Notes: generated from the sequence alone by a model not told the origin. Shown: positions 1 to 49,386, numbered from the stretch's first letter. The stretch: DNA of 49,386 nucleotides from Erysipelotrichaceae bacterium (GCA_963609805.1 CAVDLN010000003.1:1-49386), one strand, 5' to 3'. Numbers and translations are program-made.

Positions 1-71
1 GTTAGCTGCTTGTAATACCGTTGTACCAGAAACCAATTTACTTTGAAATCTCGCTTGCCAATTTTTGGCAT
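1..71 (-). CDS. Partial ORF running off the left window edge, product unknown
   Basis: ATG at 71..69 (minus strand) opens MPKIGKRDFKVNWFLVQRYYKQL..., which continues past position 1. I recognise no family. A promoter-like element lies upstream. Confidence 0.2.
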   Translation of the reverse strand, partial: MPKIGKRDFKVNWFLVQRYYKQL

Positions 72-135
72 CTGTGGAACCTATCGATTCCTGCCAACCT
101 ATAACGCATTCTGCTCCTGCATCAATTGTAAATAT

Positions 136-164
136 AGTATAACATATTCTGAGTCCAATGTCAA
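136..164 (-). promoter_or_regulatory. Sigma-A-like promoter reading leftward
   Basis: On the minus strand, TTGACA (164..159), a 17-nt spacer, then TATACT (141..136). Confidence 0.4.
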
Positions 165-214
165 TACAAATAAGGATAATTTATCATTTATTCACTTCAA
201 TTTAGTTTGTATCT

Positions 215-535
215 TTATTCAATATCCCGTTCAAAACTTCTTCTACTGATCACACTCACCTTTGCCGTTGCCGGATCGATCTGAATCACGATCTTATCCT
301 TTTTCAAGGCATAGTTCACCGTATAAGCCGTGCCGCCTTTTTGTCCGTTGTAGGCACAGACCACCACATCTGCCCGATCTACCATGTAGCGGTTTCGAGC
401 GTGAAAGCATCCTCGGTTGTACGATTCACTGATAGAAGTGGTCATATCCGCTTTGGCGAGGATGGCGTCTCTCCGTTTCCGATATGCCTCATCCCATGAT
501 TTCGCCTGATCAGAAAACGGTACGGCACACTCCAA
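215..535 (-). pseudogene. SLOG / DUF1273 family protein, C-terminal fragment only
   Basis: ...AVPFSDQAKSWDEAYRKRRDAILAKAD...YNRGCFHARNRYMVDRADVVVCAYNGQKGGTAYTVNYALKK matches my memory of the C-terminal half of DUF1273/SLOG proteins. An in-frame TGA sits a few codons upstream of the listed start, so about 70 N-terminal residues are missing. Confidence 0.55.
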
Positions 536-571
536 TGCAATGCTTTTAAGTCCTCATCAAAGTCCTTATTC

Positions 572-775
572 TTGGGCAGAACACGCCATAGATCATACGA
601 AGCTTTTACCGAATATTCTACCTACGGCGGTTTGCCGCTGGTCTTGTCCAAGAAGCGCGATTCCGACAAATCCAAATATCTGCGCGATAATCTCAAAGAA
701 ACCTATATAAAAGATATTGTAGAGCGTCACCATCTTCAAGGCGATGTGGTAATGGATACGCTCGTTGAAATCTTA
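572..775 (+). pseudogene. Internal fragment of an AAA_14/DUF4143-type ATPase
   Basis: ...EYSTYGGLPLVL...KSKYLRDNLKETYIKDIVERH... resembles the middle region of the same family as the two intact genes at 2154..4883. No Walker motifs and no C-terminal domain are present. Confidence 0.45.
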
Positions 776-791
776 CCGCCGCCTGAACCGT

Positions 792-896
792 GGCAGAAGT
801 GTCTTTCCGGACAGCAGAGCTCTGCTCAAAGCACTCTATCTTGCCACGCATGATCTGACCGAAAAGTGGACGAATGTGATCCGCGACTGGGACTAC
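792..896 (+). pseudogene. IS256-family transposase C-terminal fragment
   Basis: GRSVFPDSRALLKALYLATHDLTEKWTNVIRDW resembles the conserved C-terminal block of IS256 transposases (FPN..S.L.L.YLA....KKWT..I.NW). No catalytic region is present. Confidence 0.5.
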
Positions 897-983
897 TACG
901 TCATGGAAATGGCGCGGAACGGTATGCTGCACTATGATGGAAAGACCATTGAAACACCGCATACACAGAAATCAGACTACAAG

Positions 984-1361
984 ATGAACCGAGCCCCCGT
1001 TCTCGGAAGCATCGTTTGCGGTTCACCCGAATTGACGGAAGAAGACTTTGAGGAATTTATCGCTCTTCCGGTTGCTCTTTTTGGTGAGGGAGATTTCTTT
1101 GTGTTGCGGACTCATGGACATTCCATGGTGAATGCCGGGATTGATGAGGGCGATATGGTTGTTGTGAGAAAACAGGATTATGCAAACTACGGCGATATTG
1201 TGGTTGCGCTTGTGGACAACGAAACAACGTTGAAGACCTACTATCCGGAACCGGAGAACAAGAGGATCAGGCTGCATCCGGAAAATGCGGGTATGGAGGA
1301 CATCATTGTCAGAGCGTGTAATATCCAAGGAGTCGCCAAACATGTAATCAAAAAACTATAA
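984..1361 (+). CDS. S24 (LexA/ImmR-like) peptidase domain protein without an N-terminal DNA-binding domain
   Basis: From the ATG at 984: MNRAPVLGSIVCGSPE...GHSMVNAGIDEGDMVVV...ETTLKTYY..IRLHPEN. This gives a hinge, a Ser (HSM) and a Lys (TLK) as in LexA C-terminal domains. Upstream in the same frame there is only IS256 debris. Confidence 0.7.
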   Translation: MNRAPVLGSIVCGSPELTEEDFEEFIALPVALFGEGDFFVLRTHGHSMVNAGIDEGDMVVVRKQDYANYGDIVVALVDNETTLKTYYPEPENKRIRLHPENAGMEDIIVRACNIQGVAKHVIKKL

Positions 1362-1376
1362 CGGGAGGACGCACGA

Positions 1377-2075
1377 TTGGACTATTACCAGACGCACGAT
1401 GAAATCGACGAGATCGGCGAAGGTCTGATCCGTAAGTATCAATATCAATCTTTTATCCAGGGAACCCCTACGGACATAGAAGACTTTATTATATCCAATC
1501 TTGGATACCGAATTGTCTATGATCGAATTGCCGAAGGAGATGCCGGAAAAATGGCATTCCTTGCGGATGGCAAGACGGCGCTGTTACTTTGGCGGAACGG
1601 TCAGCGAGTATCGATTGTACCGCCCAAAGGACTTATCATTGTTGATGAGTACCTGCGGCAGGAGCAGAACCATAGGAAACGGCGGTTTGTTCTTGCACAT
1701 GAAGCCGGTCATATACTCATGGACAGGCTCGGAAACAACCCGGTGACTTCCGCTTTCAGTCGAGAGTTTGACACGGAGAAACAGTACACAGTGAAAGAGC
1801 TTGCCGACATGTTCGGTATTGCCGAGAGTATGGCAACGGCTATGGGCGTCGCGCTTCTGATGCCCAGGACATCCGTTGTCAGCTATGTCAGAAGCCGAGG
1901 TTATGGAGAAGCAACTGACAGGCAACGACAGACCGTTGCATTTGGCAAAGGAAAACGACAAGACCATTCTTGCTTCCTCTATCGGCGGTGTGGAGATTAC
2001 GATTTTCTTTGCCGAAGAAGAACCTGCGCGAAACGCGAAAGAGGCTTGCCTGAGTATCATTGGCAGGCAGTATGA
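1377..2075 (+). CDS. ImmA/IrrE-family zinc metallopeptidase (COG2856-like)
   Basis: HEAGH zinc motif in FVLAHEAGHILMD and position directly after an S24 protein. The start is TTG. The last ~60 codons look non-protein-like and overlap a better-looking ORF in another frame, so the 3' end is uncertain. Confidence 0.65.
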   Translation: MDYYQTHDEIDEIGEGLIRKYQYQSFIQGTPTDIEDFIISNLGYRIVYDRIAEGDAGKMAFLADGKTALLLWRNGQRVSIVPPKGLIIVDEYLRQEQNHRKRRFVLAHEAGHILMDRLGNNPVTSAFSREFDTEKQYTVKELADMFGIAESMATAMGVALLMPRTSVVSYVRSRGYGEATDRQRQTVAFGKGKRQDHSCFLYRRCGDYDFLCRRRTCAKRERGLPEYHWQAV

Positions 2076-2100
2076 GAGCAGGGCAGTGGCTGGAGAATAA
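1876..2100 (+). CDS. Small ORF, tentatively TnpW-like (a transposon-associated small protein)
   Basis: ...ILASSIGGVEITIFFAEEEPARNAKEACLSIIGRQYES resembles, from memory, the IG.T.Y.V.V.FS....KE...DKI.RLI pattern of TnpW proteins found next to serine recombinases in clostridial transposons. It overlaps the tail of the ImmA ORF. Confidence 0.3.
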   Translation: MSAMSEAEVMEKQLTGNDRPLHLAKENDKTILASSIGGVEITIFFAEEEPARNAKEACLSIIGRQYESRAVAGE

Positions 2101-2103
2101 AAG

Positions 2104-2129
2104 TTCCGAGCCGCAGTTGCGGCTCGGAA
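2104..2129. terminator. Hairpin between convergent genes
   Basis: ttccgagccgca-gt-tgcggctcggaa forms a perfect 12-bp stem with A/T-rich flanks. Confidence 0.55.
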
Positions 2130-2153
2130 TAATATGGTAGCTATATAAGAAAA

Positions 2154-3383
2154 TTAAATCATCCAAATCGGAACAATCAAAACCTCACGACTGACTGCCG
2201 ACAGTTCATTCCGCATACAGAGGATCGCGCCGGTCCCGCGCGGCAAGGAGCTTTTATCAAGGATTTTGAAGGCACTTGCCAACTCGCTTGCCGGAGATGT
2301 GGATTTCTTGATCTCCATCGGATGAAGTTCACCGTCGCTTTCCATCACAAGGTCAATCTCGTTGGATTCTTTGTCGCGGTAATAGTGCAGCAGCGATTCC
2401 TTTGCGCAGTTGTGATAGGTTTTGATGATTTCTGAAACTGTGTAGTTTTCAAGAATGGCACCATTGATTGCGCCGTTCATGAGAATTTCCGGACTGGAAT
2501 ATTTCGTGAGATAAGCGACAAGCCCGGTGTCAAAGAAATACATCTTTGGCGTTTTGATCGTTCGCTTTAGCAGATTGTTTGAATACGGGCGAAGGAAAAA
2601 GATGATTTCTGATTTTTCCATGATTGTCAGCCAGCGTTTCGCGGTGTCGTCGCTGACACCAACGTCTCCTGCAATGTCGTGAATGTTCAGCATCTGACCT
2701 GCGCGACAGGCGGCTGCGCGGATGAAATCCGCATAAAGGAGCTTGTCAACCCCCGGAATCATTTCGGAAACATCGCGGTCAATATAGCTTTGAATATAGG
2801 AGCTGTAAAAAACATCACGGTCGGTATATCTGCCGCTCCGATGTCCCGGCATGCCGCCTTCCCAAATGCGCTCATACATTTCGAGAACGGACGAAACGGG
2901 GGATTGTAAGTCTTTTCGGTGATTCAATGCGGCAAGATCAAGGGAAAATGGCTCTGTTTCACCGTTTCCGTAAAGCTCATTTTGTGAAAGCGCAGACATA
3001 TGAAGAATGGCAGTTCTGCCGGCGAGAGACTCCTGTGCAAGCTCCATCAGACGGAAGGATTGGGATCCCGTGAGCCAAAAAGAACCCGGAGCAGCGCCGT
3101 TGTCCACCTTTATTTTAATATAAGAAAACAATTCCGGAGCATACTGCACCTCATCAATCAGAACCGGGGCAGGGTGCAGGTCCAGAAAAAGAGCCGGATC
3201 GGTTTTGGCAAGCTTTCGTTCGTCCACATCGTCAAGTGTGACGCGCTTTCTCGGAGTTCCTTCCATGAGATGCTCCAGCATGGTTGTTTTCCCGACCTGA
3301 CGGGGACCAATGAGTAAAAGGCAGCTGTATTCTTGGCTGATTTCCGTGATTCGCTTTTCCAGTGTTCGCTTGATATAAGACAT
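2154..3383 (-). CDS. AAA+ ATPase (AAA_14) with a DUF4143 / PD-(D/E)xK-like C-terminal domain
   Basis: Walker A GPRQVGKTT and Walker B VLIDEVQ. The C-terminal EIDLVMESDGELHPMEIK gives a D...E.K pattern. The start is moved to the ATG at 3383, which follows a GGAGG. Confidence 0.85.
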   Translation of the reverse strand: MSYIKRTLEKRITEISQEYSCLLLIGPRQVGKTTMLEHLMEGTPRKRVTLDDVDERKLAKTDPALFLDLHPAPVLIDEVQYAPELFSYIKIKVDNGAAPGSFWLTGSQSFRLMELAQESLAGRTAILHMSALSQNELYGNGETEPFSLDLAALNHRKDLQSPVSSVLEMYERIWEGGMPGHRSGRYTDRDVFYSSYIQSYIDRDVSEMIPGVDKLLYADFIRAAACRAGQMLNIHDIAGDVGVSDDTAKRWLTIMEKSEIIFFLRPYSNNLLKRTIKTPKMYFFDTGLVAYLTKYSSPEILMNGAINGAILENYTVSEIIKTYHNCAKESLLHYYRDKESNEIDLVMESDGELHPMEIKKSTSPASELASAFKILDKSSLPRGTGAILCMRNELSAVSREVLIVPIWMI

Positions 3384-3584
3384 TGCAGCACCTCCTATGG
3401 CTAAAATACGATACAATCCTATTATAGCCGAAAAAGCATTAAAAAGTCAAGGGCATTCAGGAAATTTGCGCTTATGAAAAACGAAAATTTAATCATTGCA
3501 TGAGCGTTCTATGGTTTCAAGTGTCGTAAAGTGAGTAGCAGAAATTTGCGCGGCATGGAACAAAAATTTCTTTTAGAGAGCAAA

Positions 3585-4883
3585 TTATAAGCAGAATATG
3601 GCATACAGCGGAACAGACTTAATGCTGTTCTCAAAACCAAAATTTTTCGTTGAAAGCCGGATAGAGTATGCCGGGGCGTATTTATCGACGAATATTTTCA
3701 GGCTTCGTGCGCGCACATTATCTGCGGACTTGACTTCGACCGGAACAACAGAGTCATTCTGTCGGATAATAAAATCCAACTCGGCTTTTCCGTCAGACTC
3801 CCAGTAGTTCAGTCTGTATCCCCGGGCAGTCAGTTGCTCGGCAACATAGTTTTCGGCAAGCAACCCTCTTGCACGGTCGGAGATGGAACTGTTTACAAGA
3901 ACATCTTGCGGAAATGTGCCGGATTTGAAGCAGAGCAATCCGACATCGGAGTAGTATATCTTAAAGGAATCAAGTTGTTCGTATACAGTAAGGGGCAGTT
4001 TGCCTTCGGTTACTTTGATATTCTCCAAAACAACACCGGCAGCTTTCAGCCATTGGAGGGAAAGCTCATAGTCCTTTGCGCGCGCGTTGCTTTTTATGAC
4101 TGCGTATTGAAATTTCGTGTTTTCCTTGGCGAGCTGTGAGGGAAGCGTGTTGAAAATGGCGATGCTTCGGATCGTTTCGTTGGGCGTTGCATACTTTGTC
4201 ATATCCGCGATATAGGAGTCTGATATGTCAGCCTGTACAGCACGAACGGAGTCATAATTTTCGGTTTCCAGGTATGTTTTTACGACAGCAGGGTAGCCAC
4301 CTATGACAAGATATTTCTTATACAAATCCAGAGCGAGATTGTGGTAAACATCGGCAAGTGGCGTGAATGTTTCAAACGATTCCCGTATCTTTTCGATGAG
4401 TGTTTCATTATTTGTTGAAAGCAAAAATTCTTCAAATGAAAGCGGATACATTGTCAACATATCAACTTTGCCCACCGGAAATGAAAAATTTCCTCTGTTG
4501 ATGGCAAGCCCCAAAAGGCTGCCGGCGGCAACGATGTGATATTCATTAGCTTCTTCGGCGAAATATTTGAGCGAAGTCAGAGCCTGCTCGCAGGCTTGAA
4601 TCTCATCGAAAATGATAAGAGTTTTATGCGGGAAAATTGTTTGCTTTGCATATGCAGAGAGTTCTTCAATGATCCGCTTGGGGTTGAGGTCGGGAACAAA
4701 AATTTTATTCAATGTTTCGGTATTGCCCTCAAAATGAAGGTATACAACATTATCGTAGTACTCCTTACCGAATTCCAGCAAGGCATATGTTTTACCTACC
4801 TGCCGGGCGCCTTTCAATAAGAGCGGCTTGCGAAACGAAGAATTCTTCCACTCGACCAATTTATCTGTAATGAGTCGCTTCAT
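3585..4883 (-). CDS. AAA+ ATPase (AAA_14) with a DUF4143 / PD-(D/E)xK-like C-terminal domain; divergent paralog of the neighbouring gene
   Basis: Walker A GARQVGKTY and Walker B LIIFDEIQ. The C-terminal ELDFIIRQNDSVVPVEVK gives a D...E.K pattern. The start is at ATG 4883 after a GGAGG. Confidence 0.85.
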   Translation of the reverse strand: MKRLITDKLVEWKNSSFRKPLLLKGARQVGKTYALLEFGKEYYDNVVYLHFEGNTETLNKIFVPDLNPKRIIEELSAYAKQTIFPHKTLIIFDEIQACEQALTSLKYFAEEANEYHIVAAGSLLGLAINRGNFSFPVGKVDMLTMYPLSFEEFLLSTNNETLIEKIRESFETFTPLADVYHNLALDLYKKYLVIGGYPAVVKTYLETENYDSVRAVQADISDSYIADMTKYATPNETIRSIAIFNTLPSQLAKENTKFQYAVIKSNARAKDYELSLQWLKAAGVVLENIKVTEGKLPLTVYEQLDSFKIYYSDVGLLCFKSGTFPQDVLVNSSISDRARGLLAENYVAEQLTARGYRLNYWESDGKAELDFIIRQNDSVVPVEVKSADNVRARSLKIFVDKYAPAYSIRLSTKNFGFENSIKSVPLYAIFCL

Positions 4884-5067
4884 ACATGAGACCTCCATAA
4901 TTTTACTGATTATATTATAGACGATTTTAACCGAAAAGTCAATACCAAAACAATAAAAAGTTCCGAAAAGTGCGACATAACATCAGAAAAAAGAACACAA
5001 AGCGACACGCTAAGAGAATTAGAACAGAGTAATAGGAGAATATACACGGTGCTGACCATCTGCACAT

Positions 5068-5096
5068 TTGACGCGCAGAGAAAAATGCGGTATAAT
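5068..5096 (+). promoter_or_regulatory. Sigma-A-like promoter for the recombinase gene
   Basis: TTGACG (5068..5073), 17-nt spacer, TATAAT (5091..5096). Confidence 0.5.
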
Positions 5097-5184
5097 AAAG
5101 TCGCAGAAAAAACTGCGTGGTCTTTGAAAAAGGAATAGTGGTCAGTGCCTTTCTACAATATTATAAATAAGGAAGGCATACATA

Positions 5185-6788
5185 ATGAAAAGGGTAGCAA
5201 ATTTATATCGAGTGTCAACAAAAAAGCAGGTCGATCTTGTGAAAGACGATATTCCGATGCAGCGGATTGCCTGCCGCGAGTTTGCCGAAAGGCAAGGGTG
5301 GACGGTTGTTATCGAAAAAGAGGAAAAGGGTATCTCCGGTTTCAAGGTTTCCGCATCCAAGCGTGACGCGATACAGGAACTCAAGGATTCCGCCCTCAAA
5401 GGGGAATACGATGTGCTTCTCGTTTTTATGTTCGACCGTCTCGGTCGTATCGAAAACGAAACGCCGTTTATTCTTGAATGGTTTACGGAGCATGGGATTG
5501 AAGTATGGAGCGTCAACGAGGGGCAGCAAAAGATCGAAACCCATTCGGATAAGCTCATGAACTATATTCGCTTCTGGCAGGCATCGGGAGAATCCGAAAA
5601 GACAGCAATTCGTGTCCGGACAAGACTGCAACAGATGACAGCCGAGGGTGTTTACACGGGCGGACCGGTTCCGTTCGGGTATCGGCTTGTAGACAATGGG
5701 AGAAAGAACAAAAAAGGAAAGTGTGCGCTGGATCTTGCGATAGATCCGGTGATAGTTTCGGTTGTTTTGAAACTGTTTACGATGGTTGCGGACGAAGGAT
5801 ATGGGTCCCATCAGCTTGCCGAATGGTTAAACCGTCAGGGATTCAAGACATCGACCGGTTCAAGGTTCCATTCCAGCAATGTCCTCAGAATCCTGAGAAA
5901 TGAGATTTACCGTGGATTTATGGTAAGAGGTAATGCACGCTCGGAAAGAATTGAAGAACTTCAGATCGTGCCGGATCAGCTGTTCTTCCGCGTACAGCAG
6001 ATTCTTGAAGAAAGAACCTGTAAAGAGGAACACAAGCGCACCGTATGTCGTAGCAACAAAAGCCAATCTTTGCTTGGAGGAAATCTTTTCTGCGGACATT
6101 GCGGATGCCGTTTGGTGGCAAGTCGCAGGACAGAAAAAAAGTACATAAGGACGGTAGTGTCAAAGAACGAAACTACGGGATTTATGTGTGTTACCATCGG
6201 AGCAGGGGACTTAACGATTGCGACGGTGCCACCACTTATATTGCTGATAGGGTAGATAAGTGCGTATTGCAGACTGTGCATGAGATTTTTGCCAACATTG
6301 CAGGATGCCCCGAAGAGGAGAAAATTCAGCTTGCTTTCAAACGGTCGGTCGAAGCCAGCCGATTGGAACAGTTGAAACTAACAGAGCAGATTGCAAAGGA
6401 CGAAAAACAGCTTGGTACGCTTCGCGCCGAAATTGCCAATGCTTTGACCAGAAACAGCGTCTATACCTCGGAGGACTTGTCCACTGCTATTACGGCAGTG
6501 CGCACAAGAATTGACGAGAGCAGGGAACGGCTGAAGGCTTTGCAGGATGAGGAAGAACAGAGGAATGTCATGTCAGACGGAATCATCCCGGCATACCGGA
6601 GATTCCGCACATGGGCTTTGGAATTCGACGAAGCCTCGCATGAAGGTAAGAAGATGATTATCAATGAGCTGTTCAGCCGGATCGAGTTGAGTAAGGACTA
6701 TAAGGTGCGCTGTTATGTAAACTTCACCTACAAGCAATTCTGCGCCGAATGGGCGACACTTGAACAAAAGATAAATGCCACCGCTTGA
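5185..6788 (+). pseudogene. Large serine recombinase, split between two frames at an A7 run (5185..6255 and 6099..6788)
   Basis: N-terminal resolvase motif YRVSTKKQ and a recombinase domain. The zinc ribbon LFCGHCGCRL...YVCYHRSRGLNDCDG is interrupted at 6134..6140. A coiled-coil C-terminus follows in the -1 frame. Confidence 0.85.
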
Positions 6789-6933
6789 TTGCCGGCGGCA
6801 TTTTCATTGCAAAGGCTTTCCTTCTACGACTGACCGCTATTGAGGAATTATGTATGCTTTAAGGGAGCGTTGTGCCTGTGTTTCACTTAACAGACACCCG
6901 CCTGCGCACCCCGTGCGAGATGCCCTATCCGCC

Positions 6934-6989
6934 AGAGCACCTGACTGTTAATCAGGGTGTCACTGGTTCAAGTCCAGTAGGGGGAGCCA
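6934..6989 (+). pseudogene. tRNA-Asn(GUU) 3' fragment, from the D-stem 3' strand to CCA
   Basis: agagca-cctga-ctGTTaa-tcagg-gtgtc-actgg-ttcaagt-ccagt-aggggga-g-cca. The anticodon arm, T arm and CCA are all present, but no tccccct 5' acceptor strand or D-loop lies upstream. Confidence 0.6.
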
Positions 6990-6999
6990 TTCTCATTGA

Positions 7000-7035
7000 A
7001 GCCCTTGAGAGCTATGCGCTGTCAAGGGCTTTTTG
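7000..7035 (+). terminator. Intrinsic terminator downstream of the tRNA-Asn fragment
   Basis: agcccttga...tcaagggct stem followed by TTTT. Confidence 0.6.
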
Positions 7036-7055
7036 CTTCAATGCATTGCCTGCGC

Positions 7056-7104
7056 ATAAAAGAGGGGGCTGAAAAACTCAAAAAATGAGCTTTTCAGCCC
7101 CCTC
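7056..7104 (-). terminator. Intrinsic terminator of the TVP38-family gene
   Basis: gagggggctgaaaa/ttttcagccccctc 14-bp stem, followed by a T-run on the minus strand. Confidence 0.55.
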
Positions 7105-7193
7105 GTCGTGCATGCGCACTTATGGGGCGGCCGCATTTATGGGGCTGTCTTTCGGAGGCAGTCGACGGTGTTGTAACACCCGCTCGACTTTTT

Positions 7194-7940
7194 TTACCGC
7201 TTTTCCTGCGGAATGTCCTCGGACACGGCAGATGTCTTTCGTGCGTGGCGTTTTTGGATGGAATTGTATACGCAAAGACCGGCAAAACTGACAGCGGCAG
7301 TGACGGCAAACACGATGACGGCGCCGAGGTACTTCTTTTCTCCGACGGCGTTGCCGCCGACCGTGGACGAAATGACGGACGGAAACCGGGCGGCCGTGGT
7401 CAGCGCAAGATAGGTCGGAATCTTCATGTTTGTCAGTCCGATACCGTAGGTCAGCAAATCCTTGGGGGTTCCCGGAATCAGAAACAGCAGAAAAGTCAGG
7501 AAATTCCGCTTGTTCGGCGTGCGCAGAACAGGCAGCGCATTGATTTTTTCCTCCGGGTAGAAGGTGTATATGAATTTTCCGCCGAATTTTCGCACCAGCA
7601 GCAGAACCAGTACGCTGCCCAGCGTCGTTCCTGCCAGGCACAGCAGGGCGCCCGGCCACGCACCGAACACATATCCGGCGGATATTTCAACCAGCTCGCC
7701 CGGGATCAGCGCCACCACAACCTGCACCATGGAGATCAGAATCATGCACAGTGCGCCGAGTATGTAATGTTCGCCGATCATGTCGCGCACCTTGGCGGGA
7801 TCGTCCATGTACCGCCACATCAGCCAGATGCCGACCGCGGTCAAACCCGTGAATACAATCGAAGCCACCGACAGCACAACGGATGCGCGGGTGCGGGTGA
7901 TCGGCTTTTGCGGGGTGGACTGCCGCTTTGCATATTTCAT
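7194..7940 (-). CDS. TVP38/TMEM64 (DedA-superfamily, SNARE-associated) membrane protein
   Basis: Multi-TM protein with PGELVEISAGYVFG and FLIPGTPKDLLTYGIGLT blocks typical of the family. Confidence 0.8.
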   Translation of the reverse strand: MKYAKRQSTPQKPITRTRASVVLSVASIVFTGLTAVGIWLMWRYMDDPAKVRDMIGEHYILGALCMILISMVQVVVALIPGELVEISAGYVFGAWPGALLCLAGTTLGSVLVLLLVRKFGGKFIYTFYPEEKINALPVLRTPNKRNFLTFLLFLIPGTPKDLLTYGIGLTNMKIPTYLALTTAARFPSVISSTVGGNAVGEKKYLGAVIVFAVTAAVSFAGLCVYNSIQKRHARKTSAVSEDIPQEKR

Positions 7941-8010
7941 GGCAAACCTGCTCCTCTCTCTCGGAAGGTGTGAAAGGGGAAATTATGTATCTTGTTACAA
8001 AATCGGGACT

Positions 8011-9102
8011 TTATGCATTTTCTCCCAAAGGCAGCCGTACCGTGAAGGTACTCCCCTCTCCGGGGGCACTGGAAACCTGTATGCTCCCGCCGCAGAGAAT
8101 CAGGACTCTTCTTACGATGGTAAGACCGATTCCGTTACCGGCTGCGCTGTGGGAGGTGTCTCCCTGATAGAATTTTTCAAAAATCCGGGCCTGCACTTCT
8201 TTACTCATGCCGCAGCCCGTGTCACGGATTTCCACAACGGCGTCGCCGGATTCCCGCCGCAGCGTGCAGGAAACCGTTCCGCCCTCGGGTGTGAACTTGA
8301 ATGCGTTGCCAAACAGGTTCAGCCACACCTGCAGCAGCATGTCCTCGTTCGTCTCATACATGATCTCATCCAGATCAATGTCCAGCTCAATGTTCTTCGA
8401 GGACCACTGCTTTTCCAGCGTCAGAACGGCACGGCGCAGCTGCTCGTCAAGATAGAACCTGCTGCAGTCGGTGATGGTTTGCTGGTTTTCCAGCTTGGTC
8501 AGAAACAGAATATTGGTTGCCATGTTGGCAAGCCGATTGGACTCCTCGACGATGATGTCCGTGTATTTCCTGCGCTCCTCCTCGGACAGATTCCTGTCCT
8601 GGAGCAGTCGGGCAAAGCCGCGGATGGACACGATAGGGGTTTTGAATTCGTGAGAGAAGTTGTTGATAAAGTCGTTCCGGAAAATTTCCGTGTTGTCCAG
8701 CTCTTCCGCCATGTGGTTGAAGCTGTGCTGCAGCGCACCCAGGTCAGACCGCGGATCAGCCGTTTCCGTCAGCCGGGCTTTGAAATCCCCCTGCGCTATT
8801 TTCTCCGTGGCACGGATAAGCTTCTCAAAGGGACGGTATATCTTCTTTGAGAGAATAAAGGACAGCAGCAAGCCGGTGAGCAGGCTCACCGAAAGGCTCA
8901 CGATAACGGCAAGAATCGGGGCACTCACCTCGCCCGGCAGCACGGGGGAAATAAGGAAGTACAGAAGGACCGTAAACAGGGAGGAAGCCGCCATAATGGA
9001 AAAAAGCAGCAGGATGACGCGATTGCTGAACGTGCGTACAAACCGGTAGCGGCGCGGAAGTGCGGGTGCCTCGGCGGAATCCCGGGGCGGATCGTGTTTC
9101 AT
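8011..9102 (-). CDS. Sensor histidine kinase
   Basis: Two N-terminal TM segments, a HAMP-like linker, H-box FSHEFKTPI, N-box NAFKFT, and G-boxes DTGCGM and GNGIGL. It overlaps the response-regulator stop by 4 nt. Confidence 0.9.
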   Translation of the reverse strand: MKHDPPRDSAEAPALPRRYRFVRTFSNRVILLLFSIMAASSLFTVLLYFLISPVLPGEVSAPILAVIVSLSVSLLTGLLLSFILSKKIYRPFEKLIRATEKIAQGDFKARLTETADPRSDLGALQHSFNHMAEELDNTEIFRNDFINNFSHEFKTPIVSIRGFARLLQDRNLSEEERRKYTDIIVEESNRLANMATNILFLTKLENQQTITDCSRFYLDEQLRRAVLTLEKQWSSKNIELDIDLDEIMYETNEDMLLQVWLNLFGNAFKFTPEGGTVSCTLRRESGDAVVEIRDTGCGMSKEVQARIFEKFYQGDTSHSAAGNGIGLTIVRRVLILCGGSIQVSSAPGEGSTFTVRLPLGENA

Positions 9103-9791
9103 TTCAGGTACACTCCCTTGTAGCCGAGACCCCGCGCTGTGACGATTTCAAAATCGTGGCTGTCACGGAAACGGTTCCGCACACGGCTGACGTGGACGTC
9201 AACGGTTCTCTCGTCGGAGTCGCTGTCCTCTCCCCAAAATTCATCCATCAACTGGCGCCGCGTAAAGGTTTGATTCGGGTTGGACAGCATTTTGAACAGA
9301 ATCAGGAATTCCTTTTCCGGAAGCTCCATGGTACCGGTCGGCTCGGAGGAATCTCCGTCGGTGCGGACGGTAAGTGAATCATAATACAGGATGGTCTTGC
9401 CGACAACCAGCTTCCGTTCGCTCACGATGCGGGAACGGCGAAGCAGTGCCGCAATCCGCAGGATCATTTCCTCCTCGTCCACCGGCTTTGTCATGTAGTC
9501 GTCGGTGCCGAGCAGGAAACCGCGGTGCTTATCGGCGGGAGTTTGCTTGGCCGATACCATCAGGATCGGAACCATGTTGCCGCGGTTGCGCAGATCCTGT
9601 GTGAGCTCATACCCGTCCATATTGGGCATCATGATATCCAGCAGAATTAAATCGATGCGTGTGGTTTCAAGATGGCGCAGCGCATCCATGCCGTCGTTGG
9701 CCGGTATGGCTGCGTAGCCGTTCCGCTCCAGAACGGCACACATCAGCCGACGGGTATTGAAATCATCTTCCACAACGAGAATGTTGAACAT
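9099..9791 (-). CDS. OmpR-family response regulator
   Basis: MFNILVVEDD...LILLDIMMPNMDG receiver domain plus a winged-helix C-terminus (TVDVHVSRVRNRF). The start is taken at ATG 9791, after a GGAGG, rather than at the longer ORF. Confidence 0.9.
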   Translation of the reverse strand: MFNILVVEDDFNTRRLMCAVLERNGYAAIPANDGMDALRHLETTRIDLILLDIMMPNMDGYELTQDLRNRGNMVPILMVSAKQTPADKHRGFLLGTDDYMTKPVDEEEMILRIAALLRRSRIVSERKLVVGKTILYYDSLTVRTDGDSSEPTGTMELPEKEFLILFKMLSNPNQTFTRRQLMDEFWGEDSDSDERTVDVHVSRVRNRFRDSHDFEIVTARGLGYKGVYLK

Positions 9792-9921
9792 AACAGAAAT
9801 AATCCTCCGTATACAGATTAAAGGGAAATCACAGTTAACATTGTATACTGAAGTTATTGCGTAAATATAAACAATTCTGTAATTTTTGGTAAATCCCGCG
9901 ATTCCGGAGGAGTTTTTTTGT

Positions 9922-9959
9922 AAAAAAGCGTCGGCACTCACTTTGTGCCGACGCTTTTC
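9922..9959 (-). terminator. Intrinsic terminator after bioY (bidirectional shape)
   Basis: agcgtcggcac/gtgccgacgct stem flanked by an A-run and a T-run. Confidence 0.6.
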
Positions 9960-9975
9960 TGGAAAAGACCGTATA

Positions 9976-10584
9976 TCAGTTTCGTACCCACTTACGTCCC
10001 CTCAGGACAAGCGGAACAGCCATGGCCAGTTTGACCGTATCGGGCAGCAGGTAGGGCAGGACACACCAGCCGAGAACCGCAGACAGCGCAACAGACCCGG
10101 TTGTGCGCGCATAAACGGCCATAAACCACGCCGTCCCGAAGGCGTAGCACAGAACCAAGCCGGCGGCCATGCCCGCAATCAGAAACGGGAGTTTCCCCTT
10201 TCCGAGGCGGAACAGGAAGGCCTCCGCCGGTGCCCAGAGCAGGAATCCCCACAGATACCCGCCTGTCGAGCCGAGCATATAGGCAATGCCGCCGTTGAAG
10301 CCGGAGAATACCGGGACGCCCAATGCGCCCAGCGCCAGCCATACGGCGACGGCGGAGGTCGCGCGTCGGATGCCCAGAAGGCCCGCAATCAGTGCGACGG
10401 CAAAGGTTTGCATGGTAAATGACACAAGCGGTCGCGGCAGCGGAACCGATATCCAGGAACAGACGGTCAGCACGGCGGCAGCCATGCCGACATAGGCCAC
10501 GTCCAGCGCACGGGCGCGGGCGGTACGAACGGCAGCGGACGCCCCGTTTTGTTCTTTTTGTTTGTGCTGCATAGTTCGCGTCAC
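9976..10584 (-). CDS. bioY: BioY-family biotin transporter S component
   Basis: Polytopic membrane protein whose FTMQTFAV...GGYLWGF... blocks are typical of BioY. The start is ambiguous between GTG 10584 and ATG 10572. Confidence 0.8.
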   Translation of the reverse strand: MTRTMQHKQKEQNGASAAVRTARARALDVAYVGMAAAVLTVCSWISVPLPRPLVSFTMQTFAVALIAGLLGIRRATSAVAVWLALGALGVPVFSGFNGGIAYMLGSTGGYLWGFLLWAPAEAFLFRLGKGKLPFLIAGMAAGLVLCYAFGTAWFMAVYARTTGSVALSAVLGWCVLPYLLPDTVKLAMAVPLVLRGRKWVRN

Positions 10585-10590
10585 GCTCCC

Positions 10591-11151
10591 TCAGCAGCTC
10601 TCCGGCAGATATTCCACCGGTTTTGCGCAGCCGAGCGCGGCGATGACCGCGTCCCAGCGCGCCTGCATGTCACTGTCCGGGTCGGCCCACAGAACGGGAC
10701 GGAATCCGGCATCCAGATAGGTTTTGATGGCGGCAAGGCGGTGATCATCGGTGGTCAGCGTAATGACCGCGCAGCCCCGTGTCTGAAGCTCCTCCAGCGC
10801 GCGGGAGAGCATGGCATGCCCGATGCCCTTGCCGCGGCAGGAGGGGAGGGAACCGACCATATGGATATATCCCTCCCCGTTTGCATGGCGCACGGCAGCG
10901 GAGGTTGCGACGCGCACACCGTTCGCATCCGTGACGAAAAAGAGATCGCGTGCGGGGTCAAGATCGGGGTAATTCCGAATGGAGTCGGCGAACCAGTGTG
11001 GGTCTGTGTCGGGGAGCAGTCCCGCGGCGCATATGGTCAGCCAGTCGTCAATTTCGGCCTGCGTTCCGAGAAACGGGGTATAGGCGTATCCGTCGGGCAG
11101 GCTGCGGCGGACAACCGGCGCGGCGTGCCGCAGCATCAGAAGCTGTTTCAT
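10591..11151 (-). CDS. GNAT-family N-acetyltransferase (intact copy)
   Basis: Acetyl-CoA motif A SCRGKGIGHAMLSRAL with full-length C-terminal strands (AIKTYLDAGFRPV). Confidence 0.8.
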   Translation of the reverse strand: MKQLLMLRHAAPVVRRSLPDGYAYTPFLGTQAEIDDWLTICAAGLLPDTDPHWFADSIRNYPDLDPARDLFFVTDANGVRVATSAAVRHANGEGYIHMVGSLPSCRGKGIGHAMLSRALEELQTRGCAVITLTTDDHRLAAIKTYLDAGFRPVLWADPDSDMQARWDAVIAALGCAKPVEYLPESC

Positions 11152-11959
11152 GCGTTTTTTCCTTCTTTTTCTTCGTTTGGCCGGGAGGGCGTGTCTGCTT
11201 CCGCCACGGGCAGCGTTTCCGGTTCGGATACCTTGCCGTCATCCGAATTCGCCTGCCTGTGCTTGTCCGGGTGCGTCTCCTCCGTACTGCCCTGTTCCAG
11301 CAGAAGTAGCTTTTCGGCCAGCAGGCGGGTGAGACCGCCTACCATGGCAAGGCGGTGATCATCGGTGGTCAGCGTAATGACCGCGCAGCCCCGTGTCTGA
11401 AGCTCCTCCAGCGCGCGGGAGAGCATGGCATGCCCGATGCCCTTGCCGCGGCAGGAGGGGAGGGAACCGACCATATGGATATATCCCTCCCCGTTTGCAT
11501 GGCGCACGGCAGCGGAGGTTGCGACGCGCACACCGTTCGCATCCGTGACGAAAAAGAGATCGCGTGCGGGGTCAAGATCGGGGTAATTCCGAATGGAGTC
11601 GGCGAACCAGTGTGGGTCTGTGTCGGGGAGCAGTCCCGCGGCGCATATGGTCAGCCAGTCGTCAATTTCGGCCTGCGTTCCGAGAAACGGGGTATAGGCG
11701 TATCCGTCGGGCAGGCTGCGGCGGACAACCGGCGCGGCGTGCCGCAGCATCAGAAGCTGTTTCATGCGTTTTTTCCTTCTTTTTCTTCGTTTGGCCGGGA
11801 GGGCGTGTCTGCTTCCGCCACGGGCAGCGTTTCCGGTTCGGATACCTTGCCGTCATCCGAATTCGCCTGCCTGTGCTTGTCCGGGTGCGTCTCCTCCGTA
11901 CTGCCCTGTTCCAGCAGAAGTAGCTTTTCGGCCAGCAGGCGGGTGAGACCGCCTACCAT
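10732..11959. repeat. Direct tandem duplication, 2 x 614 bp (10732..11345 and 11346..11959)
   Basis: Every ORF in copy 1 recurs exactly 614 nt later with an identical translation (for example 10950..11309 and 11564..11923). The sequences read identical by eye. Both parental breakpoints contain atggcgg. Confidence 0.9.
11148..11765 (-). other. Chimeric ORF created by the duplication: GNAT residues 1-140 fused in frame to the last 65 residues of the DUF1836 protein
   Basis: ...TLTTDDHRLA|MVGGLTRLLAEK... with the junction exactly at 11346/11345. It keeps the ATGA start/stop overlap with the upstream gene. Confidence 0.7.
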
Positions 11960-12469
11960 GGCGGAGGCGATGATGAGGTCGCTGGCATTTTCCACGGAGG
12001 TTCCCCCCGGTACATCGTGGTCGAGGAGAGAGCCTGCCGCGGCGCGCACCTGCTCGACAAAATATTCCGAGACGATGCGGTGGCGCGCCGTGTACATCCG
12101 GTAGAAGGCTTCCATTTCCTCCTCCGGTCGGTTCAGCGGCAGCAGATTGCGGATCGTGGTTATGCTGAGGCTCTGTTTCAGTGTAAGAATGACGATGAGA
12201 TACGCCAGATGAATACGGTAATACCGCTTTTTGCGCGGTTCGGGCATGATCTTCATGCGGACATAGTTGTTGATGGTGGAGGCCGTGATAAACTGCTCCT
12301 CTTTCAGCTCCGGCGGGAGGTAGTCGAGATACTGCTTCATGAGTACCGTGACCTGCTCCATATACAGCCCCAGATCGGGGATGCGCTCCCATTCCGGCAG
12401 CCTGTATTCCCGCAGATATTTTTCCCAACGGCGCAGTTTGGCGGCAACCAGCTCTTTGTCGGGTGTCAT
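11762..12469 (-). CDS. DUF1836 domain protein with an acidic C-terminal tail
   Basis: LPEWERIPDLGLYMEQV...ITASTINNYVRMKIMP block recalled as DUF1836. It is divergent from a DegV gene, which is a common pairing in Firmicutes. Confidence 0.7.
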   Translation of the reverse strand: MTPDKELVAAKLRRWEKYLREYRLPEWERIPDLGLYMEQVTVLMKQYLDYLPPELKEEQFITASTINNYVRMKIMPEPRKKRYYRIHLAYLIVILTLKQSLSITTIRNLLPLNRPEEEMEAFYRMYTARHRIVSEYFVEQVRAAAGSLLDHDVPGGTSVENASDLIIASAMVGGLTRLLAEKLLLLEQGSTEETHPDKHRQANSDDGKVSEPETLPVAEADTPSRPNEEKEGKNA

Positions 12470-12578
12470 ACTCCGTGCCTCCCTCTGTAAATGTAAATCG
12501 GCGATTTTCTAAACTCATTATAGCATATCCCGCGTGCGAATGCAATAGGAAAAGCGGGAAATATCTTACAAAATCCTC

Positions 12579-12607
12579 TTGACATTGTATCGAATGTGTG
12601 ATAATAT
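12579..12607 (+). promoter_or_regulatory. Sigma-A-like promoter for the DegV gene
   Basis: TTGACA (12579..12584), 17-nt spacer, TAATAT. GATAAT and TATAAT hexamers overlap it. Confidence 0.5.
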
Positions 12608-12640
12608 AATATGCAATATTAGATATAGGGAGCGCAGCAC

Positions 12641-13534
12641 ATGGATTATGTGATTTTTACAGACACGTCCGCCAATCTTCCGGACAAGATTGCGAAAAAA
12701 TACAGCCTTCACAGAATACCCTTTTTCTACTGCCCCCCGGATCACCCGGAGGGACTCCCCTGTCCCGGCACGGAGGAATTCGACGGGAGCGCCTACTACA
12801 ACGCCCTGCGGGGCGGACAGGTTGTGACGACGGCGCAAATCAACATGCACCAGTATATCAGCGCTATGGACCCGGTGCTGGAGGCGGGGCAGGACATCCT
12901 GTTTGTGGGAATGTCCTCCGGCATCAGCGGAGCCTACCACAGTGCCGCGCAGGCGGCACGCGTTCTGTCGGAACAGTATCCGGAGCGCAGAATACGCACG
13001 GTGGACACGCTGTCCGCCTCGCTGGGGGAGGGCCTGCTGGTTTTAGAGGCGGCGCGGATGCGTGAGAAGGGCATCGGTCTGGACGAGACAGCCGATCGGT
13101 TGAACGAGATGCGCATGCGGATGAGTCAGATATTCACGGTGGACGATCTGTTCTGCCTGAAGCGCGGCGGCAGACTGTCGGGTGCGGCGGCACTGCTGGG
13201 TACGGCACTGGGCATCAAGCCGATTCTCTGCTCTGACGAGCAGGGACAGATACTGTCCTGTGCCAAGGTGCGCGGCCGCCGGGCGTCGATTCAGGCGCTG
13301 GCGGAGCGGTATGATTCCCTGGTCGTCTCGCCGGAGGAGCAGTGCATCGGCATCGCGCACTGCGACTGCTATCCGGATGTGCAGGCGCTGATTGCGCTGC
13401 TTAACCGTCACCGCCCCCCGCGGGAGATCATGACGGTCATGTATGAGCCCGTGACCGGCGCGCATGTCGGGCCCGGCGCGCTGGCGCTGTTCTTCTTCGG
13501 GGATCCGTCCTGCCGCAGGCTGGCAAAAGCATAA
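12641..13534 (+). CDS. DegV-family fatty-acid-binding protein
   Basis: VIFTDTSANLP N-terminus, typical length (~297 aa), and an AGGGAG RBS. Confidence 0.9.
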   Translation: MDYVIFTDTSANLPDKIAKKYSLHRIPFFYCPPDHPEGLPCPGTEEFDGSAYYNALRGGQVVTTAQINMHQYISAMDPVLEAGQDILFVGMSSGISGAYHSAAQAARVLSEQYPERRIRTVDTLSASLGEGLLVLEAARMREKGIGLDETADRLNEMRMRMSQIFTVDDLFCLKRGGRLSGAAALLGTALGIKPILCSDEQGQILSCAKVRGRRASIQALAERYDSLVVSPEEQCIGIAHCDCYPDVQALIALLNRHRPPREIMTVMYEPVTGAHVGPGALALFFFGDPSCRRLAKA

Positions 13535-13593
13535 AACCGCAGCTTTTTGAGTACCGGGATTTCGAAAATTACGCCGTAAGGAGGAATCGTATC

Positions 13594-14280
13594 ATGACGC
13601 GAACAAAACTGTGCGACCGTGTACTCCCGGATTATACCCGCGGAGAGGAAATATTCAACATGGTGTCCCACATTGTGGGGGCGGCTTTCGGCATAGCGGC
13701 GCTGACGCTCTGTGTGGTGTTTTCGGCCCTGAAGGGGGACGCATGGTCGGTGGTCAGCAGTGCCGTGTACGGCGCGTCGCTGGTGATGCTGTACACCATG
13801 TCCAGTGTGTACCACGGACTTCCGCGCACAACCCCGACGGCCAAAAAGGTCATGCAGGTGATGGATCACTGCACTATCTACGCGTTGATCTGCGGCAGCT
13901 ACACGCCTATTCTGCTGTGCTCTATCCGCCGCGTGTCGCCGGGCTGGGGCTGGGGACTGTTCGGTGTGGTGTTCGGGCTCTGCACGCTCTGCACCGTACT
14001 TACCGCCATTGATTTGAAAAAGTATGCGGGGCTTTCCATGTTCTGCTATGTCGGCGTCGGCTGGTCCGTGGTATTCGCAATCCGCCCCGTGCTGGAATCG
14101 GTTGCCCTGCCGGGAATCCTGTGGCTGGTCGGCGGCGGGATTGCCTACACGCTGGGAGCGGTGCTGTATGTCAAGGCGGGCAAGCAGGGCGGCGCACCCT
14201 ACATGCATTCCGTTTTTCACCTGTTTGTTCTTCTCGGAAGCCTGCTTCAGTTTTTCTGCATTTTCTTCTATGTGATTTGA
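13594..14280 (+). CDS. Hemolysin-III / PAQR family membrane protein
   Basis: Seven TM segments with EEIFNMVSHIVGA, SSVYH and HSVFHLFVLLGS motifs. AAGGAGG RBS. Confidence 0.9.
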   Translation: MTRTKLCDRVLPDYTRGEEIFNMVSHIVGAAFGIAALTLCVVFSALKGDAWSVVSSAVYGASLVMLYTMSSVYHGLPRTTPTAKKVMQVMDHCTIYALICGSYTPILLCSIRRVSPGWGWGLFGVVFGLCTLCTVLTAIDLKKYAGLSMFCYVGVGWSVVFAIRPVLESVALPGILWLVGGGIAYTLGAVLYVKAGKQGGAPYMHSVFHLFVLLGSLLQFFCIFFYVI

Positions 14281-14390
14281 TAAACACAAGTGATTTGATG
14301 AACACAGGACGGCGGCGGGCGCGGGGCGACACACTCCGCACCCGCACGCCAACTTTACACCGGGATACCCGAAATATTTCGGAAAACCTC

Positions 14391-14419
14391 TTGACAAAAA
14401 CCGTGAAATCGTGTATAAT
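14391..14419 (+). promoter_or_regulatory. Consensus sigma-A promoter for tRNA-Leu
   Basis: TTGACA, 17-nt spacer, TATAAT. Confidence 0.7.
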
Positions 14420-14442
14420 TCCATCTGTTAGCTTAACTGTAA

Positions 14443-14527
14443 GCGAGGGTGGCGGAACTGGCAGACGCGCACGTTTGAGGGGCGTGTGGTTTACACCATA
14501 CGGGTTCGATTCCCGTTCCTCGCACCA
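14443..14527 (+). tRNA. tRNA-Leu(GAG), type II with a long variable arm and encoded CCA
   Basis: Hand-folded. Acceptor gcgaggg/tcctcgc, anticodon stem cacgt/gcgtg with loop ttGAGgg, variable arm tggtttacaccatac, and a T arm containing ggttcgattcc. Confidence 0.85.
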
Positions 14528-14572
14528 GTGTTTCCGCAGAGGTTTCTCTTTGCGGAAGGATATGGTATCGAA

Positions 14573-14607
14573 AGCAGGGGACACCACAGTCCCCTGCTTT
14601 TGCTTTT
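14573..14607 (+). terminator. Intrinsic terminator after tRNA-Leu
   Basis: agcagggga/tcccctgct stem followed by tttgctttt. Confidence 0.7.
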
Positions 14608-14635
14608 CGATAATTTTTCAGCCGGAGGTACGGAG

Positions 14636-15130
14636 ATGTTCAGACCCATGCGCAGGAAGAACAAGGAAATCAGCCGGGAGGCGGCAGAGCAGCTGCTGCT
14701 TCGCAGTCGGCGCGGTGTGCTGGCGGTAAACGGCGACGACGGATACCCGTATGCGGTGCCGATTAACTATTTCTATGATGCGGACAGCCGGAAAATATAC
14801 TTTCACGGTGCGCGCGCGGGACACAAATATGAATCGATTCGGGCGTGCGGCAAGGTCTGCTTTACCGTGTACGGAAACGAAACCGTCAGAGAGGACGAAT
14901 GGGCGCCGTTCCTGCAAAGCGTTGTGGTATTCGGAATATGCCGTCCGGTTGAGGACGAGACGGCATGCACAGCCTGCCCTGCGGGCATCGCTCTGCTGAA
15001 GAAGCTTGCCATGAAATACTATCCCTCCGAACAGCTTGTTGACGATGAGATCAGGCGTGCGGGAAAAGCGGCGCAGGTATTTGAAATCGAAATCGAGCAC
15101 ATGAGCGGGAAAGAGGTGCAGGAGCGGTAA
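14636..15130 (+). CDS. Pyridoxamine 5'-phosphate oxidase-fold (Nim-like) FMN-binding protein
   Basis: MFRPMRRKNKEISREAAEQLL...GVLAVNGDDGYPYAVPINYFY is typical of the PNPOx/Nim family. The ATG at 14636 follows a GGAGG. Confidence 0.8.
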   Translation: MFRPMRRKNKEISREAAEQLLLRSRRGVLAVNGDDGYPYAVPINYFYDADSRKIYFHGARAGHKYESIRACGKVCFTVYGNETVREDEWAPFLQSVVVFGICRPVEDETACTACPAGIALLKKLAMKYYPSEQLVDDEIRRAGKAAQVFEIEIEHMSGKEVQER

Positions 15131-15195
15131 GCGGCTTTCTCTGCCTGGCGGGCCTCGGACACCCTTCCGCAGGGAGGGCATTACCGCGTTTCCGC

Positions 15196-15245
15196 GTAAA
15201 TACGCGCGTATTTACAGCCGTAATACGGCCGCCGTATTACGGCTG
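15196..15245. repeat. Two abutting perfect palindromes (20 bp and 31 bp)
   Basis: gtaaatacgc|gcgtatttac (15196..15215) and cagccgtaatacggc-c-gccgtattacggctg (15215..15245). Confidence 0.8.
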
Positions 15246-15257
15246 TGTCGCCTTCGG

Positions 15258-15301
15258 AAAAAAAGCAGCCCCCGCGGTATACCGCAGGGGCTGCTTTTGT
15301 T
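15258..15301. terminator. Bidirectional intrinsic terminator between the PNPOx gene and tRNA-Val
   Basis: A-run, then gcagcccccgcgg/ccgcaggggctgc stem, then T-run. Confidence 0.7.
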
Positions 15302-15378
<77 letters not shown>

Positions 15379-15391
15379 ATGCTACTCCGTT

Positions 15392-15420
15392 ATTATAGCA
15401 CAGGCGGGGACGAATGTCAA
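15392..15420 (-). promoter_or_regulatory. Consensus sigma-A promoter for tRNA-Val
   Basis: Minus strand TTGACA, 17-nt spacer, TATAAT. Confidence 0.7.
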
Positions 15421-15552
15421 GATGTTTTTTTGAAAAAGTAAATTCCCGAGGCAGCTTCCGTTGCAATGCCCATTGCGGAGCTTACTTTTAGAATTTAGGA
15501 AGCAATGATTTAAGGAACAGCTGAATAAATCGGCGTTTCCTTAAAAAAACTA

Positions 15553-15581
15553 TTGCTTTTTGCGGAGATGTATGCTATAAT
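15553..15581 (+). promoter_or_regulatory. Sigma-A-like promoter for secG
   Basis: TTGCTT, 17-nt spacer, TATAAT, with an A-tract upstream. Confidence 0.55.
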
Positions 15582-15644
15582 ATCGTATAGTCGTGCACAT
15601 TGCGTGCAGCTGTGCAGGAAAAAGGTAGAAAGTGGGTCAGTATC

Positions 15645-15896
15645 ATGGAAATGGCAGTTGTTGAACTGGTTATGGGAATTCTGCTGCTTGTGCTGTCGCT
15701 GGGTATCGTGGTGGCTGTTATGCTGCAGTCCGGCAAGGACAAGAAGCTGTCCGGCGCTATCGTCGGCGGTTCGGATACCTTCTTCGGGAAGGGAAAGACC
15801 GGCCGCAAGGACAGGACGCTCCGTATTCTTACAACGGTTCTGTCTACGGTTTTCTTCGTTCTGATTGTGGCGCTGTACTGCATCGCCGGCAACTGA
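15645..15896 (+). CDS. secG: Preprotein translocase subunit SecG
   Basis: 83 aa with two TM segments flanking LQSGKDKKLSGAIVGGSDTFFGK. The start is taken at ATG 15645. Confidence 0.8.
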   Translation: MEMAVVELVMGILLLVLSLGIVVAVMLQSGKDKKLSGAIVGGSDTFFGKGKTGRKDRTLRILTTVLSTVFFVLIVALYCIAGN

Positions 15897-16109
15897 AAAA
15901 GCAGTTTGCTTCCCTGAGGGCCGCAAAAGGCGATCCTGAAAACAGGAACAGAACGACAGATGTGGAAAAGGGTTGATGCGCGGTTTGCTCTTTGTATACC
16001 GCCCTGCGTCCTTTGAGGAAGGCAGGCGGGAGGGCACGGCATCGACCCTTTTCTCTGTATGCTTTAAAAGTTAAGAGTTAAGCTGTGAGGGGAGGGGTGC
16101 AGCGAGAAA

Positions 16110-17306
16110 ATGGAAAATAATCGGAAATCGAAAACAGGAAGCGTCGGATACGGACGGCATGTGTCCGGCGCGTCGGACTTTCACAGGGCGGCGCACCGCA
16201 CGGACAACGCATATGCGGGCAGCGCAGCACAAAGGCGAGGACGGATGTCCGTACCGACATACGCCGTTGTGATTGCACTGGCAGCGGCGATGCTCCTGCT
16301 GATGACAGGTGTATTTGTGGCCGGCCGGGAGGTCATTTTCGTGGAACGCGAGCAGGACGCTCCCTCCGGGAACAATATTCCCGAGCAGCCTGCCGAAACC
16401 GGCGATTCTATTGCCACGCCGGGCAGTCATCCGTTTGCGGACGGCCCGACGGGGGATGTGACCTTCCCGTATGCCGATGACAGCCGGATTATAGACAAGA
16501 GCAGCATATTGTCCGCGCGTGCCGTTGTGGTGGATCTGTCCTCGGGAGAGGTCATTGCCTCCCGGCTGTCCAACGAAAGAATGTACCCCGCATCGCTGAC
16601 AAAGGTCATGACGCTGATTGTGGCGGTCGAAAATCTGCCGGAGTCCGTCAGCCTGTCCTACAAGGTGACCGTCAGCAGTGAGGTCTACAACGCCATGTAT
16701 CTGGCCGGTGCATCCGGCATGGGGCTTGAGGTGGGCGAACAGCTGACGGTGGAGGCACTGCTGTATATGACCGTTCTCCAGTCGGATGGGATTGCCGCCA
16801 GCGAGCTGGCACGCTACATCGCCGGGGACGAGGAATCCTTTGTCCTGCTGATGAACCGGAAGGCGTCCGCAATGGGATTGGAAAACACGCACTTTTCCAA
16901 TCCGACAGGACTGCAGGACGAGGCGAATTATTCGACCTGCCGCGATATGGCAGCGATCCTGTCCTACGCCATGCAGATGTCGCTTTGCCGCAAGGTGTTG
17001 ACGGCGGCTTCCTACAACGCGTCCTGCACAGCGACGGCGGGGAAGAACGCGGGAAGCAGCTTTACTTACTATGTCACCAACAAATTTCTGTCGCTTCTGT
17101 CGGAGACAAGCGGCAGCAAGCCGGATTCGCTGACCATAACGGCAGGGAAGACGGGGTACGCCGGCAGCAATTCCGGGTACTGTCTCGCAAGCTATGCGGT
17201 CGGCGCGAACGGGCACGCGTACATATGCGTAACCTCCGAGGCGGCCGGGAATTATGTAGCCTGCGTCCGGGATCACGTGGCACTGTACAATGCCTATGCC
17301 GAATAG
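16110..17306 (+). CDS. D-alanyl-D-alanine carboxypeptidase (peptidase S11) family protein
   Basis: N-terminal membrane anchor and SxxK motif in YPASLTKVMT. Confidence 0.8.
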   Translation: MENNRKSKTGSVGYGRHVSGASDFHRAAHRTDNAYAGSAAQRRGRMSVPTYAVVIALAAAMLLLMTGVFVAGREVIFVEREQDAPSGNNIPEQPAETGDSIATPGSHPFADGPTGDVTFPYADDSRIIDKSSILSARAVVVDLSSGEVIASRLSNERMYPASLTKVMTLIVAVENLPESVSLSYKVTVSSEVYNAMYLAGASGMGLEVGEQLTVEALLYMTVLQSDGIAASELARYIAGDEESFVLLMNRKASAMGLENTHFSNPTGLQDEANYSTCRDMAAILSYAMQMSLCRKVLTAASYNASCTATAGKNAGSSFTYYVTNKFLSLLSETSGSKPDSLTITAGKTGYAGSNSGYCLASYAVGANGHAYICVTSEAAGNYVACVRDHVALYNAYAE

Positions 17307-17314
17307 AAATGCAT

Positions 17315-17351
17315 AAAAACAGGAGGCTTCATGAAGAAGCCTCCTGTTTTT
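17315..17351. terminator. Bidirectional intrinsic terminator
   Basis: aaaaa-caggaggcttc-atgaa-gaagcctcctg-ttttt. Confidence 0.75.
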
Positions 17352-17361
17352 ATGTCTGTCG

Positions 17362-19455
17362 TTACTCCTCGTCGGAGTAAACCACGGTATCCTCCGGAAT
17401 CTGCTCGGGCACAGCCTCCTCGGCCTCCCGTGCCTCTTCCAGCAGTGCGCGGATGGAGAGCGCAACCTTCTGCCTCTCGGAGTCGATGTCCAGAATCTTG
17501 GCATCCACAACCTGACCGATTTCCAGCACGTCGGCGGGCTTGCCGATGCGGTGGTCCGCAATCTCGGAAATGTGGATAAGTCCGTCTACACCGTCTACGA
17601 TTTCGGCAAATGCGCCGAAGGGCATCAGGCTCACGATCTTGACGGGAGCCACATCGCCGATTGCGTAGGTGTGCGTGAAGATGTACCAGGGGTTTGTTGC
17701 CTCGGTCTTGTAGCCGAGGGAGATACGCTTCTTCTCCGCATTGAAGCTCTTGACGAACACGGTGATTTCGTCACCGATGGAGACAACATCGGCAGGGCTC
17801 TTGATATGCTTCCAGGACAGCTCGGAGGAGTGAACCATACCGTCCACGCCGCCCAGATCCACGAACGCGCCGTAGCTGGTCATGCTCTTGACCACGCCCT
17901 GATATACCTTGCCTTCCTCGATGTTCTCCCAGAAAGCCTTCTCGCGCGCGTTGCGCTGCTCCTGCAGAACCTTGCGGATGGAACCCTTTGCCTTCTTGTT
18001 TTCCTTGATCTCGATGATCTTCATGGAAACGGTCTGACCCACCAGCGTGTTCAGATCGCCGTCACGCGGCACACCGGAATGTGCGGCGGGAATGAAAACC
18101 TGATTGGAGTTGACAAGAGCAACAACACCGCCCTTGTTAACCAGAATGACCTTGCCTTCGATATTCTCCTGCGTCTCGTAGGCTTCCTCAATCTTCTTCC
18201 AGTTCTTGTCGGAGTCAACGCGCTTTTTGGAAAGTGTAGCGAAGCCGTCGACATCGCTGACACGGATTACGAAAGCCTCTACCTCATCTCCGATTTTAAA
18301 CATCTGATCCAGCTTCGCCGCAGGATCATCCGTGATCTGGTCCAGCTTGATTACGCCGGTCACTTTGGTTCCCAGGTCGAGCTGAATCTCGCCGGGACTG
18401 ACAGCGGTTACAATCCCTACCACGGTATCTCCTGTCTTTATGGTTTTGAGAGCTGATTCTTCCAGCAGCTCGGCGAAGTTCTCGTTCTGTGCCTGTTCGC
18501 TCATGTTGTTTGCAACCTCCTCAATGATATCGCGGGGGGTGGAAGCCCCTGCCACGACGCCCACTTTGCAGCGGGTGCCCGCCTTCCGACGGGATAACGG
18601 AATCTTGTTTTTCAGCTCATCGGCCCGCTCGATCCACACGGTGTCAGCACAAATGTTTTTGCATATCGAAAAAAGTTTGGCAGAGTTCGAACTGTCTCTG
18701 CCTCCAATCACGATTATGAGATCACATTCGCGTGCGAGAGCGGCGGCTTCCTGCTGCCTCGATTCCGTCACACTGCATATTGTATCAAAAATGAGCGAAT
18801 TTGTAAAGAGGTTTTTGAGAAATTTTTTCGATAATTCCCATTCTCCGAGGTTATGCGTGGTCTGTGCGACCATAACCGGCGTCATACCCGCCCACCGCTT
18901 CCGGTTGTCCGCGTCGGTCAGCAGCGCTTCCAATTCCGCCGCCGAGGAGAACACATGCTTTTCCCCTTCAAACCGGCTGAGAAAACCGATCACCTCCGGG
19001 TGGTTTGCGGATCCGAGCACCAGCAGAAACCGGTCATCCTGTCCGCGGGTTTCCCGGGCTGCCCGGCAGAGAGCGGATTGCTCCGCGCAGACGCGGTGAA
19101 TTTTCTTGACAAAGGAGCAGGTGCAGTCCGCATAGGTAAAGTACGGGTTTCCCGCGGCACAGGCACGCAGCAGATTTTCCGTTTCCGCCGTCATGCCGTG
19201 GGCGCGGACAAACACACGGACAGGCGCTCCCTCCCGTGCCTCGCCGCACAGGCGCGGGATGTCACCGGTTTCGATTACCTCCACGCCGCATCCGCGCAGG
19301 CGCGCGGTATAGGTTTCGTTGTGAATCAGCCGCCCGAGCGTGAAAATGCGCTCCCCCGGCACATGCGCGGCGATTTCCTTCTCGACCGCCTCGGTTGCAC
19401 GGGCAACGCCGAAGCAGAAACCCGCGCCCTTGGCAACAACAACCTCCGTGCTCAC
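17362..19455 (-). CDS. ispH: Bifunctional 4-hydroxy-3-methylbut-2-enyl diphosphate reductase (IspH) fused to ribosomal protein S1 repeats
   Basis: N-terminal half is IspH/LytB-like (GFCFGVARA...). The C-terminal half has four S1 repeats (for example GKVYQGVVKSMTSYGAFVDLG). This fusion is well known in Clostridia. GTG start with a GTGA overlap onto plsC. Confidence 0.9.
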   Translation of the reverse strand: MSTEVVVAKGAGFCFGVARATEAVEKEIAAHVPGERIFTLGRLIHNETYTARLRGCGVEVIETGDIPRLCGEAREGAPVRVFVRAHGMTAETENLLRACAAGNPYFTYADCTCSFVKKIHRVCAEQSALCRAARETRGQDDRFLLVLGSANHPEVIGFLSRFEGEKHVFSSAAELEALLTDADNRKRWAGMTPVMVAQTTHNLGEWELSKKFLKNLFTNSLIFDTICSVTESRQQEAAALARECDLIIVIGGRDSSNSAKLFSICKNICADTVWIERADELKNKIPLSRRKAGTRCKVGVVAGASTPRDIIEEVANNMSEQAQNENFAELLEESALKTIKTGDTVVGIVTAVSPGEIQLDLGTKVTGVIKLDQITDDPAAKLDQMFKIGDEVEAFVIRVSDVDGFATLSKKRVDSDKNWKKIEEAYETQENIEGKVILVNKGGVVALVNSNQVFIPAAHSGVPRDGDLNTLVGQTVSMKIIEIKENKKAKGSIRKVLQEQRNAREKAFWENIEEGKVYQGVVKSMTSYGAFVDLGGVDGMVHSSELSWKHIKSPADVVSIGDEITVFVKSFNAEKKRISLGYKTEATNPWYIFTHTYAIGDVAPVKIVSLMPFGAFAEIVDGVDGLIHISEIADHRIGKPADVLEIGQVVDAKILDIDSERQKVALSIRALLEEAREAEEAVPEQIPEDTVVYSDEE

Positions 19456-20141
19456 GGCGTATCGTCCCCCAGCGCGCAGACGCGCTCAAACGCCATGCGG
19501 ATGATGCGGTCGTATTCGCCCGGAACCTCCGGATTATATTGCATTTCCTCCGCCGTGATGGGCTTGCCGATGATAATCTGCTTGCGGCAGAAGGCACGCA
19601 TACGGTTGTCCGGCACCTTGATGAAAACGGGCAGAATGGGAACGCCCGCCCGCAGGGCTATCATAGCTGCGCCGGCGTGAATTTTGGTCGTGCGGGGATC
19701 CGCACCGTTGTTCCGATGTCCCTGCGGGAACATGCCGACGGTTTTGCCGTCCTCCAGCATCCGGATGGTGTGACGGATGGCGGCAACGTCCGCACCGCCG
19801 CGGTTGACGGGATATGCGCCCAGCGCCCGTATCATCCAGTTGAATACCGGGATGCGGAACAGCTCCTTTTTGGCCATAAAATGCGGCTGCTGCTGGCGCA
19901 GGGAGGCGCAGAGAAAGATGGGATCCCGCCATGTCAGGTGGTTGCAGATGACCAGATAGGAGCCCTCCCCGCGGCGCGGTTCGTTTTCCCGTCCCGTTAC
20001 CCGAACGCGGTGAAACAGGCGGACAGGGCCTGCAAACAGGGCGTGCACGACCTTGTACAGCCCGCTGCGGCAGTGCTTCCGATTGCGCGCGCGGCGCTCC
20101 TCCTCGGTCGGCACAGCGGTTTCCGTGCTGTTTGTGCTCAC
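19452..20141 (-). CDS. plsC: 1-acyl-sn-glycerol-3-phosphate acyltransferase
   Basis: HX4D motif NHLTWRD and an FPQGHR block. GTG start overlaps the cmk stop. Confidence 0.85.
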   Translation of the reverse strand: MSTNSTETAVPTEEERRARNRKHCRSGLYKVVHALFAGPVRLFHRVRVTGRENEPRRGEGSYLVICNHLTWRDPIFLCASLRQQQPHFMAKKELFRIPVFNWMIRALGAYPVNRGGADVAAIRHTIRMLEDGKTVGMFPQGHRNNGADPRTTKIHAGAAMIALRAGVPILPVFIKVPDNRMRAFCRKQIIIGKPITAEEMQYNPEVPGEYDRIIRMAFERVCALGDDTP

Positions 20142-20827
20142 AGGCTCAACCCCTTTCCGTTGGCTTTTTCGCGGATTATCTTCAGAATTGCCTCCACGCT
20201 CTCCTCAAAGGTCAGATCCGAGTTGTCGAGCAGGACGGCATCGGGAGCCGCAATAGCCGGGGAAACCGCGCGGGTGCGGTCCTCCTCGTCCCGCCTGTTC
20301 ATGTCGGCGAGGACGGTTTCGTACTCCACGGGCATTCCCTTCTCCTTCAGTTCGGCGACACGGCGTCGTGCGCGGGCCTCGTTGGAGGCGGTCAGGAAGA
20401 TTTTGACCTGCGCGTCCGGCAGAATGACCGTGCCGATGTCCCGCCCGTCCATGATGACGCTGCACTCCCGTGCGATGCGGCGCTGCGTGTCCAGCAGGAA
20501 CGCGCGGACGGGGGGCAGGGCGGCCACGGCAGAGGCGTACAGGGAGATTTCGTTTTCACGTATGCGGTCGCCCAGATTTTCACCGTTCAGAAAAACATTC
20601 TGAACGCCGTCCGTATACCGTACTTCCACATGGATATCGTTCAGCCTGTCCGTTATGGGGGAGACATCCGGGAGGAGAATGCCCTGCGAGCGGGCGTAGT
20701 AGCCTACGGTGCGGTACAGCGCGCCCGTGTCCACGTACACTATGCCGAGCCGTGCGGCAACGGCCTTGGATATGGTGGATTTACCGGCCCCGCTGGGACC
20801 GTCTACGGCGATTTGTATGTGCTGCAT
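20138..20827 (-). CDS. cmk: Cytidylate kinase
   Basis: IAVDGPSGAGKSTISK P-loop and typical length. The start is at ATG 20827 rather than at the longer ORF. Confidence 0.9.
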   Translation of the reverse strand: MQHIQIAVDGPSGAGKSTISKAVAARLGIVYVDTGALYRTVGYYARSQGILLPDVSPITDRLNDIHVEVRYTDGVQNVFLNGENLGDRIRENEISLYASAVAALPPVRAFLLDTQRRIARECSVIMDGRDIGTVILPDAQVKIFLTASNEARARRRVAELKEKGMPVEYETVLADMNRRDEEDRTRAVSPAIAAPDAVLLDNSDLTFEESVEAILKIIREKANGKGLSL

Positions 20828-20898
20828 GATGGTGGTACCTCTTTCTTTGTCGATGCTTCTATTATACCCCATATGCGGGATAAATGCAATAGGCGAAA

Positions 20899-20950
20899 GA
20901 AAAAACGCGGGGGAGCGGCAAAACACGTTCCCGGGTTTTGCCGCTCCCCC
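20899..20950 (-). terminator. Intrinsic terminator after the EEP-domain gene
   Basis: gggggagcggcaaaac/gttttgccgctccccc 16-bp stem followed by a T-run on the minus strand. Confidence 0.7.
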
Positions 20951-20976
20951 GCCTGCGGACATGAACCGCCCTGCCG

Positions 20977-23229
20977 TCAGGGCAGAATGGTCACATCGGC
21001 GTAAATTGCGTAGTGGTCAGACGGCAGAATGGTCTTGCTCTTCTTTTTCGTCGGGTATTCGGTGGTAACAATATCGTATTTCGAGCAGTAGGCACTGTCG
21101 GAACGGATAAAGATATGATCCAGTATGGTGGCACTGGGATTCTTGGCGAACTTGTGGAAGGTTCCTCTCTCGGCAGGTGCCGTGACGGCGGCCGTATAGC
21201 GCGCGTCCACACAGCTCTCCATGTACACATTATACGGTGCGGAATTGGGAGCGCAGTTCATATCGCCGACAATCACGTAAGGCATATCCGGGAACAGCTT
21301 GTTCAGCTGCTCAATCAGGACAGCGGCCTGCTTTCTGCGGAGAACTGCTCCCGTTGCCGTATCGCAGGCGTTGTACGCAAGGTGCGTGGAGCAGAACACA
21401 AATTCCGTGCCGGTTTCCTTGTCGCGGAACAGGGCGTACACAGCTTTGCGCGAATAGAAGCGGGATTCTCCGGGATGCTGCTCCATGGCTTCCTCCGCCT
21501 CCGGGAACAGCGAGCCCTGCACATCGGGTGTCGGGGACAGCCAGCGCACCTCGCTGCGCACCAGCTCCAGCCTCTCCTTCCGGTAGGCGATATAAATGCC
21601 CTCCTCGCCGGTTCCGGAGACCTCGTCCGAGCCGATTACACCGTATACTTCCGTGAATTTCTTCTTGGCAGTCATGTATTTGTACTGTACCAGACGGCAC
21701 TCGGACAGTCCGCACACATCCGGCAGCAGATCCAGCAGCATCTCGATGCTCGCATCCATCCGTTCCGTGTACGTCAGGGAGCCGTACAGTTCGGTGGTGC
21801 GCTCGGTCGAGGTTCCGGAGACCAGCACGTTGAAAGACATGGCGCGGATATCCAGCGCACTCTTTCCCAGCGCGGCGCATGCCTCCAGCATGGCTGCATC
21901 CTCGGAGTCGGCGTACTTTTTGACGACTTTTGCCGCCGTGCGCGCTATGCTGACACGCTGCGGCTGCGTCATGTGCGTATACACCTGCCCGCCGATGGTA
22001 TAGCGGACATAGGCACGGCACATATAAGCCTGCGACGCCGCCTCGCCGAGCAGCTGGGCACGGTAGGTCGATCCGGTTTCATCGGAGGATACCTTCTCCG
22101 CCGGGATATCTGTTACGCCCGCCGTGGATGCGTCGAAGGTGTCACCGCAGTCCTCCTCCGGCATCAGCAGAACGCCGCAGGAAACCTCCGAGGCGGCTGC
22201 CGTCAGTTCGTTGTCCGTAAGGCTCGTATAAATGCGAAGACCGGGAGTCCCGCTGTAGCGCGCGGATGTTCCCTCTATAGCAAGCGGCCGGGTCAGCTCG
22301 GCGGCCTCATCGGGGGTCATGCTGTCCGTGACGCGCTTGCTGACCGTGACATCCGTAATCTGGACTGCCCATTGGGTGGACTGTTCCGATTTATACAGAA
22401 GCATGATCGGAGCGTCCTTCCACATGGCGTAGGAAGTGGAAATCAGCTGGTCATCGATGTAGCTCTCGATCTTTGCGGTGTAGGTCTTGCCGCCCTGCTC
22501 GTATTCGCCCTTTGTGCAGCGCACGGAGGTATACAGCGAGTCGTTGGCGTATCCCGCGTCGCTTATCACGTGCTTGGTTTCAGGATCGGCGCATTCGTAG
22601 TCGGTCTGCTGTCCGCCGTAAACGGTATAGGCGGCGCCGGAGTTCAGCATGGCACCGGTGTAGCCGGCAAACGCATAGTTGTCGTACCCGCCGAAGTAGG
22701 TAACGCCGTCCTGCTCCGTGCCGCCGTCATAGAACAGGGCAAGGCCCAGAAGGCCGCCGGCAGGCTTGTGGACGCGCGCAATATACGACACGGTGAACTC
22801 GTCCGTATCGGAAAGACTGCCCGCGGGGAACAGCGTAATCAGTCCCTGCACGCTTTTCCCCGTTGCCGCGATAATGCTCAGCGTGGAGGCGGAGCGCGTT
22901 TCGGAGGAGTGGTTGCCCAAAAGAGTCAGCGTCTTGGAGGCGACTTTGTACTCCTTTATTGTAGCGGCGCCGTTCGGCGTAATGGCGGCGTCGTATACGC
23001 TGTTCAGCGGCAGAAGACCGTCCTCACGGGGAGAGGCGTTGCCTGCCTGCAGGGTTTCCGCCGTTTCCCCGCTGAAGGTTTCCTCATATACGGTTTCCAT
23101 ATGGCTTACGTCCAGGGTGGCGCCGCCGTCGGCACGTACGGCGACGGGCAGCGAGGGCAGAAGCATCAGCACCGCCAGCAGAACGCACAGCGCGGGAGCC
23201 GCTTTTCTTCTCATTTTCAGGTGTGTCAT
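20977..23229 (-). CDS. Secreted protein with a large N-terminal region of unknown function and a C-terminal endonuclease/exonuclease/phosphatase (EEP) domain
   Basis: Signal peptide MRRKAAPALCVLLAVLMLLPSLPVAVRA. The last ~300 aa carry EEP-type blocks (MSFNVL..., ...GDMNC..., LPSDHYAIYADV). Confidence 0.7.
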   Translation of the reverse strand: MTHLKMRRKAAPALCVLLAVLMLLPSLPVAVRADGGATLDVSHMETVYEETFSGETAETLQAGNASPREDGLLPLNSVYDAAITPNGAATIKEYKVASKTLTLLGNHSSETRSASTLSIIAATGKSVQGLITLFPAGSLSDTDEFTVSYIARVHKPAGGLLGLALFYDGGTEQDGVTYFGGYDNYAFAGYTGAMLNSGAAYTVYGGQQTDYECADPETKHVISDAGYANDSLYTSVRCTKGEYEQGGKTYTAKIESYIDDQLISTSYAMWKDAPIMLLYKSEQSTQWAVQITDVTVSKRVTDSMTPDEAAELTRPLAIEGTSARYSGTPGLRIYTSLTDNELTAAASEVSCGVLLMPEEDCGDTFDASTAGVTDIPAEKVSSDETGSTYRAQLLGEAASQAYMCRAYVRYTIGGQVYTHMTQPQRVSIARTAAKVVKKYADSEDAAMLEACAALGKSALDIRAMSFNVLVSGTSTERTTELYGSLTYTERMDASIEMLLDLLPDVCGLSECRLVQYKYMTAKKKFTEVYGVIGSDEVSGTGEEGIYIAYRKERLELVRSEVRWLSPTPDVQGSLFPEAEEAMEQHPGESRFYSRKAVYALFRDKETGTEFVFCSTHLAYNACDTATGAVLRRKQAAVLIEQLNKLFPDMPYVIVGDMNCAPNSAPYNVYMESCVDARYTAAVTAPAERGTFHKFAKNPSATILDHIFIRSDSAYCSKYDIVTTEYPTKKKSKTILPSDHYAIYADVTILP

Positions 23230-23241
23230 AACATCCCCTCC

Positions 23242-23493
23242 TTACACGATCGGAGTCCAGAAGCTCTCCGGATCCTCCGTTTCGGTGTCCTCGGCCGTCT
23301 GACTTTCGGTTTCCGTCTGCGACTCGCTGTCGGCGGATTCCGTATCCGACGGATTCTCCACGCCGGACGTCTCGGTCTGTGCGGTGTCCTGCGCCGGTTC
23401 TGTCGGAGTTTCCTCGTCATTGCAGGAGGAAAAAACGGCAAAAAGAACGCAAAGGAGCAGACACAGGATGGCGGTAAGGCCTGCTTTTCTCAT
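23242..23493 (-). CDS. Small acidic lipoprotein
   Basis: MRKAGLTAILCLLLCVLFAVFSSC gives a signal peptide plus lipobox. The rest is T/E/S/D-rich. It lies 12 nt upstream of the EEP gene. GGAGG RBS. Confidence 0.6.
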   Translation of the reverse strand: MRKAGLTAILCLLLCVLFAVFSSCNDEETPTEPAQDTAQTETSGVENPSDTESADSESQTETESQTAEDTETEDPESFWTPIV

Positions 23494-23669
23494 GATAAAA
23501 CCTCCCATGAACAAATTGTGTCAACTTGTGTCAGCCTAATTATACAGGAATTCCGGACAATTTGCAATAGAAAAAAGCTAAAAAGAACAATTTTGCAAAA
23601 GAGGAGGGGGCAGGCACCGTTATTTACGGAAACGCTGCCGAATAAATTGGCATTTCCTTAAAAACGCCC

Positions 23670-23698
23670 TTGACAAGGCGGCTGCCGTATGTTATAAT
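23670..23698 (+). promoter_or_regulatory. Consensus sigma-A promoter for tRNA-Ala
   Basis: TTGACA, 17-nt spacer, TATAAT. Confidence 0.7.
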
Positions 23699-23732
23699 CA
23701 TAGACAGTCAAGGAGCTTTTCGGAGTTCATCC

Positions 23733-23808
<76 letters not shown>

Positions 23809-23817
23809 AAGAAAGAT

Positions 23818-23864
23818 AATCCGAACCTCAGACCGATCGGTCGGGGGTTCGGATTTCTTGTTTT
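23818..23864 (+). terminator. Intrinsic terminator after tRNA-Ala
   Basis: aatccgaacc...ggttcggatt outer stem around the inner palindrome gaccgatcggtc, followed by tcttgtttt. Confidence 0.7.
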
Positions 23865-23964
23865 ATTCGGAATATTTGTTATAGGGTCACGTGGGGGTTA
23901 TATCATTGAAAATCGCCATGAAAAGTGTGAACCGGTCCCCCGGCTTGCACAAAGCCGGCAGGGA

Positions 23965-24537
23965 TCAGAACGGCAGAACGCCGAGGTGCTCCAGCAGGAT
24001 TTTCAGTCCGATAAGAATCAGAATGGCACCACCCGCTATGACGGCACGGTTCTTGTATTTCAGGCCGAACACATTGCCGATTTTCAGACCGACGCCGGAC
24101 AGAAGGAAGGTGATGACGCCGATGATTCCGACAGACCACCCGATGCCGACTGTCGGGGGAGTCAGCGCGAAGGTAACGCCGACCGCCAGCGCGTCAATGC
24201 TGGTCGCCACGGCCAGCAGCAGCATGGTTTTGAAAGAGAAGGAGTCATTGACCTTCTCGCTCTCGCCGGAGATGCCCTCCCGGAGCATGTTTCCGCCGAT
24301 CAGGGCCAGCAGGATAAAGGCGATCCAGTGGTCGAATCTGGTGATGTAGGAGGCGAAGGTCGAGCCGAGCAGCCAGCCCAGCGTCGGCATCAGCGCCTGA
24401 AACCCGCCGAACCACGCACCGATAATCAAATAGTGGCGGGGACGCAGCTGCTGTGTGGACAGCCCCTTGCAGACGGAAACGGCGAAAGCGTCCATGGACA
24501 GTCCCACGGCAAGCAGGAGAAGTTCGATAAGGCTCAT
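23965..24537 (-). CDS. mntP: Manganese efflux pump MntP
   Basis: Six TM segments with two internal repeats (LSMDAFAVS and TSIDALAVG). Confidence 0.9.
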   Translation of the reverse strand: MSLIELLLLAVGLSMDAFAVSVCKGLSTQQLRPRHYLIIGAWFGGFQALMPTLGWLLGSTFASYITRFDHWIAFILLALIGGNMLREGISGESEKVNDSFSFKTMLLLAVATSIDALAVGVTFALTPPTVGIGWSVGIIGVITFLLSGVGLKIGNVFGLKYKNRAVIAGGAILILIGLKILLEHLGVLPF

Positions 24538-24554
24538 AGTAAAGATATACCTCC

Positions 24555-24730
24555 AAAAAAAATCGCTTCGGGCACAACGTACCCGAAGCGATTTTTGCCC
24601 AAGTACGGTATGCCATACTTGAGTCTCGCTGTTTCAGACAAGCCAGACAGGAACCTTCCTGTCAGTCTGTTGACTTGCCGCCGCACGCCCGACAATCAGA
24701 GCACACGGTCACCTACTCCCTCAAACAGCA
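24555..24730 (-). promoter_or_regulatory. yybP-ykoY (Mn2+) riboswitch with a terminator expression platform
   Basis: The minus-strand RNA has GCUGUUUGAGGGAGUAGGU...GUCAACA...GGCUUGUCUGAAACAGC (P1 pairing GCUGUUU/AAACAGC). This is followed by the terminator aaaaucgcuucggg/cccgaagcgauuuu plus a U-run (24555..24597), then GGAGG and the mntP ATG. Confidence 0.75.
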
Positions 24731-24733
24731 CAC

Positions 24734-24762
24734 ATTATAACACACGATAAACGGGATGTCAA
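24734..24762 (-). promoter_or_regulatory. Consensus sigma-A promoter for the riboswitch-mntP transcript
   Basis: Minus strand TTGACA, 17-nt spacer, TATAAT. Confidence 0.7.
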
Positions 24763-24794
24763 GCTTTTTTGAGGAGGAGAGGCGGTACGGCGGG

Positions 24795-25805
24795 TCAAAA
24801 GTAGAATTCCGTTTTCACGTCGCGGGAGAACAGCGACTGCAGCTCGGAGGACGGATCCGCCGCCTCGTACAGAATGCGGTACACGGCTCGGCAGATGGGC
24901 AGATCCACACCGTAGCGGCTGCCGAGCAGGCACATGGCGCGCACGGTGGCATAGCCTTCGGCAAGCTCGGCATACGGCTTGTGCGTGACCCATGCCTCCC
25001 CGAAGGCCCGGTTGTGGCTGAAGGGGGAGAAAACAGTTGCCTCGTAGTCCCCGAGGTGGCACAGTCCGTAGGCGGACAGTTCATTTCCGCCCATCGCGCG
25101 GATCAGGCGGGCGATCTCCCGTGTTCCGCGCGACATCAGTGCACCCTTGAGCGTTGTCAGATGCATGCCGTCCAGCATGCCGGCGGCTATGCCGATTACG
25201 TTTTTGGAGGCGGCTCCGATTTCGCTGCCCAGCAGATCTTCCCCGTAGTAGAACCGGATCAGATTGCCCGAGAAGGCATCTACCAGCCGCTGTTTCACGC
25301 TGTCGTCCTTGCTGTCTATGACCATGCAGTTGGGTATGCCCGCGTAGAATTCCTGCACATGGCCGGGACCGACCCACACCGCTATGCGGCAGGACGGGTC
25401 GAGTGCCGCTTCCGCTATTTCGGACAGCCGCAGCCCCGTGTCCGCCTCAACGCCCTTCATGCACAGCACCACAATGCGGTTGCGCAGGGAAAGCGGACGC
25501 AGCTCCTCCGTCAGCCCGCGCAGCCCCTGTGCGCCTATGGATATGATGATAACCTCCCGTCCGTCCAGCGCCCCGGCAAGGTCGCAGGACAGCTGCACGC
25601 TGTCCGGCAGGGTCAGAAGGTCGTTCCTCCGCTCCCGCAGGAAGCGCTGCATGTGCGCGGAATCCGGCCGTCCGTACAGCGTTACGTCCAGCCCGCGGCA
25701 GGACGACAGGTACCATGCTATGAGGGATCCCCATCTTCCGCAGCCGATTACCGCGACGCGCCCGATCCCCCGGATTTCTTTTTCCAGACTTTGATTTTTC
25801 GACAT
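24795..25805 (-). CDS. gpsA: NAD(P)H-dependent glycerol-3-phosphate dehydrogenase
   Basis: VAVIGCGRWGS dinucleotide-binding motif with GpsA-like length and blocks. The start is at ATG 25805. Confidence 0.9.
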   Translation of the reverse strand: MSKNQSLEKEIRGIGRVAVIGCGRWGSLIAWYLSSCRGLDVTLYGRPDSAHMQRFLRERRNDLLTLPDSVQLSCDLAGALDGREVIIISIGAQGLRGLTEELRPLSLRNRIVVLCMKGVEADTGLRLSEIAEAALDPSCRIAVWVGPGHVQEFYAGIPNCMVIDSKDDSVKQRLVDAFSGNLIRFYYGEDLLGSEIGAASKNVIGIAAGMLDGMHLTTLKGALMSRGTREIARLIRAMGGNELSAYGLCHLGDYEATVFSPFSHNRAFGEAWVTHKPYAELAEGYATVRAMCLLGSRYGVDLPICRAVYRILYEAADPSSELQSLFSRDVKTEFYF

Positions 25806-25824
25806 GTTATCCGAATCTCCCAAA

Positions 25825-28800
25825 TTATTCCTGCTTCCGCAGCCGCTTTTCCATGGCTGCCACACCCGCTTCCGCCTGACGGCAGCCCAGTCTCAGCGCG
25901 CGCCGATAGCAGGTGACGGCACTGCGCGGGTCGGGGGCATCCATGCCGATGCCGCGTTCATAGCATTCGGCAAGCAGGTATGCCGCCTGCCCATGGTATC
26001 TGGATGCGCGCAGCAGCCAGGATACGCCTTCCCGTTCGTTTGCCGGACAGCCGACGCCGTGTACGAGACACCAGCCGAGACTGTACTGCGCCCACAGCGC
26101 ACCCCGGCAGAGCGGTTCACCCCGCCCCGGGGTAAAGGAGGCTGCCTGCCTGTAGCAGAGAACAGCCGATGCGCGGTCGGCAGGCATGTGCAGCCCGCCG
26201 AACAGGCATTCTCCCAGATAGTACATGGCATCCGCGTCCATGCGCGGCGTAACGGCGGCGCGGACATAGGCCGTATCCTCCGTCTCCGCACCCGCCGCGG
26301 CTGCTGCCGCTGTCATATCCTCCGCATACCGGAAGGGCTCCGGTGCGGGGGACAGAACGGCGTAGTATTCCCGCATCCATGCGGCGGGATCGCTTTTTGA
26401 AAAACTTTTTCTGTGCTCCGCAAGGGCGCGCGCCAGTCTGACGCCTTCCTCTTTCCTGTTCCTGCCGCCTGCCTCGCGCAGTCCCTGCCATATCTCCTCT
26501 ATGGAGCGGCGGCTGCTTTCCGCTTTGTCCGTTTCCCGCGCCAGCATCCGCGCAAAGTCTGCCCGCGCGGCAGGCTGCCCCGCCAGCACCGCACGGCACA
26601 GCCAGACAAACGGGCGGTCGTCGGAACTTTCCCCGACGGTTTCCGGATTCGAGGTTTCCAGCAGCGCCAGACGGTACATCGCCTCGCCGCGTATCCTGTC
26701 GTGCGGATTTTCTCCCGACGGGGTTTTTTCCGTCGGAAGCAGGGTTTCCGTGTCGGCATACGGCTTTGCGTAAACGGCCAGACGGTACAGATCCGCCGCG
26801 CGGCGGCACCTGTCCGTATTCCGCACGGCCGCCGTGTCCGTCGTTGCGTCTGCATACAGGGCCTTTTCCGTGCCCGTAAGGGTCAGATCTCCCAGCCACA
26901 GGCAGACGATGCCGTCATAACGATTGCCGAAACGGCGGCGTACCGCTCTCAGCAGCGTTTCGGCTGCGGATGGATTTTTCACCGTACCGATTCCCCGGTA
27001 TGCACATTCCGCCATCAGAATAAACGCCTCGGCGCTGCCGCCTCCGACGGCTGCCGACAGATACGAAATGCCCCTCCGATTCCATGCATCCGCGCCCGAC
27101 TCGCCGCCGCACGCGTCGGCCCGACGGAAACAGTCCTGCGCCAGCCGCAGCTGTGCCTCGGCGCGGGCCGCGGATTCTCCGGTCTCGGATGTCGGCGGAC
27201 AATGCAGCGCACGGCGGTACCAGACAACGGCGGCATCCGCCGCGTCTGCTGCGTGCGGGGCTTCTTTTCCTGCCGCACACAGCCGACCAAGCGTAAGGCA
27301 TGCCTTACTGCTGCCGAGACGGGCGGCGCGCGTCAGAAGCTCCGATGCCGACTCTCCCGTATGCGGGACCCCGTCCGTGCCGCTGCTTCCGATGCCTGTC
27401 AGCCGGCAGAACGCCAGCCTGCAGAGTGCCTCGGCCGTTGCCTCCGCCACGGTGAGCGCCGCGGTGGGGAGATCCGGCGGGGCGGCGGAGCTGTCGGATT
27501 CCGTGCCGATTCCGTCCGATTCTTCCGGTTTGATTTCGCTGTGGCGCGGTGCCCCCGGGGCATTTTCCGCCTGACCGCTCTCCGTTTCCGCTGCCCTATC
27601 GGCTGCAGCCGCCGCGGCAGGCTCGTGTGGACCGGCCTTTTCGGGAAGGATATCCGTCATACCGCCGTACAGCTCCTCCGCCGTACCCGATGAGGGGACG
27701 GATTCCCATGGCGCGCTGATATCCGCATCCGCGGCGGATGCCGCAACGGCGGAAAAGTAGCGGACGGCCTCCTCCGGCTTCCGGACAGCGCCCCTGCCCT
27801 CCAGCAGGCACAGCCCGGTTTCCAAAGCTCCCTGCACGCAGTCCGCCGCGGATGCGGCAAACCATGAAAAGGCCCGCCTGCTGTCCCGGCTGACGCCTCT
27901 CCCGTCCCGACAGCAGAGTCCGATGGCATAGGATGCCTCCGACACGCCGCCCTGCGCCGCCTGCTCGTACAGCTGTGCCGCCCGCGCGTACTGCGTCGGG
28001 ACGGAGAGCCCGCGGTCATAGCAGAGTCCCAGACGGTACATGGCATAGGGAAGGCCGCCCTGCGCCGCCTGCCCGTACAGGGCGAACGCCCGCGCGATGT
28101 CCCGGCGGATGCCGGTTCCGTGCTCAAAGCACAGACCCAGCCGGCAGGCCGCCTCGGGTATACCTGCCTGCGCTGCCTGCCGATAGCATTCCACGGCACT
28201 GCTCAGGTTCTGCCTGACGCCGATGCCCCGCTCATAGCAGCTTCCGAGGTTGTTCTGCGCCGGGGCGTACTCCTTTTCTGCCGCCTCGGCATAGAGGTGT
28301 GCCGCTTCGGCGGCATCCTGCCTTGTATACAGGCCCTTCTCACAGCATACGCCGAGGCGGAACTGCGCCTCGGGATTCCCGAGCTGTGCGGCAATGCGGT
28401 AGAGCCGCACGGCTTCCTTTCCGTCCCGCAGCACGCCCAGCCCCAGACGGCAGCATTCCGCCAGACGCAGCACGGCATCACCGTACCCGCGCTCCGCTGC
28501 AAGGCGGTACCAGTACAGCGCGTGCAGCGGCAGAGGCCGGCAGCCCGCGGCGGGAAATCCGCTCTCCAGCATACGGCCCAGCTCATACGCGGCGGCAGAC
28601 GGATCCCAATCGATCCGGCCGCCTGCTCTGCGTTCGGTCGGGATATCCGTCAGAACGGCATTCAGATGCCTGCTGTCGGAAATTCCGATCCGGCGATAGC
28701 GGCATTTCGCCATGCAGTTCCGAAGACGGCGGCGCGAATCGTCATCCGTTTCGCCGCATGCCGTGAGGCCGTCGCCATTCGGACGGCTCCCGCCGGAGGG

Positions 28801-29940
28801 ACGCAGAATTTCCGCAAAATTGTCCTCCCGCATTTTCCGCATGGAAACCATACGGCGCAGGCGTCCGTCGCGGGGAGGCGTGCCCTTTGCACGGGCGGGA
28901 CGAGGCTCAACCGGACGGATAACCTCTCCCGGCTTCTGCGGGGGAGGCGCGCCGATTCCCGTATCCGGAGGGCGGTAGCCGGTCAGATCGGCGCAGGCGG
29001 CGTACAGATCGAAGGCGGCGCCGTACCATTCCGAGGAAGTTGACGCGGCGTCCCGGCGGAGCAGCCCCAGCTGGCAGCGGGCGGGAAGAGACCCCTTGTT
29101 TGCCGCGCGGGTAAAGGCTTCCTCCGCAGCCTGCGGATCACGCATCATGCCGATGCCTTCCATAGCGCAGCGGCCGATTTGATAGACTCCGCGGATGTCG
29201 CCCGCGTCGGCGGCGCGGCGGAACAGCGCCAGAGCTTCGGCGGGGTCACGCCGGACGGCACCGCCGGAAATTTTTCGGTCGGCCAGCCGCAGCATGGAAT
29301 CCGGCAGACCCAGCGCGGTGCCCTGCTCCAGCCAGAAAATTTCCTCGCTTTCCAGCCGCGGAACGATTTCGCCTGTGCGGTAGGCATCCGCCAGAGAACC
29401 GACCGCCTGTACGGCGGCGGCATACTCCTCCCGACGCTCGAATTTTTCCCCGCCGCACACACGGTGTGCCAGGACGGCCTGCCTTATCAGCTGTCCGTAT
29501 GCGTTGTCTACGCAGCGTACGGCGGAAAAAGCCCCCGTGCAGCGGCACAGCCGGTTGAGATACAGCCGATGGATGTAGTATGCCGTGCGGGTGCGGTCAG
29601 GCGCGCCTTCCCCCGGAAAAGCAATAAGTTCTGCAGTGCTTCCGCGATCGGAGCAGAAGCGGTCATCCAGTGCGTTTTCCGCCAGACTGACGCACAGAAC
29701 CCGATGCCCACGCCGCAGGAGCAACCGTATGTCCGCCGCGCAGACTCCGCCCGAGGCGGCAGCCGGGGAGGTCAGCACGACGACGGCCTCGGCGGAAAGC
29801 AGGAGCTTCTCTCTCTCCTGCCGCGGAACGGATTCGTCCGGCGCTTCGTATCGGAACCCGTATCGGGTCAACTCACTCAGAAAACACCGCACCGTCTCGG
29901 CATCGGCATCGGCATGGCTGACGCAGATATAAGGACGCAT
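25825..29940 (-). CDS. Giant cytoplasmic protein with a TIR-like N-terminal domain followed by multiple blocks of Sel1-like repeats
   Basis: The ATG at 29940 follows GGAGG. The N-terminus is MRPYICVSHADADAETVRCFLSELTRYGFRYEA...AVVVLTSPAAASGGVCAADIR. The body has many A..LY..AA..G...A...LG.C/Y repeats. There is no signal peptide or TM segment. The stop is 19 nt before the gpsA start. Confidence 0.7.
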   Translation of the reverse strand: MRPYICVSHADADAETVRCFLSELTRYGFRYEAPDESVPRQEREKLLLSAEAVVVLTSPAAASGGVCAADIRLLLRRGHRVLCVSLAENALDDRFCSDRGSTAELIAFPGEGAPDRTRTAYYIHRLYLNRLCRCTGAFSAVRCVDNAYGQLIRQAVLAHRVCGGEKFERREEYAAAVQAVGSLADAYRTGEIVPRLESEEIFWLEQGTALGLPDSMLRLADRKISGGAVRRDPAEALALFRRAADAGDIRGVYQIGRCAMEGIGMMRDPQAAEEAFTRAANKGSLPARCQLGLLRRDAASTSSEWYGAAFDLYAACADLTGYRPPDTGIGAPPPQKPGEVIRPVEPRPARAKGTPPRDGRLRRMVSMRKMREDNFAEILRPSGGSRPNGDGLTACGETDDDSRRRLRNCMAKCRYRRIGISDSRHLNAVLTDIPTERRAGGRIDWDPSAAAYELGRMLESGFPAAGCRPLPLHALYWYRLAAERGYGDAVLRLAECCRLGLGVLRDGKEAVRLYRIAAQLGNPEAQFRLGVCCEKGLYTRQDAAEAAHLYAEAAEKEYAPAQNNLGSCYERGIGVRQNLSSAVECYRQAAQAGIPEAACRLGLCFEHGTGIRRDIARAFALYGQAAQGGLPYAMYRLGLCYDRGLSVPTQYARAAQLYEQAAQGGVSEASYAIGLCCRDGRGVSRDSRRAFSWFAASAADCVQGALETGLCLLEGRGAVRKPEEAVRYFSAVAASAADADISAPWESVPSSGTAEELYGGMTDILPEKAGPHEPAAAAAADRAAETESGQAENAPGAPRHSEIKPEESDGIGTESDSSAAPPDLPTAALTVAEATAEALCRLAFCRLTGIGSSGTDGVPHTGESASELLTRAARLGSSKACLTLGRLCAAGKEAPHAADAADAAVVWYRRALHCPPTSETGESAARAEAQLRLAQDCFRRADACGGESGADAWNRRGISYLSAAVGGGSAEAFILMAECAYRGIGTVKNPSAAETLLRAVRRRFGNRYDGIVCLWLGDLTLTGTEKALYADATTDTAAVRNTDRCRRAADLYRLAVYAKPYADTETLLPTEKTPSGENPHDRIRGEAMYRLALLETSNPETVGESSDDRPFVWLCRAVLAGQPAARADFARMLARETDKAESSRRSIEEIWQGLREAGGRNRKEEGVRLARALAEHRKSFSKSDPAAWMREYYAVLSPAPEPFRYAEDMTAAAAAAGAETEDTAYVRAAVTPRMDADAMYYLGECLFGGLHMPADRASAVLCYRQAASFTPGRGEPLCRGALWAQYSLGWCLVHGVGCPANEREGVSWLLRASRYHGQAAYLLAECYERGIGMDAPDPRSAVTCYRRALRLGCRQAEAGVAAMEKRLRKQE

Positions 29941-30166
29941 GGGACTCCTCCTTCCGGGGCGGATGTCGGGATCGGGAAATAAAAAGCCGCCCGTCACCGA
30001 AAATTTACCGAAAAGGTCTTTTCAAATCCGCCGATTTGTATTATAATAGGGGCAACAGAAAATATACTCATATTATACTCCCGGGATGGCCGGAATTCAA
30101 GTACATTTTGTATATTCTGCGCCGCGCGTCGGATTTTCCGTGCGGCCGGGCGAAAGGACGGATGGT

Positions 30167-30766
30167 ATGAAGAATAAATACGCACTGACGATTGCGGACA
30201 TCCAGCTGGATGTTCTGTCGGAGGCACCGCGGGAAGAGGTGGACAGGATTTCCGGCATCGTGGACCGCAAGATGCGCGAGATCTACCTGCACAGCCGCAG
30301 CTGCACCCGCAATGAGGCGGCACTGCTGTGCGCACTGGAGTTCTGCGCCGAGAGGCTGGAAAATCAGAGCCGCCTTTCCGAGCTGGAGCAGCTTGCCGAA
30401 AAGTACGACGAGGTGCTGAAGGTGTTCCGTGACAAGAACCATGAGCTGAACGATGAGGTAAGCAAGCTGCGCAGCGAGAACGAGCTGCTCAGATCCCTGC
30501 TGACGGATAAGGACCGCGACGGCGGCGCAAAGGACGAGGCTGCGCCCGTACAGGCTCCCGCCGCCAATCCGGTATCCGCCAAGGAATTCCTGCGTCAGGT
30601 CGCGGACGCGCAGTACACGGACGGCGGGGACAGGAAAGAGGAAGAGGAAAAGGAAAAGAAGAAGCCGTCGGCACAGCCCGAAGCGGCCGCAGCCGGCGAG
30701 ACCGCACCCCGCGAGCGGCGCAGGACGGGCGGCATGTTCGATCTGCTCTCCTTTGACGATGTCTGA
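30167..30766 (+). CDS. zapA: Cell division protein ZapA with a long low-complexity tail
   Basis: MKNKYALTIADIQLDVLSEAPREEVDRISGIVDRKMREI gives a ZapA-like N-terminus and coiled coil. It sits upstream of a U32 peptidase, as in many Clostridia. Confidence 0.75.
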   Translation: MKNKYALTIADIQLDVLSEAPREEVDRISGIVDRKMREIYLHSRSCTRNEAALLCALEFCAERLENQSRLSELEQLAEKYDEVLKVFRDKNHELNDEVSKLRSENELLRSLLTDKDRDGGAKDEAAPVQAPAANPVSAKEFLRQVADAQYTDGGDRKEEEEKEKKKPSAQPEAAAAGETAPRERRRTGGMFDLLSFDDV

Positions 30767-32996
30767 TTCGGCGGGGAAGCACCTGCCGGAGCTGCTTGCT
30801 CCGGCAGGATCTCCGAAGGCACTTGAGGCGGCATTCTGCGCAGGGGCGGATGCCGTATATCTGGGCGGCACGGCGTTTAACGCTCGCATGAGCGCACGCA
30901 ACTTTGACAGTACCGAGCTGCGGGAAGCGGCGGCGTATGCCCACAGGCAGGGCGGACGGGTGTATCTCACGCTCAACACACTGGTCTATGACCGTGAGAT
31001 GACCGATGCGGTGCGGGCCGCGTACGATGCCGCCGAGGCAGGTGCGGACGGGCTGATTATCGCGGATTTGGGCGCGGCTGCCTGTATCCGCCGTGCGCTG
31101 CCGGAACTTCCCCTGCACGCCAGCACACAGCTTTCGGGACACAATGCTGCCATGGGACGGGCACTTGCCTCCCATGGCTTTTCCCGCTTTGTCATAGCGC
31201 GGGAAACACGCCTGTGCGATCTTGCATCGGCTGTGGCGGGCAGTCCGCTGGAGGTTGAGGTGTTTGTGCACGGCGCTCTGTGCGTATGCCATTCCGGGCA
31301 ATGCCTGTTTTCCTCCATGGTCGGGGGAAGATCCGGAAACCGGGGGGAGTGCGCCCAGCCCTGCCGCCTGCCGTATCGGGATGTGCGCGGGCGGGAGTGC
31401 TACCCGCTTTCCCTGAAGGATCTGACGCTTGCCGCCCACATTCCGGAGCTTGTCGGGGCGGGCGCGGCATCGCTTAAAATAGAGGGACGCATGAAAAGCC
31501 CGGCCTATGTGGGGGGTGTTACCGGTATATTCCGACGCCTGCTGGACGAGAACCGGGCTGCCGACCGTGAGGAGATCGGCTTCCTTGCCGAGCTGTTCTC
31601 ACGCGGCGGATTCACGGACGGGTATTTTACCGGGCACATCGGCCACGGTATGACAGGCGTGCGGTCCGAGGCGGACAAGGAACGCTCGGCGGCCGCCGAG
31701 AAAAAGGCAGCCGCCGCTCTGAACCCGGCGCGCATTCCGGGACGGCTTCCCGTCAGCGCAAAACTGGTTCTGCGCGAGGGACAGCCTGCCGCTCTGACGC
31801 TGACGGCTCCGCTGTTCCGACAGGGGAAGGATGCGGTTTCCGTGACGGCGGACGGCGACATCCCCGCGAAAACCGGCAATTCGGATACCCTGACGGCGGA
31901 GGGAGCCGAACGGCAGCTGTCCCGCACGGGCGGAACACCCTACCGCCTGACGGAGGGGGGCTGCGAGGTCGATTCCCCGGAGGGACTGACACTCACGCCC
32001 GCGCAGATCAATGCGCTGCGGCGCACGGCACTGGACGCACTGACCGACGCGCGCCTTGCCGGTATGCCCGATGCGGCGGCGGGGAGTCTGCCGCAGGAGG
32101 CGCTGCCGCGGATTCTGCCTTTGATTGCAAAAGAGTCGGGGGACTCCGCAGCGGCAGCCGTGAGGCCGGTTTCCTATACGGCCAATTTTGAAAGCCGGGA
32201 GCAGATTACGGCTGAGGCGGAGAGATTTTTCTCTGTCTGCTTCCTTCCGCTTGAGAAACGGAGAAATTCCGGGTCGGCTTTCGGTGCTGCCCTGCCGCCG
32301 GTCATACCGGACCGGGAGTCCGCATGCGTGCGGAAGGCGTTGGTTGATGCCCTGCGGAGCGGCGTGAGAGATCTGCAGATCGGAAATCCGGGGCACTGGG
32401 AGCTGGTGCGGGATGCGCTGGCGGAGGCGGGATTGCCGGAAACCGAAGATGTCCGCCTGTACGGCGGTCTGCGCCTGAATGTGACAAACCTTGCGGCGGC
32501 GCGGGAACAGGAAAAAATATGCAGTGAAATTACGGGACTTCCGCTGCGGGGCGTGATTCTGTCGCCGGAGCTGACTCTGCCGCGGCTGCGGGATCTGAGT
32601 CGGAACATGCCGTCGGCGTCCGCGATTGTGTACGGACGGATTCCGCTCATGCTGCTGGAAAAGTGCGTTATTCGCGAGCTGTATCCGGGTTCCGCCGATC
32701 CGCTCCTGCCGGACGGGTGCGCGGGCGCTGCCTGTTCCGCCTGCCGCCGGGGGGAGGCGGTTCTGCGTGATCGCACCGGGGCACAGTTTCCCGTGCTCCG
32801 CTGTGCGGGGCACCGCAATCAGGTGTTCAACAGCCTGCCGGTATCCATGACGGACCGGGAGGATGTGCTCCTGCACAGCGGCATCCTGCGGCGGCATTTC
32901 CTATTCACCGTGGAATCCCCCGCGGAGGTGGACGGCGTGATTGCCGCCATGCAGGAGGGAGGACCGGTCGGGAAGGAAGTACGACGCGTGAGATAG
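30759..32996 (+). CDS. Peptidase U32 family protein (long form)
   Basis: U32 signature EVFVHGALCVCHSGQCLFS. The start is ATG 30759 or TTG 30753, overlapping the zapA stop. Confidence 0.85.
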   Translation: MSDSAGKHLPELLAPAGSPKALEAAFCAGADAVYLGGTAFNARMSARNFDSTELREAAAYAHRQGGRVYLTLNTLVYDREMTDAVRAAYDAAEAGADGLIIADLGAAACIRRALPELPLHASTQLSGHNAAMGRALASHGFSRFVIARETRLCDLASAVAGSPLEVEVFVHGALCVCHSGQCLFSSMVGGRSGNRGECAQPCRLPYRDVRGRECYPLSLKDLTLAAHIPELVGAGAASLKIEGRMKSPAYVGGVTGIFRRLLDENRAADREEIGFLAELFSRGGFTDGYFTGHIGHGMTGVRSEADKERSAAAEKKAAAALNPARIPGRLPVSAKLVLREGQPAALTLTAPLFRQGKDAVSVTADGDIPAKTGNSDTLTAEGAERQLSRTGGTPYRLTEGGCEVDSPEGLTLTPAQINALRRTALDALTDARLAGMPDAAAGSLPQEALPRILPLIAKESGDSAAAAVRPVSYTANFESREQITAEAERFFSVCFLPLEKRRNSGSAFGAALPPVIPDRESACVRKALVDALRSGVRDLQIGNPGHWELVRDALAEAGLPETEDVRLYGGLRLNVTNLAAAREQEKICSEITGLPLRGVILSPELTLPRLRDLSRNMPSASAIVYGRIPLMLLEKCVIRELYPGSADPLLPDGCAGAACSACRRGEAVLRDRTGAQFPVLRCAGHRNQVFNSLPVSMTDREDVLLHSGILRRHFLFTVESPAEVDGVIAAMQEGGPVGKEVRRVR

Positions 32997-33049
32997 CGCA
33001 CGGCGGATAACGATAACAAAATGTGATATGGAAAGGGATGTGACGGAGC

Positions 33050-34189
33050 ATGAAAATTCTGCTCACAGGCGGCGGAACGGCCGGACACGTCAATCCGGCG
33101 CTCGCGATTGCCGACGCAATGAGGGAGCGGGACCCGGAGACGCAGTGTTTGTTTGCCGCATCGGATATGCCGCGCGACAAGGCGAATGATCTGATCCCGC
33201 GTGCGGGGTATGAGCTGCGCCATGTCCATATCCGGGGCATGAGGAGGCCTGTCGTGCACCCCGCCAATTTCGCTCTGCCTTTTATCATGTTGCGCTCACG
33301 CGCACAGGCGCGGAGGCTGATACGGGAATTTTCTCCCGATCTGATTGTCGGGACGGGCGGATTTGCCTGCTGGCCGGTTGTGGCGGAGGGGGCGGCAGCG
33401 GGTATTCCGACTGCCGTTCACGAGTCCAACGCGCTGCCCGGAAAGGCAATCCTGCAGTTGCGGCACAGGGTGGATCGGATATTTGTCAATTTTCCCGAAA
33501 CGGCCGACAGGCTCGGACTGTCGGAGGGGGAAAAGGACAAGGTAATCCGCGTCGGAAACCCCGTCATGACGGGGTTTCGCGCAGTGTCCCGCGAGGAGGC
33601 ACGGCGGCAGCTGGGCATAGCGGAGGACACGGTATCCGTGCTGGCTTTCGGCGGCAGTCTCGGGGCGAGCCGTCTCAACGATGCGCTGACGGATCTGGCG
33701 GACGTGATTGCGCGGGAATTCCCGCATGTCCGGCTGACATTTGCCGCGGGGAAACGGGATTACGAGCGCACGGCGGAAAGACTGAAGGCCGGTGCCGCCG
33801 CAGGCTGTCCCCGCATCCGCCTGCTGGACTATATTTACGATATGCCGGTACGGATGGCGGCGGCCGATCTGGTCGTGTCCCGCGCGGGTGCCATGACGGT
33901 ATCCGAGCTCTCCCTGCTCGGCAGGGCGGCGGTGCTGGTTCCGTCCCCGTATGTGGCGGACAACCATCAGTTCCGCAATGCGCAGGCATTGGTGCGGGCG
34001 GGAGCAGGCGTGTGCGTCGCCGAGGACGGACTGCCGGACGGGGCGTTGACGCAGGCCGTTCTGCCGCTGCTTGAGCGGCCGTCGGAGCGCGATGCCATGG
34101 GTCGGCGTCTGCAGGCCGAATTCGCCTGCCCGGACGCCAACGAAAAAATCTGCGGGGAACTGCTGCGTCTTTTGCGGAAGCATCGGTGA
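33050..34189 (+). CDS. murG: UDP-N-acetylglucosamine--N-acetylmuramyl-(pentapeptide) pyrophosphoryl-undecaprenol GlcNAc transferase
   Basis: MKILLTGGGTAGHVNPALAIA N-terminus. Position is next to ftsQ and ftsZ. Confidence 0.9.
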   Translation: MKILLTGGGTAGHVNPALAIADAMRERDPETQCLFAASDMPRDKANDLIPRAGYELRHVHIRGMRRPVVHPANFALPFIMLRSRAQARRLIREFSPDLIVGTGGFACWPVVAEGAAAGIPTAVHESNALPGKAILQLRHRVDRIFVNFPETADRLGLSEGEKDKVIRVGNPVMTGFRAVSREEARRQLGIAEDTVSVLAFGGSLGASRLNDALTDLADVIAREFPHVRLTFAAGKRDYERTAERLKAGAAAGCPRIRLLDYIYDMPVRMAAADLVVSRAGAMTVSELSLLGRAAVLVPSPYVADNHQFRNAQALVRAGAGVCVAEDGLPDGALTQAVLPLLERPSERDAMGRRLQAEFACPDANEKICGELLRLLRKHR

Positions 34190-34232
34190 CGCGCTGCCCG
34201 AACGGGAGAAGAAGAGGGGAGGAAAAGAAAAA

Positions 34233-35258
34233 ATGGCTGCTGCGACATGGATACGGGAGCAATCGGAGCGGGTCGGCCGTGCGGTGCATGCGGCACTGGG
34301 GAAGATCCGGGGAAAATTCTCCGCGAAGCGCACGCAGAAGGCTGTGCGCCTGCGCGGGTTCAATGAGAAATTCCGCAGGAAGGAATATTTCGGTACGGAC
34401 ATTCCGCTGAAGAAAAGGTTCCGCGGACGACGGTGGCTGTACTGGACGGGGGCGGCGCTGCTTGCCGCACTGATTCTGTCCTCCGCGGTGCTCGGCGTGT
34501 CCTCCACGTGGCTTGTGGCGGATATCCGGGTGGAGGGAAACACGCGGTATCGGGCGGAAAATCTGCGGGAGGCTCTGGGCGTCGGAGCAGGGGACCGCAT
34601 GCTGGGCTTTTCTGCCTCCGACAGCGTAAGGAGCCTGCGGGAGCAGTTTCCGCTTCTGGCGTCCGCGTCCCTGCACAGGGCACTGGACGGAACGCTTACG
34701 CTGACGGTCAAAGAGGAGACAAGCCTGCTTTATACGGAGCACTACCAGAATTACTACCTGCTGTCTGCCGATACGCTGCGGGTCATAGCCGTGGAGTCGT
34801 CACCGGACGGCTGGAGTGACCTGTCCCCCGTGTATGTCGGCATGCCGGAGGAGGCACGGCTGCGCGTCGGCGAGACACTGTCGTTCGAATTTCTGCCGTA
34901 TCCGACAGAGGAGGAATCCGGCGATGTCGCCACCTATGAGGTGGATACGGACACGGCGAAGGAAGAGTTTGCCTATGTGGAAACGGTGCGCGCCGCCGTC
35001 ATGAGCTCCTCACTGGCAGGACGCGTCACGGGGCTTGAACTGAGCGACCGGTATGACCTGTGGTTTCTGCTGGACGGGAAAATCAAGGTGCGGCTGGGCA
35101 CTTCCGACAAACTGGCCGTAAAGCTGTCGCTGGCATATACGGTGCTGGCAAAGCAGGGCAATGTGACGGAAAAGGCCGTTCTGGATGTATCCGATCCGTC
35201 GGCCGTCACCTACAGAGAGGACCCGGATATGACCCTGCCGGACTGGGCAGGCGAGTGA
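34233..35258 (+). CDS. ftsQ: FtsQ/DivIB-type cell division protein
   Basis: Single TM segment followed by a POTRA-like VADIRVEGNTRYRAENLREALGV. Located between murG and ftsZ. The ATG at 34233 follows GGGGAGG. Confidence 0.75.
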   Translation: MAAATWIREQSERVGRAVHAALGKIRGKFSAKRTQKAVRLRGFNEKFRRKEYFGTDIPLKKRFRGRRWLYWTGAALLAALILSSAVLGVSSTWLVADIRVEGNTRYRAENLREALGVGAGDRMLGFSASDSVRSLREQFPLLASASLHRALDGTLTLTVKEETSLLYTEHYQNYYLLSADTLRVIAVESSPDGWSDLSPVYVGMPEEARLRVGETLSFEFLPYPTEEESGDVATYEVDTDTAKEEFAYVETVRAAVMSSSLAGRVTGLELSDRYDLWFLLDGKIKVRLGTSDKLAVKLSLAYTVLAKQGNVTEKAVLDVSDPSAVTYREDPDMTLPDWAGE

Positions 35259-35328
35259 CGCACGCGCCCGCGGGACACGGTTTTCAAAAGAACAAAATGT
35301 AAACATTTCATAAATTTTTCCAAAACTA

Positions 35329-35357
35329 TTGCTTTTTTTGGCAAAAAAAGTTATTAT
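35329..35357 (+). promoter_or_regulatory. Sigma-A-like promoter for ftsZ
   Basis: TTGCTT, 17-nt spacer, TATTAT. The spacer contains the palindrome ctttttttg-g-caaaaaaag. Confidence 0.5.
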
Positions 35358-35450
35358 ATAGGCATATACATATCCGGGCACAGCGGGAGTCATGCCGCCT
35401 GCGCTGCGGCATGCCCGAGAGAATAATCCGAGCAAGGGGAGGAACAACAT

Positions 35451-36644
35451 ATGACTTTCGAACACGACGATACTAACTCGTCAGGCGTAAAAATCAAGGT
35501 GATCGGTGTCGGCGGAGGCGGAAACAACGCCGTAAACCGCATGATCAACTCCAACATCAAGGGTGTGGAATTCGTCGCCATCAATACCGACGCACAGGTA
35601 CTGAAAAAGTCCGATGCCACCATCAAGCTTCCCATCGGTCAGAAGCTGACCAACGGGTTCGGAGCGGGCGCAAATCCGCAGATCGGCGCGCGCGCGGCCG
35701 AGGAGTCCATTGACGAGATCAAGAAGATTCTGGAAGATGCCGATATGGTGTTTGTCACTGCCGGAATGGGCGGCGGCACGGGAACCGGAGCGGCTCCCGT
35801 TGTGGCACGGCTTGCACGGGAGGCCGGCGCGCTGACAGTCGGTATCGTCACGAAGCCGTTCAAATTCGAGGGCAAGCGCCGCGTGTCGCAGGCGGAGGCA
35901 GGCATCAAGGAATTGAGCCAGTACGTGGATTCGCTGGTGGTTATCCCCAACGACTGTCTCTGCGAAATGCCCGATACGCCCCGCATCACCATGCAGAATG
36001 CCTTTGAGATCGCGGACGGTGTCCTGTCGCAGGGCACCCGCAGCATTTCCGACCTCATCAATGTACCCAGCTTCATCAACCTTGACTTCGCGGATGTATC
36101 CTCCGTTATGAAGGATGCCGGCTACGCGCATATGGGTGTCGGTGTCGGCACCGGCAAGGACAAGGCAGAGAATGCGGCGCGCAGCGCCATTACAAGCCCG
36201 CTGCTGGAGACCTCCATTACGGGCGCTCACGGTGTGCTGATCAGCGTGGTGGCTCCTCCGGATGTCAGCCTGGCGGATGTGCAGATCGCATCCACCATGA
36301 TTTCGGAGCAGGCAGCCCCCGACGCAAACGTCATCTGGGGTGTCAACTTCGACGAGGAGATGGATGATACCATGCGTGTCACCATCATTGCCACGGGCTT
36401 TGACAAGAGGGACGGCACGGCAGCTCCCGCTCCCGCAGCCGAGCCTGCGTCCGATCCCGCACCCGCAGCAGAGACCGATTCCGTCGTCGGACAGAAGAAG
36501 GAGTCCGCTCCCGACGGGAATACCGCGCGGCAGGATACGGCGGCGGCCGGCAAGAAGACCGACGGTGCGGCAGGCAGGACCGCTGTGAGCAACAAGCTGT
36601 CCCAACTGGGCGACGAGCTGAACATGCTGAAGGGAATCCGGTAA
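35451..36644 (+). CDS. ftsZ: Cell division GTPase FtsZ
   Basis: [13 protein letters not shown] and [13 protein letters not shown] tubulin-signature motifs. Confidence 0.95.
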
Positions 36645-36721
36645 GAGAGTTAGAATTTAGATATTCAGATTATGAAGTGATTCCGCACGGGAACCGGGTA
36701 TAGCCGTGTTCCCGAAAAAAG

Positions 36722-36777
36722 AACCCCCGTGAGGGATCGGTTCGCCGGATGGCGAAGCGAACCCTCGCGGGGGTTTT
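36722..36777 (+). terminator. Long hairpin terminator after ftsZ
   Basis: aacccccgtgagggatcggttcgcc-ggat-ggcgaagcgaaccctcgcgggggtt followed by ttg. The stem is imperfect and long. Confidence 0.6.
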
Positions 36778-36812
36778 GCGTCCGGGCGACCTGCCGTGCC
36801 CCGGCAGGGCTG

Positions 36813-37131
36813 CACAGTGAACAGTTCACAGTGAACAGTTCACAGTGAACAGCTCACAGTGAACAGCTCACAGTGAACAGTTCACAGTGAACAGCTCACA
36901 GTGAACAGCTCACAGTGAACAGTTCACAGTGAACAGCTCACAGTGAACAGCTCACAGTGAACAGTTCACAGTGAACAGCTCACAGTGAACAGCTCACAGT
37001 GAACAGTTCACAGTGAACAGCTCACAGTGAACAGCTCACAGTGAACAGCTCACAGTGAACAGCTCACAGTGAACAGCTCACAGTGAACAGCTCACAGTGA
37101 ACAGCTCACAGTGAACAGCTCACAGTGAACC
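36813..37131. repeat. 14-bp tandem minisatellite: 22 full copies plus one partial copy of cacagtgaacag[t/c]t
   Basis: Counted unit by unit. The variant order is T T C C T C C T C C T C C T C C C C C C C C, then a truncated unit. TGA occurs in all three frames of the plus strand. Confidence 0.95.
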
Positions 37132-37182
37132 TGTACAACCGTTCACCGCGTACGCGAAAAAACGTCTTTTTGTATAAATAAC

Positions 37183-37211
37183 TTGACAGAAAAGCCGGCA
37201 CATGCTATAAT
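37183..37211 (+). promoter_or_regulatory. Consensus sigma-A promoter for the sugar-phosphate isomerase / GH13 operon
   Basis: TTGACA, 17-nt spacer, TATAAT, starting 52 nt downstream of the minisatellite. Confidence 0.7.
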
Positions 37212-37281
37212 AATTGTGTATGAGCGGAATATTCCGCTGTATAAGAGCTTCAAATATACGCAAATAAAAGGAGTGATTTCT

Positions 37282-38109
37282 ATGTTGCAGACAATGTTGC
37301 CGATAGCCCTTCAGCTGTATTCCGTGCGTGACGATGCCGCAGCAGATCTGCGGGGTACGCTGCAGAAGATCAAGGAAATGGGGTACGACGGTGTTGAATT
37401 CGCCGGACTGTACGGGCATTCCGCAGAGGAAATCAAGACGCTGTGCGGGGAGATCGGACTTGTGCCCCTGTCGGCGCATGTTCCGTATGACGAAATGGTG
37501 GCGGATCCGGAGGGTGTGCTGGGACAGTACGCGGCTATCGGATGCCAATATGTGGCAATTCCGTACCTGATGCCGGAATACCGTCCCGGGACGCCGGGCT
37601 TCGCGGATGTTATCCGGAATGCCTCCGTGCTGGGGGAGGTTGCCAACCGTCTGGGCATGACCCTGCTGTACCACAATCACGATTTCGAGTTTCAGAAAAT
37701 CGACGGGAAGTACGCGCTGGAGGTGCTGTACGACACCGTGCCCGCCTCCCTGCTGAAGACGGAGCTTGACGTGTGCTGGGTGCGTGTCGGCGGTGAGGAT
37801 CCCGCCGCCTATGTCCGCAAGTACACGGGACGCGCGCCGGTTGTCCACCTCAAGGATTATGCCGGCGGAAAATCCGAGCACATGTATGAGCTGATCGGCA
37901 TTGCGTCCGAAGAGCATGCGCCGGAGGAGCATCCGTTTGAGTTCCGCCCCGTCGGATCCGGTGTGCAGGACATGCCCGCCATTATCGCGGCCGCCAACGA
38001 CGCCGGGGCGAAATGGCTGGTCGTCGAGCAGGATCAGCCCTCCATGGGACTGTCTCCGATGGAGTGCGCCCGCGTCAGCATTGAGTACCTGCGTGGACTC
38101 GGGGGGTAA
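37282..38109 (+). CDS. Sugar phosphate isomerase/epimerase (xylose isomerase-like TIM barrel)
   Basis: LQLYSVRDD...GYDGVEFAG...HNHDFEF...ELDVCW blocks typical of the AP_endonuc_2 / IolE-like fold. The ATG at 37282 follows AAAGGAG. Confidence 0.8.
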   Translation: MLQTMLPIALQLYSVRDDAAADLRGTLQKIKEMGYDGVEFAGLYGHSAEEIKTLCGEIGLVPLSAHVPYDEMVADPEGVLGQYAAIGCQYVAIPYLMPEYRPGTPGFADVIRNASVLGEVANRLGMTLLYHNHDFEFQKIDGKYALEVLYDTVPASLLKTELDVCWVRVGGEDPAAYVRKYTGRAPVVHLKDYAGGKSEHMYELIGIASEEHAPEEHPFEFRPVGSGVQDMPAIIAAANDAGAKWLVVEQDQPSMGLSPMECARVSIEYLRGLGG

Positions 38110-38114
38110 CTTTT

Positions 38115-40172
38115 ATGAAATACCACGGGTGGATGCCTGCGGCAGTATTGATGTCCGCGCTGCTGGCGCTGGGGCTTGCGGGTTGTTCGGACAATACCCC
38201 CGCCGCCTCCGGAAGCGCAGCGGAAAGCAGTACGGAAACAGAGGCGGACGCATCCGTCACGGAGACGGATGACGGGACGCCGACCGAAAGCCCCACAGAA
38301 ACCGAACCCGTATCGACGGTTCCGGAGGAAATGACCATGGAACCGACAGAGACCATAGCCGTTATTGCGGACGGCAAGACTTCCTATACGGTTATTCCGG
38401 GGGACGGTGCGGCGGACGCCTGCCGCGCCGAGCTGGACTGGCTGTATGCCGTCATGGATGAGAAGTACGGCACGCATCCCGCCGAGGCGGACAGTGCCTC
38501 CGGCAGCGGCAGCGTCATTACCCTTTCCCTTGAGGGAAACAGCCATGACTGGTCGGTTTCGGTGGATGCCGAAACCGGAAACATTGCGCTGCGCGGCGGA
38601 TCCGCCGCCGCTCTGGGGCAGGCCGTCCGCTACGTCGGAACGCAGTTCTGCGGTGCGGCAGACGGCAGCCTGACGGTTCCCGTGAACGGAAGCTATACCT
38701 ACACCTACGAGACGGACAAGATCGACAACAGCGGCTATCTCACCTATGAAGGGCGGGGCACGGCCGCACCCTCCGATGCGGAAGGGAAGCTTCTGTCGCC
38801 CGTATGGCTGGATACGGCCATTATGGTCGAAGTCCGGCTGGACACCGCCTCCATCGGCGGAACCTTCCGGGATTCCTATGACCTGATCGATTTTTACGCC
38901 GAGGCGGGCGTAAACGTCATCTGGCTTGACCCGATCTATCAGCGCGGGCCCGGCGGAAACGGCTACGGAAACGTGGGACTGCACACCGTGGAGCCTGCCC
39001 TGACGGGAACACAGGATATGGCGGAGGGCTGGGCTATTGTCAAGGATTTTGTGGAGTATGCACATTCCAAGGGCGTGTATATCCTGCTGGATATCGTTTC
39101 CTGGGGAACCATGAAGGGCGCACCGCTTGTCACGGAGCATCCGGAGTGGTTTGACGGGGAATCATGGGGCAATGCCGCATTTAACTGGAATTGCGACGAG
39201 TTCCGCGAGTGGTTTATCGCGCAGGCGGTTTACAACATAGAATACACCGGCGCGGACGGCTACCGCTGCGACTGCGAGCCGTTTACGGCCGGGTATGATG
39301 TGTATGCCGAGATCCGCAGCAGACTGAACCAAAAGGGCATTTATCCCCTGATCATGAGCGAGGACGGCGGCGAGCGGCAGAACGCCTTTGACTGCGAGCA
39401 GGACGGCGTGCTGGATTACACCTCCATGACGCGTGGGCAGCTCTACCAGCAGACGCAGGCAAATTTCTACGTGGACGGATACCTGTCCATGGTGTCGTCG
39501 GTGCAGAAGGGGCGCGGACTGGGCTCTGCCGCACAGCAGAACAAACGCCGCACGGCTGGTACTTACCGCTACTACACCAACTGCATTACCAATCACGATT
39601 ACGAGAACCGCAGCGTCTGCGGCAATCGGCTCAAGATCGGATATGCCGCCATCTACGCGCCTTTTATTCCCGTGTGGTATATGGGTGACGAATTCGGCGT
39701 ATCGGATAAAAACGCTGTCCTGTACAATGTGACGGTAGATTACAGTCAGATTGAAACCAACCCGGAGCAGGGACTGTTTTTTGAGGATGTCAAGCGTATG
39801 ATTGCCATCCGCAGGGCATATCCGGATATTTTCAACTACTTCCCGCTCAGCCATCGGGATTCCAATATCTGCAAGGTAACCGTCAACGGATTTACGGACA
39901 AAAAGACGGACAACTATGCCCGCTACATGGGCGGCAGAATGGTTATTGTGGTTGCCAATAACAAAGAGGAACAGACCGGTGTCTGCACGGTTGAAATTCC
40001 CTTCTCGGACGGCTTCACGCAGCAGTATTACAACTACCGCGTGACGGATCTGCTGACCGGACGCGTGGTCGCGGTCGGGCGCGCCGACACGGTGAACAAT
40101 TTTGCCGCAGTCGTGCCCTACGAGTATTGCGGAGTTTTCCTTGTGGAGGGGATTGACCCCATATCGGAATAA
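38115..40172 (+). CDS. Lipoprotein with an alpha-amylase-family (GH13-like) catalytic domain
   Basis: Lipobox LGLAGC and a T/E/S-rich linker. Blocks NVIWLDPIY, YILLDIVSWG, GADGYRCDCEP and WYMGDEFG resemble GH13 conserved regions. Confidence 0.6.
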   Translation: MKYHGWMPAAVLMSALLALGLAGCSDNTPAASGSAAESSTETEADASVTETDDGTPTESPTETEPVSTVPEEMTMEPTETIAVIADGKTSYTVIPGDGAADACRAELDWLYAVMDEKYGTHPAEADSASGSGSVITLSLEGNSHDWSVSVDAETGNIALRGGSAAALGQAVRYVGTQFCGAADGSLTVPVNGSYTYTYETDKIDNSGYLTYEGRGTAAPSDAEGKLLSPVWLDTAIMVEVRLDTASIGGTFRDSYDLIDFYAEAGVNVIWLDPIYQRGPGGNGYGNVGLHTVEPALTGTQDMAEGWAIVKDFVEYAHSKGVYILLDIVSWGTMKGAPLVTEHPEWFDGESWGNAAFNWNCDEFREWFIAQAVYNIEYTGADGYRCDCEPFTAGYDVYAEIRSRLNQKGIYPLIMSEDGGERQNAFDCEQDGVLDYTSMTRGQLYQQTQANFYVDGYLSMVSSVQKGRGLGSAAQQNKRRTAGTYRYYTNCITNHDYENRSVCGNRLKIGYAAIYAPFIPVWYMGDEFGVSDKNAVLYNVTVDYSQIETNPEQGLFFEDVKRMIAIRRAYPDIFNYFPLSHRDSNICKVTVNGFTDKKTDNYARYMGGRMVIVVANNKEEQTGVCTVEIPFSDGFTQQYYNYRVTDLLTGRVVAVGRADTVNNFAAVVPYEYCGVFLVEGIDPISE

Positions 40173-40204
40173 AGAGTTCCTCAAAAAGAACAGCGTTGTG
40201 ATGA

Positions 40205-40240
40205 CATGAAAGCAAACTTTCATGGAAGTTTGCTTTCATG
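40205..40240. terminator. Perfect 15-bp hairpin after the GH13 gene, with no clear U-tract
   Basis: catgaaagcaaactt-tcatgg-aagtttgctttcatg. Confidence 0.45.
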
Positions 40241-40306
40241 AAAGAAGCCTTTATTGTACCTTTCTTGTGGTGTTCCAAAAAATTCATATAAATCGGAGGT
40301 ATTGTT

Positions 40307-41089
40307 ATGAAAACCGGCGTTCGTTTTATCGCGACCATTTAGCAGCTGTTTTGCTTCAATTGTTTTCTCTTCCGATGAGTGTCACCGCACTGGAAGCATT
40401 GACTGACAGCTCCGTGCAAGAAAATCAGTGGGAACCCGCATTTGCATCGGCAGATGCCGAAGTGTTGTTCAAAACCGCAAAACGTGAGACGCAGGAAGTG
40501 TTCCTTGCAGACAGAACTGTAGCGTCACCGGGATTTCACTTTGTTGTCGGAGACAATCTGGATGTGGATGCCCTGTATACACACATCAATAATGTTCAGC
40601 ACGGTAGAAAGGACACGGTTACGCCTGCCGAAGCGAGCAATGACGTTACGCCTTCCGGTACGGGCAATAACGATTATTGGATTACATATGCCTGTGCATA
40701 TGTCATAATCAACAAAAGAGGTGATTGCGAATTTTTACTCGTTTGGCTATGATGATGAATTTACGGATGAGGACATTCAGGAGTTACTGAAGTTCCATAC
40801 ATCAGAAGCTTATGTAAACAAGTGGTTCACTGAATTTTCCAACGAACGGGTGGCACAATTTCCGGCAGAAACCGCTGAAATGGCAAAAACTTTGGGTGAA
40901 TCCGTCTCTGCTGAAAATGAGATCGAGGTTGCGGCGGAGAGCGGTCAGGGTTAGCATGCTCCGATTTCAGGAATTTCGGTTAGTCAAGCACAAACTACAG
41001 GGTTCAAGTATGGTTATTACCATCCCAACTCTTCTACTTCCGTCCGTCTTGTCGTCTACAAGTACACGCATAAAGTGGATGCACTATGA
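40307..41089 (+). pseudogene. Decayed gene for a secreted protein of unknown function, broken across frames
   Basis: GGAGG plus ATG at 40307 gives MKTGVRFIATI, then TAG. The signal-peptide-like continuation LAAVLLQLFSLPMSVTALEA lies in the next frame (ORF 40222..40752). The coding signal returns to the first frame at 40721..40954, ends at a TAG, and continues to the TGA at 41087..41089. Confidence 0.4.
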
Positions 41090-41652
41090 AAGCGCATACT
41101 ACAACTGACACCTCCATTAAAAAGCCGGTGCTGGTAACGTCGGTTCTCATCGTTACAGCTGTCACGGCTGTCTGTATTGCACTCCGGATACCTCATATCA
41201 TTCTGTGGTACACCTATTTTATCCCTTCATTGATACTTGTCACAGCCCGCTATTCGGCTGAAATGCGCGACAAGGCTTCCTTTTTGGGAAACTCTCTTCC
41301 GCTGGTCGTCATAGTCGGAACCCTGCTGTATTTCCCCTGCATGAATCTGTACCTTGCTTTCTACGATCTTATTCGCCCTGACAGTTTGGAAATTGACTAT
41401 CCCGCTTTGAGGTGGGCGTACCACCTGCTTGTCTGCATAATTCTCGTGCTGGTACTGATTCCGGTCTGCTTGCGCTGCAGGCATGCATGGAGTGCCTATG
41501 TGGTATGGGGTGTGCTGAATGTCGGCGCCGTGTTTCTGTACGAATTGCTCCCGCAGAGCACTTTCTCCCTGAGAGTTTTTTGCGGCGCAGCGTGCGCGGT
41601 TATTGCGCTGCTCTGTGTCCTGTCGGCAAAATGCCGGAGATGCAAATGCTGA
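41086..41652 (+). CDS. Polytopic membrane protein (5-6 TM) of unknown function
   Basis: Hydrophobic segments throughout and a Cys/Arg-rich C-terminus (KCRRCKC). Its ATG overlaps the upstream TGA (ATGA). Confidence 0.55.
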   Translation: MKAHTTTDTSIKKPVLVTSVLIVTAVTAVCIALRIPHIILWYTYFIPSLILVTARYSAEMRDKASFLGNSLPLVVIVGTLLYFPCMNLYLAFYDLIRPDSLEIDYPALRWAYHLLVCIILVLVLIPVCLRCRHAWSAYVVWGVLNVGAVFLYELLPQSTFSLRVFCGAACAVIALLCVLSAKCRRCKC

Positions 41653-41749
41653 CTGCCGCTGTCTGCGGGGACAGCTACCCATTTATTGATCTTTTGCAAA
41701 AAAGATATATAACCCTCAAAAAACAAATCATTCAAAGGAGACTACGGAT

Positions 41750-42922
41750 ATGGCAGAAAAAATGGATGCCAAACTGGACTACGCCAACCAGAAGGTTGAG
41801 CAGGTCGTTGATACCAAACGCAAGCTGCGCGTCGGTATCATCGGATGCGGCTGGATTGCAGGCGCACACATTGATTCCTACAAGAGAATGCCCGACGTCG
41901 AGCTGGTCGCGGGATGCGATCTGATTCCCGGCAAGGCTGCCGCCTTCTTCAAGAGCAACGGCGTGGAGGGCGCCAAGACGGATTACGCCTCCCACAAGGA
42001 AATGCTGGACGATGAGAGCCTGCATCTGGACGCCGTGTCCATCTGCACCTACAACCGTCAGCATGCCATCCCCGCTATTTACGCGCTGAGCAAGGGCGTG
42101 AATGTTCTGCTGGAGAAGCCCTTCACCGTCACGCTGGACGAGGCACTGGAGGTCATGAAGGCGGAAAAGGCGAGCGGCAAGGTGCTGTCCATCGGCTTCC
42201 AGCCCCGGCTTGATCCCAACATGCAGATGATCAAGAAAATCGTCGATTCCGGCGAGCTGGGCAAGATTTACTACATCCAGACCGGCGGCGGACGCCGCCG
42301 CGGCATTCCCACCCCGTTCCCGGAGGTTACCTTCATCCGTGACGAGACCGCCGGACTGGGCGCACTGGCAGACATCGGCTGCTACTCGCTGGATATGGTG
42401 CTCAACGCAATCGGATATCCGAAGCCGCTGTCCGTGACCGGCTACAAGAGCGATTTCTTCGGTAAGGATCCCAACACCTACCCGGATCATCCCGAGTATG
42501 CGCAGAAGTTCGGCGTAGATGATTTCGCCGCTGCGTTCATCCGTCTGGAGGGCGGCATCATTCTGGACTTCCGCATCGCGTGGGCCATGAACATCGACAC
42601 CCCCGGTGACACCATTATTCTGGGTACCAAGGGAGGTCTGCGCATTCCCTCTACCGACTGCTGGAACGGTACTGTCGGCGGTCCTATGACCATTTACAAG
42701 ACCATCGGCGGTGTCAACTACGAGACGCAGGTACCGATTATCAACGACGGCGGTCCTTCCCTGTTCGACCGCAAGATCCGCTCCTTCCTGGACGCCTGCA
42801 AGACGGGCGGAAAGGCTCCCGTTCCCTCCTCTCAGATTATCTACAACCAGGCTATTCTGGACGGCATTGCCCGCTCCGCAAAGCTGGGTCACGAGATCGA
42901 ACTGGAGATCCCGGAGATCTGA
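41750..42922 (+). CDS. Gfo/Idh/MocA-family oxidoreductase
   Basis: Rossmann motif VGIIGCGWIAGAH and EKP motif (VLLEKPF). AAAGGAG RBS. Confidence 0.85.
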   Translation: MAEKMDAKLDYANQKVEQVVDTKRKLRVGIIGCGWIAGAHIDSYKRMPDVELVAGCDLIPGKAAAFFKSNGVEGAKTDYASHKEMLDDESLHLDAVSICTYNRQHAIPAIYALSKGVNVLLEKPFTVTLDEALEVMKAEKASGKVLSIGFQPRLDPNMQMIKKIVDSGELGKIYYIQTGGGRRRGIPTPFPEVTFIRDETAGLGALADIGCYSLDMVLNAIGYPKPLSVTGYKSDFFGKDPNTYPDHPEYAQKFGVDDFAAAFIRLEGGIILDFRIAWAMNIDTPGDTIILGTKGGLRIPSTDCWNGTVGGPMTIYKTIGGVNYETQVPIINDGGPSLFDRKIRSFLDACKTGGKAPVPSSQIIYNQAILDGIARSAKLGHEIELEIPEI

Positions 42923-42940
42923 TATCCTCAAAGAAGAAAA

Positions 42941-42977
42941 AGGAATCCCGGCGCGAAAGCGTCGGGATTCCTTTTTC
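42941..42977 (+). terminator. Intrinsic terminator
   Basis: aggaatcccg...cgggattcct stem followed by ttttt. Confidence 0.75.
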
Positions 42978-43014
42978 TTTCAATCTGAAAGATGAAATTT
43001 CAACCTAAAAGATG

Positions 43015-43046
43015 AAAAAGGAGAGCCGGCTTATAGCCGACTCTCC
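43015..43046 (-). terminator. Intrinsic terminator of the surface-protein gene
   Basis: ggagagtcggct/agccggctctcc stem (one mismatch) followed by a T-run on the minus strand. Confidence 0.6.
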
Positions 43047-43071
43047 GCAAAGCAGGTCAAATCAATTCCGG

Positions 43072-44568
43072 TCAATGCTTTTTCCGAAGCGAGACGCCCA
43101 CACCCGCAAGAATCAGTGCGGCAACGCCCACTGCGGACGCGCCGACAACGGAGGCGCAGCCGGATTCCTTCTCGGTTTCCGTCGAGTCGGCAGTTGTCAC
43201 AGCGGTCGTATCGTCTGCAACCTCCTCGGTCTGCGTTTCGGTAGCAGCCTCGGTAGCGGTTTCCGTTTCCGTTTCCGTCTCGGTAACGGTGGCGTCATCG
43301 ATTGTTTCGATGGTTGCGGTTTCGTCGCTGTCACTGTCACCGCTCAGAGCCTTTGCCATGCTGTCGACCTTCGCCTGTGCGTCAGCGGTCAGGCCCGCGA
43401 CGAGAATGGCGTTCCGCAGTCCGGTATCGCTCTCCTGGCCGTCCGCAACAAACAGGATATCGTCAACAACCTGAATCCGAACGATGCAGGTTCCGTAGGG
43501 TTCCTCGTACTTGACGGTGGCGATCTCGCTCATATCGTCGTCATTGTAAACCTTGATGACTGTTCCGCTCTTGCTTCCGAGCAGGATGTATTTGCCGGCA
43601 TGGCAGATGGAATAAGCGTTGTCGTTCAGGTAGGAGGCTGCGCAGGCGGATCCGTCGGGCGCAATCTTCATGAGACCCTTCGAGCCGTTGTCAAATTTGA
43701 CGCACAGCCAGATGACGCCGTCGGAATCAACAGCCATGTAGTACCCTTCGTCCAGCTTGCCGACCTCGCCGACAACCTGGCAGTCGTCATCGGAGAAAAT
43801 AATGCAGCCGTTGGTGCCGAAGTCCTTGTTCAGAACGGGCTTGGAGGGATCGGTGACATCATAGCAGTACAGCGCGTCGTAGTCGTAGTTGAGCATCAGG
43901 TAGCAGTAGTACTTCTCACCGACCTTGGCGACTTCCACACCGTTGACGCCGACATGCAGACCGTTTGTATCGCCGGGCTTGTCGCCAAACTGGTACACGG
44001 GACCTTCCCAAAGTTCATCAAACGTTTTGGTTTCGTCGTTGATGTGAGCGATGCCCAGAGACACGAGGTTGTAGTTGGTGGAGAAAGCGAAACCGCAGTA
44101 GACGTTTCCTCTGTCGTCTGCCGCTATGCCTTTTGCATGGGAGAAAGGACCGACGTCAATGCTCTGATCCTGCTCCGAGTCATGGCGGTAATACACATCG
44201 GTAACGGTTCCGGTTGCGAAATCAAACAGAGCGCAGCCGCGGAAAGTCGTGCCGTTGAGGTGTCCCATCAGAGCGTACTTGCCGTCCGGCGTTACGCTGA
44301 AGCCTCTCATCGACCACTGGCAGTACTGAAGCTCTTCGCCGTCCATTTCGGGGACTTCCTTCCAGATGCCGTCGTAGTTTTCGTAGTCACTGTTCAGTTC
44401 GGAGAAGAAGTACTCTCCTTCCTGATACACAAGGGCCTTCAGTTCGATTTCGGACCAGGTGCTGTCGCTTACGCTGTCGCTCAGTGCGGAGGATGGAATT
44501 GTTGCGATACCCACCGTCAGCAGCATGGACAGACACAGCAGAATCGGGATAATCTTTTTCATGCTCAT
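43072..44568 (-). CDS. Secreted cell-surface protein: a probably beta-propeller-like globular region, a T/E-rich stalk, and a C-terminal Cys-containing membrane anchor
   Basis: Signal peptide MSMKKIIPILLCLSMLLTVGIATIPSSA. The stalk contains TVTETETETETATEAATETQTEE. The tail is ESGCASVVGASAVGVAALILAGVGVSLRKKH. The fold assignment is a guess. Confidence 0.65.
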   Translation of the reverse strand: MSMKKIIPILLCLSMLLTVGIATIPSSALSDSVSDSTWSEIELKALVYQEGEYFFSELNSDYENYDGIWKEVPEMDGEELQYCQWSMRGFSVTPDGKYALMGHLNGTTFRGCALFDFATGTVTDVYYRHDSEQDQSIDVGPFSHAKGIAADDRGNVYCGFAFSTNYNLVSLGIAHINDETKTFDELWEGPVYQFGDKPGDTNGLHVGVNGVEVAKVGEKYYCYLMLNYDYDALYCYDVTDPSKPVLNKDFGTNGCIIFSDDDCQVVGEVGKLDEGYYMAVDSDGVIWLCVKFDNGSKGLMKIAPDGSACAASYLNDNAYSICHAGKYILLGSKSGTVIKVYNDDDMSEIATVKYEEPYGTCIVRIQVVDDILFVADGQESDTGLRNAILVAGLTADAQAKVDSMAKALSGDSDSDETATIETIDDATVTETETETETATEAATETQTEEVADDTTAVTTADSTETEKESGCASVVGASAVGVAALILAGVGVSLRKKH

Positions 44569-44804
44569 GGATTGTTTCTTCCTTTCCGGTTTGCAGTTTC
44601 GGCAGGCCGTACGGGAGGACACCGTATGTCCCCGCGACGGAGCGGTCGCCTGTTCCGGCAGTGTATCATAGATATGTTACAAATCATAGGAAAAGTTAAG
44701 AACTTTTCGTGAACAAGCCACGAAAATACTCATTTTCTACAAAATTGTACAAAATCAGCAATGTGCTGTAGGTAAAAATGACGGTGAAATTGTGCGTCCG
44801 TTCG

Positions 44805-44846
44805 CAAAAAAACTCCCGCAGAACACATCGTCTGCGGGAGATTTTT
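44805..44846 (-). terminator. Intrinsic terminator of rpsT
   Basis: ctcccgcag/ctgcgggag stem with a T-run on the minus strand. Confidence 0.7.
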
Positions 44847-44868
44847 ATCGGGAAAATCGACGGTTCCC

Positions 44869-45135
44869 TTATGCCTGCATAGCATTGAGAGCCTTGGTGA
44901 ACTCGCTCTTCTTGTGTGCGGCGCAGTTCTTGTGGATGATGCCCTTCGCAGCGGCAACATCGATCTTCTTGCAGGCAACCTTGTACAGCTCCTGCGCGGT
45001 GGCCATATCATTGGCAGCGACTGCAGCGCAGTACTTCTTGATATCGGTCTTCAGCGCGGTCTTGAACATCTTGTTCTGCAGGGTCTTTGTCTCGGTGACA
45101 CGCACGCGCTTCTTCGCGGACTTGATATTCGGCAT
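44869..45135 (-). CDS. rpsT: 30S ribosomal protein S20
   Basis: MPNIKSAKKRVRVTETKTLQNK... is a classic S20 N-terminus; 88 aa. Confidence 0.95.
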   Translation of the reverse strand: MPNIKSAKKRVRVTETKTLQNKMFKTALKTDIKKYCAAVAANDMATAQELYKVACKKIDVAAAKGIIHKNCAAHKKSEFTKALNAMQA

Positions 45136-45222
45136 GACAGCTTCCTCCTCATAGAATGATTTCTATGCTCACGTCCCGCTTCAACTGAGAGGGTGTGCCG
45201 CAGGACTCACATATACCCTTGT

Positions 45223-45251
45223 ATCATACCACAATTCTCTGCAAATTGCAA
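45223..45251 (-). promoter_or_regulatory. Sigma-A promoter of rpsT with an extended -10
   Basis: Minus strand TTGCAA, 17-nt spacer ending in TGg, then TATGAT. Confidence 0.6.
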
Positions 45252-45294
45252 GGGGTTTTGAAAATTTTCCCTCAAAAATTGCAGCCGCATATTC

Positions 45295-45768
45295 CTATCC
45301 GATCGGTTCCTCGTCGTCCTCCGTATCGGAGATGTCGCTCTCGGCCGGGCGGTACGGGTTGTCTGTTCCCTGCCGGTAGTAAATGTAGGATTCGCCGTCC
45401 TCATACACGACCAGCAGGTAGCCGTCCCGCTGCTTGCCCGCGCTTGCCTTGACGGTGTACACGGGGAGGCTGTATCGCAGTGCGGAAAGACCTTCCGGCT
45501 TGATTTCGCCGAGCAGATCCCCCTGCGCATAGACGGAGGCCGATATGCCGGGGGCCCCTACTTCGGCGGCAAGATAATACACCGTCCCGTCATACAGCAG
45601 GCTGTCCCGCTGCGCCTCCCCCGTTCCGCCCCACGCGGCGGCGTTCTTGTAGTGGTGCAGGCAGATCCAGTGCAGCCCGCCCAGGAGCAGGGCAAACAGC
45701 AGGAAAAAGCAGATTCCCCGCGCGAAGAGGGGCATGCCGCGGCGCGGCCCGGAGTTCGGCGCCGTCAT
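45295..45768 (-). CDS. Membrane-anchored hypothetical protein with an acidic C-terminus
   Basis: One N-terminal TM segment (ICFFLLFALLLGGLHWI). Its start overlaps the stop of the upstream glycosidase-like gene by 4 nt. Confidence 0.5.
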   Translation of the reverse strand: MTAPNSGPRRGMPLFARGICFFLLFALLLGGLHWICLHHYKNAAAWGGTGEAQRDSLLYDGTVYYLAAEVGAPGISASVYAQGDLLGEIKPEGLSALRYSLPVYTVKASAGKQRDGYLLVVYEDGESYIYYRQGTDNPYRPAESDISDTEDDEEPIG

Positions 45769-47957
45769 GCCGTCTTATCCGGCGCGCTGCCGTCGGCGGC
45801 ATCGTGCGCCAGCAGTCCCAGATGATCCATCCAGTACAGCACATGGGAGGCGAATCCGTGATTGCAGGAGGCGTAGTCGCCGACATTCTCCCACAGCGTC
45901 CCCGTTTTGTCCGCCATGTAGGTGAAGTAACCCCGGATGTTGTCGTACAGCTCTTTGCGGAAGCCGTAGCGATCCAGCAGGTCAAGCCGCAGATAGTTGC
46001 CGATGAAGGCGTTGGCGGGGTAAATCTCGGGATACAGTCCCCGTGCGGCGCGGTCGTAGCCGAAGTCATGCAGGAGCGTTTCCCAGAGCCACGGGTGGCT
46101 GTCCGGCGTGGCGACTTTGCAGAAAAAGGCGTAGTACTGGCAGGACTCGGTACGCTCGCCCGAGAGACGGAGCTTTCCGTCCCGCCGCAGGGCGTTGTCG
46201 CAGAAGAAGCCGGATTCGGTCATGGACATTTCCCGGATGGTCTTTCGCAGGGCCTCGGCTTTTTCCGTCAGCGCACCGTCACCGTACAGCTTCCCGCAGG
46301 TTTCAAGCAGCAGGGCATACAGCATGTTGGAGGGGAAGGACACATCCTGCACCAGCTCGTTGGATTTCGACCACTCCACAAACACCCATGCCTTCAGACC
46401 CTCCAGCAGGCCGAACTCGTTCTCAAAGGGAGCAAAGTAGGCAAGCAGGGCATACAGGCGTTCCCGCGCACTGTCCACAAGAGCGCGGTCGCCTGTCCGC
46501 ATCAGGTACTCGCCCATTTCAACACCGTACCACATGGCCCAGTTGGGAATGAAGTTGCCGCTGTTGTGGTCGGACGGGTAGCACATGGGCAGCATGCCGT
46601 CGGGGAGAAATTCAAAGTGATCCGGCAGAAGGAAATTCTGCAGGAAGGCGCGCTCGACATCGGAACGCCCGGTCAGGACGCGCTCGACGCGCGAGGTGAA
46701 GAAGCTGTCGCACAGCCATCCCGCGCGCTCGCGGGAGGGGCAGTCCATGTAGATGTCAACCGTGTTGGCGCGGAAGGTTTCGACGGCAGCGTTATAGATG
46801 CGGTGCATGGCGTCGTCGTCGCCGGCAAAGCGTGCCGTGATGCGGTCGGCGGGGAAGGCGATGTGGTAGAGGCGCAGGTTGCGGACGGTAACGGCGCAGT
46901 CCTTGGCGGACAGACGCAGGTAGCGCATGACATACGGTTCAGCCGTAACGAGGCTGTACCGCCCCGCCCGCACGCCGATCCGGATGATGTTGGAGGTGCC
47001 CATGCGGAAGGGATTGAGAGTCCCGTTAATCACCTCGTCAAAGGTCAGATACAGGATGCCGTCGCCTGCCGCCTCGATGTCCAGCGCCCACACGCCGGTA
47101 TAGTTGCAGCCCATGTCAAGGTCTGCCCAGTCGTCGACCGGAAGCGAGATGACATCCGCGGGAAGCGAGACCTCCGTGCCTGCGTCGTAGTCGATGCGGC
47201 CGACCTCAATGTGGGAGGCGCAGTCCAGCTCCTCCGGGCGGTATCCGAAGAAGATATTGCTGATTCCGGATATTTCGCGGCTGTTGTAGTAGGACGCCTT
47301 GTCGGAGTAGGTCATGTGCCCCGTGCGGATAATTCCGAGCGGGCGCAGCGGCTCGTTGTCGGAGTACGGCATATCCCGGCAGAGGAACCGTCCGGCCACG
47401 GCAGGTTCGACGGCGACGGGAAGGACTGCGGTGTGGGGATCGACCTCATAGGAGAAAGCACCGGGGCGCAGATCGTAGCTCTCCGTCATGGGACGCTGGA
47501 AGGAGTAGCGCTGCACGCGGCGTATGCGTTCCCCGACGCCGTAGGCGGTAAAGGAGGAGCCGCCGTCCGCGCCGGTTGCCGCCAGCACCCGTTCACCCGC
47601 CGTGATTTCGGCGCACAGGAAGGAGGGCTGGTTGAGCGTGGCGAAGGAATTGACGTTGTAGCCGACCGTGCGCAGGCAGACGCGGTTGACCGGGGCGGTC
47701 AGATACGGGGTCAGGTCGTACTCGTCCACACGGAAAAATCCGTGAGCGCAGCGGGCGGGGCCGTGCGCGGCAAACTGTCCGTTCACCAGCAGGATGAAGG
47801 AACAGGAGGCTGCCGCCGCCAGACGGACGGATTCCCCGGCGGGAAGGGAGGACAGTGCGATATCGGCACAGAAACTGACTGTGCGGTTCATTGTGAGCGC
47901 ACTGCCGGCCTCCCAGACCGGGCGTGCCGCGCGGAAGCTGTATTCATGAAGCTGCAT
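45765..47957 (-). CDS. Six-hairpin glycosidase-like protein, GH78 (alpha-L-rhamnosidase)-related
   Basis: [18 protein letters not shown] resembles the DCP.RDER.GW.GD block of GH78 enzymes. There is no signal peptide. The start is at ATG 47957 after AAGGAG. Confidence 0.55.
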
Positions 47958-48132
47958 AGTTTGCTCCTTTTTCAATGTTCGATTTTACGGTGCCGCCCGC
48001 CGCGCATGCCGCGGCAGACGTCCGTTCTGTCGGTATCATGATATCACAATGCGTCGCGGTTGTCAAGCCGAACGCGGATTTTTGCCCGCCCGGCGAGAGC
48101 CTTTGCCGTCCCTCTTTTTTTGCTTTTTCCTC

Positions 48133-48161
48133 TTGCAATCCGTTCGGAAAGCATGTATAAT
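48133..48161 (+). promoter_or_regulatory. Sigma-A-like promoter for lepA
   Basis: TTGCAA, 17-nt spacer, TATAAT. Confidence 0.6.
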
Positions 48162-48192
48162 ATGGACAAGAAAAACCACACAGGAGATACGC

Positions 48193-49386
48193 ATGTCAGA
48201 CAAAGACAAGGAAAAGGAAAAAGAGAATCAGAGAATGCGGCATATCCGCAATTTCTCCATCATAGCACATATAGACCACGGAAAATCCACATTGGCGGAC
48301 CGCATTCTGGAGCGCACCAATACGGTAAGCGAACGGGAAATGGAGGCTCAGGTTCTGGATAACATGGATCTGGAACGGGAGCGCGGCATCACCATCAAGG
48401 CGCGCGCCGTGCGGCTAAATTATACGGCGCCGGACGGGGAGGTGTATGAGCTGAACCTCATCGATACCCCCGGGCATGTGGACTTCAACTACGAGGTGTC
48501 CAGATCGCTCAACGCCTGCGACGGGGCCCTGCTGGTCGTGGACGCGACGCAGGGAATCGAGGCACAGACGCTCGCCAACGCCTACCTTGCAGTGGACGCG
48601 GGGCTGGAAATTGTTCCCGTTATCAACAAAATCGATCTTCCCTCGGCGCAGGTGGAGCAATGCCGGAAGGATATCGAGGATGTAATCGGCATTCCGGCCG
48701 ATGGCTGTCCTGCCGTGAGCGCCAAGACGGGGCTCAACATTCAGGACGTCATGGATGCCATCATCCGCGACATACCCGCCCCGCGCGGTGACGGGGACGC
48801 GCCGCTCAAGGCGCTGATTTTCGACTCATACTATGATAGCTACCTCGGCGTTGTAGTCAATATCCGCGTCATGGACGGTGTTCTGCAAACGGGTGACAAG
48901 GTTCTTCTCATGTCCACGGGCGCCGTTTTCGATGTGGTGGATGTCGGAACGCTGGAACCGTTCGGACTGCAGTCTACCGGCAGGCTGGCGGCGGGAGAGG
49001 TCGGCTACTTTACGGCTTCCATCAAGTCGGTCGGGGACACCCGCGTGGGCGATACGGTTACGCTGGCGGACAATCCCACAGAGACCCCCTGCCCCGGCTT
49101 CAAGGCGGCACAGCCGATGGTTTTCGCCGGTATATACCCCGCGGACGGCGCGCGCTACGGGGATTTGCGTGACGCGCTTGAAAAGCTGCAGCTCAACGAT
49201 GCGGCGCTGACCTTCGATCCCGAGACATCCGTTGCGCTGGGATTCGGGTTCCGCTGCGGTTTCCTGGGACTGCTGCACATGGAGATCATAGAGGAACGGC
49301 TGGAGAGGGAGTTCAATCTCGACCTGATTACCACGGCGCCCAGTGTCGTCTATGAAATAAAAAAAACCGACGGGACGGTCGTCACG
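48193..49386 (+). CDS. lepA: Elongation factor 4 (LepA), 3' end truncated by the window
   Basis: Translated by hand because it is not in the supplied ORF track (it has no stop in the window). [51 protein letters not shown]..., open for 398 codons to the window edge. Confidence 0.95.

Follow-up and report, generated by a model that had tools for sequence, protein, structure and literature searches.

Discussion of bacterial TIR domains nearly always casts them as NADases or signal producers of immunity, located in mobile defence islands. The locus considered here, within a window comprising the whole 49,386-nucleotide stretch of DNA analysed, raises the question of what such a domain might do when it heads a 1371-aa Sel1-repeat protein encoded among core genes: whether it is a true TIR, whether it could still act as an enzyme, and whether the protein serves defence or the housekeeping of the cell.

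The gene and its conserved locus

The reading frame (Table 1) begins with an ATG at 29940, with AGGAGG lying 6 nt upstream as a good ribosome-binding site, and the equivalent methionine is the start in all orthologues. A GTG farther upstream, at 29997, was rejected as a start because of this uniform beginning. A promoter-like site lies about 130 nt 5' of the start codon, in the 226 bp between this gene and the divergent zapA, whose true start is at 30167. At the other end gpsA, whose identification is solid from its profile match, lies downstream on the same strand, its ATG (25805) separated from the stop TAA by exactly 19 nt (tttGGGAGattcggataac), with no terminator-like site in this gap. The coordinates thus bear out the 19-nt spacing and the divergent zapA of the original prediction.

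Table 1. Features of the locus in window coordinates
Feature	Position	Strand	Basis or remark
gpsA, NAD(P)H-dependent glycerol-3-phosphate dehydrogenase	24795..25805	-	NCBIfam, 237 bits
Whole gene, 1371-aa TIR-like/Sel1-repeat protein	25825..29940	-	stop TAA 25825-25827
Sel1 array D, residues 1231-1371, three repeats	25828..26250	-	52% mean family identity
Linker 3, residues 1131-1230, charged helical stretch	26251..26550	-	composition and AF2
Array C, residues 831-1130, degenerate Sel1/TPR-like helical repeats	26551..27450	-	AF2 and Foldseek
Linker 2, residues 736-830, acidic, Ala/Glu/Ser/Pro-rich	27451..27735	-	composition
Sel1 array B, residues 446-735, eight repeats	27736..28605	-	Pfam Sel1 match and repeat mapping
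Linker 1, residues 321-445, basic, Pro/Arg-rich	28606..28980	-	composition
Sel1 array A, residues ~171-320, ~4 repeats	28981..29430	-	43% mean family identity, constant length
TIR-superfamily domain, residues 1-140	29521..29940	-	AF2, Foldseek, TIR_2 matches, family profile, hhalign
Asp70 codon, TIR catalytic Glu position	29731..29733	-	alignment column and hhalign
Promoter-like TTGAAT-17-TATAAT	30072..30100	-	consensus match only
zapA	30167..30766	+	PF05164, 28.9 bits against a cut-off of 23.8 bits
U32 peptidase-family gene	30753..32996		beyond zapA
murG	33050..34189		beyond the U32 gene
ftsZ	35451..36644		beyond murG

About 60 full-length orthologues (1241–1458 aa, about 45 clusters at 50% identity) can be assembled; they are common in gut metagenomes and annotated solely as 'Sel1/TPR repeat protein'. 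One core locus is kept across 14 related loci at protein identities of 31–75%, with the zapA–U32 pair lying divergently upstream in 13 of the 13 that could be assessed. This pair is a more constant neighbour than gpsA, which is downstream in 10 of the 14 loci and missing in the other four. Co-transcription with gpsA, which had also been proposed, is therefore plausible in the window, given the short gap free of a terminator, but is not a family-wide trait: besides the four losses, gaps of 130–370 nt precede gpsA in three other loci, and GC-rich hairpins follow the stop codon in two of these (L003 and L005) and in one locus without gpsA (L007).

The neighbours in the window are zapA, the U32 gene, gpsA and mntP, and core genes flank the family gene in all 14 related loci, in keeping with the expectation of a core neighbourhood and not a defence island. 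The GC content of the gene is that of its neighbours, and the closest mobile element lies about 19 kb away. Neither the full protein nor residues 1–150 matched any PADLOC-DB family at E<=1, and no partner effector gene (ThsA SIR2/SLOG, Argonaute, STING, etc.) or variable island was found at the window locus or the 14 related loci.

Four Sel1 arrays on variable linkers

The protein belongs to the Sel1-like repeat family, with multiple units of about 36 residues above the Pfam cut-off and an all-α solenoid model; Pfam Sel1 (PF08238) scores 265.4 bits on the full protein against a cut-off of 30.7 bits, over 11 stretches. The expected repeats and the basic and acidic linkers are present, but repeat mapping corrects the predicted 'at least three' blocks to four arrays, the third of them degenerate, and adds a third linker. 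Array B has a mean family identity of 51%, and six of its eight repeats are canonical 36-residue units (488–703); each of the six scores 59–65 bits, but against a seed HMM derived from the same six, so that these scores show regular spacing only, and independent support for the repeats comes from the Pfam match. The AF2 model of array C is all-α (pLDDT 84.7), and its best Foldseek matches are the Sel1 proteins 6ok3, 4bwr and 8sxq together with SEL1L/Hrd3. The linkers are 21–28% identical across the family and range from 19 to 203 aa, whereas the domains are 43–52% identical and fixed in length. Thus, linker 1, a low-complexity stretch, spans 81–203 aa at 23% identity, and linker 2 spans 19–95 aa in relatives; linker 3 holds a conserved motif, W(M/L)xxYYxAxxPxPxPFxY.

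The C-terminal 541 aa as a whole are modelled as all-α and have Sel1 or TPR structures as their sole Foldseek matches. The protein has no Pfam or NCBIfam match to an NTPase domain and no Walker A motif; its sole non-repeat module is the N-terminal TIR-superfamily domain. A Kyte-Doolittle scan of the protein found no signal peptide or membrane segment, the maximal 19-residue mean (1.49) sitting within a β strand of the N-domain. This agrees with the cytoplasmic location first proposed, and 48 cysteines would suit a protein residing in the cytoplasm of an anaerobe.

The canonical 36-residue units and matching solenoid model are shared with SLR proteins such as SEL1L/Hrd3, HcpC, LpnE, LceB, E. 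coli c5321, AlgK, MotX and ExoR, and we infer for the 1371-aa protein the same role of adaptor or scaffold. These SLR proteins are much shorter and, for the most part, secreted or resident in the periplasm or ER lumen; in contrast, this protein is predicted to be cytoplasmic and carries four arrays and a TIR-like head.

A diverged TIR domain

The AF2 model of the N-domain (pLDDT 89.7, pTM 0.85) has a TIR topology. Its elements (βA 5–8, αA 11–26, αB 40–49, βC 52–57, αC 59–76, βD 81–85, αD 90–96, βE 103–107, αE 116–128) form a five-stranded parallel sheet in the order βA-αA-βB-αB-βC-αC-βD-αD-βE-αE, with βB reduced to a short bridge. Of the weak Foldseek matches (E 1e-3 to 3e-2, TM 0.5–0.62), TIRs make up the largest group, represented by Hydra TRR-2 (TMq 0.62), SARM1, SPARTA, RRS1, ThsB, SpbK and BCAP; PurE, flavodoxin, DNPH1 and receiver folds are also recovered, the first three at similar scores.

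Pfam TIR_2 (PF13676) is the only non-repeat Pfam match of the protein and falls short of its gathering cut-off of 28 bits, whether scored on the whole protein (17.7 bits) or on residues 1–150 alone (22.5 bits). Across orthologues, TIR_2 matches 26 of 35 N-domains at E<1 (best E 1.6e-6), and ThsB_TIR weakly matches 12 of the 35. A family profile run against a library of 1.84 billion proteins returned outgroup matches at E 1e-13 to 1e-3, with 69 of 70 being Pfam TIR_2 proteins at E<=1e-5; the same profile matched no solved TIR structure by sequence. Comparison of this profile with the TIR_2 set by hhalign gave 99.4% probability (E 7e-22, 99 columns), a test that is partly circular because the set was chosen from matches to the same profile. 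By profile methods, then, homology to verified TIR domains has statistical support. Judged by these profiles and the predicted fold, residues 1–140 are a genuine but diverged TIR-superfamily domain. The original prediction of a TIR-like N-terminus withstood the searches that might have overturned it, which yielded a TIR-type fold and no homologue without the N-domain; every long family member begins with it.

The nearest point of comparison is the bacterial TIR_2 proteins, including fusions to Sel1, TPR or WD40 repeats and tandem multi-TIR forms, whose domain is homologous and has the same strand-helix order. The TIR-repeat layout is not without precedent: Sel1 repeats also occur in 4 of the 70 nearest canonical TIR_2 proteins, and TIRs fused to TPR or WD40 repeats are likewise among the nearest relatives. 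In contrast to these relatives, the 1371-aa protein is three to four times longer, has four Sel1 arrays, stays below the Pfam cut-off, and occupies a fixed rather than a variable locus.

The catalytic position

The catalytic glutamate that marks TIR-type NADases at the start of helix αC is replaced by Asp70. This had been read from the motif CAADIR and is upheld by the family alignment and by hhalign, which pairs the family 'AaDIR' with the TIR_2 'v~~Ei'. Both D70 and, two residues on, R72 (D-I-R) are invariant in all 35 aligned family members, while the D70 column in 117 canonical TIR_2 outgroup domains reads E94/D14/Q4/T2. The alignment thus shows a fixed swap of the TIR catalytic Glu for Asp70, joined by a family-specific invariant Arg72. 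The S-Y/H, G, S and acidic αC positions are shared with the TIR_2 proteins, being retained as S8, Y/H9, G28 and S58 alongside D70; otherwise conserved positions F6, W32 and S64 are lost, as is D13 in part of the family. That 14 of the 117 canonical domains (12%) likewise carry Asp at this column is a counterpoint to the scaffold reading given below.

A housekeeping scaffold or an enzyme?

The explanation that we favour, if tentatively, is that the protein is a cytoplasmic, multivalent housekeeping scaffold with a self-associating or ligand-binding TIR-like head, encoded by a lineage-restricted gene that has been vertically inherited in a clade of gut Oscillospiraceae. Four Sel1 solenoid arrays, joined by disordered and fast-evolving linkers, would bind partner proteins, and the head, instead of destroying NAD+ in bulk, would associate with itself in a regulated way or bind a nucleotide ligand, NAD-derived or other. 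The strength of the Sel1 match, the predicted all-α fold of the C-terminal 541 aa, the lack of a Walker A motif and the contrast of variable linkers with fixed-length domains point to a scaffold; the fixed locus, native GC content, absence of PADLOC matches and presence of the domain in every long member favour a housekeeping over a defensive role.

The most likely place of action would be the cell-division and envelope machinery, because of the constant divergent pairing with zapA–U32 and the position a few kb from murG and ftsZ. This is guilt by association only, and the link is weak because common descent, and not function, might explain why neighbours are conserved inside a single bacterial family. 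A parallel, by analogy and with no claim of homology, might be struck with YpsA of Bacillus/Firmicutes, a protein of the SLOG superfamily, related to TIR, that is reportedly linked to division and lies beside gpsB (PMC6459960; cited in PMC7159879): it comes from the same TIR/DRHyd/SLOG assemblage and has a conserved place beside a division gene and a non-immune role. However, YpsA is a small, single-domain protein of the SLOG and not the TIR family, and its neighbour is gpsB, not zapA.

A less probable, indeed somewhat doubtful, alternative is that the head retains activity, as an N-glycosidase or in NAD+ processing, by using Asp70, with Arg72, in a remodelled site, while the Sel1 arrays control the NAD-derived signal made or consumed, the whole being a housekeeping regulator or a conditional NAD+ depleter. 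An invariant acid at the catalytic position together with the four retained positions would be equally expected of a working enzyme; the invariance of R72, the occurrence of Asp in canonical TIR_2 domains, the conservation of the N-domain (47% identity at fixed length, like the best Sel1 arrays) and the frequent presence of gpsA, an NAD(P)H enzyme, downstream are in line with it. Against this, the catalytic Glu is treated as defining TIR-like NADases, and members without it are predicted to be inactive (bioRxiv 10.64898/2026.09.21.753143); no active TIR of the Asp type was found reported in the literature, the conserved positions noted above are eroded, and no signal-sensing effector gene lies nearby.

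In this family, purifying selection has preserved a TIR-superfamily domain whose catalytic Glu is uniformly swapped for Asp, and the gene has kept a fixed housekeeping position next to cell-division genes. Were the domain inactive, it would offer a clean bacterial case of a TIR serving assembly or ligand binding alone; an active domain would widen the catalytic definition of TIR enzymes and suggest a role outside immunity. In either case the practical gain would be modest, namely a better annotation and a testable candidate, and not a new class of system.

Defence and other readings

That the protein is a single-gene anti-phage or abortive-infection sensor-effector, with the Sel1 arrays recognizing a phage protein and the TIR head oligomerizing to kill or arrest the cell, is unlikely. 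An N-terminal TIR effector with C-terminal repeats is the standard layout of immune receptors (PMC7159879), canonical TIR_2 proteins with Sel1, TPR or WD40 repeats are among the nearest relatives, and the linkers evolve fast. As a counterpoint to the scaffold, TIR plus repeat arrays is also a classic immune-sensor arrangement. The STAND/NLR receptors (plant TNLs, Avs/bNACHT-like, TeTIR-NACHT) have the same TIR head and superstructure-forming repeats; in contrast to them, no central P-loop NTPase (NB-ARC, NACHT, AAA) was found between TIR and repeats, where residues 321–445 form the Pro/Arg linker, and basic and acidic disordered linkers stand instead. The TIRs of Thoeris ThsB, SPARTA, TIR-STING, SpbK and CAP12/Pycsar are alike at the level of fold (Foldseek 8wcf, 8u72, 9lmq, 9phb), but the 1371-aa protein differs in having no PADLOC match, ThsA-like or other partner, island context or catalytic Glu. 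The context, with one conserved position in all 14 related loci, vertical-looking divergence, native GC content and a distant mobile element, lends no support to the sensor-effector role first envisaged.

More speculative still is a housekeeping TIR that has become fixed in the core genome of a bacterial clade, its Asp-type head being a working enzyme or a high-affinity sensor of an NAD-derived nucleotide. Through it, redox or NAD status would be linked to how a giant Sel1 platform assembles at the division or envelope-synthesis machinery; were this true, it would represent non-immune, constitutive bacterial TIR chemistry with a Glu-to-Asp catalytic solution.

It is very improbable that a gut commensal directs the protein at its host, imitating TIR and Sel1 modules of eukaryotes in the manner of TcpB/TcpC and the Legionella Sel1 effectors. 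BtpA (4lzp) is among the fold matches of the N-domain and LpnE and LceB among those of the Sel1 arrays, TIR and Sel1 domains are each known from proteins that interact with hosts, and the family comes from gut metagenomes; however, the likeness to the secreted virulence TIRs (TcpB/BtpA, TcpC) is at fold level to BtpA only, there is no signal peptide or nearby secretion-system gene, and the housekeeping locus and cysteine content suit a cytoplasmic protein of an anaerobe.

Least probable of all, and already largely refuted, is a generic flavodoxin-like or receiver-like fold unrelated to TIR, which might be suggested by the sub-threshold TIR_2 score, the lack of a sequence match to solved TIRs and the PurE, flavodoxin and receiver folds among the weak structural matches, but is countered by profile matches that are almost exclusively verified TIR_2 proteins, by the hhalign result, and by TIR motif positions that align residue by residue.

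Domain Architecture and Family Constraint

The large gene encodes a core, lineage-restricted, cytoplasmic protein, in which the head, a TIR domain both diverged and constrained and with Asp replacing Glu at the catalytic position, precedes four Sel1 solenoids separated by flexible linkers. A search of 5.8 billion proteins recovered about 60 full-length relatives (1241–1458 aa, 31–95% identity); the named ones come from Clostridia, Ruminococcaceae or Oscillospiraceae MAGs and carry no annotation beyond 'SEL1-like/TPR repeat protein', and literature searches on TIR+Sel1 and Sel1+FtsZ found no description of the family. The N-domain stands at the start of every full-length relative; a conserved form lacking it, which would have spoken against the original prediction, is not what is found. 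An alignment of 35 sequences over residues 1–150 has invariant columns at G28, F29, T57, A61, D70, R72, C83, R94, H124, L131 and C143. Mean identity to the query is 47% for the head (138–150 aa), 43%, 51% and 52% for arrays A, B and D, 34% for array C, and 21–28% for the linkers, whose lengths span 19–203 aa. The head, with such identity at near-constant length, is therefore, by sequence comparison, one of the most constrained modules of the protein rather than a decaying appendage. In one relative (L002, on the 1.78-Mb Oscillospiraceae MAG chromosome CP091718.1) the frame ends at codon 151, and tblastn similarity nonetheless spans query residues 1–1371: either the gene is a pseudogene broken by a frameshift, or the long-read assembly is in error there.

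On the full protein, Pfam reports Sel1 (265 bits, 11 stretches) and one further notable family, TIR_2, whose score of 17.7 bits is under the 28-bit cut-off. An HMM seeded with six perfect 36-residue units (residues 488–703) delimited the arrays, and the "at least three" Sel1 blocks with basic and acidic linkers of the original prediction now resolve into four arrays and three linkers (Table). The AF2 model of residues 831–1371 is entirely helical (pLDDT 84.7, pTM 0.83) and its structural matches are confined to Sel1, TPR and other alpha-helical repeats, among them O. formigenes Sel1 proteins, E. coli c5321, LceB, SEL1L/Hrd3, HcpC and LpnE. A hidden domain in this stretch is ruled out by these two results, and the C-terminal half is predicted to be free of any hidden enzymatic domain. 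A STAND NTPase in linker 1 is likewise ruled out, as both a Walker A motif and Pfam/NCBIfam NTPase matches are absent. Within the otherwise variable linker 3 lies a short, strongly conserved motif, which may serve in docking or capping.

Table. Coordinates of features in the window, the large protein and related loci (L numbers are locus handles)
Feature	Position	Strand	Remarks
Large gene	25825–29940	-	Unbroken ORF, 1371 codons; ATG 29940; TAA 25825–25827
TIR-like head	residues 1–140	-
Array A	residues ~171–320	-
Linker 1	residues 321–445	-	Pro/Arg-rich, net basic
Array B	residues 446–735	-
Linker 2	residues 736–830	-	Ala/Glu/Ser/Pro-rich, net acidic
Array C	residues 831–1130	-	Degenerate
Linker 3	residues 1131–1230	-	Charged, helical
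Array D	residues 1231–1371	-
Linker-3 motif	residues ~1187–1204 (~26329–26382)	-	W(M/L)xxYYxAxxPxPxPFxY
Cys/His-containing segment	residues 83–143 (29512–29692)	-	C83, C96, H124, C143, R94
gpsA start	25805	-	ATG
zapA start	30167	+	Divergent from large gene
Promoter match	24734–24762	-	Directly after gpsA
MntP-like gene	23965–24537		Name from sequence only
Promoter match	23670–23698	+	Ahead of tRNA
tRNA	23733–23805
750-aa protein	20977–23229	-
ispH-rpsA-type fusion	17362–19455	-	Single 697-aa ORF; LytB/IspH and S1 RNA-binding domains
Low-GC stretch	1–7000		GC 0.42–0.49; 0.55–0.69 elsewhere
Partial tRNA match	6922–6978		Near end of low-GC stretch
L002 orthologue	10001–13959
L003 hairpin	~4820–4845		Perfect, GC-rich, no T-tract
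L005 hairpin	~6315–6345		As L003
L007 hairpin	~9290–9312		As L003
L013 insertion	7040–7912		Amino-acid-kinase gene between zapA and large gene
L014 cluster	13099–16199		Fur/ZnuA/ABC zinc uptake, in place of gpsA

Affinities of the N-Terminal Domain

A PDB sequence search with the N-terminal 222 aa and the family profile returned no TIR, and only marginal Rossmann-like, receiver and peroxidase matches at E>0.03, an outcome that says little either way and does not speak against a TIR identity. Pfam, run on each of the 35 orthologous N-domains, recovers TIR_2 in 26 (best E 1.6e-6) and ThsB_TIR in 12, with no other recurring family. The family profile has 122 matches at E<=1e-3 among 1.84 billion representative proteins: the family itself accounts for about 45 clusters (long members 1195–1500 aa, the domain nearly always at residue 1), and matches outside it begin at E 1e-13, being verified as TIR_2 at E<=1e-5 in 10/10 and then 69/70 cases. 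Many of these outgroup proteins carry 2–5 tandem TIR domains (e.g., P0119, P0120, P0133 and P0134), and one of 701 aa (P0132) joins a pair of TIR_2 domains to a GTPase domain of the Tubulin/FtsZ family. Alignment of the family with independently MAFFT-aligned TIR_2 domains by hhalign gives 99.4% probability (E 7e-22, 99 columns), a test that is partly circular since those domains were drawn from matches to the same family profile.

In the AF2 model of residues 1–150 (pLDDT 89.7, pTM 0.85), strands and helices follow one another as bA-aA-(bB)-aB-bC-aC-bD-aD-bE-aE. No other group supplies as many of its Foldseek matches as the TIRs: BCAP cryptic TIR, SARM1, Hydra TRR-2 (TMq 0.62, TMt 0.72, rmsd 3.4), SPARTA, RRS1, TLR1, SpbK, TIR-STING, B. 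cereus TIR, BtpA, EcThsB and MyD88, alongside the TIR-related DNPH1 and MilB enzymes. The E-values are weak (1e-3 to 3e-2), with PurE and flavodoxin folds intermixed, and the modelled fold taken alone would say only 'flavodoxin-like, most like TIR'. With the three independent lines (Pfam, profile and structure) in agreement, the head can be firmly seen as a diverged TIR-superfamily domain missed by the Pfam threshold, which upholds its initial reading as TIR-like.

Genomic Locus

The ORF listing includes an in-frame GTG further upstream, at 29997; ATG 29940 is the real start because AGGAGG precedes it with a 6-nt spacer and every orthologue has an M-x-P-Y-I-C-V start at the equivalent position. 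After the stop come exactly 19 nt, including GGGAG, and then gpsA, whose identity is well established by its 237-bit match to the NCBIfam model for NAD(P)H-dependent glycerol-3-phosphate dehydrogenase. Upstream lies zapA (PF05164, 28.9 bits vs a cut-off of 23.8), followed by a U32-family gene, murG and ftsZ, and the 226-bp divergent region has a TTGAAT-17-TATAAT match oriented toward the large gene. The protein has no hydrophobic segment (maximal 19-residue Kyte-Doolittle mean 1.49), and the GC of its gene (0.64–0.69) is in line with the neighbours. Rfam at gathering thresholds finds only tRNAs in the window, with no riboswitch or leader close to the large gene. Thus, the factual parts of the original prediction (the ORF, the 19-nt gap, the divergent zapA and the lack of a hydrophobic segment) are correct.

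Two conserved N-domain peptides from a 7-sequence alignment led to 12 species-level genomes, a lower bound on taxonomic breadth, and exact-protein look-ups added two more divergent members. The large gene occupies the same place in 14/14 of these loci, with the U32 gene and divergent zapA upstream in all 13 that have upstream sequence. Its divergence tracks that of its neighbours (31–65% full-length identity; gpsA 67–89%, U32 53–74%, zapA 37–85%), and it looks vertically inherited. Downstream, gpsA is present in 10/14 loci (L007 being one that lacks it), at gaps of mostly 19–89 nt and of ~130–370 nt in L003, L005 and L008. Hairpins directly 3' of the orthologue stop in L003, L005 and L007 (e.g., GGGGGCTTCTTGAAAGAAGCCCCC) may be terminators or repeat elements. 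The predicted co-transcription with gpsA thus stands in part: it is likely in the window, where the short gap has no terminator-like site, but the gpsA losses, longer gaps and hairpins indicate that it is not a conserved property. Functional coupling to gpsA through NAD(P)H is down-weighted because the adjacency is lost in 4/14 loci.

Elsewhere in the window, two sigma-70-type promoter matches, each perfect (12/12) and with a TG-extended -10 element, precede the MntP-like gene and a tRNA; no Mn riboswitch reaches the Rfam threshold upstream of the former. The 750-aa protein has a signal-like hydrophobic segment at its N-terminus and matches no Pfam family at E<=1e-5, and the L013 gene at the comparable position carries Exo_endo_phos.

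Active Site and Possible Functions

Aligned to the family profile, 117 canonical TIR_2 domains have Glu (94), Asp (14), Gln (4) or Thr (2) in the D70 column, and the hhalign alignment places 'vAaDIR' opposite 'v~~Ei~~A'; D70 is therefore at the catalytic-Glu position, invariant in the family, and the Asp suspected there from the sequence is confirmed. The family keeps the canonical S8, Y/H9, G28 and S58. It has Cys at F6 (Phe/Tyr in 107/112 canonical domains), is variable at W32 (Trp in 70/116) and S64 (Ser in 104/118), lacks D13 in one sub-clade ('ALSRREE'), and has R72, C83, R94, H124 and C143 as new invariants. C83, C96, H124 and C143, together with R94, are invariant or near-invariant without canonical counterparts, in a protein with 48 Cys. 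Because aD and aE sit on opposite sides of a flavodoxin-like fold, a single Zn site formed by this candidate metal or redox quartet is doubtful.

We tentatively favor a multivalent scaffold or adaptor, in which the Sel1 arrays would attach to partners and the TIR-like head would self-associate or bind a nucleotide ligand instead of depleting NAD+. Its likeliest arena would be the cell-division/envelope neighbourhood (zapA, murG, ftsZ). An analogy, with no claim of membership, is offered by YpsA, a SLOG protein beside gpsB in Bacillus and a precedent for a fold related to TIR that acts in division (PMC6459960; PMC7159879).

The column pattern fits a non-catalytic head, with D70 and R72 serving ligand binding or an interface, and it also fits a pocket remodelled yet possibly functional. 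The latter would make the protein an Asp-type active enzyme or signal generator, which we regard as rather unlikely: in the literature TIR-like NADases are recognised by this Glu, and proteins that lack it are predicted to be inactive (bioRxiv 10.64898/2026.09.21.753143). We found no literature on Asp variants or Glu-to-Asp changes in TIR NADases. A single-gene abortive-infection sensor, which the domain layout would suit, is less probable still, given the fixed core locus, the missing catalytic Glu and the lack of any PADLOC or NTPase match: PADLOC models have zero matches to the large protein, which has no NTPase domain, and its locus shows neither a partner gene for an effector nor the structure of an island, the sole mobile-element-like region of the window being ~19 kb away. 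A host-directed factor is highly improbable, and a head that is not TIR at all is essentially refuted.

Fusions of TIR to repeats are familiar from conflict systems (PMC7159879), and the canonical relatives P0155, P0163, P0166 and P0169 already combine TIR_2 with Sel1. The present family differs from these in its sub-threshold TIR variant with invariant Asp-x-Arg, its size and four-array layout, and its strict conservation at a housekeeping locus. The protein offers a solid gain in annotation and is a fair candidate for experiments; a TIR specialist would be surprised only if the Asp-type head proved active in a non-immune role, which is improbable.

The low-GC stretch at one end of the window looks like an integrated mobile element or a remnant of one, with genes for an S24/LexA-like repressor, an ImmA/IrrE M78 peptidase, two AAA_14+DUF4143 ATPases and a serine recombinase.
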